From NCBI GenBank assembly GCA_047495785.1, contig JBLDXI010000054.1, positions 248,001 to 312,000 of the forward strand: a stretch of 64,000 nt of DNA, in the 5' to 3' direction. The translations under genes were made by a program, and so were the position numbers. This stretch comes from Lepidodermella squamata (lineage: Eukaryota; Animalia; Gastrotricha). Below the pieces are notes generated by a model. That model was not told the DNA's origin. It searched no databases and saw only the letters and a list, made by a program, of their open reading frames with translations. Below are positions 1-64,000 of this stretch, piece by piece. Each line of letters begins with the position of its first letter. Position 1 is the stretch's first letter.

Positions 1-439
1 ATCTCTCCTACAAATTTATCATTGACCATTTTTCATTTTGTCATTTTTTTCAATAATAATGATGAATAAATGTATAATTATGTGTAGCTTTTTTACTTTT
101 CACACATTTAAATTTCATTCATCAAAATGCGCATTTCAATTTTCTGGTCCATAAGGCATTAGCTATTCATAAAGTTTTGCTCACGTAATAGGATGGGAGC
201 TCACAAGGGACAAAAAGCTCCAAGCCCATTTTCCTTGAATTTTTCTGATGCTCGGTTCAAGAAACTCAATCGAGGTCGGTCATTTTTCTGAAAAATCAAT
301 AGGGAACTTTTTATGCAAGATTGGCAACCAGCCATCCAACCTTTCTTGGTGCCACATAGTCTAATACCTATTTTTACTAAAATTCCTTAAATTCTTCGTT
401 TTTCTACCTATCCCGTTCTTTTCTCTTCTCTGAATATAG

Positions 440-895
440 GTTCGAGCAGCACGGCCTGGAATACCGATTATTCTTGCAGCAGAGCGCTTTCAGCCGCGTG
501 TGGTGAGAACCGAAACCGACGACTCGTCTTCGGGCTCGTCATCAGACGAAGAATCAACCGCTTCTTCAAACCTGCACGTGCACCACCACGTAAAAGTATT
601 AACCCAAGCCGAGTGCCAAGCCGCAGCCAAAGAACTCGGAGCAGCCGGGTTCGTAGAATACGTCAAACCGCAAAGCAATACGCCAAACAGCAAAAAGCAA
701 GGAGATATCAAGCTAGATATCAAACAAGTTTTCGAGGCAGCTGTCCGAGCGTTTTCAGCACACGAGGCTGAAATCATCCACAACACCTCGGCGACAATAA
801 GTGGCGATGCTACGGCTCAAAATGCCATGAAACCTGAAGTCCCAGCCGCTGCGATTCAGACGCCGGCTAAAAAGCGATGTTGCTCAGTTATGTGA
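440..895 (+). CDS. Last exon of an atypical Rho-family small GTPase-like protein
   Basis: Acceptor aatatag|GTT at 440. Reads VRAARPGIPIIL...AKELGAAGFVEY...IKQVFEAAVRA...KKRCCSVM: a Rho-like C-terminal half with basic patch and CaaX. Upstream exons not identified. Confidence 0.6.
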   Translation, partial: VRAARPGIPIILAAERFQPRVVRTETDDSSSGSSSDEESTASSNLHVHHHVKVLTQAECQAAAKELGAAGFVEYVKPQSNTPNSKKQGDIKLDIKQVFEAAVRAFSAHEAEIIHNTSATISGDATAQNAMKPEVPAAAIQTPAKKRCCSVM

Positions 896-1555
896 GCAGG
901 TCAAAATGTCAAAATTATTTACATTATTCAAAATCTTAAGCTATGCCATAACAAATTATATCAAATTTTTATGAAATTAAATAGTATTTATCAAAACTGA
1001 ATGTTGTGAATATTTGTGAACTTATGGCCTTATTATATTGAATCATGACTTGAAACCAAAACCGCATTGTGCTCTTGAATCGCTGCTCTATATACATCTT
1101 GCCATTCTTTCCTGGGCATTTTCTCGTTTTTTTTCTGTAAATTTTCACATGATGCATTGTGCAAGATGATATATATCTGTATGCATGTCTACGTGTGTAA
1201 TTGGCGCAGCGTTAGCGCTTATATATTTCCGTTCAATTTCGTTCCATCTCGGCGAGGTCTCGATATTACGACAGAACAATAAAAATTTGAAGATTTCTTA
1301 ATTGTGGGTCTTCTCAAATTTCTGAAACGCAGGTGGCTTGTCACATCGATAAATCTATGGAGACATACAGAGTTGCTGAACCTACCACGTGACGGAACCC
1401 CATCACTTGAAGTCAAGTCACATTTTATTTATGTCTCAGGTTCGTGGGAAACAAGGCGAATAGCTCTGTACCGTGTCCATGTAGTTCTTATGTTATTACT
1501 GTAGCAGCGACTAGTAACGTTCTATAATCATTTTTTTGCATTTTCTACAATCATT

Positions 1556-2200
1556 ATGAGGGCCGTTATTGCTATTGCTGCTCTTATTGCAGTCGCCTTG
1601 GCTGCCCCACGGAAGAAACCAGGTAATTTAGCTCTATAAATTCACGCTGAATAATTAAATCCTGTTATAGACATCGCATGCCCAGATAGATTTACAGGAT
1701 TTTCGCTAATAAGGCTCTTTGCTGCGATGGCAACGCTAACCCGCTCAATTGGGGACGGAAATGCTGTGGCAAAGCTGCTTACAAACCTTTAATTCAGCAG
1801 TGTTGCAATTGCGCTGTTCTTCCGATTCTCACTGGCAAAAAGAATTGCTTCACAGAGGAACCAAGTAAGTATTGAACCATAATTGGTTGCAATGGAAGTC
1901 TGAGGCTAGTTTCTAGGTTGTGAGTTATTGAGGGTTTGAAATTAGTATATCTTAAGTTATACTACTGCATTTCCTCAATTTAAACAAATAATAGACTTCT
2001 GCCTGACCGAGGCGGAACCTGGTATCAGCAACAACGGCCCGTTCACGCCAACACAGTGCTGCGACGCAAATGCATACTTATGGGACCAGTACACGATCTA
2101 CTGCTGCTTAGCCTCGTACGATTCCATGGAACAGACGTGCTGCAAAAACGACAGGATCATCCGGGGGATGCAGCAGTTCCCTAAACAGTCCTTCTTTTAA
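1556..2200 (+). CDS. Secreted galaxin-like di-cysteine repeat protein, 3 exons (1556-1622, ~1671-1864, 1995-2200), possibly frameshifted
   Basis: Signal peptide MRAVIAIAALIAVALA; repeats CCGKAAYKPLIQQCC and CCLASYDSMEQTCC; GT-AG introns. Confidence 0.55.
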
Positions 2201-2350
2201 CTTATTGGAAGCTTATTATTAGATAAAAAAAGTCACGAGGTGCAAGTCTTTAGCTTATTAAACTTCGATGCTGAATTAGGTGTACCACTGTTATAGGTCT
2301 GGAACGTCATTCCAGTCAATTTGCAAGCAAAGCGATGAAGGGCGAACATT

Positions 2351-4299
2351 TTACTTCGTCGCGCAAAATTCGTTGCCTGTGAGCTCCATATACTGAAAAT
2401 TCGAATATTTTCCAATTCTACCTCAAAACAATCGTTTAGAAGCTTACATATAGCAAGAAACCATCGTTATCCAGCTGACCATTGTATCCATAGGACACGT
2501 AGTCGATGTTCGCCTGGCCCGGGTTGCAGTTCAGAAAAGCAACAGATCGCCGGTAGAGGCCATCAATATTGTCTGAATCGGCAACTAGGGCCAAGCTCGG
2601 GTTGGGATGGGTCGGTCCAGTTCGCATTTCGAAACGAGTTGATGCTGGCTTGCCGAGGTCCATGTTGTAGTCCCATTCGCTAGCGTACTCACAAATCTGG
2701 GAAAACAATTTTTCAGTCATCACCAAAATCAGATCTCAGCAACCTACAGCAGCTCTTCCATTGCAAACAGGCCACTGGGGGATGTAGAGGGGTTTGCAAA
2801 ACGCGAATGAATAACCAAATCGGTCATTACGCGTCACTAGCCTTGATTAATTCGAAGAAATAACGAGATTCTAATACTGAATAAGACATACGGTGAGGAA
2901 CTGTTCACAAGAGGCGTAAGGTCAATTTTTCCAGCTCCATTCGACAGCTCACAGTAACAGGTTCCACGTTCGTCATTACTACAGGGATTTACGGCTAAGA
3001 ACGAAGGTGGAAATTGATAAACAACGATTTCAATTCTAATTTTGCGTACGGGTGTTCTTCTGAGGGCAAAATGCTCTTCCATAAAAATCGGCGTACTAAA
3101 AAACGTAAACCAGGTATTTTTCATAATTTCAGGGCGAATTTCTTACGTAAACTAGATAACCATCCGGGTCGACACTTTTCGGGCTGTAGTTGTTGAATTG
3201 ATACCCACTGACCAAGGATGTTGTAGTCGAGTCGCAGTTGAGAAAAGTCACGGACCGCCTCAAGATGCCATCTGGGTTTACGGATGCATCCATGACTAGT
3301 GCCAAGCTATTCTTCCCAAGGGGAACCCTTTGCCGTAGTTCGAATCTTGAAGTGACCGTATTGCCCAAGTTCATGTTATAGCCAAGTTTAGTGGAATATT
3401 CGCAGTACTTGAGAGAAAATTCATAATCACATCAGAAAACTTAGATCAAATCACCGAAGCATTTTTATCGCAAATCGGTAGGGACGGAGCTTTCAGGGCG
3501 CTGCAAAAGCTGAAGGTATAATTGAGCGCTCCAGCTGTACCTTGAAAGGTCAAGCCGAAATCGCCGAGAGATGAAAGATCGATAATCCCGGAGCCGTCCA
3601 CCAGGTCACATGTGCAAGCCCCGGGTGAATTGATCTTGCAAGCACCTTCTGACGGAACAAGGCAACATTTGCTGCATCGAACCTCCGAGTACTATCAAAA
3701 GATTCAGCGAAAATATAGCAGATACGAAAAAATTACATAAAGCAAGTAGCCATCATTATCTTGATCGGCGTTATACTTGTAAGGAACGAAAACGGGATCT
3801 ATGGCCGCCGGGTCACAAGTTAGGAAGGCAATAGATCTCCTATAATTGTCACGGCTTATTCTAGTGTTTCAACGTTTAGTTATTATTCTCACGTGAAGAG
3901 CTCGTAAGTTGAATCTGTAACCAGCGCCAGTCGCTTTTCGTTGCTTCCAGGCATAACTCGCCATTGGAAATCAGTCGTAGCTGGCTCACCAACTGCTAAA
4001 TCATAGCCCTCGGACCACTTCGCATATTGGCAGACACTCGCTCGGTTGTAGCAAGACCTGTAGTCACTGTTATCCAACTTTGAGCAGAAGCGGAAGTAGT
4101 AACTCCACGTTTCATCGCTGTCAGTTCCGTTGAAAGTTAGAGTTGCGTAGCTGGTCAAATCAATTGAGGTGGATCCGTCTGCCAAGTTACAGCTGCAACT
4201 ACCCTTTTTGAAATCCGGAGTGCAGGCTGACTGCGAATTGACGGCCAAAAATCCTCCCCAGAGCAAGAGAACAATTTGGGAAAACCTATTTGGGAGCAT
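2351..4299 (-). CDS. Secreted multi-exon protein with three tandem MRH (mannose-6-phosphate receptor homology)-like domains
   Basis: Signal peptide from ATG 4299. Three repeats of C-x-C-x-L-x-(D/N)G-x-x-x-IDL...Y-x-F-x-FC...RSVxFLxC...DG(Y/F)L(L/V)Y. Repeats 1 and 3 share an LLY|Y intron position. Last exon YMELTGNEFCATK*. Confidence 0.55.
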
Positions 4300-4835
4300 T
4301 TTTTTCATCGAAGTACAACAATTCAGTAATAACTTTTCTCCAGAGGTTTTCTTCAGAGGTTTGAATCTGAGTTGATTATTATTCCGCCCTTTATTGTCGG
4401 CATTTATGACAGGCAAATAATACCGAACAACTGAAATTACTAAATTCTTCGCCTTATCACAATTTAACCTAAATTATTAAGTCAGTACAAGGCTATAGCT
4501 ATAAAACAAACCCCTGGGTTTATCCCTCCACGCCCATGTAAATACCGGACTTTCTCTCTATTTTCTCTCTATTTCTCTATTTAGTAAACCTCTCACTTAG
4601 TTGCCCAAACTTGTTCAATTTTGCAGGACTTTTTGAACAAAAAATCTCCTTATCTTCCGGTTTTCAATTTGAGAACGGAAGGTGATAACATGAGAGTAAC
4701 TGGAAAAACTGTTCGCTCACTATAGCTTTCGCTCGTAAAGCTTTAACAATTTTGAAAAAAACTTACAATGCTAAGATGATCACACTATGTAAACGTATAT
4801 AAAGTAAAAAAAAATAAAAAAATAAAAATAAAAAT

Positions 4836-4917
4836 TGGCAGCTGTGGGGTTCGAACCCACGCCTCCGAAGAGACTAGAGCCTAAATCTAGCGCCTTAGAC
4901 CACTCGGCCAAGCTACC
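4836..4917 (-). tRNA. tRNA-Leu (anticodon TAG)
   Basis: GGTAGCTTGGCCGAGTGGTCTAAGGCG-CTAGA-TT-TAG-GC-TCTAG, long variable arm, GTGGGTTCGAACCCCAC-AGCTGCCA. Downstream T-run terminator and upstream TATATAAA. Confidence 0.97.
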
Positions 4918-5421
4918 ATGTGTACTAACAGGGCGGTGCTATGTTCTTTATATATTGCACACTCCGCGTGCATGCGTGTACTTAATATTATCATGCATGT
5001 GTGCGCGCTGCTTTTCGCATGGGAGTACTGCGTTCATCACTAATAATAATAATAGAGATAAGAACACACACGCGCATGATAATATTAGAAAATAGCAGTG
5101 AATAATTTGATTTCAGGATTGCATATTAATTTTGTTCCTATGAATATGAATGTTTCGAATATTTGGATCAATTAAATATCAAAAAAATGAATCCGATGAC
5201 AATTTCGATTTGCGCATGGATTTGTGAGCGAATAAGGAAAAATGTCCACGGAAAGCCACAAGCTTGCGTGGTCAACATTTATTGACAAACTCGACTATTT
5301 GAAGCCCAAAACGCGAGTTTATATACTGTGGTTTAATTTTCCAAGCATAATTGCATATTTTTGAGGACCTCTAGAAGTGTTTTGACCTTCCACTGGAGCG
5401 GAATTATAGGCATTTTGAAAT

Positions 5422-7803
5422 GGTATTCCCCCACATGCGCAACCTCCACTTGCGCAACCTCCACTTGCGCAACCCTTGAGTATTATTTAAAAGGTAAATA
5501 ATAATACTGATGTTCACGCGCGTGTACTGCGTGCACATCTTGACTGCAAAATGTGCAGTTAAATTGTGCAGCGCGTTTATGATACCTATGACGAAATGAA
5601 ACAAATGACGCGCAGATGTTGCACCTGGTATATTTAAGTCGCTTCGAATGAAGGAAAGGTTACTATCAGCACGAATTAAATTAATTTAAATAATTCATGA
5701 TCAACTGCGAGAACTGCAATCGTTCTTTCAAAGGCCCAGCCGGGCTGTCTTGTCATCTGAGAGCGGGTAAATGTGCTCCGATTGCTGTTCAGCCTCGACC
5801 GCCACAGCCAGAGCCGCCTCGAGATCCTCCAAGAGATCCACCGTCTCCGCCCACCAACAACAACAGCCAAACACCACAGCACAGCCCTTTGCTCACGCCT
5901 AAGACGCGCGAGATTCAGTTTTTGCGCAATCTTTTGCGCCAGCGTCTCAAAGGCCAGGAGGAGGAGGAGCAACAACAGAAGGAGAGGCAGCGATTAGCCG
6001 AGCAAGAGCGGGACATCGACCCCGGGCCAGCGGCAGCACATAAGATATACGAATCGGGTACAACCAAAGGCCGACCTTTGCTGTGCTACAACGGCAATCA
6101 CTACTGCGAGGCCAAAACCAAGAGCGGCCGGCCATTCTGGCGATGTATACTCAATCGCAAAACACGCTGCACTGCGAAAATCTACGTGCGTGACAATGGC
6201 ACGCTTGATATCCGAGGACAAAGCAATGACGGCTCGTGCCACCTTAATTATCACGGCGGCAACACAAAAGTAGTTTTTTCTTCTAATTTTGCGAATAAAG
6301 TTAAATTAACCATCGTTAATTCAGGATTGTGCCGTTCATCACGAAATTATGGCCTTGCGCCTCGAGGTCAAGGAGCGCAAAACCGAGCCGGTGCACAAGC
6401 TGCACCGAGAGAAAATCATCGAACTCAAGGGCGACGAGAACAGGAAACACCTGGTTGACGAGTTTCCGACATTTTACTCGCTTCAGTCAGTGCTGTATCG
6501 CGAACGCGACAAGGTAATGCCGAAGAGGCCGACAACAGTTGCTGAGTTTATCTCACTGCTCGAGGCGTCCATGGTCGATGAGTTCGAGGAGGTCTTCCGG
6601 CCTTACCTGACTACGCATGACAACAGGCACTTCGTGGTGGGCGCGGCGCAAGAAAACGAGCGCGCTGCTGTTGTTTTCGCAAGCCCGGCCGGTCTTCAAC
6701 GTGTGCGCGACGCTAATCGAGTATTTGCTGACGGCACTTTTAAGGTAATTAATCCTCCTTAATCTTGTTGACTCACGCGCTTAAGTGGCTCTTATTTACC
6801 TAGATCGTGCCCAAATTGTTCTTCCAACTGTTTATATTTCACACCTTACATGAGCATGAAGACGAGTGGGTGGCGCTTCCGGCAATTTATGTACTGTTAA
6901 CTAAGAAGGATGAAGACACTTATCGGCTTATGTTCCGCATTCTTACGCAGGACGCCCAGCTCAATTTCGCTGCCATGTCTATTACCGTCGACTTCGAGAC
7001 GGGTTTTTTACCCGTTATGCGTGACTTCTTCCTCCGCATCATCGGCTGTTTCTTTCATTATTGCAAAGCGCTGCTGGCATGGGTGAAGGACCGCGGACTT
7101 TGGCGGCGATATCGCGAAGTCGCAATTGTTCGCCGCTTCGTTCGGCGCTACATGGCGTTGGCGTTGTTGCCCGTGGAATTAGTCGAAGTCGCAGCAGTCG
7201 AACTACATCGCGATGCGCCTCCGTCTCTTCGTGGTTTCGTCACTTACTGGGAGGACCAGTGGTCCGAAGAGGGCCGAGGTGCGAAGCCGGCGGAATGGAA
7301 TGTTTGCTCTCAAGTTCACCGTACCAACAACATCGGCGAGGGCTACAATTCGAAAATCAATAAATTGGCCCATGGCCGTCGGTTGGCTCTCTGGAACTTG
7401 GTCGCTCTTCTGCGTGATGAGGACACCGAAGCTGCTGCCAAGGTGGAACAAATGCGAAGCGCCGCGGGCGGCAGGCTGCGCCGACGAGTCCCAAAATATA
7501 TCAAAATTAATAAATTAATTCAAGAAATTTGCACTGAATTTGAAGACCTCCCACAACCTTGGCCAAAAGATTATATTTACTCCGTTTTAGACCGATTTTC
7601 GAATTTGTTGTTGTCTATGAAATCGATTTATAAGTGACTCTTTTGTTGTTGGCTGCATATTTACAATAAAGTTGTTGTTGCTTTATTGTGAACTTGTTTC
7701 ACCACACAACACGCGCACGCGCATTACTAATACGCTAAATAATACTCAAGGGTTGCGCAAGTGAAGGTTGCGCAAGTGGAGGTTGCGCAAGCGGGAGTAA
7801 ATC
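5422..7803 (+). mobile_element. Mutator-like (MULE) DNA transposon, apparently autonomous
   Basis: ~68-bp TIRs each with three 15-bp ACTTGCGCAACCTCC-type repeats; 8-bp TSD TTTGAAAT (5414-5421 / 7804-7811); encodes a transposase. Confidence 0.93.
5697..7637 (+). CDS. MULE transposase with C2H2 and FLYWCH domains (exons 5697-6269, 6325-6744, 6804-7637; ~608 aa)
   Basis: Two phase-0 GT-AG introns join three ORFs in frame. Motifs DGTFK..PKLFFQL, DFE, GCFFH, TNNIGEGYNSKIN; FLYWCH-like GRPLLCYNG...FWRC...C...H. Confidence 0.9.
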
Positions 7804-8201
7804 TTTGAAATATCCCAAGTAAAATTATTTAGGAAACACCAACCGCTATCCGAATCAGCAATAAGACTATAGCCAGTTAGAACGATAGAGTCCAGTAAAA
7901 TGGAAACATTTTTCATTGCAAGGCTTTTGGGGTTATGCAGGATAATGCATTCATTCCCCATGACAGGAAATCGAAGTATGCGAAAAGCTTTTAGTAGGTA
8001 TATATAAATTAGTGTGAAGTAACTGATAAATAATTTCAAGTTACCGTTTGCGAATCTATTGATTTCGATCTGTGCAAAATTCCGATCTGACAGCCGAGGG
8101 AAGCAATTTCCGTCCTGACTTGGAACGTTATGCCACTAGGCAAACAAGCCGTTCGCGCCTCACTCATTTATATTACTCAGTCAGTTGACAATTCAAAAAC
8201 G

Positions 8202-9317
8202 ATGATTTCATTCGCATTATTCATGGCTTTACCAGTCACTGCAGCATTGAGCAACGATGATGACATACGCGCTCGGATTCTCAAAGAATGCAATGTCCTA
8301 CCAGGGGCCACGCACCCTGATGAGTACAGAACTGACAACTCGAGAAGTAGCATGGAAGCATTGTTCCTCTACTTGCGCCTGGTTGACGTAGACGACATCG
8401 AAGAAACGGTTTCAATCACTGGTTTACTGCTTTTCACCTTTGAAATCGACTGCATTCGAGAGGCGGCGATTCGCTACAACGCAACTCAAAAGGTGCCGTC
8501 TTACTGGTGTATGACCAATGTCGATGACTACTGGCGGCCTGGTGTGGCTAATGACAACAGTTTTGAAGACTACGGCCTTTCGACCCATGTTTACCCGGCT
8601 ACCTCAGTTTTTCCATTCAAAGGCCTGGTGAAATTCGCGTATTCAGGGAAATTCACTGTTACATGCGATTTCGAATTGGAAAAGTTCCCATTCGACGAGC
8701 AGTTATGCTATATCCAAGCCAGCGTTTGGTTGTCGAACTCAACAATCCATGCTAAGAGTTACTACAGCGCCATTATGGGCGAATCATCTGATAACGTTGG
8801 CTGGATTATGGGAGAGCGGTTTGAAAGGCTCTACCTCCTGCCATACACTGAGGATGTGAACTACCACTCGTTCAAATTTTACTTCAGATTGCAACGAGAG
8901 CCTAATTACTACATCCTCAACCTCGTCGGGCCTTGTTTCGTGCTAACAATCGTTCAATTCGCGACGGCTTTTATCCCGAGCGACGCCCCAGACCGGCCCA
9001 GTTTCTCAGTTACAGTTTTACTCGCCTTCACTGTGGCTCAGAGTCAAGTGTTGGCGAATGTCCCGAAAACGCCATCGAACATTCTACTCTCAGATCTGGT
9101 TTTCGGACAAATTGTAGCGTCTATGATCATCACCTGCTACACAGCGGTTATTTGCGCAGTCTGCAGTGCCGTGAGCGATGACTGCATGAACAAATGTGTT
9201 CTAATCGGAAATTGGAGCATCCGCCGTTGTCGCATTGTTGATCTTGTGTTTTTCTCCATTATGGCTCTTTTGCTGTTAGCATTCGATCTAACTCTTTTCT
9301 CGAAGATTATCAGCTGA
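8202..9317 (+). CDS. Cys-loop ligand-gated ion channel subunit, divergent and intronless (copy A)
   Basis: Signal peptide, WRP motif, Cys-loop CDFELEKFPFDEQLC, R-x-P-x-YY pre-M1, M1-M4. Confidence 0.9.
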   Translation: MISFALFMALPVTAALSNDDDIRARILKECNVLPGATHPDEYRTDNSRSSMEALFLYLRLVDVDDIEETVSITGLLLFTFEIDCIREAAIRYNATQKVPSYWCMTNVDDYWRPGVANDNSFEDYGLSTHVYPATSVFPFKGLVKFAYSGKFTVTCDFELEKFPFDEQLCYIQASVWLSNSTIHAKSYYSAIMGESSDNVGWIMGERFERLYLLPYTEDVNYHSFKFYFRLQREPNYYILNLVGPCFVLTIVQFATAFIPSDAPDRPSFSVTVLLAFTVAQSQVLANVPKTPSNILLSDLVFGQIVASMIITCYTAVICAVCSAVSDDCMNKCVLIGNWSIRRCRIVDLVFFSIMALLLLAFDLTLFSKIIS

Positions 9318-10094
9318 ACAATTCATTCCGACGGCAGATGATTTGAATCCATCCCATTTTAAGAAATTCTTTCGAAAGTTAGAAATCTAGTTTCCAACTA
9401 ATTTGTTGTGCTAATTATTAGTAAGATCCTTATTGTTCCTAGAGCTGTTAATTGTGATAAAAATAAATCCAGAATAATTAAAACCCTGTGTTCATCACTG
9501 TGGGCAGTATTATGACTGGAGAACTTCGGCTATTTCGCGATTTCGTCTATTAATAGAAACAGCAGCTGATGGATTATATTAGTTCCCATACCTCCAGGTT
9601 TTTACTTTGGGGCGTCGAACTTCGGACCGAATTGGCAGGAAAAACGCTTTTTTCGTCTCAAGAAACTTGTTTGTCAGCTTGGCCGATTCGGACCTGATTT
9701 GAGATTTGAGACAGGGTGCAATCATGGACCCTGAATCTGCAAGGGAAGGACAACAATGTTTACAGTAATTCTCAAAATTATTTGTAATATCGACCAAAAC
9801 ACGAGCGAAGATTTCCCTCAAAAAAATGCTCCAAAGCCTTCAAAATTGAAACACGCCCCAACACTTTCATAAAATACAAACGAGCTGATTATGAGACAAT
9901 TCGGATTAATTATTACAGGGGTCAATTAGCAATAAATGAATGTTACAATTTGGCAATTGACAGTGCTATCTCAAGATACTTCACAACAAACTAATGATTG
10001 AAAAGATAACTAATATAACGTGGATGGGAGCTATTATCTTATAAGGCGCAAGCGGGAGAGGATTGGGAGATGAATAAGGGGATGGATTATGTTC

Positions 10095-10848
10095 TCAAGT
10101 CGTTTTGGATTTCTTCACCCCTTTGCCACGTAGATATTCCAACATTTCGTCACTCTTTTCAGTTACGATGGCAAACTGTAACACCGATTCGCCATCCGAG
10201 TTGACCACATTCAAATCAGCGCCAGCATCCTCAACCAGATACTTCATAACGTCCATATCATCGACGGCGAAGAACAAGTGTGCCATTCCCATTTACATCA
10301 GCTCCCTTAAGAACCAAGTATTTGACGAAATTGAGAAAACCATGCTCGGCTGCAACTGCGATAGGTCGTCTGTTATACATGTCCGATCGGTCAATGGCAG
10401 CTCCATTTTCAAGCAGAACCTTGGCAATGTCCAAATGGTTGTAAAATGCCGCATTCATCAGAGCTGTCCCGCCACTTTGGTCACTTGTATTGACATCGGC
10501 TCCTTGTTTAATCAAGTAATCCACAACCATGGCATTGCCGTTTCCAACAGCGTAGTATAACGCTGATTTTTTCGATTCATCTTTTTCGGATATATCAGCG
10601 CCACGTTGTAGCAATAATTGTACGATGTTTACTAGTCCAGCTTGAGCAGCAACCATCAAAGGGGTTTTCCCTCCCACCTCCTCGCGAGCTTCAATCGATG
10701 CTCCTCTGTCCAGGAGGATTTTAGTGATCTCCTCGCGATCCGCAGGCTTTTTATTGCATTGAACTGCTCTGTGAAGCAGAGTGCCACTTTTGACCCTAGC
10801 AATCGCGGAAACAATGAAATACTGACCCCTTAACCTTTCAAGATTCAA
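10095..10848 (-). pseudogene. Ankyrin-repeat protein, 3' part, with a frameshift near 10290
   Basis: Ankyrin repeats (GKTPLMVAA, GGTALMNAA, GADVN) continue in a different frame (ORFs 10258-10848 and 10095-10292). Confidence 0.7.
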
Positions 10849-11042
10849 GAGGGTTCATTACGCCCAAGGGACAAAAAATACGATGTTGCATCATTGCGGG
10901 CATTTATTAAAATCGCGACCGAGGTTCGCGAAGGCGCACACCTGAGCTACTTGATTCACTGGAATGTCATATGCAGTAAAGCCAATATTTAAATTTCTTA
11001 ATGTGTAACAAAATTGTCAAAATGCCAATTGAATTTTGGGAT

Positions 11043-11197
11043 GGTTTCAATTTACCGTAGTTACCGAAATACTAACCCGGGCTTGTACAAAAAAGATACC
11101 GTAATGCTGCAAATACTAACCCGGGCTTATGCAAAGTTGGAAGGCCAAAAATCACCAGGGTGGACTTGTATTTCGGTTACTACGGTAAATCTGAACC
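11043..11197. mobile_element. MITE-like element
   Basis: ~30-bp imperfect TIRs (ATTTACCGTAGTTACCGAAATAC / GTATTTCGGTTACTACGGTAAAT); AATTTTGGG occurs on both flanks. Confidence 0.6.
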
Positions 11198-12597
11198 AAT
11201 TTTGGGGAGAATCGGAGGAGCTTGAAAGCTTGAATATTTCATCAAAATTACGGTACTCTTCCTTGACCATAGTCGCAAGACTCCCATACTATTGGACCAA
11301 TTTTCCGCCAATTAGGATTGAATTTGCCGCCTGTTGCCGCATCGATCTCTGCTATTATTGATTTTGCAGCAGATGCAGTCAAGTCCTTGGAAAGGGTGTC
11401 GAAAAGGGACAAGTACAGAGATTCAACTTTGCCATTTTGCTTATCCTATTCAATGTCAAACTTTTGTTATAGTGTGTGAAAGGTGAAATGGCGGCCCATA
11501 GAATGAAAAATTAAACCGGAATAATAACACGCTTACCTGGACCTTCTTTTCCTGTCTTCTATCCTGCAAAAGAGTTTTGTTTATAAAACGCAACCTGGAA
11601 CATAATTGACGAAGCCATTGATACCTTCGTAAAGCATGCGATAGTCGAACCAGAAATGGCGAGAAAGACCACCAAACCATACATCGCATGATTTCCCATT
11701 TATTAGTAGCCTGGATCTGCTATACTCTAGGACAACGGTTTGGTTTTTGTTGCGTTTTCTAATTACTGCTGCGTAGTTGGAGCAGTTGAAAATTATAATT
11801 CCCTAATTTAAATAGATTGAAAACGTTTTTGTACCTACGCCGGAATGCGCGGTAAGAATGCAAATAAATCAACAGGGAACAGCTGAACAGGTGGCCATAG
11901 CTATACGGAGTGCTTCGAACTTCACTATTTACGCTAGGTATTCGATCATATCTCCGCGAATGAATCATTTCTTTTGCAGAATCGCAGATATCTCCTAGTG
12001 ATGTTTGGTCTACATGAGGCCTAGAGCCTAGATGATTGCACTCGACACTCGATAGCTGTTTCCTCGACATCGTGACATCTCATCTTGGTTCCTGGATTGG
12101 AAAACAATTTGTTGATGTATTTGTCAAAATGTGAGCGATTTCCATTTGGATTTCCATTTAGAAAAGGGTGAATTTATTTTCGTTTGAATTGCAATTAGCA
12201 GAATGCGCTATGAGAAATTTGCTAGCCATAGAACGATTAACTCCATGTCCGGTTGAAACCGTTGAAATCGTTGACAGTTGGCGAACATTTTCCAGACCAT
12301 CCAAAGCTTCCTGGTTCCAGTTCCAGATACAAATAATTGAGCCTTAGTTAGAGATATAGCGAAATTGAGTTTGCGAAAGGCTCTTGAAAGCTATCAATTA
12401 ATTGCCGTGCCAATAAAATACTCCCTTTACGCAAATCAGAATTTTTCTGGATGCAAATATATTGATTTGCAAAGAACTCAAACTAATAGCCGAGGGAAGC
12501 AAACTTCCGTTCCAACTTGGAATGATTTGCCCCATCTAGGCAAACAAGCCGTTCTTGCCTCGCGCATTCAAACACTCAGTCAGCTAATTCCGCAACG

Positions 12598-13713
12598 ATG
12601 ATATCATTAACATTATTACTCACTTTGCCACTAATCTCAGCGTTGAGCAACGATGATGACATCCGCGCTCAAATTCTTAAAGAATGCAACGTCTTACCAG
12701 GGGTCACCCACCCCGATGAGTACCGAGCTGGTGACTCGAGAAGCACCATGGATATCATGTTCGGCTTCTGGCGCCTAATTGGAGTCGATGACATCGAAGA
12801 AACTGTTGCGATCAATGGTTTGCTGCTGCTGAGCTTTGAAATCGACTGCATTCGAGAGGCGGCTATTCGCTACAATGCGACTCATAAGATCCCGTCTTAC
12901 TGGTGTATGACCAATGTTAACGACTACTGGCGACCTGGAGTGGTCAATGACAACAGCTTTGAGGATTACGGCCTTTCGACCCATGTTTATCCAGCTACCT
13001 CAGTTTTTCCATTCAAAGGTCTGGTTAAGATCTCACTTTCCGGAAAGTTCACTGTTACATGCGATTTCAATTTGGAAAAGTTTCCATTCGACGAGCAGTT
13101 ATGCTATATCCAAACCAGCATTTGGTTGTCGAACTCAACAATCTTCGTCAAGGGTTACCACAGCGCTGTTTTGGGTGAATCATCTGATAACGTTGGCTGG
13201 ATTATGGGAGAGCGGTTCGAAGAAATGTACATCCTGCCGTTCACTGAGGACGCATTCTACCACACGTTCAAATTTTACTTCAGATTACGCCGACAGCCTA
13301 ATTATTACATCCTTAACCTCATTGCCCCTGGTTTGGTTTTGACAATCGTTCAATTCGCGACAGCTTTCATCCAGAGTGACGCCCCAGACCGGCCGAGTTT
13401 TTCTGTTACGGTTTTGCTAGCCTTCACTGTGTCTCAAAGTCAGGTACTGGCAAATGTGCCCAAAACGCCGTCGAACATTCTACTCTCTGATTTGGTGTTC
13501 GGTCAAATTTTAGCTTCGATGATCATCACTTGCTATACAGCGGTTATTTGCGCTGTTTGCATGGCAATGACGGATAATTGCATGAACAAATACGTTTGCA
13601 TCGGAAAATGGAACATTCGCCGGTGCCGCATTGTTGATCTTGTGTTTTTTTCAATTATGGCTTTTTTAGTGTTTACATTCAATCTGACTCTTTTAGCAAA
13701 AATTATCAGTTGA
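12598..13713 (+). CDS. Cys-loop ligand-gated ion channel subunit (copy B, paralog of 8202-9317)
   Basis: 371 aa; Cys-loop CDFNLEKFPFDEQLC; close similarity to copy A including ~100 bp of upstream flank. Confidence 0.9.
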   Translation: MISLTLLLTLPLISALSNDDDIRAQILKECNVLPGVTHPDEYRAGDSRSTMDIMFGFWRLIGVDDIEETVAINGLLLLSFEIDCIREAAIRYNATHKIPSYWCMTNVNDYWRPGVVNDNSFEDYGLSTHVYPATSVFPFKGLVKISLSGKFTVTCDFNLEKFPFDEQLCYIQTSIWLSNSTIFVKGYHSAVLGESSDNVGWIMGERFEEMYILPFTEDAFYHTFKFYFRLRRQPNYYILNLIAPGLVLTIVQFATAFIQSDAPDRPSFSVTVLLAFTVSQSQVLANVPKTPSNILLSDLVFGQILASMIITCYTAVICAVCMAMTDNCMNKYVCIGKWNIRRCRIVDLVFFSIMAFLVFTFNLTLLAKIIS

Positions 13714-14730
13714 TCGATTCATTCAGGCTGGAGAGTTGTTCTAGTTTTCCACAACCACCCAGTTTGTCCCTGGTAACAGCGATCTGGTCGAGGTACCTGG
13801 TTTCATTTATCAATCATAGCCGCATTTCATGAATTCTCAGTGAAGGGATAGCAAAGATCCTTTCATTGCATTTTTCGAAGCATAACATAACAGTGAAGTC
13901 TGAAGTCTACACGCGAATAAAAAACCTGATCATCCTAATTACGATTTTTTTCCATAATTGATTAAGTCAACTCTATCGAAAATCCGAAAATCAGCTTATC
14001 CGAACATAAACATAAAAACATAAAAATCTTTATTTGTGTCCTGGTACAATACATAGTCCAACCATTCTAACAAAAATAATTACCAATAAGAGAACAATCT
14101 GACCAGGCTCGAGTGTACAATATGAAGCTACGCTCGTCAACGACGGTGCGTAAGAGAGACAGTAAATGGGGAGACAAGGGGTTTATCGGGGACAGGGTAT
14201 ATAGGAGGTTAAAACACAGACAAAATGGGGTATAAATGGACCTCAAAAGCTCAACAATTGCTGAAAAGCTCGAAATTAAGGTATTAGCTACATTTTGGAG
14301 TTCGGAGTGGGTTGAGGGTGGCTAGATGTTAGATGAATCCTTGCTTGAAGATACCTGCTACAATATCGCAACCAGGCACCGCTGATGAAATTTTGAAATT
14401 TTAAAATTGAGGGCCGCCGAAAAACCGATATCATGAACGATTAGTCATTTTCGCCAATACATTTTATAACTCTTATTTTTTGTATCGCCTTGCTTGTCTG
14501 TATGCAATTTGAAATTGGGACCTCAGAGACAGAAAGACAGGGTATGCATTTATTTCCGAGAAATATTCTGATTCACTTTGAAAAGCGCTATAGGATTGGT
14601 GTATCGCTCAGTTCTTCTTCGTAAATGGTTGAGACATTCGACATTAGTCAGGCGTGGAACTGTCTGCATGTTCGTCACGGCTTCCAGCTACAACTCGGGT
14701 TATACCGAAAGGGTAACCACGCCGTGAAGT

Positions 14731-15171
14731 ATGTCGTTCGAAAGTCGATCGTTCATATCAATCATCAAATCCACCATTTTTCTCGCCAAGTTACGAAAAG
14801 GCTGCAAGCGTTGGAAGAGTGTTAATATCGTGACTTATAGCTGGGCAAGAATCTTGCGATTTTCTGTGTTCCTCAGCGGCCTTTTACTCAGCTCCATTGC
14901 GCTCTACCGAATTTTTGGTGGAGATGACGCGCCAGCAATAGATTGTGTGAATCCACCATCCGACCCTGCAACTAATGATAGCGAAGCTGCAACAGCTATC
15001 AATTGCGTTGAGGTGGGTGATAAAAGCCGGAAGGGTGACTACTTCATTCTGGTAATGTCTGGGTTAGCAGTGCTTGGTAGCCTGTTTTACGACCACTTTA
15101 GAGGCGGCGACAAAATGCTGACATTGCGTCGAAATATCGAAGCAGCATTCAGGCAGCAAAATGCTTTGTGA
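14731..15171 (+). CDS. Putative two-TM membrane protein (probably a partial gene model)
   Basis: Two hydrophobic segments flanking a loop with two Cys. Confidence 0.3.
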   Translation: MSFESRSFISIIKSTIFLAKLRKGCKRWKSVNIVTYSWARILRFSVFLSGLLLSSIALYRIFGGDDAPAIDCVNPPSDPATNDSEAATAINCVEVGDKSRKGDYFILVMSGLAVLGSLFYDHFRGGDKMLTLRRNIEAAFRQQNAL

Positions 15172-16134
15172 TAGAATTCATCGTTTCATAATAAGCCATT
15201 AAAAATTCGGAATAAATCGAAGAACTTTATGTTTCATGTTCAACAACAACGACGATGCTGCTTCGGACCATATCTTTCCAGTATATAATTATTCCGGAAT
15301 TTCGGAACTGAAAATATACATGAAATTGTGATTTTTCCGGATTACTGGCAGGGAGCATACAACAATAACCGCAGCGCATGTATCGCCGGGAATCACTTAA
15401 TAAATTTGAATCGGGGCTCATTTTCAATCCTCTAAAGCATGGTTTTGACCAGGCTACGGCATGGGCAAGTGACCTCTTCTGAATTTTTTATGCTTAAACC
15501 GGACTCAGAGAGTCCTGTTTAGAGAGTTCAGTTTAGACAGTAAAATTATAATGTTAAGTCCACACTTTCGGATCGAGCCCCCCGAAAACGTCCGGTTTAG
15601 AAAAGGTCCGGTTTAGACCGGTCCGGCTAAGACGACTTTCACTTATATTGCTAATGACTCATTAGGCCTATTGAAGGGTTGATAGCCCTGACCTGGTTCG
15701 GGCGGAAACTAATAGCAGCGATTAGACTGAATAATACAGAAGGCAGTCAGTTATGCGAGGCTCTCTCGGGTATTTTATTATAATTCTTCAAGGCTTATAT
15801 AGCCAAGAAGACGCCAAATTAGATAAGTTATAATGATATACGGCACGTGATATTGCTGTCACGAGCGCTAGCTAATATTGAGAATGAACTAATGATAATA
15901 ATCGGGACAGGGAACATAGCGATCCTCTCACCTATGCATATCGAAAGGGACATGTGGCTGAAATAGATTCAAACCTATCAGATTTCATTTTATATTTTTT
16001 TACTGATGGAGTGGCGTGTGATGTGGTAACATTATACGGCTAATAAACGGAACTAGTCATCCTCATCGCTATACCGCCTCATCGTTATAGCTCATTGGGC
16101 GATTTTTCCTTTGCTTATTTCCACTTTCCACATA

Positions 16135-18629
16135 ATGATAAGAGCGATATTACTTTTGAGCTTTGTTGAATTGATCGCGAGTGAAACCATCGATGCTCAC
16201 GAGAAGCAAGTGATAACTTCAAGTTGCAGCAACTCAACCGATTCAGATAGGCTCAAAATACGGCTGCCTTTTCAGGATGCAATCTCTGGACCATTGGGCA
16301 GCGGAATATGGGCTTCTCAATCGATTCAAATAGCGCTCGATCGCCTGCGCTCGATGCCCAACTGGCTGCCGAACTACGACATAGAAATCGAACTTCTCGA
16401 CAGTGAAGCCAGCAACTCCGTTGTTATATCACAGTTCATCCAACGGTTGTATTTCGATTCTGAAACGGAAGAAACTTTCCCCTTGATAACTATTCACGAT
16501 ATTTCAGGTCAGGCTCAAGAATATGAGTCATTGATGCTATCGCCTCTCAAATTCATCGGGGTAAGTTGCTTATCACTATTTATGAGAGGTAAAATCCATT
16601 CCAATCATTAAAGATTTCGAATTATCTAACTTCTCTCAAGCTGACTACGGAACGATCGAAATTTCCGAATTTCTTTGGTCTCGGCGAGAGGGCTGATTAT
16701 TTCTGCGCCGGGGTGGCCAGTTTTGCTCGAAAAATGAACTGGAACTCTGTTGGGCTTATCTCCGAAGTCGATTCGACTTGGAATTTGTACGACCGATGGT
16801 TTGTTCAGTATTTTGAGGCTAACAACGCCAAAGTCTCGCCAATCGCAAAGTTTTGGCCGGAGGATCTACAAAACACGGAGGAGGCTTTCGCCGAGCTGAA
16901 GGCAAGCCAAGCCCGGATTATTTTACTAGCCGCTTGGGACAATGTTTTTGTCAGTTGCTGGCTTCACCGATTCGGTTTGTATGGTCCTAATTTCGTCATA
17001 ATGTACGCGAGCTGGAACAAGTTCGATGAAAACTCTACTATACCAGAAGAACTGAGTTGGTGTGACAGAACTTCGCTAATTGAAATTTTGAAGAGCTCCT
17101 TTTTGTACGTTGATCGAACTCTGGAAGATGTTTATGGGGCGAATTCGACCCAGGATCTCACAGGCTACACTGCATCGGACTTCGAGATGGAATTGATGTT
17201 GCGCATCCCTGAGCATCAACGATCTCTACCTCTAACTTACCCATTTTATGAGCGAATAATTTTCATTGGACTAATTCTGAATCATACAGAAGCTATTCTC
17301 GCTACTAAAGGCCAAACTCTATCAGATTGGACCACAAACCAGGCTTTGTTCCAGCAAAATGGTTCAGAAATCGTTTCTGTAATGAAAGAGGCTATTATGC
17401 GAACCGAATTCACTGGTTTGAAAGGAATCTACCGATTCGACCCTAATTCTATGCTCTCAACCGGAGGTCAGCCTATTGCGTTTTCTCAGATAAGGTTCGA
17501 AAATAACCAATCCGTTCAGTGCGTTGGGGCTAACTATCTGTCATGGATGAATGATTCTATTGTTATGAAAGCTGACTGCCCCTTCGTATGGCTAACCAAG
17601 TCGAAACTACCCCCGATGGGTGAGATATCCGTGTTTGAAGTTAGGCAGCCTCTTTTGACCAGAGATGCTGATATAACTCTGAAGACAATTGCCGGCATCC
17701 TTGTTTCGGTCAATTTATGTAGTATGGCTGCGAATCGAGGGCATAAAATCAGGGCAATGGGAATCTTCGGAAATACCCTCATGGTCAGTCATGCTTTCCC
17801 CATACCTTCAAGCTGGTCGGATGATATTGGGAAATACTTCTCAGCCATGATTTTTCTTGTAATTTCAGGATTTTCAACGATATGGATAGCGAATTTGTTT
17901 GACCTTGAATCTCTTGAGCTTAAAACTCGGCCTCTCAGTATGTCGAGACTTAGCCGGGCAGGAACGAGTGTTCAATTATTCAACCACCAACCGATAAAGG
18001 TTGATTACTCATTTGTTCGAAAGGTGACCCCAAAGAACATTTTCATGGCTCTGATTATCACATCAGTTGAGGCGATTTTCACAGCGATTATGTTGATTTT
18101 AAATCCAATATCGAAGCTGGACGTTCTAGCCCAAGTTGACTTTGCATCGGATGACGACGTTCTGAGACGACTTATTCGCAACGAAGCCTCTGTTCTCGAA
18201 TCTCTTACAACTTCTATTAGCGGGAAGGTTTTGCTGGCGCTTATCTTCGCCCCATTGCTGCTGGTTGTTATCAGATCTCTCTTTTTAGCTAAACAGAGAG
18301 GCCGCTATGCTAACAAGCCGCTGGCCGTCAGCATAGCTGCTTCGGCGAGCGTGATTGTAGCCGGGATATTGGTTGGCATAACTCAGGCTGCTGATGGGCG
18401 AAGTCTCATGTTGACAGTGTCCATAGTTGTGTTATGTCTGGGCTCGATTAGCACGGCTGCTTTCGCCGCTGGGTTGTCGTGGAGAAATTTGTTTAAGCTC
18501 TTCACCCAATCACCTCTGCCCAATCATCAAACCCAGGAACCTGCAAATTCAGATAGTTTGACTCGAACCTCGAACCGCAGCTCTAATCGATTGCAAAAGC
18601 AGGCAGTATCCGGCGAACCCATCCGTTAG
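16135..18629 (+). CDS. Class C GPCR, GABA-B-like, copy 1 (intron 16561-16613)
   Basis: Signal peptide, Venus-flytrap-type domain (LPNYDIEIELLD; ERSKFPNFF; FTGLKGIYRF), no Cys-rich domain, seven hydrophobic segments. Confidence 0.85.
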
Positions 18630-19025
18630 CAGTATCGGGACTTCGAAATGATGCCCTGCAGACGTCGAAAAGAACCTATACTTTTCTAAACGCTTGACTT
18701 AGAACGGTTCTAAAATATTCCGTAGCCAAATAGCCATTTTGCCGATTCGATATCACCAAACCCCTAGTAAAGCTTCATTTGATATTGATAAAATTAAGTG
18801 AACATGTATTGTCGGACATTTCTCACATTTTAGATTATCGGATGAAATAAGGCACTTTCATAATAAAGGAGACAAATGTCTGACGAAAAGGTCACGCTCC
18901 ATGGTTATGGATGGAAGTATGGAAGTCCAATTTCAAGGATTTTGTCATGATGAATTTAGTTTGCTTTAGAAGAAAGCATTTAAATCTACCGCATTAGGGT
19001 GATGGTTTCAACCTAGTCTTTCTTA

Positions 19026-19966
19026 TTATTGATTGAAGGTTTCCTTTACTGCATGGCGAGTATTGTCGGTTGGGCAGCATTTGCTGCATCGAATTTCAGA
19101 AAACTAAAAAACAACCATAACAATTGTTAAAAGTTCAGGGGAATTCGGTATAGAGCGTACGTACCCAAAGCAGGTAGCCATCAGTGTCCAGGTCGGCTTC
19201 GTATTTGAAGGGCTTGAATACTGGGTTAATTGCCGTTGGGTCGCATGTGAGGAAAGCCACAGAACGGCTGTTAATCAAAAGATGAACATAGAACTAATAG
19301 GGAGACCCTTCCAAGTATTTTCCGAAACCAATTAGTCGCCGTCAAAGGTTTATACATTAGAGCTTGTGGCACTAAAGCTAAAGAAAATTGAATTCGACCC
19401 ACAACTTCAGAAATTGTGATTAGTGGGCCTGTTACAATGGATTGAACACGGTTAATTCAAGCCCAATGTTTCGTTTTCGCTCAGAGATCTCAGGGATTAT
19501 TGGTATACCCCGATTCCAGATTGTTAAATCAGAAAGTCAGAATCAACCGAATAACTTACTGCCTCTGTTCAATGGAATTCTGTACAAGGGCTAGCGTTGC
19601 GTTTGAATTGCTAGGCATAGTTCGCCATTGGAAGTCTGTCGTGCTTGGTTCTGCAATAACATTCGCATATGAACTTGATCATTCAGCCCATTGGCACACG
19701 CTGGCTCTGTTGTGGCAATCAGGCCGCAAGGGACTAGTCAAAGCTCGGCAAAATGCGAAGTCGTAGCTCCAAGTATCTACCTCATCCACAGCACTTAGCG
19801 TAAGGTTGGAATAGCTTGTCAAATTTATGAATCCGCTGCCATCCGCAAGTTTACAAGCACAGGTACCCATCTTGAAATCTGACGTGCAAGCAGATTGGCC
19901 GGATTCGGCCACGCTCAGAGCGAGCTGTGAGCTAACGAGTAAAATCGAAATCAAGTCAAACATCAT
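19026..19966 (-). pseudogene. Single-domain MRH-like paralog with an in-frame TGA
   Basis: Homologous to repeat 1 of 2351-4299; TGA at 19679-19681 where the paralog has Trp, and homology continues after the stop. Confidence 0.6.
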
Positions 19967-21779
19967 ATTCGGGCTTTCTGCAAGGTGCACAAAGAATTCC
20001 TGAAATAACAGTGAGGATGCAAAGAAATATACAAGCGATAAGCGCTGGACTTTTTGATTGCGAGGCTGCGTGTTGATGATATTATGCTATATCTTCCAGC
20101 TACAATTGTGTGCGCACTCAACAGTCACAGTTCTCTATGAACCCTATGATGCTGACTGCCGCGTGAATCCTGATTCCTGATTAGAAAATGAGATAAAAAA
20201 TAATGGAGATCACATATTCCCCGGTTTCAGTTTTTGTTGAAAGTTGCAAGTTGAAAACCAGAATCCTTGCAGCTTCGTACGCTAAAACAGTGGTTCTCCA
20301 ATCCTGCCACGCGTGCCAGTTGTGGCACTCCCAGAAAACAGATCGGCATGCGTGCCAAAACTGGGATTTTGACTGCGTGTCTTTAAGAATTACTATCATC
20401 AGTTTTATTCTCATTTTTAGAGGTGTTAGGCGTATTTTTTTGAAAAATGCCTAAAGGTTTATTCGAATTTCCATTATATAAGGTTCATAAATCATGCAGT
20501 GCGACTTTCAGAGGGGGAGGGGAGAGAGGAGATTCATCCACTCCAGCTCGGTCAGTTCGGACAAGAGAATGGCATTTTTCCAGAGCTATTTCGTCAATTT
20601 TGAGAGGCTTTGGAGCTTGTTTTAGTGGAAAGTCTTCAGCATTTTATCGCTTCGCTCTTTTCTGTATGAAATCACGAGTCATCAGGGCAAATACAGCAAA
20701 AAAGTATTTCCGCCCCAGGCACCCCCGGAAATATATTGGAATAGCACGCGAAACCCTTGACATGTCACTTTTCTTGCACAGCATCAAAAAAGTTTGAGAA
20801 CCACTGCGCTAAAAGACCAGTTGTTGTCTCGACAACTACACAGGGCCGTGAAAGTACCGAATCAAATACAGGCCCGTGAAAGTACCGAATCAAATCCTTA
20901 TAATGGTTAACACTTCCCTCAAGAATATTGTCTTGAAGGCTCGGGCAAACTGGACAAGAAAATGAAAATGTAGCCCGCTGTTTCATCGATTCCAGGACGA
21001 TTTGGAGCGTGTTTCAGTGGAGAACTTTGTGAATCGAATTTTAAAAATTGCCTCGCGTCGCTCAATTTTCAGTTGTAGTCGCTAGTCATATTATCGCAAA
21101 ATTTCTGCTGAACCTAGAAATGTTATGGATTAAGCGTCTCCTCGAAGTATGCCATAGCTTGAACCGGCGATGAGTTGGCGTTGGTCGGCCGTTTTTTGGT
21201 GGGAGGGGCTCAGGCCCTTCCTTATTAAGGGAGGCATTATAGCTAGCCTATAGTAGCGGGAAAATCGGAATAAAACTTATATTTCAAAGTCGACTAAACT
21301 TTGCTAATTATTAATCTAAGAAAATACGGCTTGTTCGTTCACAACTTTTCTAATCTCGAACATAAACTAGATCTGGACAGCTCGTTCTGTTATTTTTGCT
21401 GCAGAATATAGATTGGAATGTTGAAGTTCGCCAACTTATTTTATCGACTGCGCGGCATGTGCTGTGGTAACGTGACATGGCCAATAACCGACATTCGTCA
21501 TCATCCTCCTCGCTTACAATCATAGAAATAAACAGAATCAAGACTTGGCGCTCGATTTTTCATCGCTCGATTTTTTAATCAAATGGAAACTCACCCTTGA
21601 GCAATGTCGTCTTTAGACTTTGCGGCTAATTATATCTGATTAAAATGTTGACTGAAGTTACACGGTTTCTTTTATAGATTGCGCGGCATGCGCTGGTAAT
21701 ATCACATGGCTAATGACCGATTTTTTCCATCCTCGTCGCTATACCGTCGCTTTAGTTCATTAGGAAATTTCTCTCGAAA

Positions 21780-24283
21780 ATGATAACAGCATTATTGCTC
21801 TTGAGCCTTCTGAAGCTCCTCGCGAGTCAATCCATCGATGCTCCTGAGAAGCACGTGATTACGGCAAGCAGCTACAACGTAACCGATTCAGATAGGCCCA
21901 AAATACGGATACTCTATCAGGACACCAACACTGGACCATTAGGCAGCGGAATATGGCCTTTCGAATCTATGCAAGTAGCCCTTGATCGGCTGCGCTCGAT
22001 GCCCAACTGGCTGCCGAACTACGACATTGAGATCGAACTTCTGGACGATCAAGGCAACGACTCTGTTTCCATTTCTCAGTTCACCCAACGGCTGTATTTC
22101 GACTCTGAAACCGAAGAGATTTTCCCATTAATGGGGATTCAAGATATAGCGGGTGAAGTTCAAGAATTACAAGCATTGATGGTATCCTCTCTCAATTTCA
22201 TCGGCGTAAGTTACTTATCATTTAAGATAGCTAAAATGCATTCTAATCATTTAAGGTGTCGAACTATCTAAGTTCTCTCAAGCTGACAACCGAAAGGTCA
22301 AAATTTCCAAATTTCTTCGGTCTTGGCGAAAGGGCTGATTATTTCTGCGCTGGTGTGGCTAGTTTTGCTCGAAAAATGAACTGGAACTCTGTTGGGCTTA
22401 TCTCTGAAGTCGAACCGACTTGGAACTTGTTCGACCGATGGTTTATTCAGTACTTTGAGGCTAACAACGCTAAAGTCTCGCCAATCGCAAAGTTTTGGCC
22501 GGAAGATTTACAAAATACAGAGGATGCTTTTGCTGAGTTGAAAGAAAGCCAAGCTCGGATCATCATAACAGCCGCTTTGGACAACGTGTTTGTCAGCTGC
22601 TGGCTTCACCGATTCGGCTTGTATGGTCCTCATTTCGTCATTATTTTCGGGAGCTGGAACACGTTCGATGAAAATTCAACAATACCAGAGGAACTGAGTT
22701 GGTGTGACAGAACTTCGTTAACTGAAATTTTGCAGAGCTCTATTGTTTACGTTGATGGACCTTTGGAAAATGTTTACGGGGTAAATTCGACCCAGGATCT
22801 CACAGGCTACACTGCATCGGAATTTAAAATAGAACTGATGTCTCGAATCGAAGACTATCAACCTTCTCCCATGCCTTTTATTTTTTATGAGCGAATCATG
22901 TTCATAGGGCTAATTCTAAACCATACAGAAGCTATTCTTGCTACGAAAGGCCAAACTCTGTCGGATTGGACAACAAACCAAGAACGATTCCAGCAAAATG
23001 GCTCGGAAATTGTTTCTGTAATGAAAGAGGCTGTGTTAAGAACGGAATTCACTGGTTTAAAAGGAATCTACAAATTCGACCTTGATTCCATGCTTTCAGT
23101 GGGAGGTCAGCCTATAACATTTTCTCAGATTCGGTTCGAGAATAACCAATCCGTTCAATGCGTTGGGGCCAACTATCTGTCATGGTTGAATGATTCTACT
23201 GTTACAAAGGCTGACTGTCCCTTCGTATGGCTAACCAAGTCGAAACTACCTCCGAGGGGCGAAATATCTGTGATTGAAGTTAAGGAGTCCCTATTGACGA
23301 GAGAGGCTGATATAGTTCTGAAGACAATTGCCGGCATCCTTGTTTCGGTCAATTTATGTAGTATGGCTGCGAATCGAGGGCATAAAATCAGGACAATGGG
23401 AATCTTCGGAAATATCCTCATGGTCAGCCACGCTTTCCTCGTACCATCAACCTGGTCGGATGATATTGGGAAATACTTCTCAGCGCTGATTTTTCTCGTA
23501 ATTTCAGGATTTTCAACGATATGGATAGCGAATTTGTTTGACCTTGAAAGTCTTGAGCTTAAAACTCGGGCTCGCAGTACGCCGAGAGTCTCGGCTAGAA
23601 CGAGTGTTCAATTCTTTAACCCCCAACCTATAAAGGTTGATTACCATTCGTTTGTTCAAAACCTGACCTCAAAGCAAATTTCCACGGCCTTGATTCTCTC
23701 ATCAGTTGAGGCGATCTTTACAGCGACTCTTCTGGGTTTATATCCAATAACGAAGCTAGACGTTCTAGCCCAAGTTGAATTTTTATCAGATGAAGACGTT
23801 TTGAAGCGAATCATTCGCAACGAAGCGTCTGTTCTCGATTCTCTCATAATTTCGACTGGTGGGAAGGTTTTGCTGGCGCTTATCTTCGCCCCATTGCTGC
23901 TGGTTGTTATCAGATCTCTCTTTTTGGCTAAACAGAGAGGCCGCTATGCTAACAAGCCGCTGGCCGTCAGCATAATTGCATCTGCGAGTGTGATTGCAGC
24001 CGGGATATTGGTTGGCATAACTCAGGCTGCTGACGGGCGAAGTCTCATGATAACAGTGTCGACAGTTCTGTTATGCCTGAGCTCTATTAGCACTGTTGCT
24101 TTCGCCGTTGGATTGCCGTGGGAAAATGTACGTAAGCCCTCTGCCCTGTCGCCTCCGACAAATCTCCGGTCACGCGAATCTAAAAATTCAGTTTTTTTGA
24201 CTCGATCCGCAGCTCTAATCGACGGCAAAAGCAGGCATTATCCGGTGAATTCGCTAGTTAGTATAACTGGGACTTCAAAATGA
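21780..24283 (+). CDS. Class C GPCR, GABA-B-like, copy 2 (intron 22206-22255)
   Basis: Intact two-exon ORF paralogous to copy 1. Confidence 0.85.
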
Positions 24284-25803
24284 CGTCCTGTCGAACCTAT
24301 GCTGTTTAAAATTTAAAAGCTTGGCTTTGGAAAGTTGAAACCAAATATCCATTTGCCGGTCACCAAGAACCTCTCTTTTAGTTTGCTAAAACTTTGTGAA
24401 CATGTTTATTCTCGCGGATGATTCTAGTCACATTTCTGGCACTTCTGATAAAAGGAGGCACGTGTCTGATGAGAAAAGTGACGCTACTCCACGTGTTCTC
24501 CACGCGAATACCAGGAGTATGGAGGAGACAGCCATTTTCAATAAATTGTCATTTGTTACCGCGTTAAGGTATAGAGGGTAAATACTTATTTCGACATCCG
24601 ACTACATTTGAACACCCTGCAAAAATTGATTCTATCAAATTTCTGCTGACAATTCTTCCAAATTTCTGCTTTTGATTTATGCGTTTTGCTGTTGATTCAT
24701 CTTGCGGCATCCGGCTGGACGGTGCAATATTCGAATCTAAGCCATCATCTAGTGTGCGAAGTCTATTCAAATCGCCTTCAATCATTCACAGCCAAGCAAG
24801 GCGAATTCGATGATTTACAAGGTTTAAGCTCATGCGTGAATTGCCAAGGGACCATTTGATCATTTCACGGATTTTCGCCTATCAGTGTGTATACATATTT
24901 CATTCAAAATTGGTCCATTAAAATTTTCGAGAACGCTTAGACAACTAATTTTATTAAATTGAACCTACTGAGAGAATATTCATTTTAATCCGAGATTTAA
25001 CCGAAGAAATAAAAAATTCATCGGGAAATCCCAATGGTAGCTGCTTCGATGATTTTCGGTATTATACCCGGTTGGACCAAATTTCTCTGGATTTTTTTAA
25101 TTAATTTTAATGAGGGGTATCGTACTCCCAGTTCGGCAGGCCAAAATTCAAAAATCCCCAAAAAACCCCAGGGGGACCCTTTGGTCATAAAATTTACCCC
25201 TTAGTTCAAGGGTCCTATTTCGCGCACTGTTTCATATTCTAAGAGATTTCGGGGGTCCCCCACACCCCACAGAGTAACAGGCTTCAAATCAGGGATCCGA
25301 CTAGGTCCAGCTCTGAGGGGGGTAAATCGAGCATTTTTAGCCCAAAATTAGCAAATCACCCCTTACGTTTTTCAGAAATTGTTGAACAGCCTTAAGATAC
25401 GTAGAAAATATCGATGTTGGGTTCCAAGACGGAAAAATCACTGATTTGTAAAATCAAAACTTCAAAAGTAATCGATATTGGCTTTGCTAATACAATTTTG
25501 TACTGTCTTCTTAATTTTATTGCTTCACTTCGCGTGTGACCCTGAAATCCAGGTCAGCGAAGCACTTGTGGACATCGGTTCAATATCATTTATTAGCAAA
25601 ATACGCGCTCATTCTATTTGACCTGATTTAAATGGCCACTCATCAATAGAAACTGCTAGGTCATTTTTTTGTCTACTAATGTCGGTCATTTTGGTTTATT
25701 TCTCTATGGTATAAAAGCACGATCATTTCAGTACTTTCGTGGTTTTTATTCCAGCTTATTATTTCATAATTTTTTCTTGCTCCGTTTCGTTTCGTAATTT
25801 CAT

Positions 25804-28462
25804 ATGGCATCTGGGAAGAAAATTATATCTGTAATCGGCTCGACTGGCAATCAGGTATGACATCGGTTTATATTCGAATTTTCAACTGCTATTTCGCATA
25901 TTTTCTAGGGCGGTGGCGTGATCAAGGCTCTTCTTGAGGATGACAATTCGCCTTTTATCGCTCGAGCTTTGACTCGAGATGCTAATTCACCGAAAGCTCA
26001 GGCCTTGAAGCAGCAAGGTGTCGAGGTGGTGCAAGTCGATCCCTATGACGAGAACGCTCTCGCCGAGGCTATCAAAGGATCTTATGGCTTGTTTTGTGTA
26101 TCTGTGACGCAATGGGGCGATATTGACAGCGAGACGCGCATGATCAAGGCGATGGCGAATGCGGCAAGGTAACATTAATCAATTGCAAAATCGACAAAAT
26201 TAGATTTTATTAAAAAATATGAAAAATTTAAAATTTAAAATTTAAAAATTCACACAGTTATACAATTACCAGGTAATTGGGGCAAAATAACCTGATAAAT
26301 TTTTGAAGAGAAATTTCTTGCAATTTGAGTGCATCAATAGGCTGATTTTTTTCGCTCGAATAAGTAAAAAGTATTTGATTTTTAGAATTTGAAAATTGAA
26401 AATTCCGAGAAAAATCTGAGAAACAATTAAAAAATCATGTTTTCATGTTTATAATTAAAATTAAATAACTGCGAATAAATTTAAGAAAAAATGAATATAA
26501 AAAATGGATATAAATTTTAAATTCCTATTTGATTTGAGAAAATGTTGCTTACAATTTCTGCGACCAGATTGAATTTTTCATTTTTAGTTACCTACTGCCA
26601 GAAATTTATTCTTGTCAATTTCTTGAGCAGAAATCTTTTTCAATTTCTTTTTCCAAATTTACGCAAAGCTCAGAAAAGGCTGAAAACTCAGAATTACCCG
26701 CTATGTAATTGTCCAACTAGCAACGAATCCTTTCGGTCGCCAAAAAATCGCAAACCAAGAGGCAGAAATCGTAAAATCACAAATTTGTGCCGATAAATCT
26801 GGGCATTTGTGGCCTTGAATTAGTACTGATTTTATTTCTCAAAAATACGCTAGTTTTTATTTTTTCAAATTATAAATTGAATTAAATTAATTAATTAAAT
26901 TACAAGAACATTAATTCGTTCAAAATTGAAATTAAAATCCGGATGATTGAATAAATAGATTTTCAACATCCAAGTTGGATTTCAATTTTTTCGCTAATAT
27001 TGATACTTTTATTTCATTTCGCTCTTTTAATCGCAATTTCTAAATTGCAGAAAATCAGGAGTCAAACATGTTGTTTGGTCGACCGTTGAAGACTCGCGAA
27101 AATTCATCGATCCTAATAATGACCGATATCCGACGTTGCACGGCCGGTTCAAAGTACCTTCGCTGGATGTAAAAGGCGAAGGCGATGCATTGTTTGCCGA
27201 TCTTCCGACCACCTACGTCTCTACGCCGAGTTTCTACGACAATTTCCTCGTGCCGGGTCAGAATGTTCGCAAAACTCCGGATGGCAAAATCGCTTACGCC
27301 TATTCAAGTGGCGAAACATCACAACCGGTTAGTTTTCGGGAAATTATCTCAATACAAAAAAATGCGGGGCCCAGGGATAGAGGTTCAGTGATAGAGGATT
27401 GGTTAGGGTTGAGGCTTGGTTTCGGTTCCGGGATAAGGTCAGGGTTCAGTTTGTAGGTTGGGGTTCAGTTTTTAGGTCAGGGCCCAGGGTTTAGGTTAGG
27501 GTTCGGGGTTTGGGTTAGGGTTCAGGGTTTAGGTTAGGGCAGGGTTTAGGTTAGGGTTTGGGGTTTAGGTTAGGGTTCAGTTTTTAGGTCAGGGCCCATG
27601 GTTTAGGTTACGGTCCACAGTGGTTAGGTCGATGATTAGGTGTTGGGATTAGGGTTCAGTGCAAGAGCTAGGGTTAACGCTATGTCATGGTTAGGTCGCA
27701 GCGTTAATGTTAGGGTTAGGTTTAGGGTTTGGTAAGGGTTCAGGGCGAAGGTTAGGCTTAGGTTTAGGTCGATTATTAGGCACTGGAATTAGGGTTCAGG
27801 TTTCAGGGTAAGGGGCAGGTTAGGCGTGGGGGATGTTAGGTCGATATTTCGCCAACAACTACTCTCTAGCGGAAAAAATTTGCTACGCTTGTGAACCTTG
27901 TTATTCGTTTCTAAACTAGCCGCTGGCATTTTCTATACGTTTCCAGCTCGAATTAAATGAAAAAATATGTATGAACCTAAATTCTTTCCCGGCTTCTCCG
28001 GGGGATACTTATTCTCCAAATATTTCCCGTTAATATTTTTTTTGAATAATTTTGATAAATATATCATAAGTATAATTAATATTTCGATGATTTCTTCGTC
28101 AGGGAATTTTCGCTGAAGATATCGGTCGATATGCATACGGAATTTTTAAAGACGCAAGCTACATCGGGCGACATCTTGGCGTAGCCGCAGAGCATTTAAC
28201 CGGCAAGCAGTACGCGGCTAAATTGTCTAAATTTCTCGGCGTCGATGTCATTCCTTACGAAATGTCGTTTGACGACATGCGAAGAATGCCGTTTCCCCAC
28301 GCCGGCGATATTGCGGCCATGTACCAGTTCTTCCACGATTTCGCAAAAGAAATGCTTGCGATTCGCGACCCGGCTGAGACGAAGAAGCTGAACCCGAAAG
28401 TTCTTGATTTCGAGCATTTCCTTGAAAAGCATGGCGGGGGTCTGAAAAAGCTTTTGGAATGA
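25804..28462 (+). CDS. NmrA-like NAD(P)-binding protein (exons 25804-25854, 25909-26168, 27051-27327, 28103-28462)
   Basis: VIGSTGNQGGGV Rossmann motif, RALTRD, GVKHVVWST, EDIG; all splice junctions preserve frame. Confidence 0.88.
27395..27840 (+). repeat. Degenerate telomere-like (TTAGGG / GGTTAG) array inside an intron
   Basis: Many GGTTAGGG, TTTAGG and GGTTCAG units. Confidence 0.8.
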
Positions 28463-30431
28463 TGACGTCCAACGATCCCGCTCACAGTTGATTATGATGA
28501 GGAATTAGATAAATGACTGTTCCATTGAAAGTAAAGATGATGTAAATAAAGATCTGTGCTTATGCTCTGTTCGTTAACGGTTTACCTTAACTGATAATTT
28601 ATAATTTATAAGGTGCTAAGTGGACCTGTTAAATTTCAAATCGATTCAAGCCCAAAGTTTCGCACTGGCCAAGATCTTAGTAACTCCCCGATATCGAAAA
28701 ATCTCAAGTTTGCATTTACGACAATCACGGCTCGAAACTCGAAACGGTGTCACATGGACGTAGATTTCCTCATCTTCGATTCGCCAATAGCCGTTAGCCG
28801 TTTTCAGCCGTCGCGATGTTCCTTAAGCCTTAACATGACTTCGCCTGCTATTCTGGAGTTTCTGTACTCTTGTGTTATTGTTACACTTGTAATAAATCGT
28901 ACTTTGCTATATTACCTCTTCGGCCGTCTTTCATGCTTTCGCTGCCGCTGATTGGCTAATCATCTATAGCTAGTCTAGAAACTGGAACACAATTTCAGAA
29001 AAGACGTTTTAGTCACACATTTTCCGTTGGATCGGATCGTCACTAAAAATGGAGAGATAGGATACGAAATTCATCGCAATCCAATTTGAAGGTTAGTTGT
29101 CCAATTGAAGGACGAGACTTTAACGGGCGGATGCACAGACGATACAGCACGAACATGGGCGACTTCGGGCGTTTTTTGTCTCGTTTTTCATTTTAATTTA
29201 GAGATCCTAGCAGTATTCAGTCCATATAGAGCACAGAGTGCCAGTCCTTAGATAGCAACTATTTATAAGCAAGAGAGGCTAGTTATCATTCCTTCGCCGA
29301 CTACGATTTGTCTGTGCAGTCTGAAACGGATGCGGCAGTGTTTTGGCCATTAAAATTACCGGATGGTAGGTACCTGCAATTTCATTTCAGCACAAGAATC
29401 GCTTGTAAACGCAACTTTTCTCATCCGAATAGAAAACCGCATCCGAATGCACTTCTTTCGCTAAATTGTTTATCATAAAGTTTAGCGGCTCGCGATAATG
29501 GTTCGATTGAGCTCATGAGATGAGACCGGTGAACCTCATGGTTGAAGAAAGACGACAAATTTATGTATATTTTTTAACCTTATCCAGGGTGCGATCTTGG
29601 ATACCCGAGCTGCCAGGGATGAAAAAGTTTTCTTGCAGTATTTGCCAAAATGAGTAGTCATTTCGGCGGAGAATTTTGGAGAATTTCCACTAAAACAGGC
29701 TCCAGAACCTTCCAAAATTCGCACACTGACCTTATCCTAGTGGAGCAGCCTTACTGCCAGCTGGTATTTTGATCTTTATCTTGCTGGCAGCACATCCTGA
29801 TCTTCGGTAAACATCCCATCAGTTATTTAGCTGTCATGTTTTCGCTTTCTGAGCCCCTCTATGCACTACTATACCCAATTTGTTGTCGATAAAATTAAAA
29901 GAGTGACTCCGAGAAGTTGATCTACTTGTTTAATTGCTAATCATTTTAAATTATGAATTTTTCATGAATGAAGTCCATTTTTTGTCTTTTCAGGCGCGCA
30001 GCTTGAATTTTCAGTAGATAATTAAAGAGGAGAAAAAATAGGATTCTAAAATCGTACAGGAATGCCTTACCTGTACTCATGACAGTCTCCATGGTGGATC
30101 TGTCTGGACATGTCTGATAGAAGCGGAGAAATGCTTCAGTCTCATATTTCCAAACCTTCTGCAGTTCGTCTATTTTGAATCATACATCACCACAGTCAAG
30201 ACTTTCTGGATCGGCTACAAGATTTTTAAATTAAATAAAGACTTACTCTGAGCAGCGGCGTCTTCAGGCTTCGCTGCTAATTAAATCTGATTGAAATGTT
30301 GATTGCAGGTCGTGAGTTTTTTTTATCAACTGTTCGGCATTTGCTGGTAATAAGACATTGCTAATCACCGATATTTGCCGTCCTCGTCGCTATGCGGCCG
30401 CTCTAGCTCATAGGAACAATTCTCTTTGAAA

Positions 30432-32910
30432 ATGAAAACAGCAATATTAGTGTTTAGCATCCTGAAAATCCTCCGGAGTGAATCTATCGATGCACCTGTG
30501 AAGCATTTAATAACAGCAGGTAGCAACAACGCAACCAATTCAGAGAGGCCCAAAATACGAATACTCTACCAGGATATCTGGGCCATTGGGCAGCGGAATC
30601 GTGGCTGACGTATCGATTCAAATTGTCCTCGATCGACTGCGCTCGATGCCAAACTGGTTGCCTAACTACGACATAGAGATCGAACTTTTGGACGATCAAG
30701 GCAACGACTCTATGTCTATTTCACAGTTCGCCAAACGGCTGTATTTCGATTCTGAAACGGATGAAATATTCCCCTTGATGGGTATTCAAGACATATCGGG
30801 TCAAGTTGAAGAATTGCAAGCATTCATGTTAACGCCGCTCAATTTCCTCGGCGTAAGTTGCACATGTAATTCTGAGAAATAATGTTAATATGAGCCATTT
30901 AAGGTGTCGAACTATCTGAGTTCTCTTAAGCTGACAACCGAACGATCAAAATTTCGGAATTTCTTCGGTCTCGGCGAGAGGGCTGACTATTTCTGCGCCG
31001 GGGTGGCTAGTTTCGCTCGAAAGTTTAACTGGAACTCCGTTGGGCTTATCTCTGCAATCCACCCGGGTTGGAACTTGTTCGACCGGTGGTTTGTTTAGTA
31101 TTTCGAGGCTTACAACGCTGAGGTGTCGCCAATCGCAAAGTTTTGGTCGGAGGATCTACAGAATACGGAGGAGGCTTTTGCCGAGTTGAAAGCTAGCCAA
31201 GCTCGGATAATTCTAACGGCCTCTTGGGAAAACGTTTTTATCAGTTGCTGGCTTTACCGATTTGGTTTGTATGGTCCCAATTTTGTAATTATTTTCCCAA
31301 GCTGGACCCAGTTTGATGAAAACTCTACTATACCAGAAGAACTGAGTTGGTGTGACAGAACGTCGCTAATTGAAATTCTAAAAAGCTCTGTCTTGTTCGC
31401 CGATCTTACCTTGGAGGACGTGTTAGGAGCGAATTCGACCCAGGACATCACAGGCTTCACTGCATCAGACTATGAGGTAGAGCTCGTGTCTCAAATGGAA
31501 GACTATCAACGTTCTCCCATACCTTATCCTTTTTATGACCGAATGATGTTCATAGGGCTAATTCTAAACCATACAGAAGCTATTCTCAATAAGAAAGGCC
31601 AAACTCTATCTGATTGGACTACAAACCTAGCTTTGTTCCGGCAAAATGGATCGGAAATCGTTTCTGTAATGAAAGAGGCCGTGTTAAGAACGGAATTCAC
31701 TGGTTTGAAAGGAATCTACAAATTCGATCCTCGTACTATGCTGTCGGTTGGAGGTCAGCCTGTATCATTCTCTCAGATTCAGTACCGGGAAAGCCAATCC
31801 ATTCAATGCGTTGGGGCCGGCTACCTGTCCTGGTTGAATGATTCTATCGTTATGAAGGCTGACTGCCCATACATGTGGTTAACGAAGTCGAAACTACCCC
31901 CGAGGGGACACATATCTGTGATTGAAGTTAGGGAGTCCCTTTTGACTAGAGAAGCTGATGTAGCGCTCAAGACAATCGCCGGCTTTCTTATTTCGATCAA
32001 TTTAGGCAGTATGGCTGCGAATCGAGGGCATACTATCAGGAGAATGGGTATCGTCGGGAATATCCTCACGATCAGCCATGTCTTCCTCATACCCTCAAGC
32101 TGGTCGGAGGATATTGGGAAATACTTCTCAGCCATGATCTTTCTTGCGATTTCAGGTTTTTCAACGATGTGGATGGCTAATTTGTTCAACCTTGAAACTC
32201 TTAAACTAAAAACTCGGGCGATTAGCGTCGCGGCGCCAAGCGTTCAATTTCACAGCCCCAAACCCGTAAAGCTCGAATACTCTTTCGTTCAGATGATAAA
32301 TCCCAAGCACATTATCATGGCCCTGATTTCCACATTCGCTGAGGCTATTTTCACTGCAATTTTACTTACTTTGAATCCTATATCGAAGCTAGACGTTGTA
32401 GCACACGTTGACTACATGGCTGATGACGATGTTTTGAAACGAATCATTCGCAACGAAGCCTCAGTTCTCGATTCTCTCGCATCTTCGATTAGTGGGAAGG
32501 TTTTGCTGGTCATTACATTCCTCCCATTGCTGCTGATTGTTATGAGATTGCTGTTGCTGACAAAGCGAAAAGGCCGCTATGGCAACAAGCCGCTTGCTGT
32601 CAGCATAATTGCTTCTGCGAGTGTGATTGCCGCCGGGATTCTGGTTGGCATAACTCAGGCTGCTGATGGGCGAAGTCTCATGCTGACAGTTTCGATAGTT
32701 TTGCTATGCCTGGCCTCAATTAGCACCGCCGCTGGATTGCCGTGGGAAAATTTGGTTAAGCTCTCTGCCCAGGTACCTTTGACCAATAGCCAAGCCCAGG
32801 GAGCTGAAAGAAATTCAGCTCGTTCGAATCGATCTGCAGCTCTTATTGATTCCAGAAGTAGGCATTTTCCGACCAAGGCCCGAGTTAGCAGAATCGAAGC
32901 ATCAAAATGA
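30432..32910 (+). pseudogene. Class C GPCR copy 3, pseudogene
   Basis: 5-nt deletion near 30576 shifts the frame; CAG>TAG stop at 31096-31098. Confidence 0.85.
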
Positions 32911-33337
32911 CACAAAAATCAGGGTCTTTGCTAGGAATGGTTATTCTCGCCCCTAATATTTATTGTCAAACAACAAGGCTATTCGCAGATTCAATATGAT
33001 TATTCTCGGTCATCAACGTCCTCTTGAAGAAGAGTTGCTAATATTTCTTGAAAGTTTGCAGCGATTAAGAATTATCGTTGGATGTTTGAAGTCACATGTT
33101 ACGTTTTCGGATGAAATGGTACACAATTTTTCATAAAGGAAGATAAATATCCGATGAAAAAAACTGTTACGAGAGAAGATTGATGTGGAAGAGGCTCGAA
33201 AGCCATCTTCTATCAATTGTCACTATTGAGTTGCTGTTTGCTGTGGAAGATAATGAATGTTTAGAATTGACTGAAGGTTTCTTTTCCCGTATGGCGAGCA
33301 AAGAAAGATAATTCTTAGTTTCAACGGATTTCAGAAA

Positions 33338-33530
33338 ATATCGTTAACGACGTTGAATAACTCGGATTTAGTTTATTTACGTCATTTTCAAGGTACCGGT
33401 GACAAGTAAAAAGCGCTGTTTTTTACTTGAATAAAAAAGCAAAAACAAATGACTTTTCACTTGCCACAGTTCACATTGAAAGTGACGTAAACAAGCCTAA
33501 ATCCGAATTATTCAGCGTCGCTAACGATAT
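33338..33530. mobile_element. MITE-like foldback element
   Basis: ~55-bp imperfect TIRs ATATCGTTAACGACGTTGAATAA... / ...TTATTCAGCGTCGCTAACGATAT. Confidence 0.65.
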
Positions 33531-34040
33531 AATAAACATAGGGTAAGTTAACTCTAACCGACTTTTTTGAAATACTTGCTATTCCCTAACCATGAGGTTC
33601 CCTGGGCTCTTATTTTGACAATTAACAGTCCGGACCCATTTGAATAAGCTCACAGAAACTCATGAGCCAATTCGTAACCGAGCCATCGCTGCTGAAATTT
33701 TAAAAATTGTCTGATGGAATAGCAAATGTTGGAGGAAGTCAACATTTTTATTCGTAACAGCCGCGTTGCATATTAGTTGGTGTAAAGTCGCTTTGGGCTC
33801 GAATCCAGTATCCCGGCCGTGCTTGATGTTTGATGTTTTGCCTGTGGCAACGGGCAATGGCTGGAGAAGGAAATATGGAAAATTAAGCCCACTGTCATGC
33901 CAATTTCAAGAGGTTGTGGAGCATGATCCTGCTTCACGGCGTTAGGTATGGCTCCATAAATAAAGAAAATAAAATGATATGATTGATACGTATTCTTCAC
34001 AATTTTCTAATTAGTTTCAATTTGCTGAAATAATTCACCT

Positions 34041-34496
34041 GTACTTGCACAAACGATTTTGCACAAAACCACTTGCATAAATGTACCTGCACAAACTCAA
34101 TTTTTCAGCGGTATCATTCGTTTAATGCGATCAAGTGCAGCGTGATCTTCAATGATATTATTAGCAGAAAAAATGGGCATGACATCATCGATTGATTGAT
34201 TTCAGTTTCATTTAATCATTCGAAGGTCCCAACGTGAAACTCTGAATATCTCAAAAAGCAGGGCGAAAACACTCTAGGCCTGCCACAAGATCTCTTAAAT
34301 CATGGCTGAACATTGACTTGTAAATAATAAAGGGGGCCCGAAATCAGTCTTTGATGCCAGTGGACCTTGCCCTCAATTCGCGAAATTCGATTTGTTTATT
34401 CAAGTCGACTCCGCTTGAAAAATTGAGTTTGTGCAAAGGTTTTTGTGGAAGTGCATTTGTGGAAGTGATTTTGTGCAGTATTGTCTGTGCAAGTAC
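34041..34496. mobile_element. Non-autonomous TIR element with subterminal TGCACAAA repeats
   Basis: GTACTTGCACA...GCACAAACTCAATTTTTCA on the left is inverted to TGAAAAATTGAGTTTGTGC...TGTGCAAGTAC on the right. Confidence 0.5.
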
Positions 34497-34860
34497 AGAC
34501 ATCCCTCTGAAATGATATTGAGAAGATGTCATACAGGCAGTGGGAAAATCGGAATAAACCTTGTCTTATATATTTCAAAATCCAAGTGACCTTTGCTCAT
34601 TTTTAATCTAACAAAAATACGATCTGATTCGTTCACACAGTTTTTCTAATCAAAGAAAAACTAACTCTGGGTAGAGGCGTCTTAAGTTTGCTGCAAGCTG
34701 CAAATTATCTGATTGAAAATATTAATTAAAGTTCGCCAGTCTCTTTTACGGACTGCGCGGCATACGCTGGTAATATGGCATGGCTAATCATCAAAAGGCG
34801 CCATCATCGTCGCACTACCCCCTATCCCCACTTTAGCTCAGAGAGACATTTCTCTGTGTA

Positions 34861-37241
34861 ATGAAAACAGCAATATTAGTGTTGAGCTTCCTGAAAATCC
34901 TTGCGAGTGAATCCATCGATGCTCCTGAGAAGCACGTGATTACAGCAAGTAGCAGCAACGCAACCGTTTCGGACAGGCCTAAAATACGGATACTCTACCA
35001 GGACACCAACAGTGGACCATTGGGTAGCGGAATATGGGCTGACGTATCGATTCAAATAGCTCTCGATCGCCTGCGCTCGATGCCCAACTGGCTTCTCAAC
35101 TACGACATCCAGATCGAACTTCTGGACGATCAGGGCAACGCCTCAATGTCTATTTCACAGTTCACCAAGCGGCTGTATTTCGATTCTGAAACGGATGAAA
35201 TATTCCCCTTAATGGGGATTCAAGATATAGCGGGTGAATTTCAAGAATTACAAGCATTGATGGTATCCTCTCTCAATTTCATCGGCGTAAGTTACTTATC
35301 ATTTAAGATAGCTAAAATGCATTCTAATCATTTAAGGTGTCGAATTATCTAAGTTCTCTCAAGCTAACAACAGAACGATCGAAATTTCCAAATTTCTTCG
35401 GTCTCGGCGAGAGGGCTGACTATTTCTGCGCCGGGGTGGCTAGTTTTGCTCGAAAATTTAACTGGAACTCTGTTGGTCTTATCTCTGAAGTCGATCCGAC
35501 TTGGAATTTGTTCGATCGATGGTTTGTTCAGTACTTTGAGGCTAGCAACGCTAAGGTCTCGCCGATATCAAAGTTTTGGCCAGAGGATTTATTGAATACA
35601 GAGGAGGCTTTCGCCGAGCTGAAAGCTAGCCAAGCTCGGATAATTCTAACAGCTGCCTGGGACAACGTGTTCGTCAGTTGCTGGCTATATCGATTCGGCT
35701 TATATGGTCCCAATTTTGTCATTATTTTCGGCAGCTGGACTAAGTTCGATGAAAACTCCACTATACCAGAGCAACTACTTTGGTGTGAAAGAACGTCAAT
35801 AATCGAAGTATTGAAGAGCTCTATCGTTTACGCTGATTTGACCATGGAAGATGTTTACGGGGTGAATTCGACCCAGGATCTGACAGGCTACACTGCATCG
35901 GACTTTGAGTTAGCTCTCATGTCTCAAATCCAAGACTATCAACGTACTCCTCTGCCGTATCCTTTTTATGACCGAATCGTGTTCATGGGGCTAATTCTAA
36001 ACCATACAGAAGCTATTCTCGCTACTAAAGGCCAAACTCTGTCGGATTGGACAACAAACCAAGAACGATTCCGGCAAAATGGATCGGAAATCGTTTCTGT
36101 AATGAAGGAGGCCGTGTTAAGAACGGAATTCACTGGTTTAAAAGGAATCTACAAATTCGACCTTGATTCCATGCTTTCAGTGGGAGGTCAGCCTATAACA
36201 TTTTCTCAGATTCGGTTCGAGAATAACCAATCCGTTCAATGCGTTGGGGCCAACTATCTATCATGGTTGAATGATTCTATCGTTATGAAGACTGACTGCC
36301 CGTACGTGTGGTTAACGAAGTCGAAGCTACCCCCGAGGGGACACATATCTGTGATTGAAGTTAGGGAGTCCCTTTTGACCAGAGAGGCTGATATAGCGCT
36401 CAAGACAATCGCCGGCTTTCTTATTTCGATCAATTTAGGTAGTATGGCTGCGAATCGAGGGCATACTATCAGGAGAATGGGTATCGTCGGGAATATCCTC
36501 ATGGTCAGCCATGTCTTCTTCATACCCTCAAGGTGGTCGGAGGACATTGGGAAATACTTCTCAGCCGTGATCTTTCTATTAATTTCGGGAATTTCAGCGA
36601 TATGGATAGCATATTTATTTGACCTGGAAAGTCTCGAAGTAGAATTCCGGGCTCCCAGCGTGGCGAAATTCGGCGTCCAATATTTCGACCTCCGACAGTT
36701 AAAGGTTGATTACCACTCGTTTGTTCAAAACGTGACTTTGAAGCGAATTTCCGTGGCACTGATTTTATCATCAGTTGAGGCGTTTTTTACTGCTATCCTT
36801 CTGATTTTAAATCCAATATCGAAGCTAGCCGTTGTAGCACACATTGACTACATGGCTGATGACGATGTGTTGAAACGAATCATTCGCAACGAAGCCTCAG
36901 TTCTCGATTCTCTCACAATTTCGACTAGTGGGAAGGCTTTACTAGTCATTATCTTTGTTCCATTGCTGCTGATTGTTATCAGATCGCTTGTTTTGGCTAA
37001 AAAGAGAGGCCGCTATGCCAACAAGCCGCTTGCAGTCTGCATAATTGCGTCTTCGAGCGTAATTGTCGCCGGAATTTTGGTTGGCATAACCAAGGCTGCT
37101 AACGGTCGAAGTCTAATGTTGACAGTGTCCATTGTTTCGCTGTGCCTAATCCTAATTAGCACTGCTGCTTTCGCCGCTGGATTGCCGTGGAAGAAGCTTC
37201 GCAAGCTTAAATATAGATTGTCAATGATTTCCCCGAAGTAA
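34861..37241 (+). CDS. Class C GPCR, GABA-B-like, copy 4 (intron 35287-35336)
   Basis: Intact two-exon ORF paralogous to copies 1 and 2. Confidence 0.85.
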
Positions 37242-37516
37242 TAACTACTAAAGTGATCTGCAAGTGATCTGCGAAATATGCAAACTTTCGCGAACTTGTT
37301 TTGGTTGGTTAGAAGAGGCTATGAAACCAAGTAAAATAAAATGGCGACGGATAATTTTTTGATTGCCAAATTTCAACGCAAGCTTGAATATCGATTACCC
37401 ATTAAAGCTTTCATTGTAACACGCATCAAATGTTGACATCTCGCTCCAATTCGCCCAAAATGCCCGCGATCATGGACTACAATGTAATTGTTTTCGCTAA
37501 AGATCGCTGCTAAGTT

Positions 37517-37635
37517 GCATTAAAGGTCTGATAACGGTCTTCAACTGCTGTGTATTATAGCCTGGTCTCAAGGCGACGAAATTGCGTCACAAATCGTAAC
37601 TGAACCCTTCTTCCGCATTGTGTTCGAATAGGATT
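37517..37635 (+). pseudogene. Relic fragment (M3 and following loop) of a Cys-loop channel gene
   Basis: Near-copy of ~63419-63535 (GGTCTGATAAC...CTGCTGTGTATT...GGTCTCAAG.CGACGAAATTGCGTCACAAAT). Confidence 0.75.
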
Positions 37636-39548
37636 ACCAACGATCTATGTTCGATTCATTCACAATAAAGTATAGAGTAGTGCCTGGCCAAGTCTTGACG
37701 TTTTCCTGACACGACAGACAGCGATAAGTCCCTATGCAATGACTGCAGGCGGCAGCAGCTATATAGTACATGACTCTATAGTGAAAGTCAGCAAAGTTTC
37801 GACGTTTCTCAGGGGAATTATGATGAAGGGGTCCATCAAAATACGAAAATAAAAAAGAGGACAAGAGGTAGGGTGGGGGTCGAAAAAAGTGGGAAATTCC
37901 TGACTTCTTTAATGAACGACTCCCTATCCTTCGAATCTCCCTATTCGGAGAGAAAAATAACTGTGTTTTTTTCAAGTTACTACGTCCGCAAGAAAGGCCT
38001 TCGCCTTGCAGAAGGCGAAACGAACAGTCTAGTCAGCCTCCGAGCCATCCACCACGTTTTGCTTCGTGAAACGATCGCGGAGACGTTGCCACTCGCGTCA
38101 CTCTCGCGTTGTAGGTGCACGGTTTGGCCTGGGTCGACGCCGTCGCCAGCTCAAGAGGGAGGCGGGAGGCCAGGGTAGCCCACAATGGGACCTCGCTATA
38201 CGCTTGACTGCAGCCAGAAAATGACTGCAGTCGCTCATTTTAATGAATAACAATTCAAATTCGAGTGCGACAGCTGATTGAAGAGTTTTGTACCTATTTG
38301 GATTGGAGAAATTAAAGGGCGATCCACGTTACCGAGAAGAAGAGTTTCAAACTCAATGTAGGCATACCCGGCCAAAATAACCCATTTTAGTCTAATCAAA
38401 TTTAAACAGCGTGTCAAACAAATTAATTCAAAATGCATTTACTGTCAGCAGTGTGTATAGTAAAGGCGCGGACCTATTATCTGAAGTGTATGCAAAACCT
38501 GTTTCTAATTATAGGCAAATCAGCTTCAATTTGCTGTAATGATATTAGGAAGATGTCTTATAGTAGCGGGAAAATCGGAATAAACATTGTCTCATATTTC
38601 AAAATCGACTGAGCTTCGGTCATTTTAATCTCAGAAGAACTCATTCTGGGTAGTTTGATCTTTCAGTTTTGCTGCGAAATATTTGATTGGAATATTGAAG
38701 TTCGCGAGTTTCTATCATCGACTGTGCGGCACGTGCTGGTAACTTGAAATGGCCAATGACCAACATTCGTCATACTCCTCGCTTATTATCATAGAAATAT
38801 AGATTACAAGCGCATCTGAAATCGTTACTCATGCTATTCGTTCGTTCGCTAATGGGGCAATTATAATTTTTACTTTCTCCTATCGGGTTGATTTTTGTGT
38901 CAAAATGTAGCTCACATCATGCGGAGTGTAAAAAGCAATACAACCAATACCGAGGCGGCCACTCCCTTTCTTACATAACGTTACGAAGAAAACATTTCTT
39001 GGACCCAGACCTGCGCAATTTATTATGGGAAAAATGTATTTTCAAGGTTTTTCATGGGTATCGATTTACGTTGGAGTTTAGGGATTGAATATTTGATTAG
39101 CAATGTCGACAAGCGCTATCGATTGGTGTTATAGATTTGACCATATCTATTACGTAACCCATAGATCTGATTTTCTTTGGACCCATGATTTTTTGACCGA
39201 TGTTGAAATTGTTAATATTAGAAAAAAATGTATCATTTAAATATTTTAGAAATAAGTAAATTACATCCGCAAGGTCGCTTTTAAGGTCCATGAATGACCG
39301 AATAGCATACAAATATAAAAATTAAGACTTGAAGGATCCATCGCGCGATTTTTTAATCAAATGGAAACTTATACTCTGAGCAATATCGTCTTCAGACCTT
39401 GCTGCTAATTATATCTGATGGAAATGTTGATTCATTCGTGAGTTTTTTATCGACTGCGCGCTATGCGCTGGTAATGTGACATGGCTAATGTCCGAACTTT
39501 CCCATCCTCATCGCTATACCAAAGCAAATTAAGAAAATTCTCTCAGAG

Positions 39549-40324
39549 ATGATATCAGCAATATTGCTGTTGAGCTTCCTGAAAATCCATCGATGCTCCT
39601 GAGAAGCACGTGATTACAGCAAGTAGCAACAACGCAACCGTTTCGGACAGGCCTAAAATACGGATACTTTACCAGGATACAAACACTGGACCATTGGGCA
39701 GCGGAATATGGCCTTTCGAATCTATGCAAGTAGCCCTTGATCGGCTGCGCTCGATGCCCAACTGGCTGCCGAACTACGACATAGAGATCGAACTTCTGGA
39801 CGATCAAGGCAACGACTCTGTTTCCATTTCTCAGTTCACCCAACGGCTGTATTTCGACTCTGAAACCGAAGAAATTTTCCCATTAATGGGGATTCAAGAT
39901 ATAGCGGGTGAAGTTCAAGAATTACAAGCATTAATGGTATCCTCTCTCAATTTCATCGGCGTAAGTTACTTATCATCTAAGAGAGCTAAAATGCATTCTA
40001 GTCATTTAAGGTGTCGAACTATCTAAGTTCTCTCAAGCTAACAACAGAACGATCGAAATTTCCGAATTTCTTTGGTCTCGGCGAAAGGGCTGATTATTTC
40101 TGCGCTGGTGTGGCTAGTTTTGCTCGAAAAATGAACTGGAACTCCGTTGGGCTTATCTCTGAAGTCGAACCGACTTGGAACTTGTTTGACATATGGTTTG
40201 TTCAGTATTTCGAAGCTAACAACGCTGAGGTCTCGATATTATCAAAGTTTTGGCCGGAGGATCTACAGAATACGGAAGAGGCTTTCGCCGAGTTGAAATC
40301 AAGCCAAGCTCGAATCATTCTAAC
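39549..40324 (+). pseudogene. Class C GPCR copy 5, 5' part (14-nt deletion, interrupted by the Polinton)
   Basis: Deletion between AATCC microhomologies near 39588; homology stops at ...ARIIL at the TSD. Confidence 0.85.
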
Positions 40325-40703
40325 AGTAGTAAGAAATACCGATACTAGCCCGGGCAGCCGGCCAGGTGAATATGACCTGATAACTCGAATTAAATTAAAT
40401 TGAAATTCAAGTGACACCGCGTAAATGGGCGGGGGTCTTGTCCGCCTGGGTTTGGTGGGGTAGGGCCCGCACCACCGGGCGGACCGGGTAGTTCAAACCC
40501 CGCCCCTTTTCAAGCGATGATGAATCGATAATAACGGGAGTGGTTTCAATCTTTCTCTTCAAGCGAAATTCAGTTCCTAGTGTCTCATCGCACGACTGGT
40601 TCAGCTGGCAGCGATGATCGATGACCTGAAAACTGAAATAGGGTGATTCAATTGACGCGGTGTTAATGCCTTGAAACAAAATGGCGTCCCGGGCGCTGTA
40701 CAT
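40325..40703 (+). repeat. Left TIR
   Basis: Reverse complement of 58662-59040; three mismatches seen, all in the inner ~40 bp. Confidence 0.97.
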
Positions 40704-40787
40704 GAACGAATAAATCTAACTTTATTCTCCCAGAGCAAAATTTCTCTCAAAGCGATATTGCTCTTGAACCGAAAGTGGGACGACATC

Positions 40788-41265
40788 TTATTTTATTGCA
40801 ATATATAGAAGGGTCAAACAGAGTGATAGTGCAGGCTTGATCACACCGCTACGAGGGCCGCCGTTCTTTTTGCTTGCCCAACTAGGACCGCAGTCCAAAG
40901 TTTCGGTGTTGCAAAAGTCAGTACAACACTGGCAATAAGTTCCGGAACCATTCATTGTCAAATTAAGATAACTGACTCCCGAAGAGCAAGGCGGACTGTT
41001 CTTGTCAACGCAAGTGTATTGAACGAAGCCTGCGTTGCCTCCTTCGAACGAATAGGCCACTTTCTAATAACGGGAAGATGAAAAATTTCAAGCATGATGC
41101 AGCCATACATACCACACATTGAATGCAGCCGGTGGATGATCCTATCCCTGCCTGCTGCGTTCCTGTTAATGTTGAGTAGTAGCTCCCCTTAAAGTTTTGG
41201 AATCCCTGATAGCAGTTCAAGGCATGAATGATGGGCAACTGAGTGAGAATAAGAAATAACAGCAT
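40788..41265 (-). CDS. Ly6/uPAR (three-finger)-like, probably GPI-anchored protein, cargo 1 (exons 41265-41113, 41063-40788; 142 aa)
   Basis: Signal peptide, LNCY...CIQCVK...CQCCTDFCN, hydrophobic C-terminus; a 49-nt GTATGT...TTAG intron restores the frame. Confidence 0.85.
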
Positions 41266-41432
41266 TTTTGCAGTTGAACGTAGACTGATAATAAACAGAT
41301 GGCATAATGCTGTGGCTTGATGCTTCGTTGCCTGGCTACAGTCTCCCAGTCGCTATGGGGAAAATCGATTTGCAGCTGCTCTCACCACGAACGCCGTCAG
41401 TGCGATAGCTTGGTACATTTATTGTCGTTGAC

Positions 41433-41989
41433 ATGATCCCATCGATTCTATATTTTCTTACATCTCTCCATGCGGTCCTTTGTAAGTTATAAACATCATC
41501 AGTTTTACCGCTTACTTAATCAGTTGCATAGGTTTGTCATGCTACTCATATAGCAGTGTCAGTCCCGGGAGCACACTCGGAATAGCAAAAAGCGAGTGCG
41601 ATGCTTGCTGGGCTTTTCAAACTGTTACGACCGACTGTGACACCACCTCTGCCACGAGAGTTGATCTTTTCATGCAATGTGCATGTCGAGCTGGATCCAC
41701 TACCTGTACAGGTGTGAGACTCAAACAAGATCAATATTGTGGATTCCAAAACTTGACGACAAATACGTGCTGGGGAGCTGTGAAGGAATGTGTTTGTTGC
41801 TCAAATTACTGCAATCATGAAAATTTCTGCATTCCACCAACCGATAAAAAGTTTTACCTTCTTACGACAGCACCTCCAAGCGATACTACGTCACAGTCAA
41901 GTGGACGAAACACCTCTAACGCTTTAAACTTCAGATTCCTCACCGCAATAATTCCAGCTATAATCCTGATCTCGCTTCATTCAATTTAA
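41433..41989 (+). CDS. Ly6/uPAR-like, probably GPI-anchored protein, cargo 2 (exons 41433-41481, 41532-41989)
   Basis: Signal-peptide exon MIPSILYFLTSLHAVL, phase-1 GTAAGT...ATAG intron, LSCY...CDACW...CVCCSNYCN, Ser/Thr spacer, hydrophobic tail. Confidence 0.85.
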
Positions 41990-42063
41990 ATTACGCGAAA
42001 CAAATAATTTCCTGAATAAGTTTATTCTTGATGACAGTTTTGCGTCTCCATATATGCCTATTC

Positions 42064-42190
42064 ACAAAATTTGAAAAAATAAAAAAGTTGAGACGCGAGT
42101 TGGAATCGAACCAGTTACTTTATTCATACAACAAATTTGAAAAAGTTAAAAAAACTTGTGACGCGAGATGGAGTCGAACCGCATCCTTTA
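42064..42190 (-). promoter_or_regulatory. Two tandem B-box + oligo-T units
   Basis: Minus-strand GGTTCGATTCC (42102-42112) and GGTTCGACTCC (42170-42180), each followed by CTCGCGTC and T6-7; 68-bp spacing. Confidence 0.6.
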
Positions 42191-42221
42191 TAAGCATTAT
42201 AAGAAAGCGCATTTTTGTGTG

Positions 42222-42561
42222 TACACTGTGGCGTAGTGGATAAAGCGTCTGCCCTAGCAGACAGGCCGTACCTAGGCCTTAAACGGGGAGTGATGCCGCT
42301 AACGTGTTTGCCCAGGCGGTTAAACTGAGCAACGTCCTGGTACCGACGTAAAAAGGTCCCGTCCAAAGACGTAAAACTAAAACGACCTTGGTAGCGTCGA
42401 AAAACCTATCACGACATTTGTGAGGTCGTTAAAACTTCTATGTTAGGGAGATGAGCAACCAGTTCTCCACTGCGGTGAAAACTGCATGTTTTAAACTGGA
42501 AGGAAAGTCGTAGAAGACCTTCAGGCATCACGGGGCGGAGACTTTTGCTTTCGCAATTTTT
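42222..42561 (+). ncRNA. Putative Pol III-type structured ncRNA with a tRNA-like head (~340 nt)
   Basis: TATAAG at -33, A box TGGCGTAGTGG at +8, many hairpins, long-range helix GTGATGCC/GGCATCAC, terminal hairpin followed by T5. Confidence 0.6.
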
Positions 42562-42607
42562 ATTTACAGCATTATATAAAGTAATAACAAGTATATAGGT
42601 TGGGCCT

Positions 42608-42689
42608 CGTCCCGTAGCTCAGTGGTTCACGCACTGGGCTTTCCGTTTTGAGGGTCGGGTTCGAGTCCACACTGAAACAGAGAATTTTT
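42608..42689 (+). ncRNA. tRNA-like Pol III unit (not a canonical tRNA)
   Basis: TATAAA at -33, A box TAGCTCAGTGG (42615), B box GGTTCGAGTCC (42658), T5 at 42685; the acceptor stem does not pair. Confidence 0.6.
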
Positions 42690-42782
42690 CTTTCTTTTCT
42701 TCTCTTTCTTCTTCTTTCTCTTTCTCTTTCTTCTTCTTCTTTCTCTTTCTCTTTCTTCTTCTTTCTCTTCTTTTCTTTCTTT
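42685..42782 (+). repeat. Pure polypyrimidine (TTC/TTTC) tract
   Basis: About 100 nt containing only C and T. Confidence 0.85.
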
Positions 42783-42785
42783 AGA

Positions 42786-43058
42786 TTAAAACTTTTGCTT
42801 TTTCATTATCCAACTTCCACGATCCGTACTTTCAATAATATGACTGCTCAGAAGCGAATTAGATTGTCGAATTTCGCCCACTTCACGAGAATTCAAACAG
42901 TAAAAGTCATTTATAATATTCAGTAATATATTATTCTCCTCGGTGAAATCGAACACCCAGCCGTAGCAATTATCCATGTACATATCCAATTTCGATAAAT
43001 AGAACTGAAGGCTTTTGAGTTCCTGAGGGCTTTTGGGGTACTTGATCATTTGCTCCAT
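42786..43058 (-). CDS. Polinton hypothetical protein
   Basis: Short ORF directly downstream of pPolB. Confidence 0.45.
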   Translation of the reverse strand: MEQMIKYPKSPQELKSLQFYLSKLDMYMDNCYGWVFDFTEENNILLNIINDFYCLNSREVGEIRQSNSLLSSHIIESTDRGSWIMKKQKF

Positions 43059-43091
43059 TTTCACCTTATCTTATAAGCCTCACTGCTTTAA

Positions 43092-46000
43092 CTAAAAGAG
43101 GGAATCGCTACTTCTCATCAGCTGCATGAAATCAATCATGAAATGGCCGTGCGCGAAAGTGTTGATGCCATCATCACTGACCCATCGCTTATCATCATAG
43201 GGACACAGGGCAATCTTGGAACTTTGCATCGTAACTAAATTATGGGAGAATGATCGAATCTGATTGAAATTTATATTGACTACTTTCTTGTTCTTCACGC
43301 AATCCCTGTAATGGTCGAATGTCAGCTTCGACTTCACACCCTGCCGCTTAACTCCCTTCGCCTTTTTTATTTCATCTTTTTCTGAGTACAAAATTGCATA
43401 GACCTTGGATCGTGCCCCGGCGAATTCTCGTATTACACGTCCCTTTGCTTCGTCTTTAAATACGCCGTTAGTTTTACAGTTGACAGTTGAGAATAGGAAG
43501 TGATCTTTAGGATAATCAGAGAAATCGAATAGGTTTTCGATGGGTTTCATGTCTGTGTAAACGTCTTCAGTTGTGATATGGTAGCACAACGAATCTGTGT
43601 CTGTGAAAAGAAGCTTAGCTTTGTCGCCGTACTTTCGTTTGATGACATTGTAGTGGAAGTCGTACATATGCACCTTGGACAAATCCAAAATGGCTGCTCC
43701 AACGATAATTGGTCGATCATAAAAGATCTCAGTTTTTGCCATTTCCACGCTGAACAGCTCGTCACTTATCTTCTTAGCGTCCTTGAATGTTGGTTTGTTT
43801 ACTAGTTTCTGAAGCTTCTTAGGGCAAGTAACCAGTTTTAAGTCAATGCGATTCCGAACGTTCTCACAAGTTTTACCGAAAATGACGTTATTCATCAGTT
43901 TGAAAAACCCCTTCTCAAATTCGTTGCTAGCCTCTTTTCGCTTTCGAGTATTGAATGCGATATAGGGCTCGGCCCAATTGCTCTGTTTGAACTTCAAAGC
44001 TCGGTGCACCTTTTTCAGAACTAAACCATTATCAAGAGCTTGCTGTAGCGCGCGATAGTGCATGACGTAATGTTTCTTGTCGTTCAGATTTTGTGTTAGC
44101 TTTTTCACCTTCGCCGGCCTGTTTAGTCCTAATTGCTTATGCAGATCTTGCATGTGAGGGCTCGGTTCGCAAAGAATATGCTCTGGACAGAACGGATAGT
44201 CATTATGTGAGTCATGAAGCCTTGCAGGATAGTCGATATCAACCTCCAGCATGTACCCGAATTCGTCTTTGGCCCCAAGTGACTTCACGAAATCTTTGGT
44301 GATTGCTTCAGGACCAATCCATTCGAAGTCTTTCTGCGGTAACCACTGGGTCATCGCGAAAGAATAAAGCGCGTTGGCGTCCCAATACATTATAAACGAT
44401 TTCGGAGCATTTGCGTCATAGTCTGTCATACCTTCGTTATTAGCCTTCGCGTACCTCCCAGGAATAACAGCTATACCGCCTCTTATGCCTTTTTCAACGA
44501 ATTCAAGCATCTCCTTATTATCAAAGAGATCCAGTTCAACACGTGTGTATTTCAGCATCGCGTCCCAACTTAACCCAGGTGCACCTAAATAATGCGCCGG
44601 GTCCAGATCGTAATAGCTTATGCAGGTGTCTCGAAAACTGTCAAAACAATCTGCTAACAAGAGAACATCTGTTTTCAAATACAGGTCGTGGTAGTCTTTC
44701 AGAGTTTTGCAATTCAGTTTTGACCAAACGGTTTGTGCGTGTTCATAATCCTCGTCAGATATAGAAGTTATTTCGATTTTGTTATCATCAAGCGAACAAG
44801 AATTTAGTCTGTTTGAGAAATGCGACTTATTCGGTAGCTGAGTTTCATTCAGTTTGTCGAGGCTATCTATATAATCGTACGGATAAACTCCCTTTCGAAG
44901 CAGCAGGGATCTTTGTTCAGTTGTGAACTTAGAAAGCTGTTCATCAAAATGAGCGAACCTCTTTCCCGATTTTTTCAGATTACTGACTATTTGGTCCAGG
45001 CTTTCACTCATAAACTGAAACGAATCGATAAATCGAAGTTTGCCTATACTAAAACTTGAATACTTTTCCGAGGAATTAGCTATGACGTCAATCGTCAACA
45101 GGTTTGGTCTTTTCTTTTTGTCTTCTTTTTTGAAATTTGCAATCTTTTCTCCATTGATTTCGTTCACTACTTTTCCGGCTGCCTGCATTATCAAGTGCGA
45201 ATCGTACCCACTCAGGTTATGAAAAACAACCGGGATGAAAGAATGCTTGAGATTCAAATTCAGATTGCAGGCATTATGAGCAGCTCCTCTGAAACGGCCT
45301 GTAAGATGGTCATGATCGCGGACTTTATCGTCGCCCAAGGCGCTTCGGCAAACATGGCAGTGCTGTGCATTATCATAACTTTGTTGCTCTGGTTGAGATA
45401 ACACCATGTCTTTATTGGTTTCCTGGATAAATTTCCTCAAACTGTATTGCTTTTTAATCAAGAATCTCAGGAACTGCTCCGCACAATTTGCCCCTTCAAA
45501 CTGCCAATACTTCGAACGGATCTCAGGTACCTTACTAGCCAGTAAACATCCGAAGGAATTCGCAACATGCTTCTGATAAATCAAGGACCTACCCTTTTGA
45601 ACATCGGAATTCGTTAGCGTAGTCTCCGCATCACAATAGAAAACAAACGGTACTTCAAGCTGCTTGTAGTAATTTTTGAAAATAACTCGGCTACCTTTCG
45701 GAGGAAACTTCACTATGACGTTGCCATTTACTATGCAATTATGCTCTTTAAGCTTTATTTCGCTGTCGAATCCAGTCAGACACTGTAAGCACCAATGCTT
45801 TTTGTGCTGATCAGAACTAGGCAGCAACCGGCTCAAATTTTTTATCCAGCTGAAGTGTGCTATCACCTTAGCACCGTCTCTGAGAGTAGTTCGCAGTAGG
45901 TTAACTTCTTGGGCGTACGGTTTCTTCGACGCGTAGTATGAAATAAAGCGATGGCAACCATCTTTTTCTTTGTATTCAATCACGTTGATCTTTATCCTAT

Positions 46001-47135
46001 TCTGATCTTCAAGATTTGAAATATCGTTCCACGAAATGGGAAACTTGATACCGTCATGTTTCAGTTCATTTTTAAATAACTTGTACTTGGATGTTTCCTG
46101 TGCATTTTTATCTACTGGATGCAAGCAAGCCAGCATGCTCCAGATTATGCATTCATCGTCGGTGTTTTTAACATTTATAACGGCCTTTTTATCAGCAATA
46201 AACTTCGGTGTTGGAATGTAAGATCCTGTCCCTAACGGGCAGTAGCTGAAAGCACAAACACGGAGTCGCGAAATGTTTTGAAAGATCCATCCGGAGCCGC
46301 GCTGCTCGTAATTCTCAATGGCACCACCAAGTTGAGAGAAGTGTTGGTCTACAACGCTCCCTATGTCATCATATTTCCTGATAACTGGGGCAGCCTTTAC
46401 AGCGGAAGACCATTTATGTTCTGATTTACTATTGTTGTCTTTTTTCCAATTCAAATCAGCGTTAAACACGATTTTGATGTTATCATTTTGCTCTAATTTT
46501 TCTTGCACGTAGTTAACAACTGATTCCCTAGCCTTTTCGGTAAATAGATGGAAATCACTTCCTGAATTATGAGCTTCAATGTCTAACCTATAAAGGATAT
46601 TCTTGAAATGCTCGGGATTTTTCTGCTCATTAAATTCCATGTAATTGTTATCCTCAAGAGAGTTAATCCGCTCGATATAATTGTAGCCTTCGGCAATCAA
46701 CTTGTTGTACGTTGGTCCACCCCATTTGATGAATTTCAAAGTCTTAGGATTTATGACATGATTTTCTTTCTGCCCTCTGAACACCATTTCACCAGCAGCA
46801 TTCAAGAAATAGCCATCTTTACGCAGCCTCTGATAGTCCTGGCTGCCCCTTTTTATCTTGCTCACACCTCGTTTCATAAGCTGATTATTCGCATCGTCAT
46901 AGAAAAACTCCTTTTCAAGTTTTTTGAAGTTGGACGAACCGATAGAAATATATTTGTTTGTGATAGGATTTAATACTGTTTTCCGTTGGGTTCTCTCGTA
47001 AGGCATCCCACCCTTCGTCCAACGGTTATCTTTTAATTCAAAACCCTTCCTCAATAGCGCATTGTATGCTCGGCCACCAACCTTAATACGACGACCGTTA
47101 GGTCCCATTACATTGGTTTCACTGTTGTCGGTCAT
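43092..47135 (-). CDS. Protein-primed family B DNA polymerase (pPolB)
   Basis: Exonuclease motifs YCDAE, HNLSGYD, YLKTDV; polymerase motifs YWDANALYS, KLMNNVIFGK, FTDTDS; endonuclease VII-like Zn insert CHVC...DHDHLTG...HNACN. Confidence 0.97.
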   Translation of the reverse strand: MTDNSETNVMGPNGRRIKVGGRAYNALLRKGFELKDNRWTKGGMPYERTQRKTVLNPITNKYISIGSSNFKKLEKEFFYDDANNQLMKRGVSKIKRGSQDYQRLRKDGYFLNAAGEMVFRGQKENHVINPKTLKFIKWGGPTYNKLIAEGYNYIERINSLEDNNYMEFNEQKNPEHFKNILYRLDIEAHNSGSDFHLFTEKARESVVNYVQEKLEQNDNIKIVFNADLNWKKDNNSKSEHKWSSAVKAAPVIRKYDDIGSVVDQHFSQLGGAIENYEQRGSGWIFQNISRLRVCAFSYCPLGTGSYIPTPKFIADKKAVINVKNTDDECIIWSMLACLHPVDKNAQETSKYKLFKNELKHDGIKFPISWNDISNLEDQNRIKINVIEYKEKDGCHRFISYYASKKPYAQEVNLLRTTLRDGAKVIAHFSWIKNLSRLLPSSDQHKKHWCLQCLTGFDSEIKLKEHNCIVNGNVIVKFPPKGSRVIFKNYYKQLEVPFVFYCDAETTLTNSDVQKGRSLIYQKHVANSFGCLLASKVPEIRSKYWQFEGANCAEQFLRFLIKKQYSLRKFIQETNKDMVLSQPEQQSYDNAQHCHVCRSALGDDKVRDHDHLTGRFRGAAHNACNLNLNLKHSFIPVVFHNLSGYDSHLIMQAAGKVVNEINGEKIANFKKEDKKKRPNLLTIDVIANSSEKYSSFSIGKLRFIDSFQFMSESLDQIVSNLKKSGKRFAHFDEQLSKFTTEQRSLLLRKGVYPYDYIDSLDKLNETQLPNKSHFSNRLNSCSLDDNKIEITSISDEDYEHAQTVWSKLNCKTLKDYHDLYLKTDVLLLADCFDSFRDTCISYYDLDPAHYLGAPGLSWDAMLKYTRVELDLFDNKEMLEFVEKGIRGGIAVIPGRYAKANNEGMTDYDANAPKSFIMYWDANALYSFAMTQWLPQKDFEWIGPEAITKDFVKSLGAKDEFGYMLEVDIDYPARLHDSHNDYPFCPEHILCEPSPHMQDLHKQLGLNRPAKVKKLTQNLNDKKHYVMHYRALQQALDNGLVLKKVHRALKFKQSNWAEPYIAFNTRKRKEASNEFEKGFFKLMNNVIFGKTCENVRNRIDLKLVTCPKKLQKLVNKPTFKDAKKISDELFSVEMAKTEIFYDRPIIVGAAILDLSKVHMYDFHYNVIKRKYGDKAKLLFTDTDSLCYHITTEDVYTDMKPIENLFDFSDYPKDHFLFSTVNCKTNGVFKDEAKGRVIREFAGARSKVYAILYSEKDEIKKAKGVKRQGVKSKLTFDHYRDCVKNKKVVNINFNQIRSFSHNLVTMQSSKIALCPYDDKRWVSDDGINTFAHGHFMIDFMQLMRSSDSLF

Positions 47136-47227
47136 GATTGTATATATTATACTAAGAAAATAATCTTTAAGTAATTTTCCGCAATTGAAGAAAATCTTAT
47201 ATAGTTTTTTTCTGATGATAATATATA

Positions 47228-47527
47228 ATGACTACAAACACGATTAAGCAAAGAGGTCGCCCGAAGAAATATCTGACTGAAGAAGAACGCGAGACAGGCT
47301 ATCGTGATCAGCATCGTATAGCTTGCAAAAACTACTGGAAGAAAACTATGGAAGTTGTTAGAGCAAGTCGTGGACAGGGAAAATGTCATGAAGTAACTTC
47401 ACAAATGGAAGGAGCGATCACAAGTGACAGAATGTGTGAGCCTAAGCCTGAAAACCTTACGACGAAGGATATAGAGGAAATTATAAATCAAATGTTGGCA
47501 ACAAAACTGCAAAAATTGCTCTCATAG
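47228..47527 (+). CDS. Small AT-hook-like basic protein
   Basis: RGRPKKY-x-TEEER motif; divergent from pPolB. Confidence 0.6.
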   Translation: MTTNTIKQRGRPKKYLTEEERETGYRDQHRIACKNYWKKTMEVVRASRGQGKCHEVTSQMEGAITSDRMCEPKPENLTTKDIEEIINQMLATKLQKLLS

Positions 47528-47552
47528 GCTTCACTGTGCGGTCATGATTGAA

Positions 47553-48974
47553 CTAATCCAACAAGTTATCAGCGGGCTCCCAAGTCGGCTTATCATATCC
47601 TGCCCATTTGACGTAAACCATTTCTTTACCTTTAACTTTCTTCCTTCTCAAAATCTTTTCAACCCGGTAAAGGTTTTCTTGCTGTTGGGAAGATTTCTGC
47701 AATTCCTGTTCGTAAAAGCTACCTACTACTGGTTCACCATCTAGAGCCTCGATTTTATAGGTTCTAGGAATGGTTTCGTTAACCTTGACGACTTTAAGAA
47801 GCTCTTCACTCCATGAAGGGTGGAAACCTTTTTCAAAGGTCTCTTTCAGTCGGCTGATCCTCACAATGTCACCAAGAGCGAACTTGGGCTTACGTAACTT
47901 TTTTTCATCTGATTCCGCGTACAAATTGTTGTGAACGATGTCTCTATTCTTTGGATCTATCGCCTGAGTTGGCGTCATTCGAATCGATCTGTGCTTAGTA
48001 AGGTTGTACTCTCGAACTAGGTCATCTAATATTGCAACCCAATTACGTGAGTTGTTAAGTGTAAAGCGTTTCCACATTCTAGTTTTAAGAGTCCTGTTAA
48101 ACCTCTCGATCATAGGGTTATGAAAATTTTCATAGGTCGAGTACCGATTCACCTTATTTGCTTTCAACCATTTAGTGAAGATTGAATTATAAAATTCACT
48201 ACCCTCATCGACCCAAATATTTTTAGGCTTTCGTCGGCTTGTCTTAATAACTGATGAGAAGGCATCGAAAACACTTTTTGCGTCTTTTGATTTCAGTGGG
48301 ACGGCCCATGCATATCTGCTGAAGCAGCATATCACGGTCAAAATGTACTTATAGCCATTATTGTCATCGGTCAAGTCGTTCATGAAGACAATGTCCATGC
48401 CCCATGTGTCGTCAACGTTATGCACATAAACGCGACGTCTTGGAAACCGCTTTCTTGCGGGTTTATGAAGCTCCTCAGCTAATGTTTCAAACTTCATTTT
48501 GCTAACTGTTTCTGATCGCGGCGGCTCTTGTTTTGTCTTTCGCTTCGGAATTTGTTGCGAGTAGCTAACAGGTCTCCTATCTCGAAGAGCCATGCCTTTC
48601 CCTTGCAGATGGTCAGCGATTCCACCTTCAACGAACGTTTTGTAGACAAATGCTGCCATAGCCCTCTCATAACCACTTTTCGATCGATCACTAGCAATCC
48701 TGAGTGCCTTGTCTGCAAGAATTCTATCGCTAACGGTGCGTCGCTCTCTGTCTTTGTAAAAGTGATAAGCAGCGTCATGTTCTCTGGCTGCCTCGTCCAA
48801 CTCATTTATACCTCTGTAGCCCTGGCTCATTCTTTGAACAAAATGTGTTCCTGGGCCAGCGTAGCTATATGACTGCTTATTGTTATAAGACCCTCCAGGA
48901 ACGGTTTCTCCTTGAACGGGATAACTCGGTAAATGGAATTCCACCGGCAAATTGTTAATTATTCTGTCAAACAT
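47553..48974 (-). CDS. PLA2-like domain fused to a retroviral-type integrase with chromodomain
   Basis: YAGPG and HDAAY (parvoviral-type PLA2); DDE triad WGMD / VDEGSEF / IERFNRTLK; chromodomain VEKIL...VKWAGY...TWEP. Confidence 0.93.
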   Translation of the reverse strand: MFDRIINNLPVEFHLPSYPVQGETVPGGSYNNKQSYSYAGPGTHFVQRMSQGYRGINELDEAAREHDAAYHFYKDRERRTVSDRILADKALRIASDRSKSGYERAMAAFVYKTFVEGGIADHLQGKGMALRDRRPVSYSQQIPKRKTKQEPPRSETVSKMKFETLAEELHKPARKRFPRRRVYVHNVDDTWGMDIVFMNDLTDDNNGYKYILTVICCFSRYAWAVPLKSKDAKSVFDAFSSVIKTSRRKPKNIWVDEGSEFYNSIFTKWLKANKVNRYSTYENFHNPMIERFNRTLKTRMWKRFTLNNSRNWVAILDDLVREYNLTKHRSIRMTPTQAIDPKNRDIVHNNLYAESDEKKLRKPKFALGDIVRISRLKETFEKGFHPSWSEELLKVVKVNETIPRTYKIEALDGEPVVGSFYEQELQKSSQQQENLYRVEKILRRKKVKGKEMVYVKWAGYDKPTWEPADNLLD

Positions 48975-49010
48975 TATTCATTAGGACTTGAAATTCTAAA
49001 TAAAGAGCAA

Positions 49011-49703
49011 ATGATCAATTGGGACAGCATCGTTCAATCACAACGACAGGAGTACAAAAATGGATCTCCCTTTTTCCCTCAGCATCCTTCTCGATGTCTT
49101 ATTATTGGACCGTCCGGGACCGGAAAGACTTCAGATCTGCTGACAATACTGCATAACTCCTTTTTTCACAAGATCTACTTATATAGTAAAACTCTTGATG
49201 AGGACAAGTACGAGTACCTGATTAAGCTTCAGAAACAGAAGGAAGACATTCTTTCCAAGCAAGGAATTTCAGTAAACCTTGTTCACTCTTCCAATGACAT
49301 TTCTGAAGTCATGCCTCTTGAAGGCCTAGATAAAAGTTACCAGCATGCTTATATATTCGACGATATTTGTATGGAGCAAAAGAGGCTGCAAGAAACACAT
49401 ATCGGTGCAATGTGGATAAGATGCCGTAAGTACAACGCGTCAGCCTTTTATCTTTCGCAGTCATATTTTAAGATCCCAAAGGCAATTAGGGATAATGCCG
49501 ATTTTGTTGTGCTGAAGAAGCTGGCTGACAACAGGGAGCTGAGCATAATTCATCGAATATACGCCCCCTCAATTAAGACAACTGAATTTTTTGCCAAGTA
49601 CAATGAAGCCGTTAGCCTTCCTCATGGTTCGTTTATCATTGACAGTCAAAGCAAGCCACAGTGTCTACGACTTAGAGCTAATTACGCTTCAATCTTCGCC
49701 TAA
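49011..49703 (+). CDS. A32-like DNA packaging ATPase
   Basis: Walker A GPSGTGKT, Walker B YIFDD, RCRK, LSQSYF..PKAIRDN. ATG 49011 is preferred over 48933. Confidence 0.93.
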   Translation: MINWDSIVQSQRQEYKNGSPFFPQHPSRCLIIGPSGTGKTSDLLTILHNSFFHKIYLYSKTLDEDKYEYLIKLQKQKEDILSKQGISVNLVHSSNDISEVMPLEGLDKSYQHAYIFDDICMEQKRLQETHIGAMWIRCRKYNASAFYLSQSYFKIPKAIRDNADFVVLKKLADNRELSIIHRIYAPSIKTTEFFAKYNEAVSLPHGSFIIDSQSKPQCLRLRANYASIFA

Positions 49704-49903
49704 TCATTTTTAACTTTTAAAAATTAGTTTAAATTATCTATCAAACAGTTTGAATTATCTTGGCTTTACTGATTACCTCCAGTATAAGATGAGTTCAACT
49801 GAGCGTTCAATAGGCGATCATTAGGCGTTCAAGAAGCGATCATGTGGCTAACGAGGAGCGACCGCTGGGCGAAAAAGGAGCGATTTATTCTAGCCAGAGT
49901 GAT

Positions 49904-50947
49904 ATGCCGCTACGCGAATTAACAACTGATGAACAAATTCGAATTCTTGAAGATTTAGATAAGCAGGAGAAGATGTACGACCGACACTTGGCCATGGTTA
50001 AAGGTGATGTATATGCTTTAAAGTATAAGCATAGTGTAAATGTTGAACCCGATCCCCTTACAGCTTTGCATGAGACTTACAGGCAGATGCCAACTGTAGA
50101 GGCAATAAGATCCGTTGCCAAGGAGCTCAAACAAACAGCAAAGAGAAGCTTACCAACAGCTAATCACCCGCATCACCTAGAAGCGGTATTACCAAAGGCG
50201 GAACCGACAACTGAAGAGGCGAAGGAATCAGTGGAGGACATAGTTTTGAAGAGACATAACTTCCCCACAGCTAAAGAAATTGAAGAGGCTGGGGCTGACC
50301 CCGCGCATATTATTGTATCTCTTTCGCACTATAATAAAAATGTGTTGGGCTCCCAACTAGCTCAGCTCACTAAAAAAGGATACAAAGACTCTCCACAGTA
50401 TCAATCGATTCAAAATGATATACAGATTTTGAAAAACTTCAAGAACTCGTTGCTTGAGACATTTGAGAATCAAAGGGTGCTACTTGAGAAAACTGGTACA
50501 GGTATATCCAACAATTATTTGAAGATTGGTAGGTTTTACGCCAGAAAAGACGACATAAAGCGAGGGGTTTTAAGGATTCGCAAGAAGAATAAAGGCAAAG
50601 TGCAAGGTTTAGCCGATATAGACATAAGTGATGGTGTCAAACAATTGCTCTTGAAAAGGTACAATCCGAAGGTGAACTTTTCCAAGCAAGACTATGATCA
50701 ATACCAAAAAATTTGTGAACTGACTGGATATCGACCAAAACCCCATTCTAAAATCTGGAACAGAATTTACGTGACTGATGTTGTTGATGCCCAAAAGAGG
50801 CTCGTAAACGCGATTGGTGAAATCAGAGCGGGAAACAATAACGCTGAAATATATAACGAAGTTGTTAGTATTGCAGATTTTCTTTTGAAGAACAATAGAT
50901 TGACCAAAGCTGAATACGAAAATCTAATAACAATGGTAAATGGGTGA
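49904..50947 (+). CDS. Polinton PZ-like protein
   Basis: C-terminal RL...GEIRAGNNN...I..FL.....LTK.EY motif typical of PZ. Confidence 0.65.
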   Translation: MPLRELTTDEQIRILEDLDKQEKMYDRHLAMVKGDVYALKYKHSVNVEPDPLTALHETYRQMPTVEAIRSVAKELKQTAKRSLPTANHPHHLEAVLPKAEPTTEEAKESVEDIVLKRHNFPTAKEIEEAGADPAHIIVSLSHYNKNVLGSQLAQLTKKGYKDSPQYQSIQNDIQILKNFKNSLLETFENQRVLLEKTGTGISNNYLKIGRFYARKDDIKRGVLRIRKKNKGKVQGLADIDISDGVKQLLLKRYNPKVNFSKQDYDQYQKICELTGYRPKPHSKIWNRIYVTDVVDAQKRLVNAIGEIRAGNNNAEIYNEVVSIADFLLKNNRLTKAEYENLITMVNG

Positions 50948-51680
50948 TCCAATATTTCTGCCTTTGGAATATTACTGCAATAACAGATCGGACGCCAGCA
51001 ACGTCATCGATCGTTACCTAAATGATAAGATCGATTTCACAAAGCGCAGCATCGCCGTTTCATATATTCACTTTTACGATGTTTTTTATAATGTATCACA
51101 GGCTTCAGGTAATAGTAAGCTCAGATATAAAGATCCAGAAGATGCGACTTTTGAAATACGATTTCCTGATGGAACCTTCACTTTTCGTGATTATAACAAT
51201 TATATTCACTTTGTTATGAAAGGAAACGGCCATTTCAAGACCATCGATGGCTCAGAAGTTTACGGCATAAGCTTATCTGTCAATACTGTTCTGAATAAAC
51301 TGAGCTTTCGAATTCAACCAGGTTACGCTCTTCTGATCGAGCATGATGCTACGTCTGAATTTCTAGGTGTAGACAAAGGCGAATTCCGAGCAGATTTTAA
51401 TGGGCAACATATTCCTAACATCACGATGTCAAATGACTCAATGTTTGTTCACTGTAACGTCGTCAATAATAGCCTAGTCCCGGAGGTTAGTGATGTCATC
51501 TTCACCTGTCCGATTAACAAAAATTTCGGTCAACACGTTAACATTGTTCCAAATGAGAAACGTTACTTGTCCTGTACGAATGCTAATACACAAAACATAA
51601 AAATAACGCTCACCACCCAGGCTGGTGCAACACTGGAGATGACTGAAAGAAAATGGGGTATTGGTCTAGATATTCGCTAG
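50940..51680 (+). CDS. Minor capsid protein (penton)
   Basis: FPDGTFTFRDYN and VHCNVVNNS motifs; ~250 aa, beta-rich. Confidence 0.8.
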   Translation: MGDPIFLPLEYYCNNRSDASNVIDRYLNDKIDFTKRSIAVSYIHFYDVFYNVSQASGNSKLRYKDPEDATFEIRFPDGTFTFRDYNNYIHFVMKGNGHFKTIDGSEVYGISLSVNTVLNKLSFRIQPGYALLIEHDATSEFLGVDKGEFRADFNGQHIPNITMSNDSMFVHCNVVNNSLVPEVSDVIFTCPINKNFGQHVNIVPNEKRYLSCTNANTQNIKITLTTQAGATLEMTERKWGIGLDIR

Positions 51681-51703
51681 CTTTTTCTAGTTACTTTGTT
51701 ATA

Positions 51704-52003
51704 ATGAAAAATCGCAGAACTAAAGCATATGTCGTAGGACGCGGTTACGTAGACATCGCAAGAAATATGCTCGACAAATTGACTGGTGTCTTACCGGTTC
51801 AGACTTTAGCCAAATCAGCTCTTTCAAAGGCAGCGGAAGTTGCCGGTGACAAAATAGGTGCATATGCCGCAAATAAACTTGCAGACAAAGTTATGCCGGC
51901 AAAGCCAGCTGAGCGCTCTATTCAGGCTATTGAGGAGCTTGAGAAGAAAATCAAAAGAGACATCGATAATTACACCGGAACAGGCTTTAAGCTGATACGC
52001 TAA
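51704..52003 (+). CDS. Small basic core-like protein
   Basis: VVGRG and YTGTG motifs, Ala/Lys-rich amphipathic helix, located just before MCP. Confidence 0.6.
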   Translation: MKNRRTKAYVVGRGYVDIARNMLDKLTGVLPVQTLAKSALSKAAEVAGDKIGAYAANKLADKVMPAKPAERSIQAIEELEKKIKRDIDNYTGTGFKLIR

Positions 52004-52022
52004 ATATCTAATGCATATATAA

Positions 52023-53396
52023 ATGCTTCAATCCGAAATAGTGAACTGTCTCTTTGAGAGCCCGACCATAGATGATCGGCAGTTCGAAAGGAAAAGCTGG
52101 GCCGAGGTTTGTGCAACAAGCTTTATACAGGATCAGCCCTCTCAGCCTTCTCGCCTTATCTTTTCTACATATAACTTGCGTGAGTTGTTTATATTGCCGA
52201 GGGAAGCCTATATCCAGTTGACTGTTGAGTTCCGACGAAACGATAGTCAGGCTTTCAAAGCAACCGACAAGTACGCAATTAGGAACCATGTTATATCCAT
52301 GTTTGAAACAGTTGAAGTGCAAGTAGGTGATAATGATAACCAGGTAGAGCAAACACGTTATAACGAACACTGGAGCTCGTTGCTGGGCGTTATTCACTGG
52401 TCTGATGACTATGCGCGAAGTCTTGGGGAAGAATCACTTTTCGCCAGAGACTACCCAGCCCATGTCAATTATGATATGACTCCTGAAGTTACAGCAGAAA
52501 GTTTCGACCCTGCGAAGAACAGCTGCAACGAGGGACTACTCTTGAGATCTTTGTATGTTAAGGATCATAAGATGGTTGTCACACTTTACTTAAGGGACAT
52601 TCCTTTCTTCCAAAATTATTTTGGGATGTGGACCAAGGCGAGATTTCGTGTGATATTAACACCAAATTACACCAAACCCATAGTCGCAGCCATAGGGAAA
52701 AACGATGATTTGCCGGAAGGGATGCATTTCCAAATTTCGTCAGCTTATATGTTTATTCCGGAAGTCACATTGATGCCTGAAACTAGAGCACGCATTTTGA
52801 AAGCCTTCAATACGGGTCTCACGAAACTTTACAAATGGCAATCGCTAGAATGCTTTCAGAGCCCCCAGTTTGCTGTGAATAGTTCATCGGTACAATGGAC
52901 AATCACATCTGAGATGAAAAAACCAAGCTGGCTGTATATTGTATTCTTGCAAGACTTCTCAGACGCAGAGTATCAAACAAAACTGACACAAATTTACACT
53001 CAGTGGAATATATTCAGCTACTCTCTCATGATAAACAATAAGGAGGCGTTTGCCGAGGCCAACATGAACTTTTCCCGCTTCAACGCTCACCGGCTCTATA
53101 ACTATATTAAGGAAAACATGAACCATTTCAATGATCGTGAAAGCACGAACACTGGTAGTCAGCTTAGTTACCTTGATTTTTGTCGATTTTACCGTTTCCT
53201 GGCATTCAATCTGGAAAGTGTAGATGCCGGTGCTATATATAATTCACGCGGTGACCAAAGCGTGAGCGTCACATTCAAAGCTAGAATCAGCCCTGTCGAT
53301 AAGCCATTAGTTATGTTTTGTTTTATTTTTAGAGAAAAAGAAATAGGCTTCAACTACAAAGACGACAAGCTCGAGATAAGCCTTAACATGCTCTGA
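52023..53396 (+). CDS. Major capsid protein (double jelly-roll)
   Basis: 457 aa, beta-rich; ILPREAYIQL, NHVISMFE.VEVQV, KPSWLYIVF, FLAFNL; position in the structural block. Confidence 0.85.
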   Translation: MLQSEIVNCLFESPTIDDRQFERKSWAEVCATSFIQDQPSQPSRLIFSTYNLRELFILPREAYIQLTVEFRRNDSQAFKATDKYAIRNHVISMFETVEVQVGDNDNQVEQTRYNEHWSSLLGVIHWSDDYARSLGEESLFARDYPAHVNYDMTPEVTAESFDPAKNSCNEGLLLRSLYVKDHKMVVTLYLRDIPFFQNYFGMWTKARFRVILTPNYTKPIVAAIGKNDDLPEGMHFQISSAYMFIPEVTLMPETRARILKAFNTGLTKLYKWQSLECFQSPQFAVNSSSVQWTITSEMKKPSWLYIVFLQDFSDAEYQTKLTQIYTQWNIFSYSLMINNKEAFAEANMNFSRFNAHRLYNYIKENMNHFNDRESTNTGSQLSYLDFCRFYRFLAFNLESVDAGAIYNSRGDQSVSVTFKARISPVDKPLVMFCFIFREKEIGFNYKDDKLEISLNML

Positions 53397-53417
53397 ATTT
53401 TCTAACTTAGAATAATA

Positions 53418-53996
53418 ATGACTAAATACATTCCATTCGACATTAAACTAACAGAGACACAGAGAAGAGCATTTCAAAAACCAGGCCAAGTTGTATTGCG
53501 TTTCACAATTGATCAGCTTCTTGCAGATCCAAATGGTTCCAAGTTGTTGTTGACGCAAAGGCAGATAGATAAAGTAATGAAGAGCAAACAAAGGATGAAA
53601 GGGCTTGATATTAAACTGAGCAAAACTCAGCTCCGGAAGAATCAGTCTGGCGGGTTCCTGTTACCAGCGCTTGCCGCAGCTTCCAAATTTATAGCACCTG
53701 TAGCTGTTGCAGCGCTGAGCGGCCTTGCCAGTTCCCTCGCCAGTACAGCAGCTGACAAGATCGTAGGCAAAGGCGTGTCGCTGACAATACCAAAAGAGGA
53801 TTTAAATGAACTGCAAAAGGCGGTTTCGCTTCTGGAATCCCGACAAATTGTGCCTGCTGGCAGTAGTAAGGCAATTAAAAGCCATATAGAGCAACAGGGT
53901 GGAGCTTTTATCTTGCCGCTTGTATCAAGCTTACTGGGTGCATTCCTTCCGACCTTATTCGGAAAAGGGGTTTATATGCCGTGGGAAAAAAACTGA
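53418..53996 (+). CDS. Protein X-like core/membrane-active protein
   Basis: LSKTQL...QSGGFLLPAL and QQGGAFILPL (adenovirus pX-like), plus IVGKG and LFGKG sites. Confidence 0.7.
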   Translation: MTKYIPFDIKLTETQRRAFQKPGQVVLRFTIDQLLADPNGSKLLLTQRQIDKVMKSKQRMKGLDIKLSKTQLRKNQSGGFLLPALAAASKFIAPVAVAALSGLASSLASTAADKIVGKGVSLTIPKEDLNELQKAVSLLESRQIVPAGSSKAIKSHIEQQGGAFILPLVSSLLGAFLPTLFGKGVYMPWEKN

Positions 53997-54439
53997 CAAA
54001 TACCGGGTTTTATCCCCTATCCAATCTTGAGATAACCGAAGCTTTGAAGAGGCTCCTCGGAAAAGACTTCAAGGGCTGTTATGCTCGGGATGACCTTCCT
54101 GATAAACTTGAACGAGGATATTACGTCATTAACCTGGACGATAAAGTTAACCGCGGAAGTCATTGGGTCTCAATGGCTGTGAAGTCGACTGAAATAATCT
54201 ACTTCGATAGCTTCGGGTTTATATGCCCTAATGAGATCATTAAGCGTCGCGGCAAACGAGTTATTTGGTATTCCACACATGATATACAACATCCTGGCTC
54301 TGTTGCATGTGGCTTCTATGCCATTTACTTTCTAAGAGAATTAGGTAAAGGTAGGGATAAGTTAGCTATTTTGCTAGACTTCAATAACACCGGGTCACCG
54401 CACAATGATGACTTACTGAAAAATCTATTGTTAAGCTAG
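53987..54439 (+). CDS. Adenain-like cysteine protease with no ATG; -1 frame of the preceding ORF
   Basis: PLSN, INLD...GSHWV, YFDSFG, IQ...CGFY catalytic H/D/Q/C. Confidence 0.9.
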   Translation, partial: KKLTNTGFYPLSNLEITEALKRLLGKDFKGCYARDDLPDKLERGYYVINLDDKVNRGSHWVSMAVKSTEIIYFDSFGFICPNEIIKRRGKRVIWYSTHDIQHPGSVACGFYAIYFLRELGKGRDKLAILLDFNNTGSPHNDDLLKNLLLS

Positions 54440-54441
54440 AT

Positions 54442-54621
54442 ATGTATTGCCTGCATTGTAGGAAAAACACTAAATCAGTGAATGAGCAGCAATTAGCCAC
54501 TCGTAATAACCGAGCTCTCATGACAGGATCTTGTACACTCTGCGGTATGACAAAGTATAAATTCATAAGAATGTTAAAGAGAAACGCCATCGTAGATAAA
54601 AAGGATGCAAGCGTCCGTTGA
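54442..54621 (+). CDS. 59-aa zinc-ribbon protein (DUF5679-like), absent from the ORF track
   Basis: MYCLHCRKNT...TRNNRALMTGSCTLCGMTKYKF; TCTA 14 nt upstream. Confidence 0.75.
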   Translation: MYCLHCRKNTKSVNEQQLATRNNRALMTGSCTLCGMTKYKFIRMLKRNAIVDKKDASVR

Positions 54622-55111
54622 AGATGAATTGAAGAGACTGATGGATAATTTTGAGAATTCTAAATCAGTGAGAAAGACATTTTCTACCATGCCTTACGTG
54701 TATTGCGATGCGTGTGCCACAGAACTTTTGCTTGACGAAAGGGCGAATTTCAACGTATGCCCAAACTGCGGTTTATGTTATCCATACTGTGAGCACTCCC
54801 CGCCATTCAAATTAGTACCTTACAAACGAAAATGGCATTTAATGACTGTAATTAAAAAGCGCGGTATAGAAATGCTACCTCCTCAACTTGAGAGGCTGAT
54901 GTCGAGCTTTATCAAGTTTGACTCGGGCTATGCAGAACTCTTTCCCGATCAAAATATGATGCACCTTGACTTTGTTATCAAAGCTCTGGCTCAGGAACAT
55001 GGATACGACCTTGTGGCACAGAGCGTACACGTGAAATCGGTTAACGATAAGACGCTGAGGCAATGGCGGAATAAGTATAATCTAGTCATCGCTCATTATG
55101 AGATCGAATGA
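54605..55111 (+). CDS. VLTF3-like (poxvirus A2-type) late transcription factor
   Basis: CDAC...VCPNCG zinc ribbon followed by PYKRKWHL. Confidence 0.7.
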   Translation: MQASVEDELKRLMDNFENSKSVRKTFSTMPYVYCDACATELLLDERANFNVCPNCGLCYPYCEHSPPFKLVPYKRKWHLMTVIKKRGIEMLPPQLERLMSSFIKFDSGYAELFPDQNMMHLDFVIKALAQEHGYDLVAQSVHVKSVNDKTLRQWRNKYNLVIAHYEIE

Positions 55112-55757
55112 AATATTCATTCCAAGTGAATGGTTTGAAAATACTCGACAGGCAGCAATTTATTTGAGGGCAGACGGCAGTACTCCATTCGCGGCAAACC
55201 TAAACGCGAATAGCTACTGCATCGAAAATTTGGGCGGCCCCGTTTTCGACAACGATGCTGTAAGCAAAAATTGGGTTGAGCGAAGTTGTTTAATGATTCA
55301 ATCCGATCAGACTGTTGACTTTAAAAATGCTAGGCTCACGAACATCCATCCACCAATAAATCCAAACGATGGCGCGATTCGGGCTTCCAGATTGATATGC
55401 TCTGGCAAGGTTTCTCTTGCGCGCGAGAATAAGCTAAGTTTTGATAACATGATTTCCGGAATGCCTGAAGTAAGCGATAGCTTAGTGTTTCGGGCAGACT
55501 TAACAGCCAGAGTGGAAATGTGGTTCCGGCTGGACGACAACAGAGCCACATCCTTCACCCTTGATTTCTTCAAAAACAACGGTAACTTGTTCTCGAAATA
55601 CTTCAACTATAACAATGTTAATTTGGAGAGCAGCAATGAATACTGTTCCTTTATAGAGCGATTCCGATTGAATGATAGCTTAACGGTTATTGCAGCAGCT
55701 GACGAAAGCATACAACTGTCATACATTTTGATTATTTCTAACCTAAAGAATACGTGA
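55098..55757 (+). CDS. Fibre/spike-like protein
   Basis: YLRADG...LNAN...IENL..P...NDAVSK.WV fibre-shaft repeats followed by a beta-rich head. Confidence 0.6.
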   Translation: MRSNEIFIPSEWFENTRQAAIYLRADGSTPFAANLNANSYCIENLGGPVFDNDAVSKNWVERSCLMIQSDQTVDFKNARLTNIHPPINPNDGAIRASRLICSGKVSLARENKLSFDNMISGMPEVSDSLVFRADLTARVEMWFRLDDNRATSFTLDFFKNNGNLFSKYFNYNNVNLESSNEYCSFIERFRLNDSLTVIAAADESIQLSYILIISNLKNT

Positions 55758-56353
55758 TAAATATATTCAGAATGAATGACAACCAGCTAAAAACAGTAGA
55801 TAGTATTTACCCCACTGCTCCTAGACTACAAATGTCTTCTACTCAAGAGTTCAGGCTTGCTGAGCTCCGGCGCCTAAATGATGTTTTCAACACAGAAATA
55901 TCGAAAAGAAAGAAGCTTTATAATAGGTATTCCCGTTTTTCGTCAATTTGCAAAGCTACTATTCATGGAATAACGGGCGGCACAACATCGCTTGCTATTG
56001 GTGGAATCGCACTACTGTCACTTGGCCTCCCAACCGGTATAATGTTGGAGATTACTGCAGCTTCGGGCGGCATGGTCATACTAGCTCTCAACCTGCTTGA
56101 CTTAAAGTTCGAAAGGAAAGCCGAAAAACATGAAAGAATCGCCACTCTTGCCATGTCGAAAGCCAACTCAATAGGCGACATGATCAAAACAGCCCTGGAA
56201 GATAACCACATCAGTGACACTGAGTATCAGGTTATTATGAGAGAAAACGAGAAATTCCATGATATGAAAAAGTTGCTTCAGAAGAGTTTAAACTGTGACC
56301 GCACGCAGATATTTCTTGAGGAACTGAAAAAGCACGGTGTGAACGTCCCTTGA
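55754..56353 (+). CDS. Polinton-type membrane protein (start GTG 55754 or ATG 55772)
   Basis: FRLAEL..., Gly-rich hydrophobic hairpin, KHERI..LA.SK.NSI...AL.D..ISD.EY. Confidence 0.65.
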   Translation: MINIFRMNDNQLKTVDSIYPTAPRLQMSSTQEFRLAELRRLNDVFNTEISKRKKLYNRYSRFSSICKATIHGITGGTTSLAIGGIALLSLGLPTGIMLEITAASGGMVILALNLLDLKFERKAEKHERIATLAMSKANSIGDMIKTALEDNHISDTEYQVIMRENEKFHDMKKLLQKSLNCDRTQIFLEELKKHGVNVP

Positions 56354-56354
56354 G

Positions 56355-56609
56355 CTAGCGAAAAGGCGAGTAAAATATCACACGTTTCTTTGGTGTTCTA
56401 ACTACTTTAGCATGATTGCCTTTGATTTTCGAAGGCTTTTTAATTCTATCCCTATTCACAAAATACCCTAGCAACGCGACGATTACACTCAATGCAACAA
56501 AAATGCGTTGAAGCTGGGTGTTCGTCCTTAAGCAGTCGATCTGAAGTTCTCTAACAAGCACCTTAATATATGAGATTATTTCTTCTTGGGCACTCGAGTA
56601 AGTATTCAT
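56355..56609 (-). CDS. Small single-TM protein with basic tail
   Basis: IFVALSVIVALLGYFV followed by a K/R-rich C-terminus. Confidence 0.55.
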   Translation of the reverse strand: MNTYSSAQEEIISYIKVLVRELQIDCLRTNTQLQRIFVALSVIVALLGYFVNRDRIKKPSKIKGNHAKVVRTPKKRVIFYSPFR

Positions 56610-56627
56610 TAAGTATTAAAACGATTT

Positions 56628-56963
56628 TTATTTTTCTCGTCGCGCCCTCATTTCAGCTATGAATTTCTCTATATCTGACTTCCTTTTCTGTCGCCGTTCA
56701 TACAGCTCAGCTTTGCGCCTCTGGCTCTGTAACTTACGGTCGTTATCTTCTTTTTCCCTTGCAGTCAGCAAATCGCTGTATTTCTGTTCAATGACAGCCT
56801 TCTCGTTCTCCAAAGTCTTAATACGGGTATTTGAGGACTGTCTCTTGAGCGAGGAATACTGATCGCTGATAATCTCAACTTCCTGCTTCAGTTTGTTGAT
56901 ATCTTCATCCTTCTCATCGACAATTTCATCGACCTCTGTGTATGAAAGAAATCCTTTCTCCAT
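56628..56963 (-). CDS. Coiled-coil protein
   Basis: Charged, heptad-like 111-aa ORF in a tandem leftward block. Confidence 0.55.
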   Translation of the reverse strand: MEKGFLSYTEVDEIVDEKDEDINKLKQEVEIISDQYSSLKRQSSNTRIKTLENEKAVIEQKYSDLLTAREKEDNDRKLQSQRRKAELYERRQKRKSDIEKFIAEMRARREK

Positions 56964-56970
56964 GCTTATA

Positions 56971-57228
56971 TTATTTACCGAGAAATCTTCTTCTTAGCAG
57001 GTAAGCTTTCTTGCCGCCGACATGGGTGACATCATTTGGAATCAGACTGACGTTGATGCCACCGCCCTTCAACGATGAGAACCGTTGTTGTTTGCCTAAA
57101 TGATAGTAAATCGTGCCTCTGCTGAGTCCCACTTCAGCTGCGATTTCATCTACTGTCTTGGAGCTATTCTGATATTCATGGATTGCTTGGCTGATTTTGT
57201 CTGGATTTATTGCCTTGCGACGAAGCAT
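56971..57228 (-). CDS. Helix-turn-helix protein
   Basis: TVDEIAAEVGLSRGTIYYHL. Confidence 0.75.
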   Translation of the reverse strand: MLRRKAINPDKISQAIHEYQNSSKTVDEIAAEVGLSRGTIYYHLGKQQRFSSLKGGGINVSLIPNDVTHVGGKKAYLLRRRFLGK

Positions 57229-57536
57229 CTTATATTTATTTGAGAAATTTAAATATTTAAATATTTCAATGTTCCATAGTTCAAATGTTCAAACTAAATA
57301 AAGGATGTCATCAGCCAATTTATATATTAAAATATTTTAACATTTGTATGTTGAAATGCGGATTGTTACTTCTGCAATCGATTGGCTTCAACGCCCGATG
57401 GAGTCACGTCATGAAAAGGAGAAGCTGCAAGAGATGTTGCTTCCCTCAAGTAACTCGCTGATTTGCGTAAATGAACAATGAACTATTCTTAAATTGAGGT
57501 AAATTTAAAAGTCAAAATGGGATGCAGTCAACAATT

Positions 57537-57830
57537 TTAGTCCTCGTCACTTGATGGCACAATGTCGTCAAATACAGTTAGAAATTGCGTAAATGCTTTT
57601 CGGGTTTCTTCATCATCAAAGGGGTACCGTTTAACTGCAGTTTCGACGCGTCTTCGCTCGATGTCTTCGTATGCAGATCTGCGCTTCTTTATCCTGCAGA
57701 ATCGAGATACTCTCGAATAGTGTGCCAAAGCATCTTCGATGCGCATTCTCGGAAACAGACTTTCCATTGCACGAACTTCTCGGTTGGGTTCGTCCCTAGT
57801 AGGCCTGATACTTTTGACATAGGTGCTCAC
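57537..57830 (-). CDS. Hypothetical protein
   Basis: ORF only; non-ATG start. Confidence 0.3.
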   Translation of the reverse strand: MSTYVKSIRPTRDEPNREVRAMESLFPRMRIEDALAHYSRVSRFCRIKKRRSAYEDIERRRVETAVKRYPFDDEETRKAFTQFLTVFDDIVPSSDED

Positions 57831-58661
57831 ATGGAAACAAAACGATGACAGGATGGGACCATATAAGGTTCTGCGATGGTCCTGCCAGTCATCATCAAGA
57901 TCAGGGGACGTTGTTAGGCAGTCCTGGTCATCGCTTACAGCTATGCATAACGAAGTCGAGGTTCAATCACGTATTTATCATACAACAATTTTTTACCAGA
58001 GACACCTCCTGCAGGTAGCCAAACTTTAACTTCTGCAACATTAGTACCATCTCTGTCCGCCAGTGCTGAAATTCGCTGTTGCTTGTTCGGTCCTGTCCAG
58101 TGGTAAGCTAATCTACACTCCATGCTTTCAGATGATGGGCAAGACTTTAGAAAAGTTACTACGCGTGCAAAATACAGGCGGCATACTGATAAGCACAGTT
58201 TGATCAATACACCTAGGGCGTCGTTGCCTTGGAAACTCCATTAATATTTAAACTTTTATCAATACATTGGCTAATGGAAATTCAATTATGTTTCTGATTC
58301 ATCGACACCCCATGATGAAAGCATTGCGCATTCATGTTGAAGGTATTGAATTATTCATGAAAATAAGACGGTATTGTTCGAACAAAATCAATAGAAAGAA
58401 CTATGCAGGTATGGAAACATATGTTGATTGACATTAAAGGATGCGGCTAGACATGCACTCAACTAATTCGTAAGCTAACCCTGTGTACGAACGATTCACA
58501 ATACATTTGAACAGCTGTGTAATTAAAGATTGTTTAGGTCTGAAAGGAAAGAAATTAAAATAAAATCGCCTGTTCGGAGATGAAAATATGAGAAGATCCA
58601 TAGATTGGTGCCTTTGAGAGAGGATCTACCAAATGGCGCGAACCCCAGGGCACCTCCCTCG

Positions 58662-59040
58662 ATGTTCAGCGCCTGGGACGCCATTTTGTTTCAAGGCATT
58701 TACACCGCGTCAATTGAATCACCCTATTTCAGTTTTCAGGTCATCGATCATCGCTGCCAGCTGAACCAGTCGTGCGATGAGACACTAGGAACTGAATTTC
58801 GCTTGAAGAGAAAGATTGAAACCACTCCCGTTATTATCGATTCATCATCGCTTGAAAAGGGGCGGGGTTTGAACTACCCGGTCCGCCCGGTGGTGCGGGC
58901 CCTACCCCACCAAACCCAGGCGGACAAGACCCCCGCCCATTTACGCGGTGTCACTTGAATTTCAATTTAATTTAATTCGAGTTATCAGGTCATATTCACC
59001 TGGCCGGCTGCCCGGGCTAGTATCGGTATTTCTTACTACT
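58662..59040 (-). repeat. Right TIR
   Basis: Inverted copy of 40325-40703. Confidence 0.97.
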
Positions 59041-59046
59041 TCTAAC

Positions 59047-60637
59047 AGCCGCTTTGGACAACGTGTTTGTCAGTTGCTGGCTGCACCGGTTTGGTTTGTA
59101 TGGTCCTCATTTCGTCATTATTTTCGGAAGCTGGAACACGTTCGATGAAAACTCCACTATACCAGAAGAACTAAGTTGGTGTGACAGAACGTCGCTAATT
59201 GAAATTCTGAAAAGCTCTATAGTTTACGTTGATGGACCTCTGGAAAATGTTTACGGGGTAAATTCGACCCAGGATCTCACGGGTTACACTGCATCGGATT
59301 TTGAGATTGAGCTAATGTCTCGAATCGAAGACTATCAACGTTCTCCCATGCCTTATATTTTTTATGAGCGAATCATTTTCATGGGGCTCATTCTAAATCA
59401 TACAGAAGCTATTCTCAATAAGAAAGGCCAAACTCTATCTGATTGGACTACAAACCAAGCTTTGTTCCGGCAAAATGGCTCGGAAATCGTTTCTGTAATG
59501 AAAGAGGCTATAATGCAAACTGAATTCACCGGCTTGAAAGGAATCTACAGATTTGATCCTCGTACTATGATGTCAACAGGAGGTCAGCCAGTAGGATTCT
59601 CTCAGATTCGATTCGAGAATAACCAATCCGTTCAATGCGTTGGGGCCAACTATCTATCATGGTTGAATGATTCTATTGCTATGAAAGCTGACTGTCCCTT
59701 CGTATGGCTGACCAAATCGAAACTTCCCCCAAGGGGGGAAATATTTGTAATTGAAGTTAAGGAATCCCTTTTGACCAGAGAGGCTGATATAGTTCTGAAG
59801 TCAATCGCCGGCCTCCTCGTTTCGATCAATATAGGTAGTATGGCTGCGAATCTAGGGCATAAAATCAGGACAATGGGTATCTTTGGGAATATCCTCATGG
59901 CCAGTCACGCTTTCCTAATACCTTCAAGCTGGTCGACGGACATTGGAAAATACTTCTCAGCCATGATTTTTCTTGTAATTTCAGGATTTTCAACAATATG
60001 GATAGCATATTTGTTTGACCTGGAAAGTCTTCAAGTTAAAATCCGGGCTCTCAGCTTGACAACATTTGGCGTTCAATATTTTGACCTCCGACTGTTAAAG
60101 GTTGATTACCATTCGTTTGTGCAAAGACTGACCTCAAAACACATTTCCATGGCCTTTATTTTCTCATCAGCTTGGGCGGTTTTTACAGCTATCCTTCTGA
60201 TTTTAAATCCAATATCGAAACTAGACGTTCTAGCTCACATTGACTATTTATCGGATGACGATGTCTTGAAGCGAATCATACGAAACGAAGCCTCAGTTCT
60301 CGATTCTCTCACAGCTTCGATCAGTGGAAAAGTTTTGCTGACGCTCATCTTCGTCCCATTGCTGCTGATTGTTGTCAGGTCGCTATTTTTGGCTAAGCAA
60401 AGAGGGCGCTATGCCAATAAGCCGGTTGCCATCAGTATTATAGCTTCTGCGAGCGTGGTTGTCGCCGGAATTTTGGTTGGCATAACCAGGGCTGGTAACG
60501 GTCGAAGTCTCATGTTAACATTGTCCATAGTTCTGTTATGCCTGGCCTCAATTACCACTGTTGCTTTCGTTGCTGGATTGCCGCGCAAGAAGCTACGCAA
60601 GCTTAAATATAGGTTGTCAATGATTGTCCCGAAGTAA
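59047..60637 (+). pseudogene. Class C GPCR copy 5, 3' part
   Basis: Removing the element and one TSD restores ARIILTAALDNVFVSCW; open to the stop codon. Confidence 0.88.
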
Positions 60638-61201
60638 TAAGTCCTCAAAAAAGTCTTTGACGATTTGGCGGGCTAAAACTTTAGGTTCGATTACAAGTAA
60701 AATTAATGATAACGGATAAATTAGATGATTCAACGCTTTTATCGCAACCTTGAAAATCGATAATTCAGGCTTTCATTATAGCAAATAGCAACACACATTA
60801 AAATGTGGATATCACGCTCCAATTAGCCCAAAATGCCCACGATCACGGACTACAGTTTTTAATGCGTCAATGTAATTGAAAGTGCATTCGATAATTCGAA
60901 CAATTACCGGCTACAACGGTAACGTAGATGGAAACCTCTGTGAAAATCGCTCAGCAATTATAGAGCTATTTGTCCGTCCCAATATATGATTTAGCCAGAA
61001 TTGGTTTCGAAGCAGTTAACAAGAAATATTCAATAAAGCGGCATCAATTAAAAACGCTGGCTAGCCACTCACTGCGCAGCAGTTTTTGAATATTAATTGC
61101 CCGCTTAAACAACAACCGTGCGGACTTGCTTAGGGAAAGCTGAATAATCTATAATCAGTAACGCAAAAAAGGCAAGCACGCCAACCATCGCGATTTTCGA
61201 T

Positions 61202-63628
61202 ATGCTGTTCCACTTGATCGCCCTGTTCCCCTTAACCTTAGAAACCATGGCAGCTACCTCGGATCCAGCTCCAAATACCGTTCTGATGAGCCTGCCGTCG
61301 TTCTACAACGCTTCATACCTCTCAGGGCTATCATTTGACACTGTCAATTCAAGTGTGACAGCTAACACAGGCGGAATTTCGACCTCCTCAGGGGTGTCGT
61401 TAAATCTGGGCTCTGGTTATCAGCTGACAGCTATGAGCCTCCTCGGTAATGGGTTGAATCTTGGAGGGCTACTCTACTGCTCCGGAACGCTTAGTTTAAA
61501 TCAAGCCGTTCCGGCTGACGTAGCCGAGTTTCGAATAGAATATGACGTCGTGTCCAACTATGATACAACCGCAACCAATGCTTGGCTTGGCGTTTTCTTG
61601 TCGACTACTACGGTTGGATTTGGTAGGTATAACTCCGCATCAGAAGACATAAACTCCTACATTATTTACATAGGAAATCAAGTCTCTGGCTGCAATATCG
61701 GCTTCACTTCTATGAAAGGTTTAGCAATCTTTCAACGAATACAACCAGGCTCTGTGGCTTATGTTACCTCGGTTCCAGGCGGAATGGCTTCTTCTCCGAG
61801 TGTTAACATACCCGGAACACCTGCAGCCACATCAAGTGCCGCTTGTGGTGCAAACGTATTCACTGGGACCAGTTCGAGCTTTAAAATGGTTGTACAATTC
61901 TACAACGATGTGATTTCGGTAGAGCGGAATTCACCACTGAAAGGAACAAGTATCATAATTTTCCTTTCCTAGGCTGCAATATCTCCAAGTGGTGTTAATG
62001 CTCCTGGTACTTGCTTCAGCGACGTATATGTCCCAGGCTTGCGGGCTTTGATCGCCACTGGGAACATGAGGGTTAGCATCACAGCCCTTGGGAGCGCTGA
62101 CGGCGATGTTTTGCTAAACAAGTTCTACCTGTTCAAGATCGGATGCGGGTCCAGTGGTTGTTACACAACATCATCACCTTCATCGGCTACATCTTCGATA
62201 AGTAGCTCAACAACCCTAACAACAGAAGTTTCGGCAACCACGAGCTTAGCTGATAGTTTAACTTCACCAGTCACTTCAACAGGGAATCCTATAGCGAGTG
62301 AGACATCGGCATTTGAATTATCATCGACCACCTCAGAATCCACGAGTACCAGTCTCGATAGTCCAACTGTTGACTCTACTTGGCTCAGTTCAGAATTGTC
62401 AGGCCTTTCAACGTCCTCTGCCACAGCAACAACTCCATTGGGACAAAGTAGTTCGGGAACCCCTCAGATCTACAGCCTTTCTACAACCGCTGACCAAATT
62501 GAGGGATACAGCGAGAACTCATGGTTCACAATGCCAGAGGTGATCAACGGGAACATTTACCCGTTAGTAAATTTCGAAGACCTCCTCCCGTGCACCTACA
62601 TCAACCCGAATGTCATGGCCCCTGCTCCTGAAACTGAAATATACGCGACCTTCAGCACGGAAAAATTGATCGGCATAGACGTGATGAAGCAGCAACTGTC
62701 GCTTCTCGCCTCTCTCCGCTTGCAATGGGTCGTTCGTACCTGCGATTGCAACTCGACGGCTCCTCATGCCGGCGATGAAGAACGCGTGTTCACAGCCGAT
62801 GGTAAACGAGTTTGGAGGCCGAGTTTGATATCACCCAACAGCTCAGACGACATTTTCCTTTCAAGTCTCGACTACTCAGACAGGACAGATATTGTCTACA
62901 TACCAACTCGACCGAATCGAACTCTTTATTTTCACTGGGTCCGATTCGGTGTTATTCAAAGTCACTGCGAACTGGATCTGCATAAATTCCCTTTCGATTC
63001 TCAGATTTGTGACTTCGTCTTCTTGATGGAACAGCCTCCTGAATTTCAAAAATTTGCCTCGCTAATCTTGAACGGCCGTGAGAACCTGAAAAGCGATATG
63101 TGGTGGGTTTCCCATGCACATTCAGAGCTTGGACTCACATCGTCTGTGATGCGGCAGAACAAATCATCAAGCTACATCGCTATCAAGCTTCGATTAGATC
63201 GAAACCCGACTTATTACCTTGTGAATATGTTGCCGCCTTGTCTCATAATAATGGCTCTTGTCTACGCATCTTTCATTCTACCACCTGATGACCCAAATCG
63301 AACAGCGTTCAGCGCAACCATTCTACTTTCGCTAACGGTCGCTCAGTCCACTGCGGCTGCAAGTGTCCCAAAAACCTCAGAGCCGATTCTGCTAGGGCAG
63401 TACATCTTCCTGCTAACTTGCATTACAGGTCTGATAACAATTTACGACTGCTGTGTATTAGCTTGGTCTCAAGCCGACGAAATTGCGTCACAAATAGTTA
63501 CTGAACCTTTTCTCCGCATTGTGCGAGGCATTAGGATGGTGAGAGCTATGGACCTGTCTACCCTTCTGCTTTCGATATCGCTGTTCCTAGCAACTAATTT
63601 GTACGCTTATTTCGTCATAATTTGCTAA
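61202..63628 (+). CDS. Cys-loop channel with an extra N-terminal domain and Ser/Thr stalk (exons 61202-61918, 61973-63628; ~790 aa)
   Basis: A 54-nt phase-0 intron joins the two ORFs; WRP, Cys-loop CELDLHKFPFDSQIC, RNPTYY, M1-M4. Confidence 0.8.
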
Positions 63629-64000
63629 TTGATAATAAACAGGTAGTTTGGAGTATTTTTCCAGATAATTGGACAATAAAATGGACTGAGTAATATTTAG
63701 TTATTGTAATATGCTTTTAAAAAACTCGGAGCAATGCAAGCAATGCAAGCCAGGTTCAACACAGCAGACTGAACTCGATTTATAATTCAGGCCCATGGAG
63801 ATTCCCAATTACCAGTCCTTATTTCCACCCAGCTAACTTCTGAATTGCGCGTTCATAATTGTCCATACTTATAGACTTACAAATTTATTCCAACTGGGAA
63901 CTGGATAGGATAATCAATACAATCGGTACAGAAGTCCATGTCTTTCAATATCTATGCTAAACGCGAATCGATGTGCGTTTTATGAACCCGTAACTACGAA

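Follow-up and report, generated by a model that had tools for sequence, protein, structure and literature searches.

An 18,716-bp Polinton/Maverick element lies in the 64-kb window, the whole stretch of DNA analysed, and is bounded by 379-nt terminal inverted repeats (TIRs) with 99% complementarity (Table 1). The ends of the element were set by aligning to uninterrupted paralogous host copies within the window. Each of these uninterrupted copies, at about 35.6, 22.5 and 16.9 kb, carries a single copy of the 6-bp target sequence that is duplicated around the element. The Polinton is apparently young and intact, and the genome around it is of marine-invertebrate type. TIRs, empty sites and relatives of its family B DNA polymerase (PolB) bear out an earlier reading of the locus (the first-pass annotation) as a bona fide Polinton within an animal-type genome. 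No RNA polymerase gene is encoded by the Polinton and the 64-kb window holds no giant-virus sequence.

The polymerase carries an endonuclease VII-like insert and has more than 7000 relatives, some with PF03175; those that are named belong to corals, one gastropod and one mussel. An N-terminal PLA2-like domain (Phospholip_A2_4, 4.9e-9) and a C-terminal chromodomain (Chromo, 4e-8) are present in the integrase. Morphogenetic genes form a block on the forward strand. Two of the 13 relatives of its major capsid protein (MCP) match Pfam DJR-like_dom above cut-off. The protease match falls just short (21.1 bits, cut-off 21.3), and no ATG precedes the catalytic region of this ORF. Its DUF5679 match shows the 59-aa Zn-ribbon ORF to be a genuine gene, which at its 3' end runs into the beginning of the VLTF3-like gene. 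Two Ly6/uPAR-like ORFs appear to be cargo, the first with one frame change, which is either a short intron or a frameshift.

Table 1. Features of the Polinton and its TCTA boxes. Coordinates are those of the window; W4, four A/T bases.
Feature	Position	Strand	Basis or detail
Polinton/Maverick element	40325..59040		18,716 bp; 379-nt TIRs
Target-site duplication, left	40319..40324		6 bp; paralogous empty sites
Target-site duplication, right	59041..59046		6 bp; paralogous empty sites
Left TIR	40325..40703	+	379 nt
Right TIR	58662..59040	-	379 nt
Ly6/uPAR-like cargo gene	40788..41265	-	two frames; cysteine pattern, no Pfam match
Second Ly6/uPAR-like cargo ORF	41534..41989	+	cysteine pattern, no Pfam match
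Protein-primed PolB	43092..47135	-	1347 aa; relatives; no TCTA box
AT-hook-like small gene	47228..47527	+	one-mismatch box at 13 nt
rve integrase	47553..48974	-	Pfam rve 1.1e-12; one-mismatch box at 13 nt
A32-type packaging ATPase	48933..49703	+	ORF bounds, likely start 49011; Pfam Pox_A32, E 7.4e-9
PZ	49904..50947	+	ORF; no family match
Putative minor capsid (penton)	50940..51680	+	position only; no family match
Small basic "core" gene	51653..52003	+	ORF bounds, likely start 51704
MCP	52023..53396	+	13 relatives, 51–72% identity
Gene X	53418..53996	+	ORF; Gly/Ala-rich hydrophobic stretches
Adenain-like cysteine protease ORF	53981..54439	+	Pfam Peptidase_C5, E 2.7e-4; no TCTA box
Zn-ribbon gene, 59 aa	54442..54621	+	Pfam DUF5679, E 1.2e-13, whole domain
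VLTF3/TFIIB-like Zn-ribbon + helical protein	54605..55111	+	168 aa; no TCTA box
"Fibre" (putative name)	55098..55757	+	ORF; faint matches only
Membrane-protein ORF	55754..56353	+	first ATG 55772; hydrophobic stretches
Three small genes	56355..57228	-	84 aa, coiled-coil 111 aa, HTH 85 aa; no TCTA box
W4-TCTA box, ATPase	48991..48998	+	TCTA 48995; 12 nt to ATG 49011 (second in-frame); divergent integrase/ATPase spacer
W4-TCTA box, PZ	49885..49892	+	TCTA 49889; 11 nt to ATG 49904 (first)
W4-TCTA box, putative penton	50919..50926	+	TCTA 50923; 13 nt to ATG 50940; inside upstream gene's end
W4-TCTA box, core	51682..51689	+	TCTA 51686; 14 nt to ATG 51704 (second in-frame)
W4-TCTA box, MCP	52003..52010	+	TCTA 52007; 12 nt to ATG 52023
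W4-TCTA box, X	53397..53404	+	TCTA 53401; 13 nt to ATG 53418
W4-TCTA box, Zn-ribbon	54420..54427	+	TCTA 54424; 14 nt to ATG 54442; inside protease ORF's end
W4-TCTA box, fibre	55077..55084	+	TCTA 55081; 13 nt to ATG 55098; inside VLTF3-like gene's end
W4-TCTA box, membrane ORF (doubtful)	55733..55740	+	TCTA 55737; 13 nt to GTG 55754, 31 nt to ATG 55772

The first-pass annotation had described a TCTA motif shortly before nine genes of the block, in several cases within upstream coding sequence. All nine positions and spacers were found in the sequence as described, and the putative penton, Zn-ribbon and fibre boxes lie inside the ends of preceding genes. Eight of the nine genes have an in-frame ATG at this spacing; the ninth is doubtful, having only a GTG and no ATG within 30 nt, hence 8/11 genes of the capsid module, perhaps 9/11, carry the box. 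All four bases 5' of TCTA are A or T at 9/9 sites, and the base that follows is A in five, G in three, T in one and never C. The remaining 16 forward-strand TCTA in the block show neither the AT flank nor the non-C feature. Distance from box to ATG is constant at 11–14 nt. Measured from the upstream stop, the box falls between −30 and +6 in the seven cases where a gene ends no more than 120 nt away, and at about +186 in the case of the ATPase stop. It is to the downstream ATG, and not to the upstream stop, that the box is anchored. No TATA box occurs 20–45 nt upstream of the boxes, so the TCTA box stands alone.

Enrichment of TCTA is local to the gene block. Counted across the entire window, TCTA-N11-14-ATG shows no enrichment (30 observed, 36 expected), and the background rate outside the element is 1.06% of ATGs (16/1504, 45 kb of host sequence). 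Within the block, 6/11 first ATGs have TCTA at the spacing (P 6e-10), rising to 8/11 with the start codons chosen in the first-pass annotation (P 3e-14). As that annotation would predict, the motif is enriched over shuffled controls, a count of six being attained in just 2/1000 shuffled sets and never in random-ATG sets. An unbiased positional scan ranked TCTA at −15 to −18 first among 4-mers and offsets, at a family-wise rate close to 0.002. Requiring the AT flank gave 8 observed against 0.27 expected (Poisson P about 5e-10), and the 13 matches to W4-TCTA-N11-14-ATG on both strands of the whole window include 8 that are block gene starts. Host sequence, which makes up 45 kb of the window, holds 4 AT-flanked matches and shows no enrichment of the motif before its ATGs.

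The box also divides the element's genes by class, being present in 8/11 block genes and 0/11 other element genes (Fisher 0.001), with a strand asymmetry of W4-TCTA within the block of 13 to 5. The strict box is absent before the replication, integration and regulator genes of the element. One-mismatch variants do precede the AT-hook, HTH and integrase genes by 13 nt, as had been proposed, and AT-flanked variants of this kind occur in 3/8 cases compared to a 3.1% background (P 0.0014, post hoc). The VLTF3-like gene and protease were correctly described as lacking the box. For the two Ly6 ORFs the same claim stands only in that the AT flank is missing, as TCTA itself is present at 15 and 19 nt.

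The first-pass annotation called the 168-aa Zn-ribbon and helical protein VLTF3-like, a label that survives in part. The protein resembles VLTF3/TFIIB only weakly, its own profile match being sub-threshold and its fold matches suiting TFIIB as well as VLTF3. It falls below every Pfam cut-off, including for the A2L zinc ribbon. Only six clear relatives were detected among 1.8 billion representatives; family members match A2L_zn_ribbon in 4/7 cases (best 5.4e-5) and Pox_VLTF3 in 2/7 (best E 5e-4). Fold searches with the predicted model (pLDDT 75) gave weak matches (TM 0.3–0.49; E 2e-4 to 0.5), in which about ten of the first 27 BFVD matches were named VLTF3 or VLTF3-like, and the top 13 PDB matches were chains of Pol II pre-initiation complexes, which we take to be TFIIB. 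To our knowledge, no link between VLTF3 and TCTA recognition has been described. As the VLTF3-like gene sits inside the TCTA block, directly behind a TCTA-driven gene, it is not clearly "early".

The interpretation given in the first-pass annotation holds in part. It rightly took AT-flanked TCTA to be the CroV late motif, common to mavirus: this motif serves as the promoter of mavirus and EMALE04 genes and as that of late genes in CroV (Hackl et al. 2021, PMC8547959; Fischer & Hackl, 10.1101/068312). Like mavirus and EMALE type 4, the element is TIR-bounded and integrated in a eukaryotic genome, encodes an rve integrase and PolB, and has an AT-flanked TCTA core directly upstream of coding starts. 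However, the genome here is of animal type instead of a flagellate, no helper virus is known where mavirus/EMALE type 4 has CroV, and the capsid gene belongs to a Polinton lineage of metagenomes and invertebrates, not to the virophage type. In ChlorV, as in CroV, both mimivirid giant viruses of protists, the late motif is most frequent about 14 nt before the coding start (PMC13196603 and preprint); the boxes here have the same four letters and start at −15 to −18. CroV and ChlorV differ in that they supply an RNA polymerase themselves and have an early motif apart from the late one, which peaks around −34 (PMC13196603). The element has no polymerase, and the early core is echoed faintly and without significance ahead of just two of its genes, at −45 and −46.

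A VLTF3 homologue has already been published for some polintoviruses, including those of stony corals (Stephens et al. 2024, PMC11131425), where a passage cites Krupovic & Koonin 2016 for VLTF3 in Polintons, and MELD viruses carry a VLTF gene (adintovirus paper, PMC8502044); the word "promoter" occurs in neither PMC11131425 nor PMC8502044. Our element shares with these an animal-associated Polinton lineage, PolB relatives named in corals and molluscs, and a gene likened to VLTF3, although its protein is shorter (168 aa) than published polintovirus VLTF3 and below Pfam thresholds. PgVV-14T, a Polinton-like virus virophage of Phaeocystis (10.1101/2022.07.28.501842), likewise has a giant-virus-type promoter motif on a subset of genes only (five), but this is the early motif of a known helper on replication-type genes, in contrast to a late-type motif on structural genes here.

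Taken together, we favour, with a probability of roughly 55%, the box as a core promoter that lies close to the start codon and is specific to the morphogenetic class of genes, probably read by an element factor together with host polymerase. The evidence base is this one element. Points against this reading are the 4-nt core, on which sequences could easily converge, the two starts at second in-frame ATGs, the weak matches of the VLTF3-like protein and leaders of 12–15 nt, unusual among animal Pol II transcripts. We infer that the box works to initiate transcription and that its genes form a "late" class. Of the NCLDV-style late regulon proposed earlier, the separate regulon is a fair inference from the restriction of the boxes to the morphogenetic block, with core, flank and position all matching, whereas the sequence lends no support to late timing, reading by the VLTF3-like protein, a helper giant virus or antiviral value. 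More tentatively, the reader may be the host's RNA polymerase II, diverted by a factor that the element encodes, because the element has no polymerase of its own, a nuclear location and putative regulators outside the TCTA class. The best candidate for this factor is the 168-aa VLTF3/TFIIB-like protein.

Host RNA polymerase II and general factors could instead use the box directly as an initiator, starting at the pyrimidine-purine within TCTA with no element or viral factor, the likeness to CroV being convergence. This we consider unlikely. With a specific core of just 4 nt, convergence would come easily, the element is nuclear, lacking a polymerase, and the AT-flanked one-mismatch variants before the AT-hook, integrase and HTH genes hint at a looser general architecture. 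Against this, the motif is not enriched before host ATGs, the strict box is limited to one gene class and has no TATA box or other upstream partner, and animal genes do not normally have leaders as short as 12–15 nt.

Less probable still is that the boxes are read by the late transcription apparatus of a nucleocytoplasmic large DNA virus that co-infects the animal itself or a cell living with it, with the integrated element silent until infection as in mavirus with CroV. Core, flank and position equal the CroV/ChlorV late motif and mavirus/EMALE04 promoter, CroV reactivates EMALE04 elements bearing the TCTA motif, and promoters of this type typically give very short leaders. However, mavirus and Sputnik are said to use the helper late promoter extensively, whereas the box is confined here to the morphogenetic block, which would leave replication and integration genes without a helper-type promoter. 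Giant viruses published as using TCTA have protist hosts, with none of an animal in the literature searched, the window lacks giant-virus sequence, and candidate transcription factors are encoded by the element itself.

Boxes as processing sites, such as spliced-leader acceptors, on a long precursor from the integrase/ATPase spacer are very improbable: the genes are same-strand and tightly packed or overlapping, the box is anchored to every start codon and a pyrimidine tract ending in AG occurs at 3/9 sites, but AG is missing at the other 6/9, which therefore cannot be splice acceptors, and no known processing signal of TCTA-box form was found. Chance combined with freedom in picking start codons, for which two second ATGs (ATPase and core), one GTG and the absence of window-wide enrichment might speak, is scarcely credible and was rejected on the first-ATG, scan and flank-rule statistics.

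Under the favoured reading, of a class-specific core promoter served by an element factor and host polymerase, four A/T bases, TCTA and then a non-C base would act as a compact core promoter or initiator 11–14 nt before the ATPase, PZ, penton-like, core, MCP, X, Zn-ribbon, fibre and perhaps membrane starts. Every tightly packed or overlapping gene would thereby have its own transcription start and a very short leader, and the box would mark the morphogenetic genes as one co-regulated class, apart from the replication, integration and regulator genes of the Polinton.

A box of four A/T bases followed by TCTA precedes most start codons of the + strand morphogenetic block of this Polinton/Maverick element, an array of 11 genes running from the ATPase to a membrane ORF. 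The first-pass annotation had placed the TCTA before nine of these genes, and its coordinates and spacers proved correct at all nine sites. Eight of them lie 11–14 nt before an in-frame ATG on the + strand, whereas the ninth (55737) reaches only a GTG, the first ATG there being 31 nt off, hence the nine-gene claim stands in full for eight genes. In the ATPase and “core” genes the ATG at box spacing is the second of the ORF.

Outside the element, TCTA occurs at the box spacing before 16 of 1504 ATGs (1.06%), compared with 6/11 first ATGs of the block (P = 6e-10) and 8/11 when the reader-chosen starts are used (P = 3e-14). TCTA at −15 to −18 also ranked first in a scan of every 4-mer at every offset, and the enrichment survived shuffled controls, a count of six being reached by shuffled upstream sets in 2 of 1000 trials and never by random ATG sets. 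The loose pattern TCTA-N11–14-ATG showed no enrichment when counted over the entire window (30 observed vs 36 expected), hence the signal is local to the block. The box is present in 8 of the 11 block genes (9 with the GTG site) vs none of the 11 other genes of the element (Fisher P = 0.001 for 8/11).

The four bases preceding TCTA were A or T at all nine start-associated sites and the following base was never C, two features that the 16 other + strand TCTA copies of the block do not share. Downstream of the boxes A+T content is 69–71%, compared with 59% in the block. Counting both strands, the window contains 13 A/T-flanked copies of TCTA-N11–14-ATG, of which eight are block gene starts vs 0.27 expected (P = 5e-10), a post hoc figure as the flank rule was taken from the box sites themselves. 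In eight genes the first base of TCTA falls between −15 and −18, and the spacing to the downstream ATG is maintained within this narrow range, while the distance to the upstream stop codon ranges from −30 to +6 and is about +186 after the ATPase. Four boxes lie within the end of the preceding gene, as the first-pass annotation had described for several. The three one-mismatch variants that it had also reported are present with an AT flank (3/8 vs 3.1% background, P = 0.0014, post hoc); they may be weakly related to the box, or they may belong to a less strict promoter layout. No TATA box was found 20–45 nt upstream of the boxes, and poly(A) signals, considered as a marker of nuclear vs cytoplasmic expression, were scattered with no discriminating pattern.

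Other motifs were detected upstream of the remaining genes. An AT-rich hexamer family (AATATA, 4/12 upstream regions) lies ~15 nt or less from the ATG of the PolB, AT-hook, 111-aa coiled-coil and helix-turn-helix (HTH) genes, a tentative pattern that may represent a second promoter class; the coiled-coil and HTH genes also have TTTCTC in common, farther upstream. The published early motif of mimivirids has a six-base core that is found at 47183 (+), 45 nt ahead of the AT-hook start, and at 49020 (−), 46 nt ahead of the integrase start, in similar contexts; however, with 18 copies in the element its occurrence before two genes is not significant.

Features of the Polinton and its surroundings, in window coordinates.
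Feature	Position	Strand	Details
Host tandem array	16.1–18.7, 21.7–24.3, 30.4–32.9, 34.8–37.2, 39.5–40.3, 59.0–60.6 kb		Each unit with a long ANF-receptor-family ORF
Polinton/Maverick element	40325–59040		18,716 bp; terminal inverted repeats and target-site duplication
Ly6/uPAR-like (three-finger) cargo genes	40788–41265; 41534–41989	−; +	Adjoin left repeat; assigned by cysteine pattern
PolB	43092–47135	−	Endonuclease VII-like stretch at residues about 577–627 (Pfam E = 6.7e-4; PHROGs 4e-5)
AT-rich hexamer regions	47136–47227; upstream of 56963 and of 57228	−, − (last two)	
Integrase	47553–48974	−	N-terminal Phospholip_A2_4 (E = 4.9e-9, above cut-off), rve core, C-terminal chromodomain
TCTA boxes (ATPase, PZ, mCP, core, MCP, X, Zn-ribbon, fibre, membrane ORF)	48995, 49889, 50923, 51686, 52007, 53401, 54424, 55081, 55737	+	
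Protease ORF	53981–54439	+	Overlaps end of gene X; no TCTA box; no ATG before catalytic region
DUF5679 zinc-ribbon gene	54442–54621	+	Own TCTA box; end overlaps start of VLTF3-like gene
VLTF3-like gene	54605–55111	+	168 aa; zinc ribbon and helical domain

The element was confirmed as a Polinton by its terminal inverted repeats (379 nt, 99% complementary), a 6-bp target-site duplication at both ends, a protein-primed family B DNA polymerase (PolB), a retroviral-type (rve) integrase and the morphogenetic module. Its exact ends are known because it interrupts one copy of a host-gene tandem array with units spaced 4.4–8.6 kb and 76–95% alike; as the last array copy contains the Polinton, the array provides three empty sites, uninterrupted paralogues near 16.9, 22.5 and 35.6 kb in which the duplicated 6 bp are single copy. 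Both copies of the duplication (40319–40324 and 59041–59046) start with TCTA, a coincidence with the box, since the paralogues show this to be host sequence. The insertion is young, given the 99% alike repeats and the uninterrupted ORFs of the core genes. Genes on either side of the element code for ANF-receptor-family proteins, Cys-loop ligand-gated channels and a FLYWCH protein; with the named PolB relatives they point to an animal host, probably a marine invertebrate. At 27401–27633, inside a 2-kb stretch of high GC skew (0.18), short tandem repeats are spaced 19 nt apart.

Gene content is canonical, comprising PolB, the rve integrase (Pfam rve, 48.5 bits vs cut-off 32.6), an A32-type ATPase (Pox_A32, 35.9 vs 22.8), a borderline adenain-like protease (Peptidase_C5, 21.1 vs 21.3) and a major capsid protein (MCP) whose relatives match the double jelly-roll family DJR-like_dom above cut-off; the penton gene is putative and assigned by position only. 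PolB has >7000 relatives at E < 1e-5, several with PF03175 and one named as a DNA-directed DNA polymerase, and those with a named source belong to a soft coral, a stony coral, a gastropod and a mussel. Searches of PDB, Pfam and PHROGs with PolB itself returned its endonuclease VII-like insert only and no direct polymerase match. The protein has a long N-terminal extension, and many relatives carry a PF02945 stretch or C2H2 zinc fingers. The fusion of a PLA2-like domain to a Polinton integrase is unusual. The protease may be expressed non-canonically from the gene X transcript, or may be defective, with one defect of start. The Ly6/uPAR-like cargo genes had no match in Pfam, and one of them spans two frames, through a single frame change, intron or frameshift.

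A gene in the block had been annotated as encoding a VLTF3-like transcription factor. Alone, its protein matched an A2L zinc ribbon below threshold (16.2 bits vs cut-off 22.9, E = 0.0086) and had no match to PF04947 (Pox_VLTF3) at E up to 1. A word-based search found no relatives, while in an exhaustive search of 1.8 billion representatives six relatives were clear, two further hits were marginal and one was junk. Four cysteines and a basic-aromatic motif are invariant in the resulting seven-member family, of which four match A2L_zn_ribbon (best 5.4e-5) and two match Pox_VLTF3 (best E = 5e-4). The predicted structure (pLDDT 75) places a helical domain after a zinc ribbon. About 10 of its first 27 matches in BFVD were named VLTF3 or VLTF3-like, all weak (E = 4e-4 to 0.15, TMq 0.19–0.46, large rmsd), and TFIIB models scored about as well. 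In the PDB fold search the top 13 matches were exclusively chains of RNA polymerase II pre-initiation complexes (E = 0.03–0.5), which we take to be TFIIB, and the family profile, run against the same database, retrieved nothing beyond noise from zinc fingers and, at E = 1.8, a TFIIB ribbon. The family and fold likeness to VLTF3 is thus weak, and with TFIIB similarly near and PF04947 unmatched by the window protein, membership of VLTF3 is not established and we refer to a VLTF3/TFIIB-like factor. VLTF3 homologues have already been published for a polintovirus subgroup (Stephens et al. 2024, PMC11131425; PMC8502044). One relative of the factor and one MCP relative are both listed with a longest contig of 9393 nt, which hints that the two genes may be linked there too. 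The neighbouring 59-aa zinc-ribbon ORF is a real gene (Pfam DUF5679, E = 1.2e-13), and it may be produced, or may function, together with the VLTF3-like zinc-ribbon protein.

From the motif and its distribution we infer that the box would most likely serve as a start-proximal core promoter of the morphogenetic genes. Each packed or overlapping gene would thereby have a separate transcription start and a leader of roughly twelve bases, and the boxed genes would form one co-regulated class. An element-encoded factor would then steer host polymerase II to the box. Such a mechanism appears the most economical because the element encodes no RNA polymerase, resides in a nuclear genome and has small DNA-binding candidates outside the boxed class, namely the VLTF3/TFIIB-like, HTH and AT-hook proteins. 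Use of the box as an initiator by the host alone, which would dispense with such a factor, we consider doubtful.

The first-pass annotation had likened the box to a giant-virus promoter, and the literature upholds its premise: AT-flanked TCTA is the late promoter of the mimivirid CroV and is common to all type-4 EMALEs, which are integrated elements resembling the virophage mavirus (Hackl et al. 2021, PMC8547959; preprint 10.1101/068312). CroV reactivates only type-4 EMALEs. In a second mimivirid, ChlorV, the late motif is the same as that of CroV in sequence and position, peaking around −14, with the early motif around −34 (PMC13196603 and preprint). Since the published motif is an AT-flanked TCTA peaking near −14, the window boxes match the late promoter in core, flank and position. 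The label “late” for the boxed genes themselves follows from their structural nature and is presumptive. In the literature searched, no TCTA motif was linked to an animal Polinton, and no work combining polintoviruses with promoter terms concerned one.

Usage of the motif differs, however. Sputnik and mavirus, both virophages, make extensive use of their helper's late promoter (preprint 10.1101/2022.07.28.501842), in contrast to the window Polinton, where the box is restricted to the morphogenetic block. A virophage-style, genome-wide use of a helper motif was rejected, with 0/11 of the non-block genes boxed. No giant-virus sequence was present within the 64-kb window, and we regard reading of the boxes by a helper large DNA virus as improbable. 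There is very little to be said for the box as an RNA-processing signal, and a splice acceptor was ruled out because six of the nine sites have no AG. Chance is the least credible explanation, given the count at first ATGs and the first rank of TCTA in an unbiased scan.

A wider proposal is that a box near −15 is an inherited “late” grammar of animal Polintons, mavirus-type virophages and mimivirids, read here through the small VLTF3/TFIIB-like factor; taken jointly, we rate this as unlikely. Its boldest form, by analogy with mavirus and CroV, would have an integrated animal element answering a co-infecting large DNA virus, and it shares that same low joint rating. If true, this would be an inducible, virophage-like element residing in a metazoan. 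The accepted kinship of Polintons, virophages and giant viruses is protein-based; sharing of a position-specific box with an animal Polinton would extend it to regulation, and would also show a two-class programme, with regulator and replication genes in one class and capsid genes in the other, which is virus-like rather than transposon-like. The box before capsid-module genes would provide a sequence handle for the time and place of Polinton expression in existing invertebrate transcriptomes.
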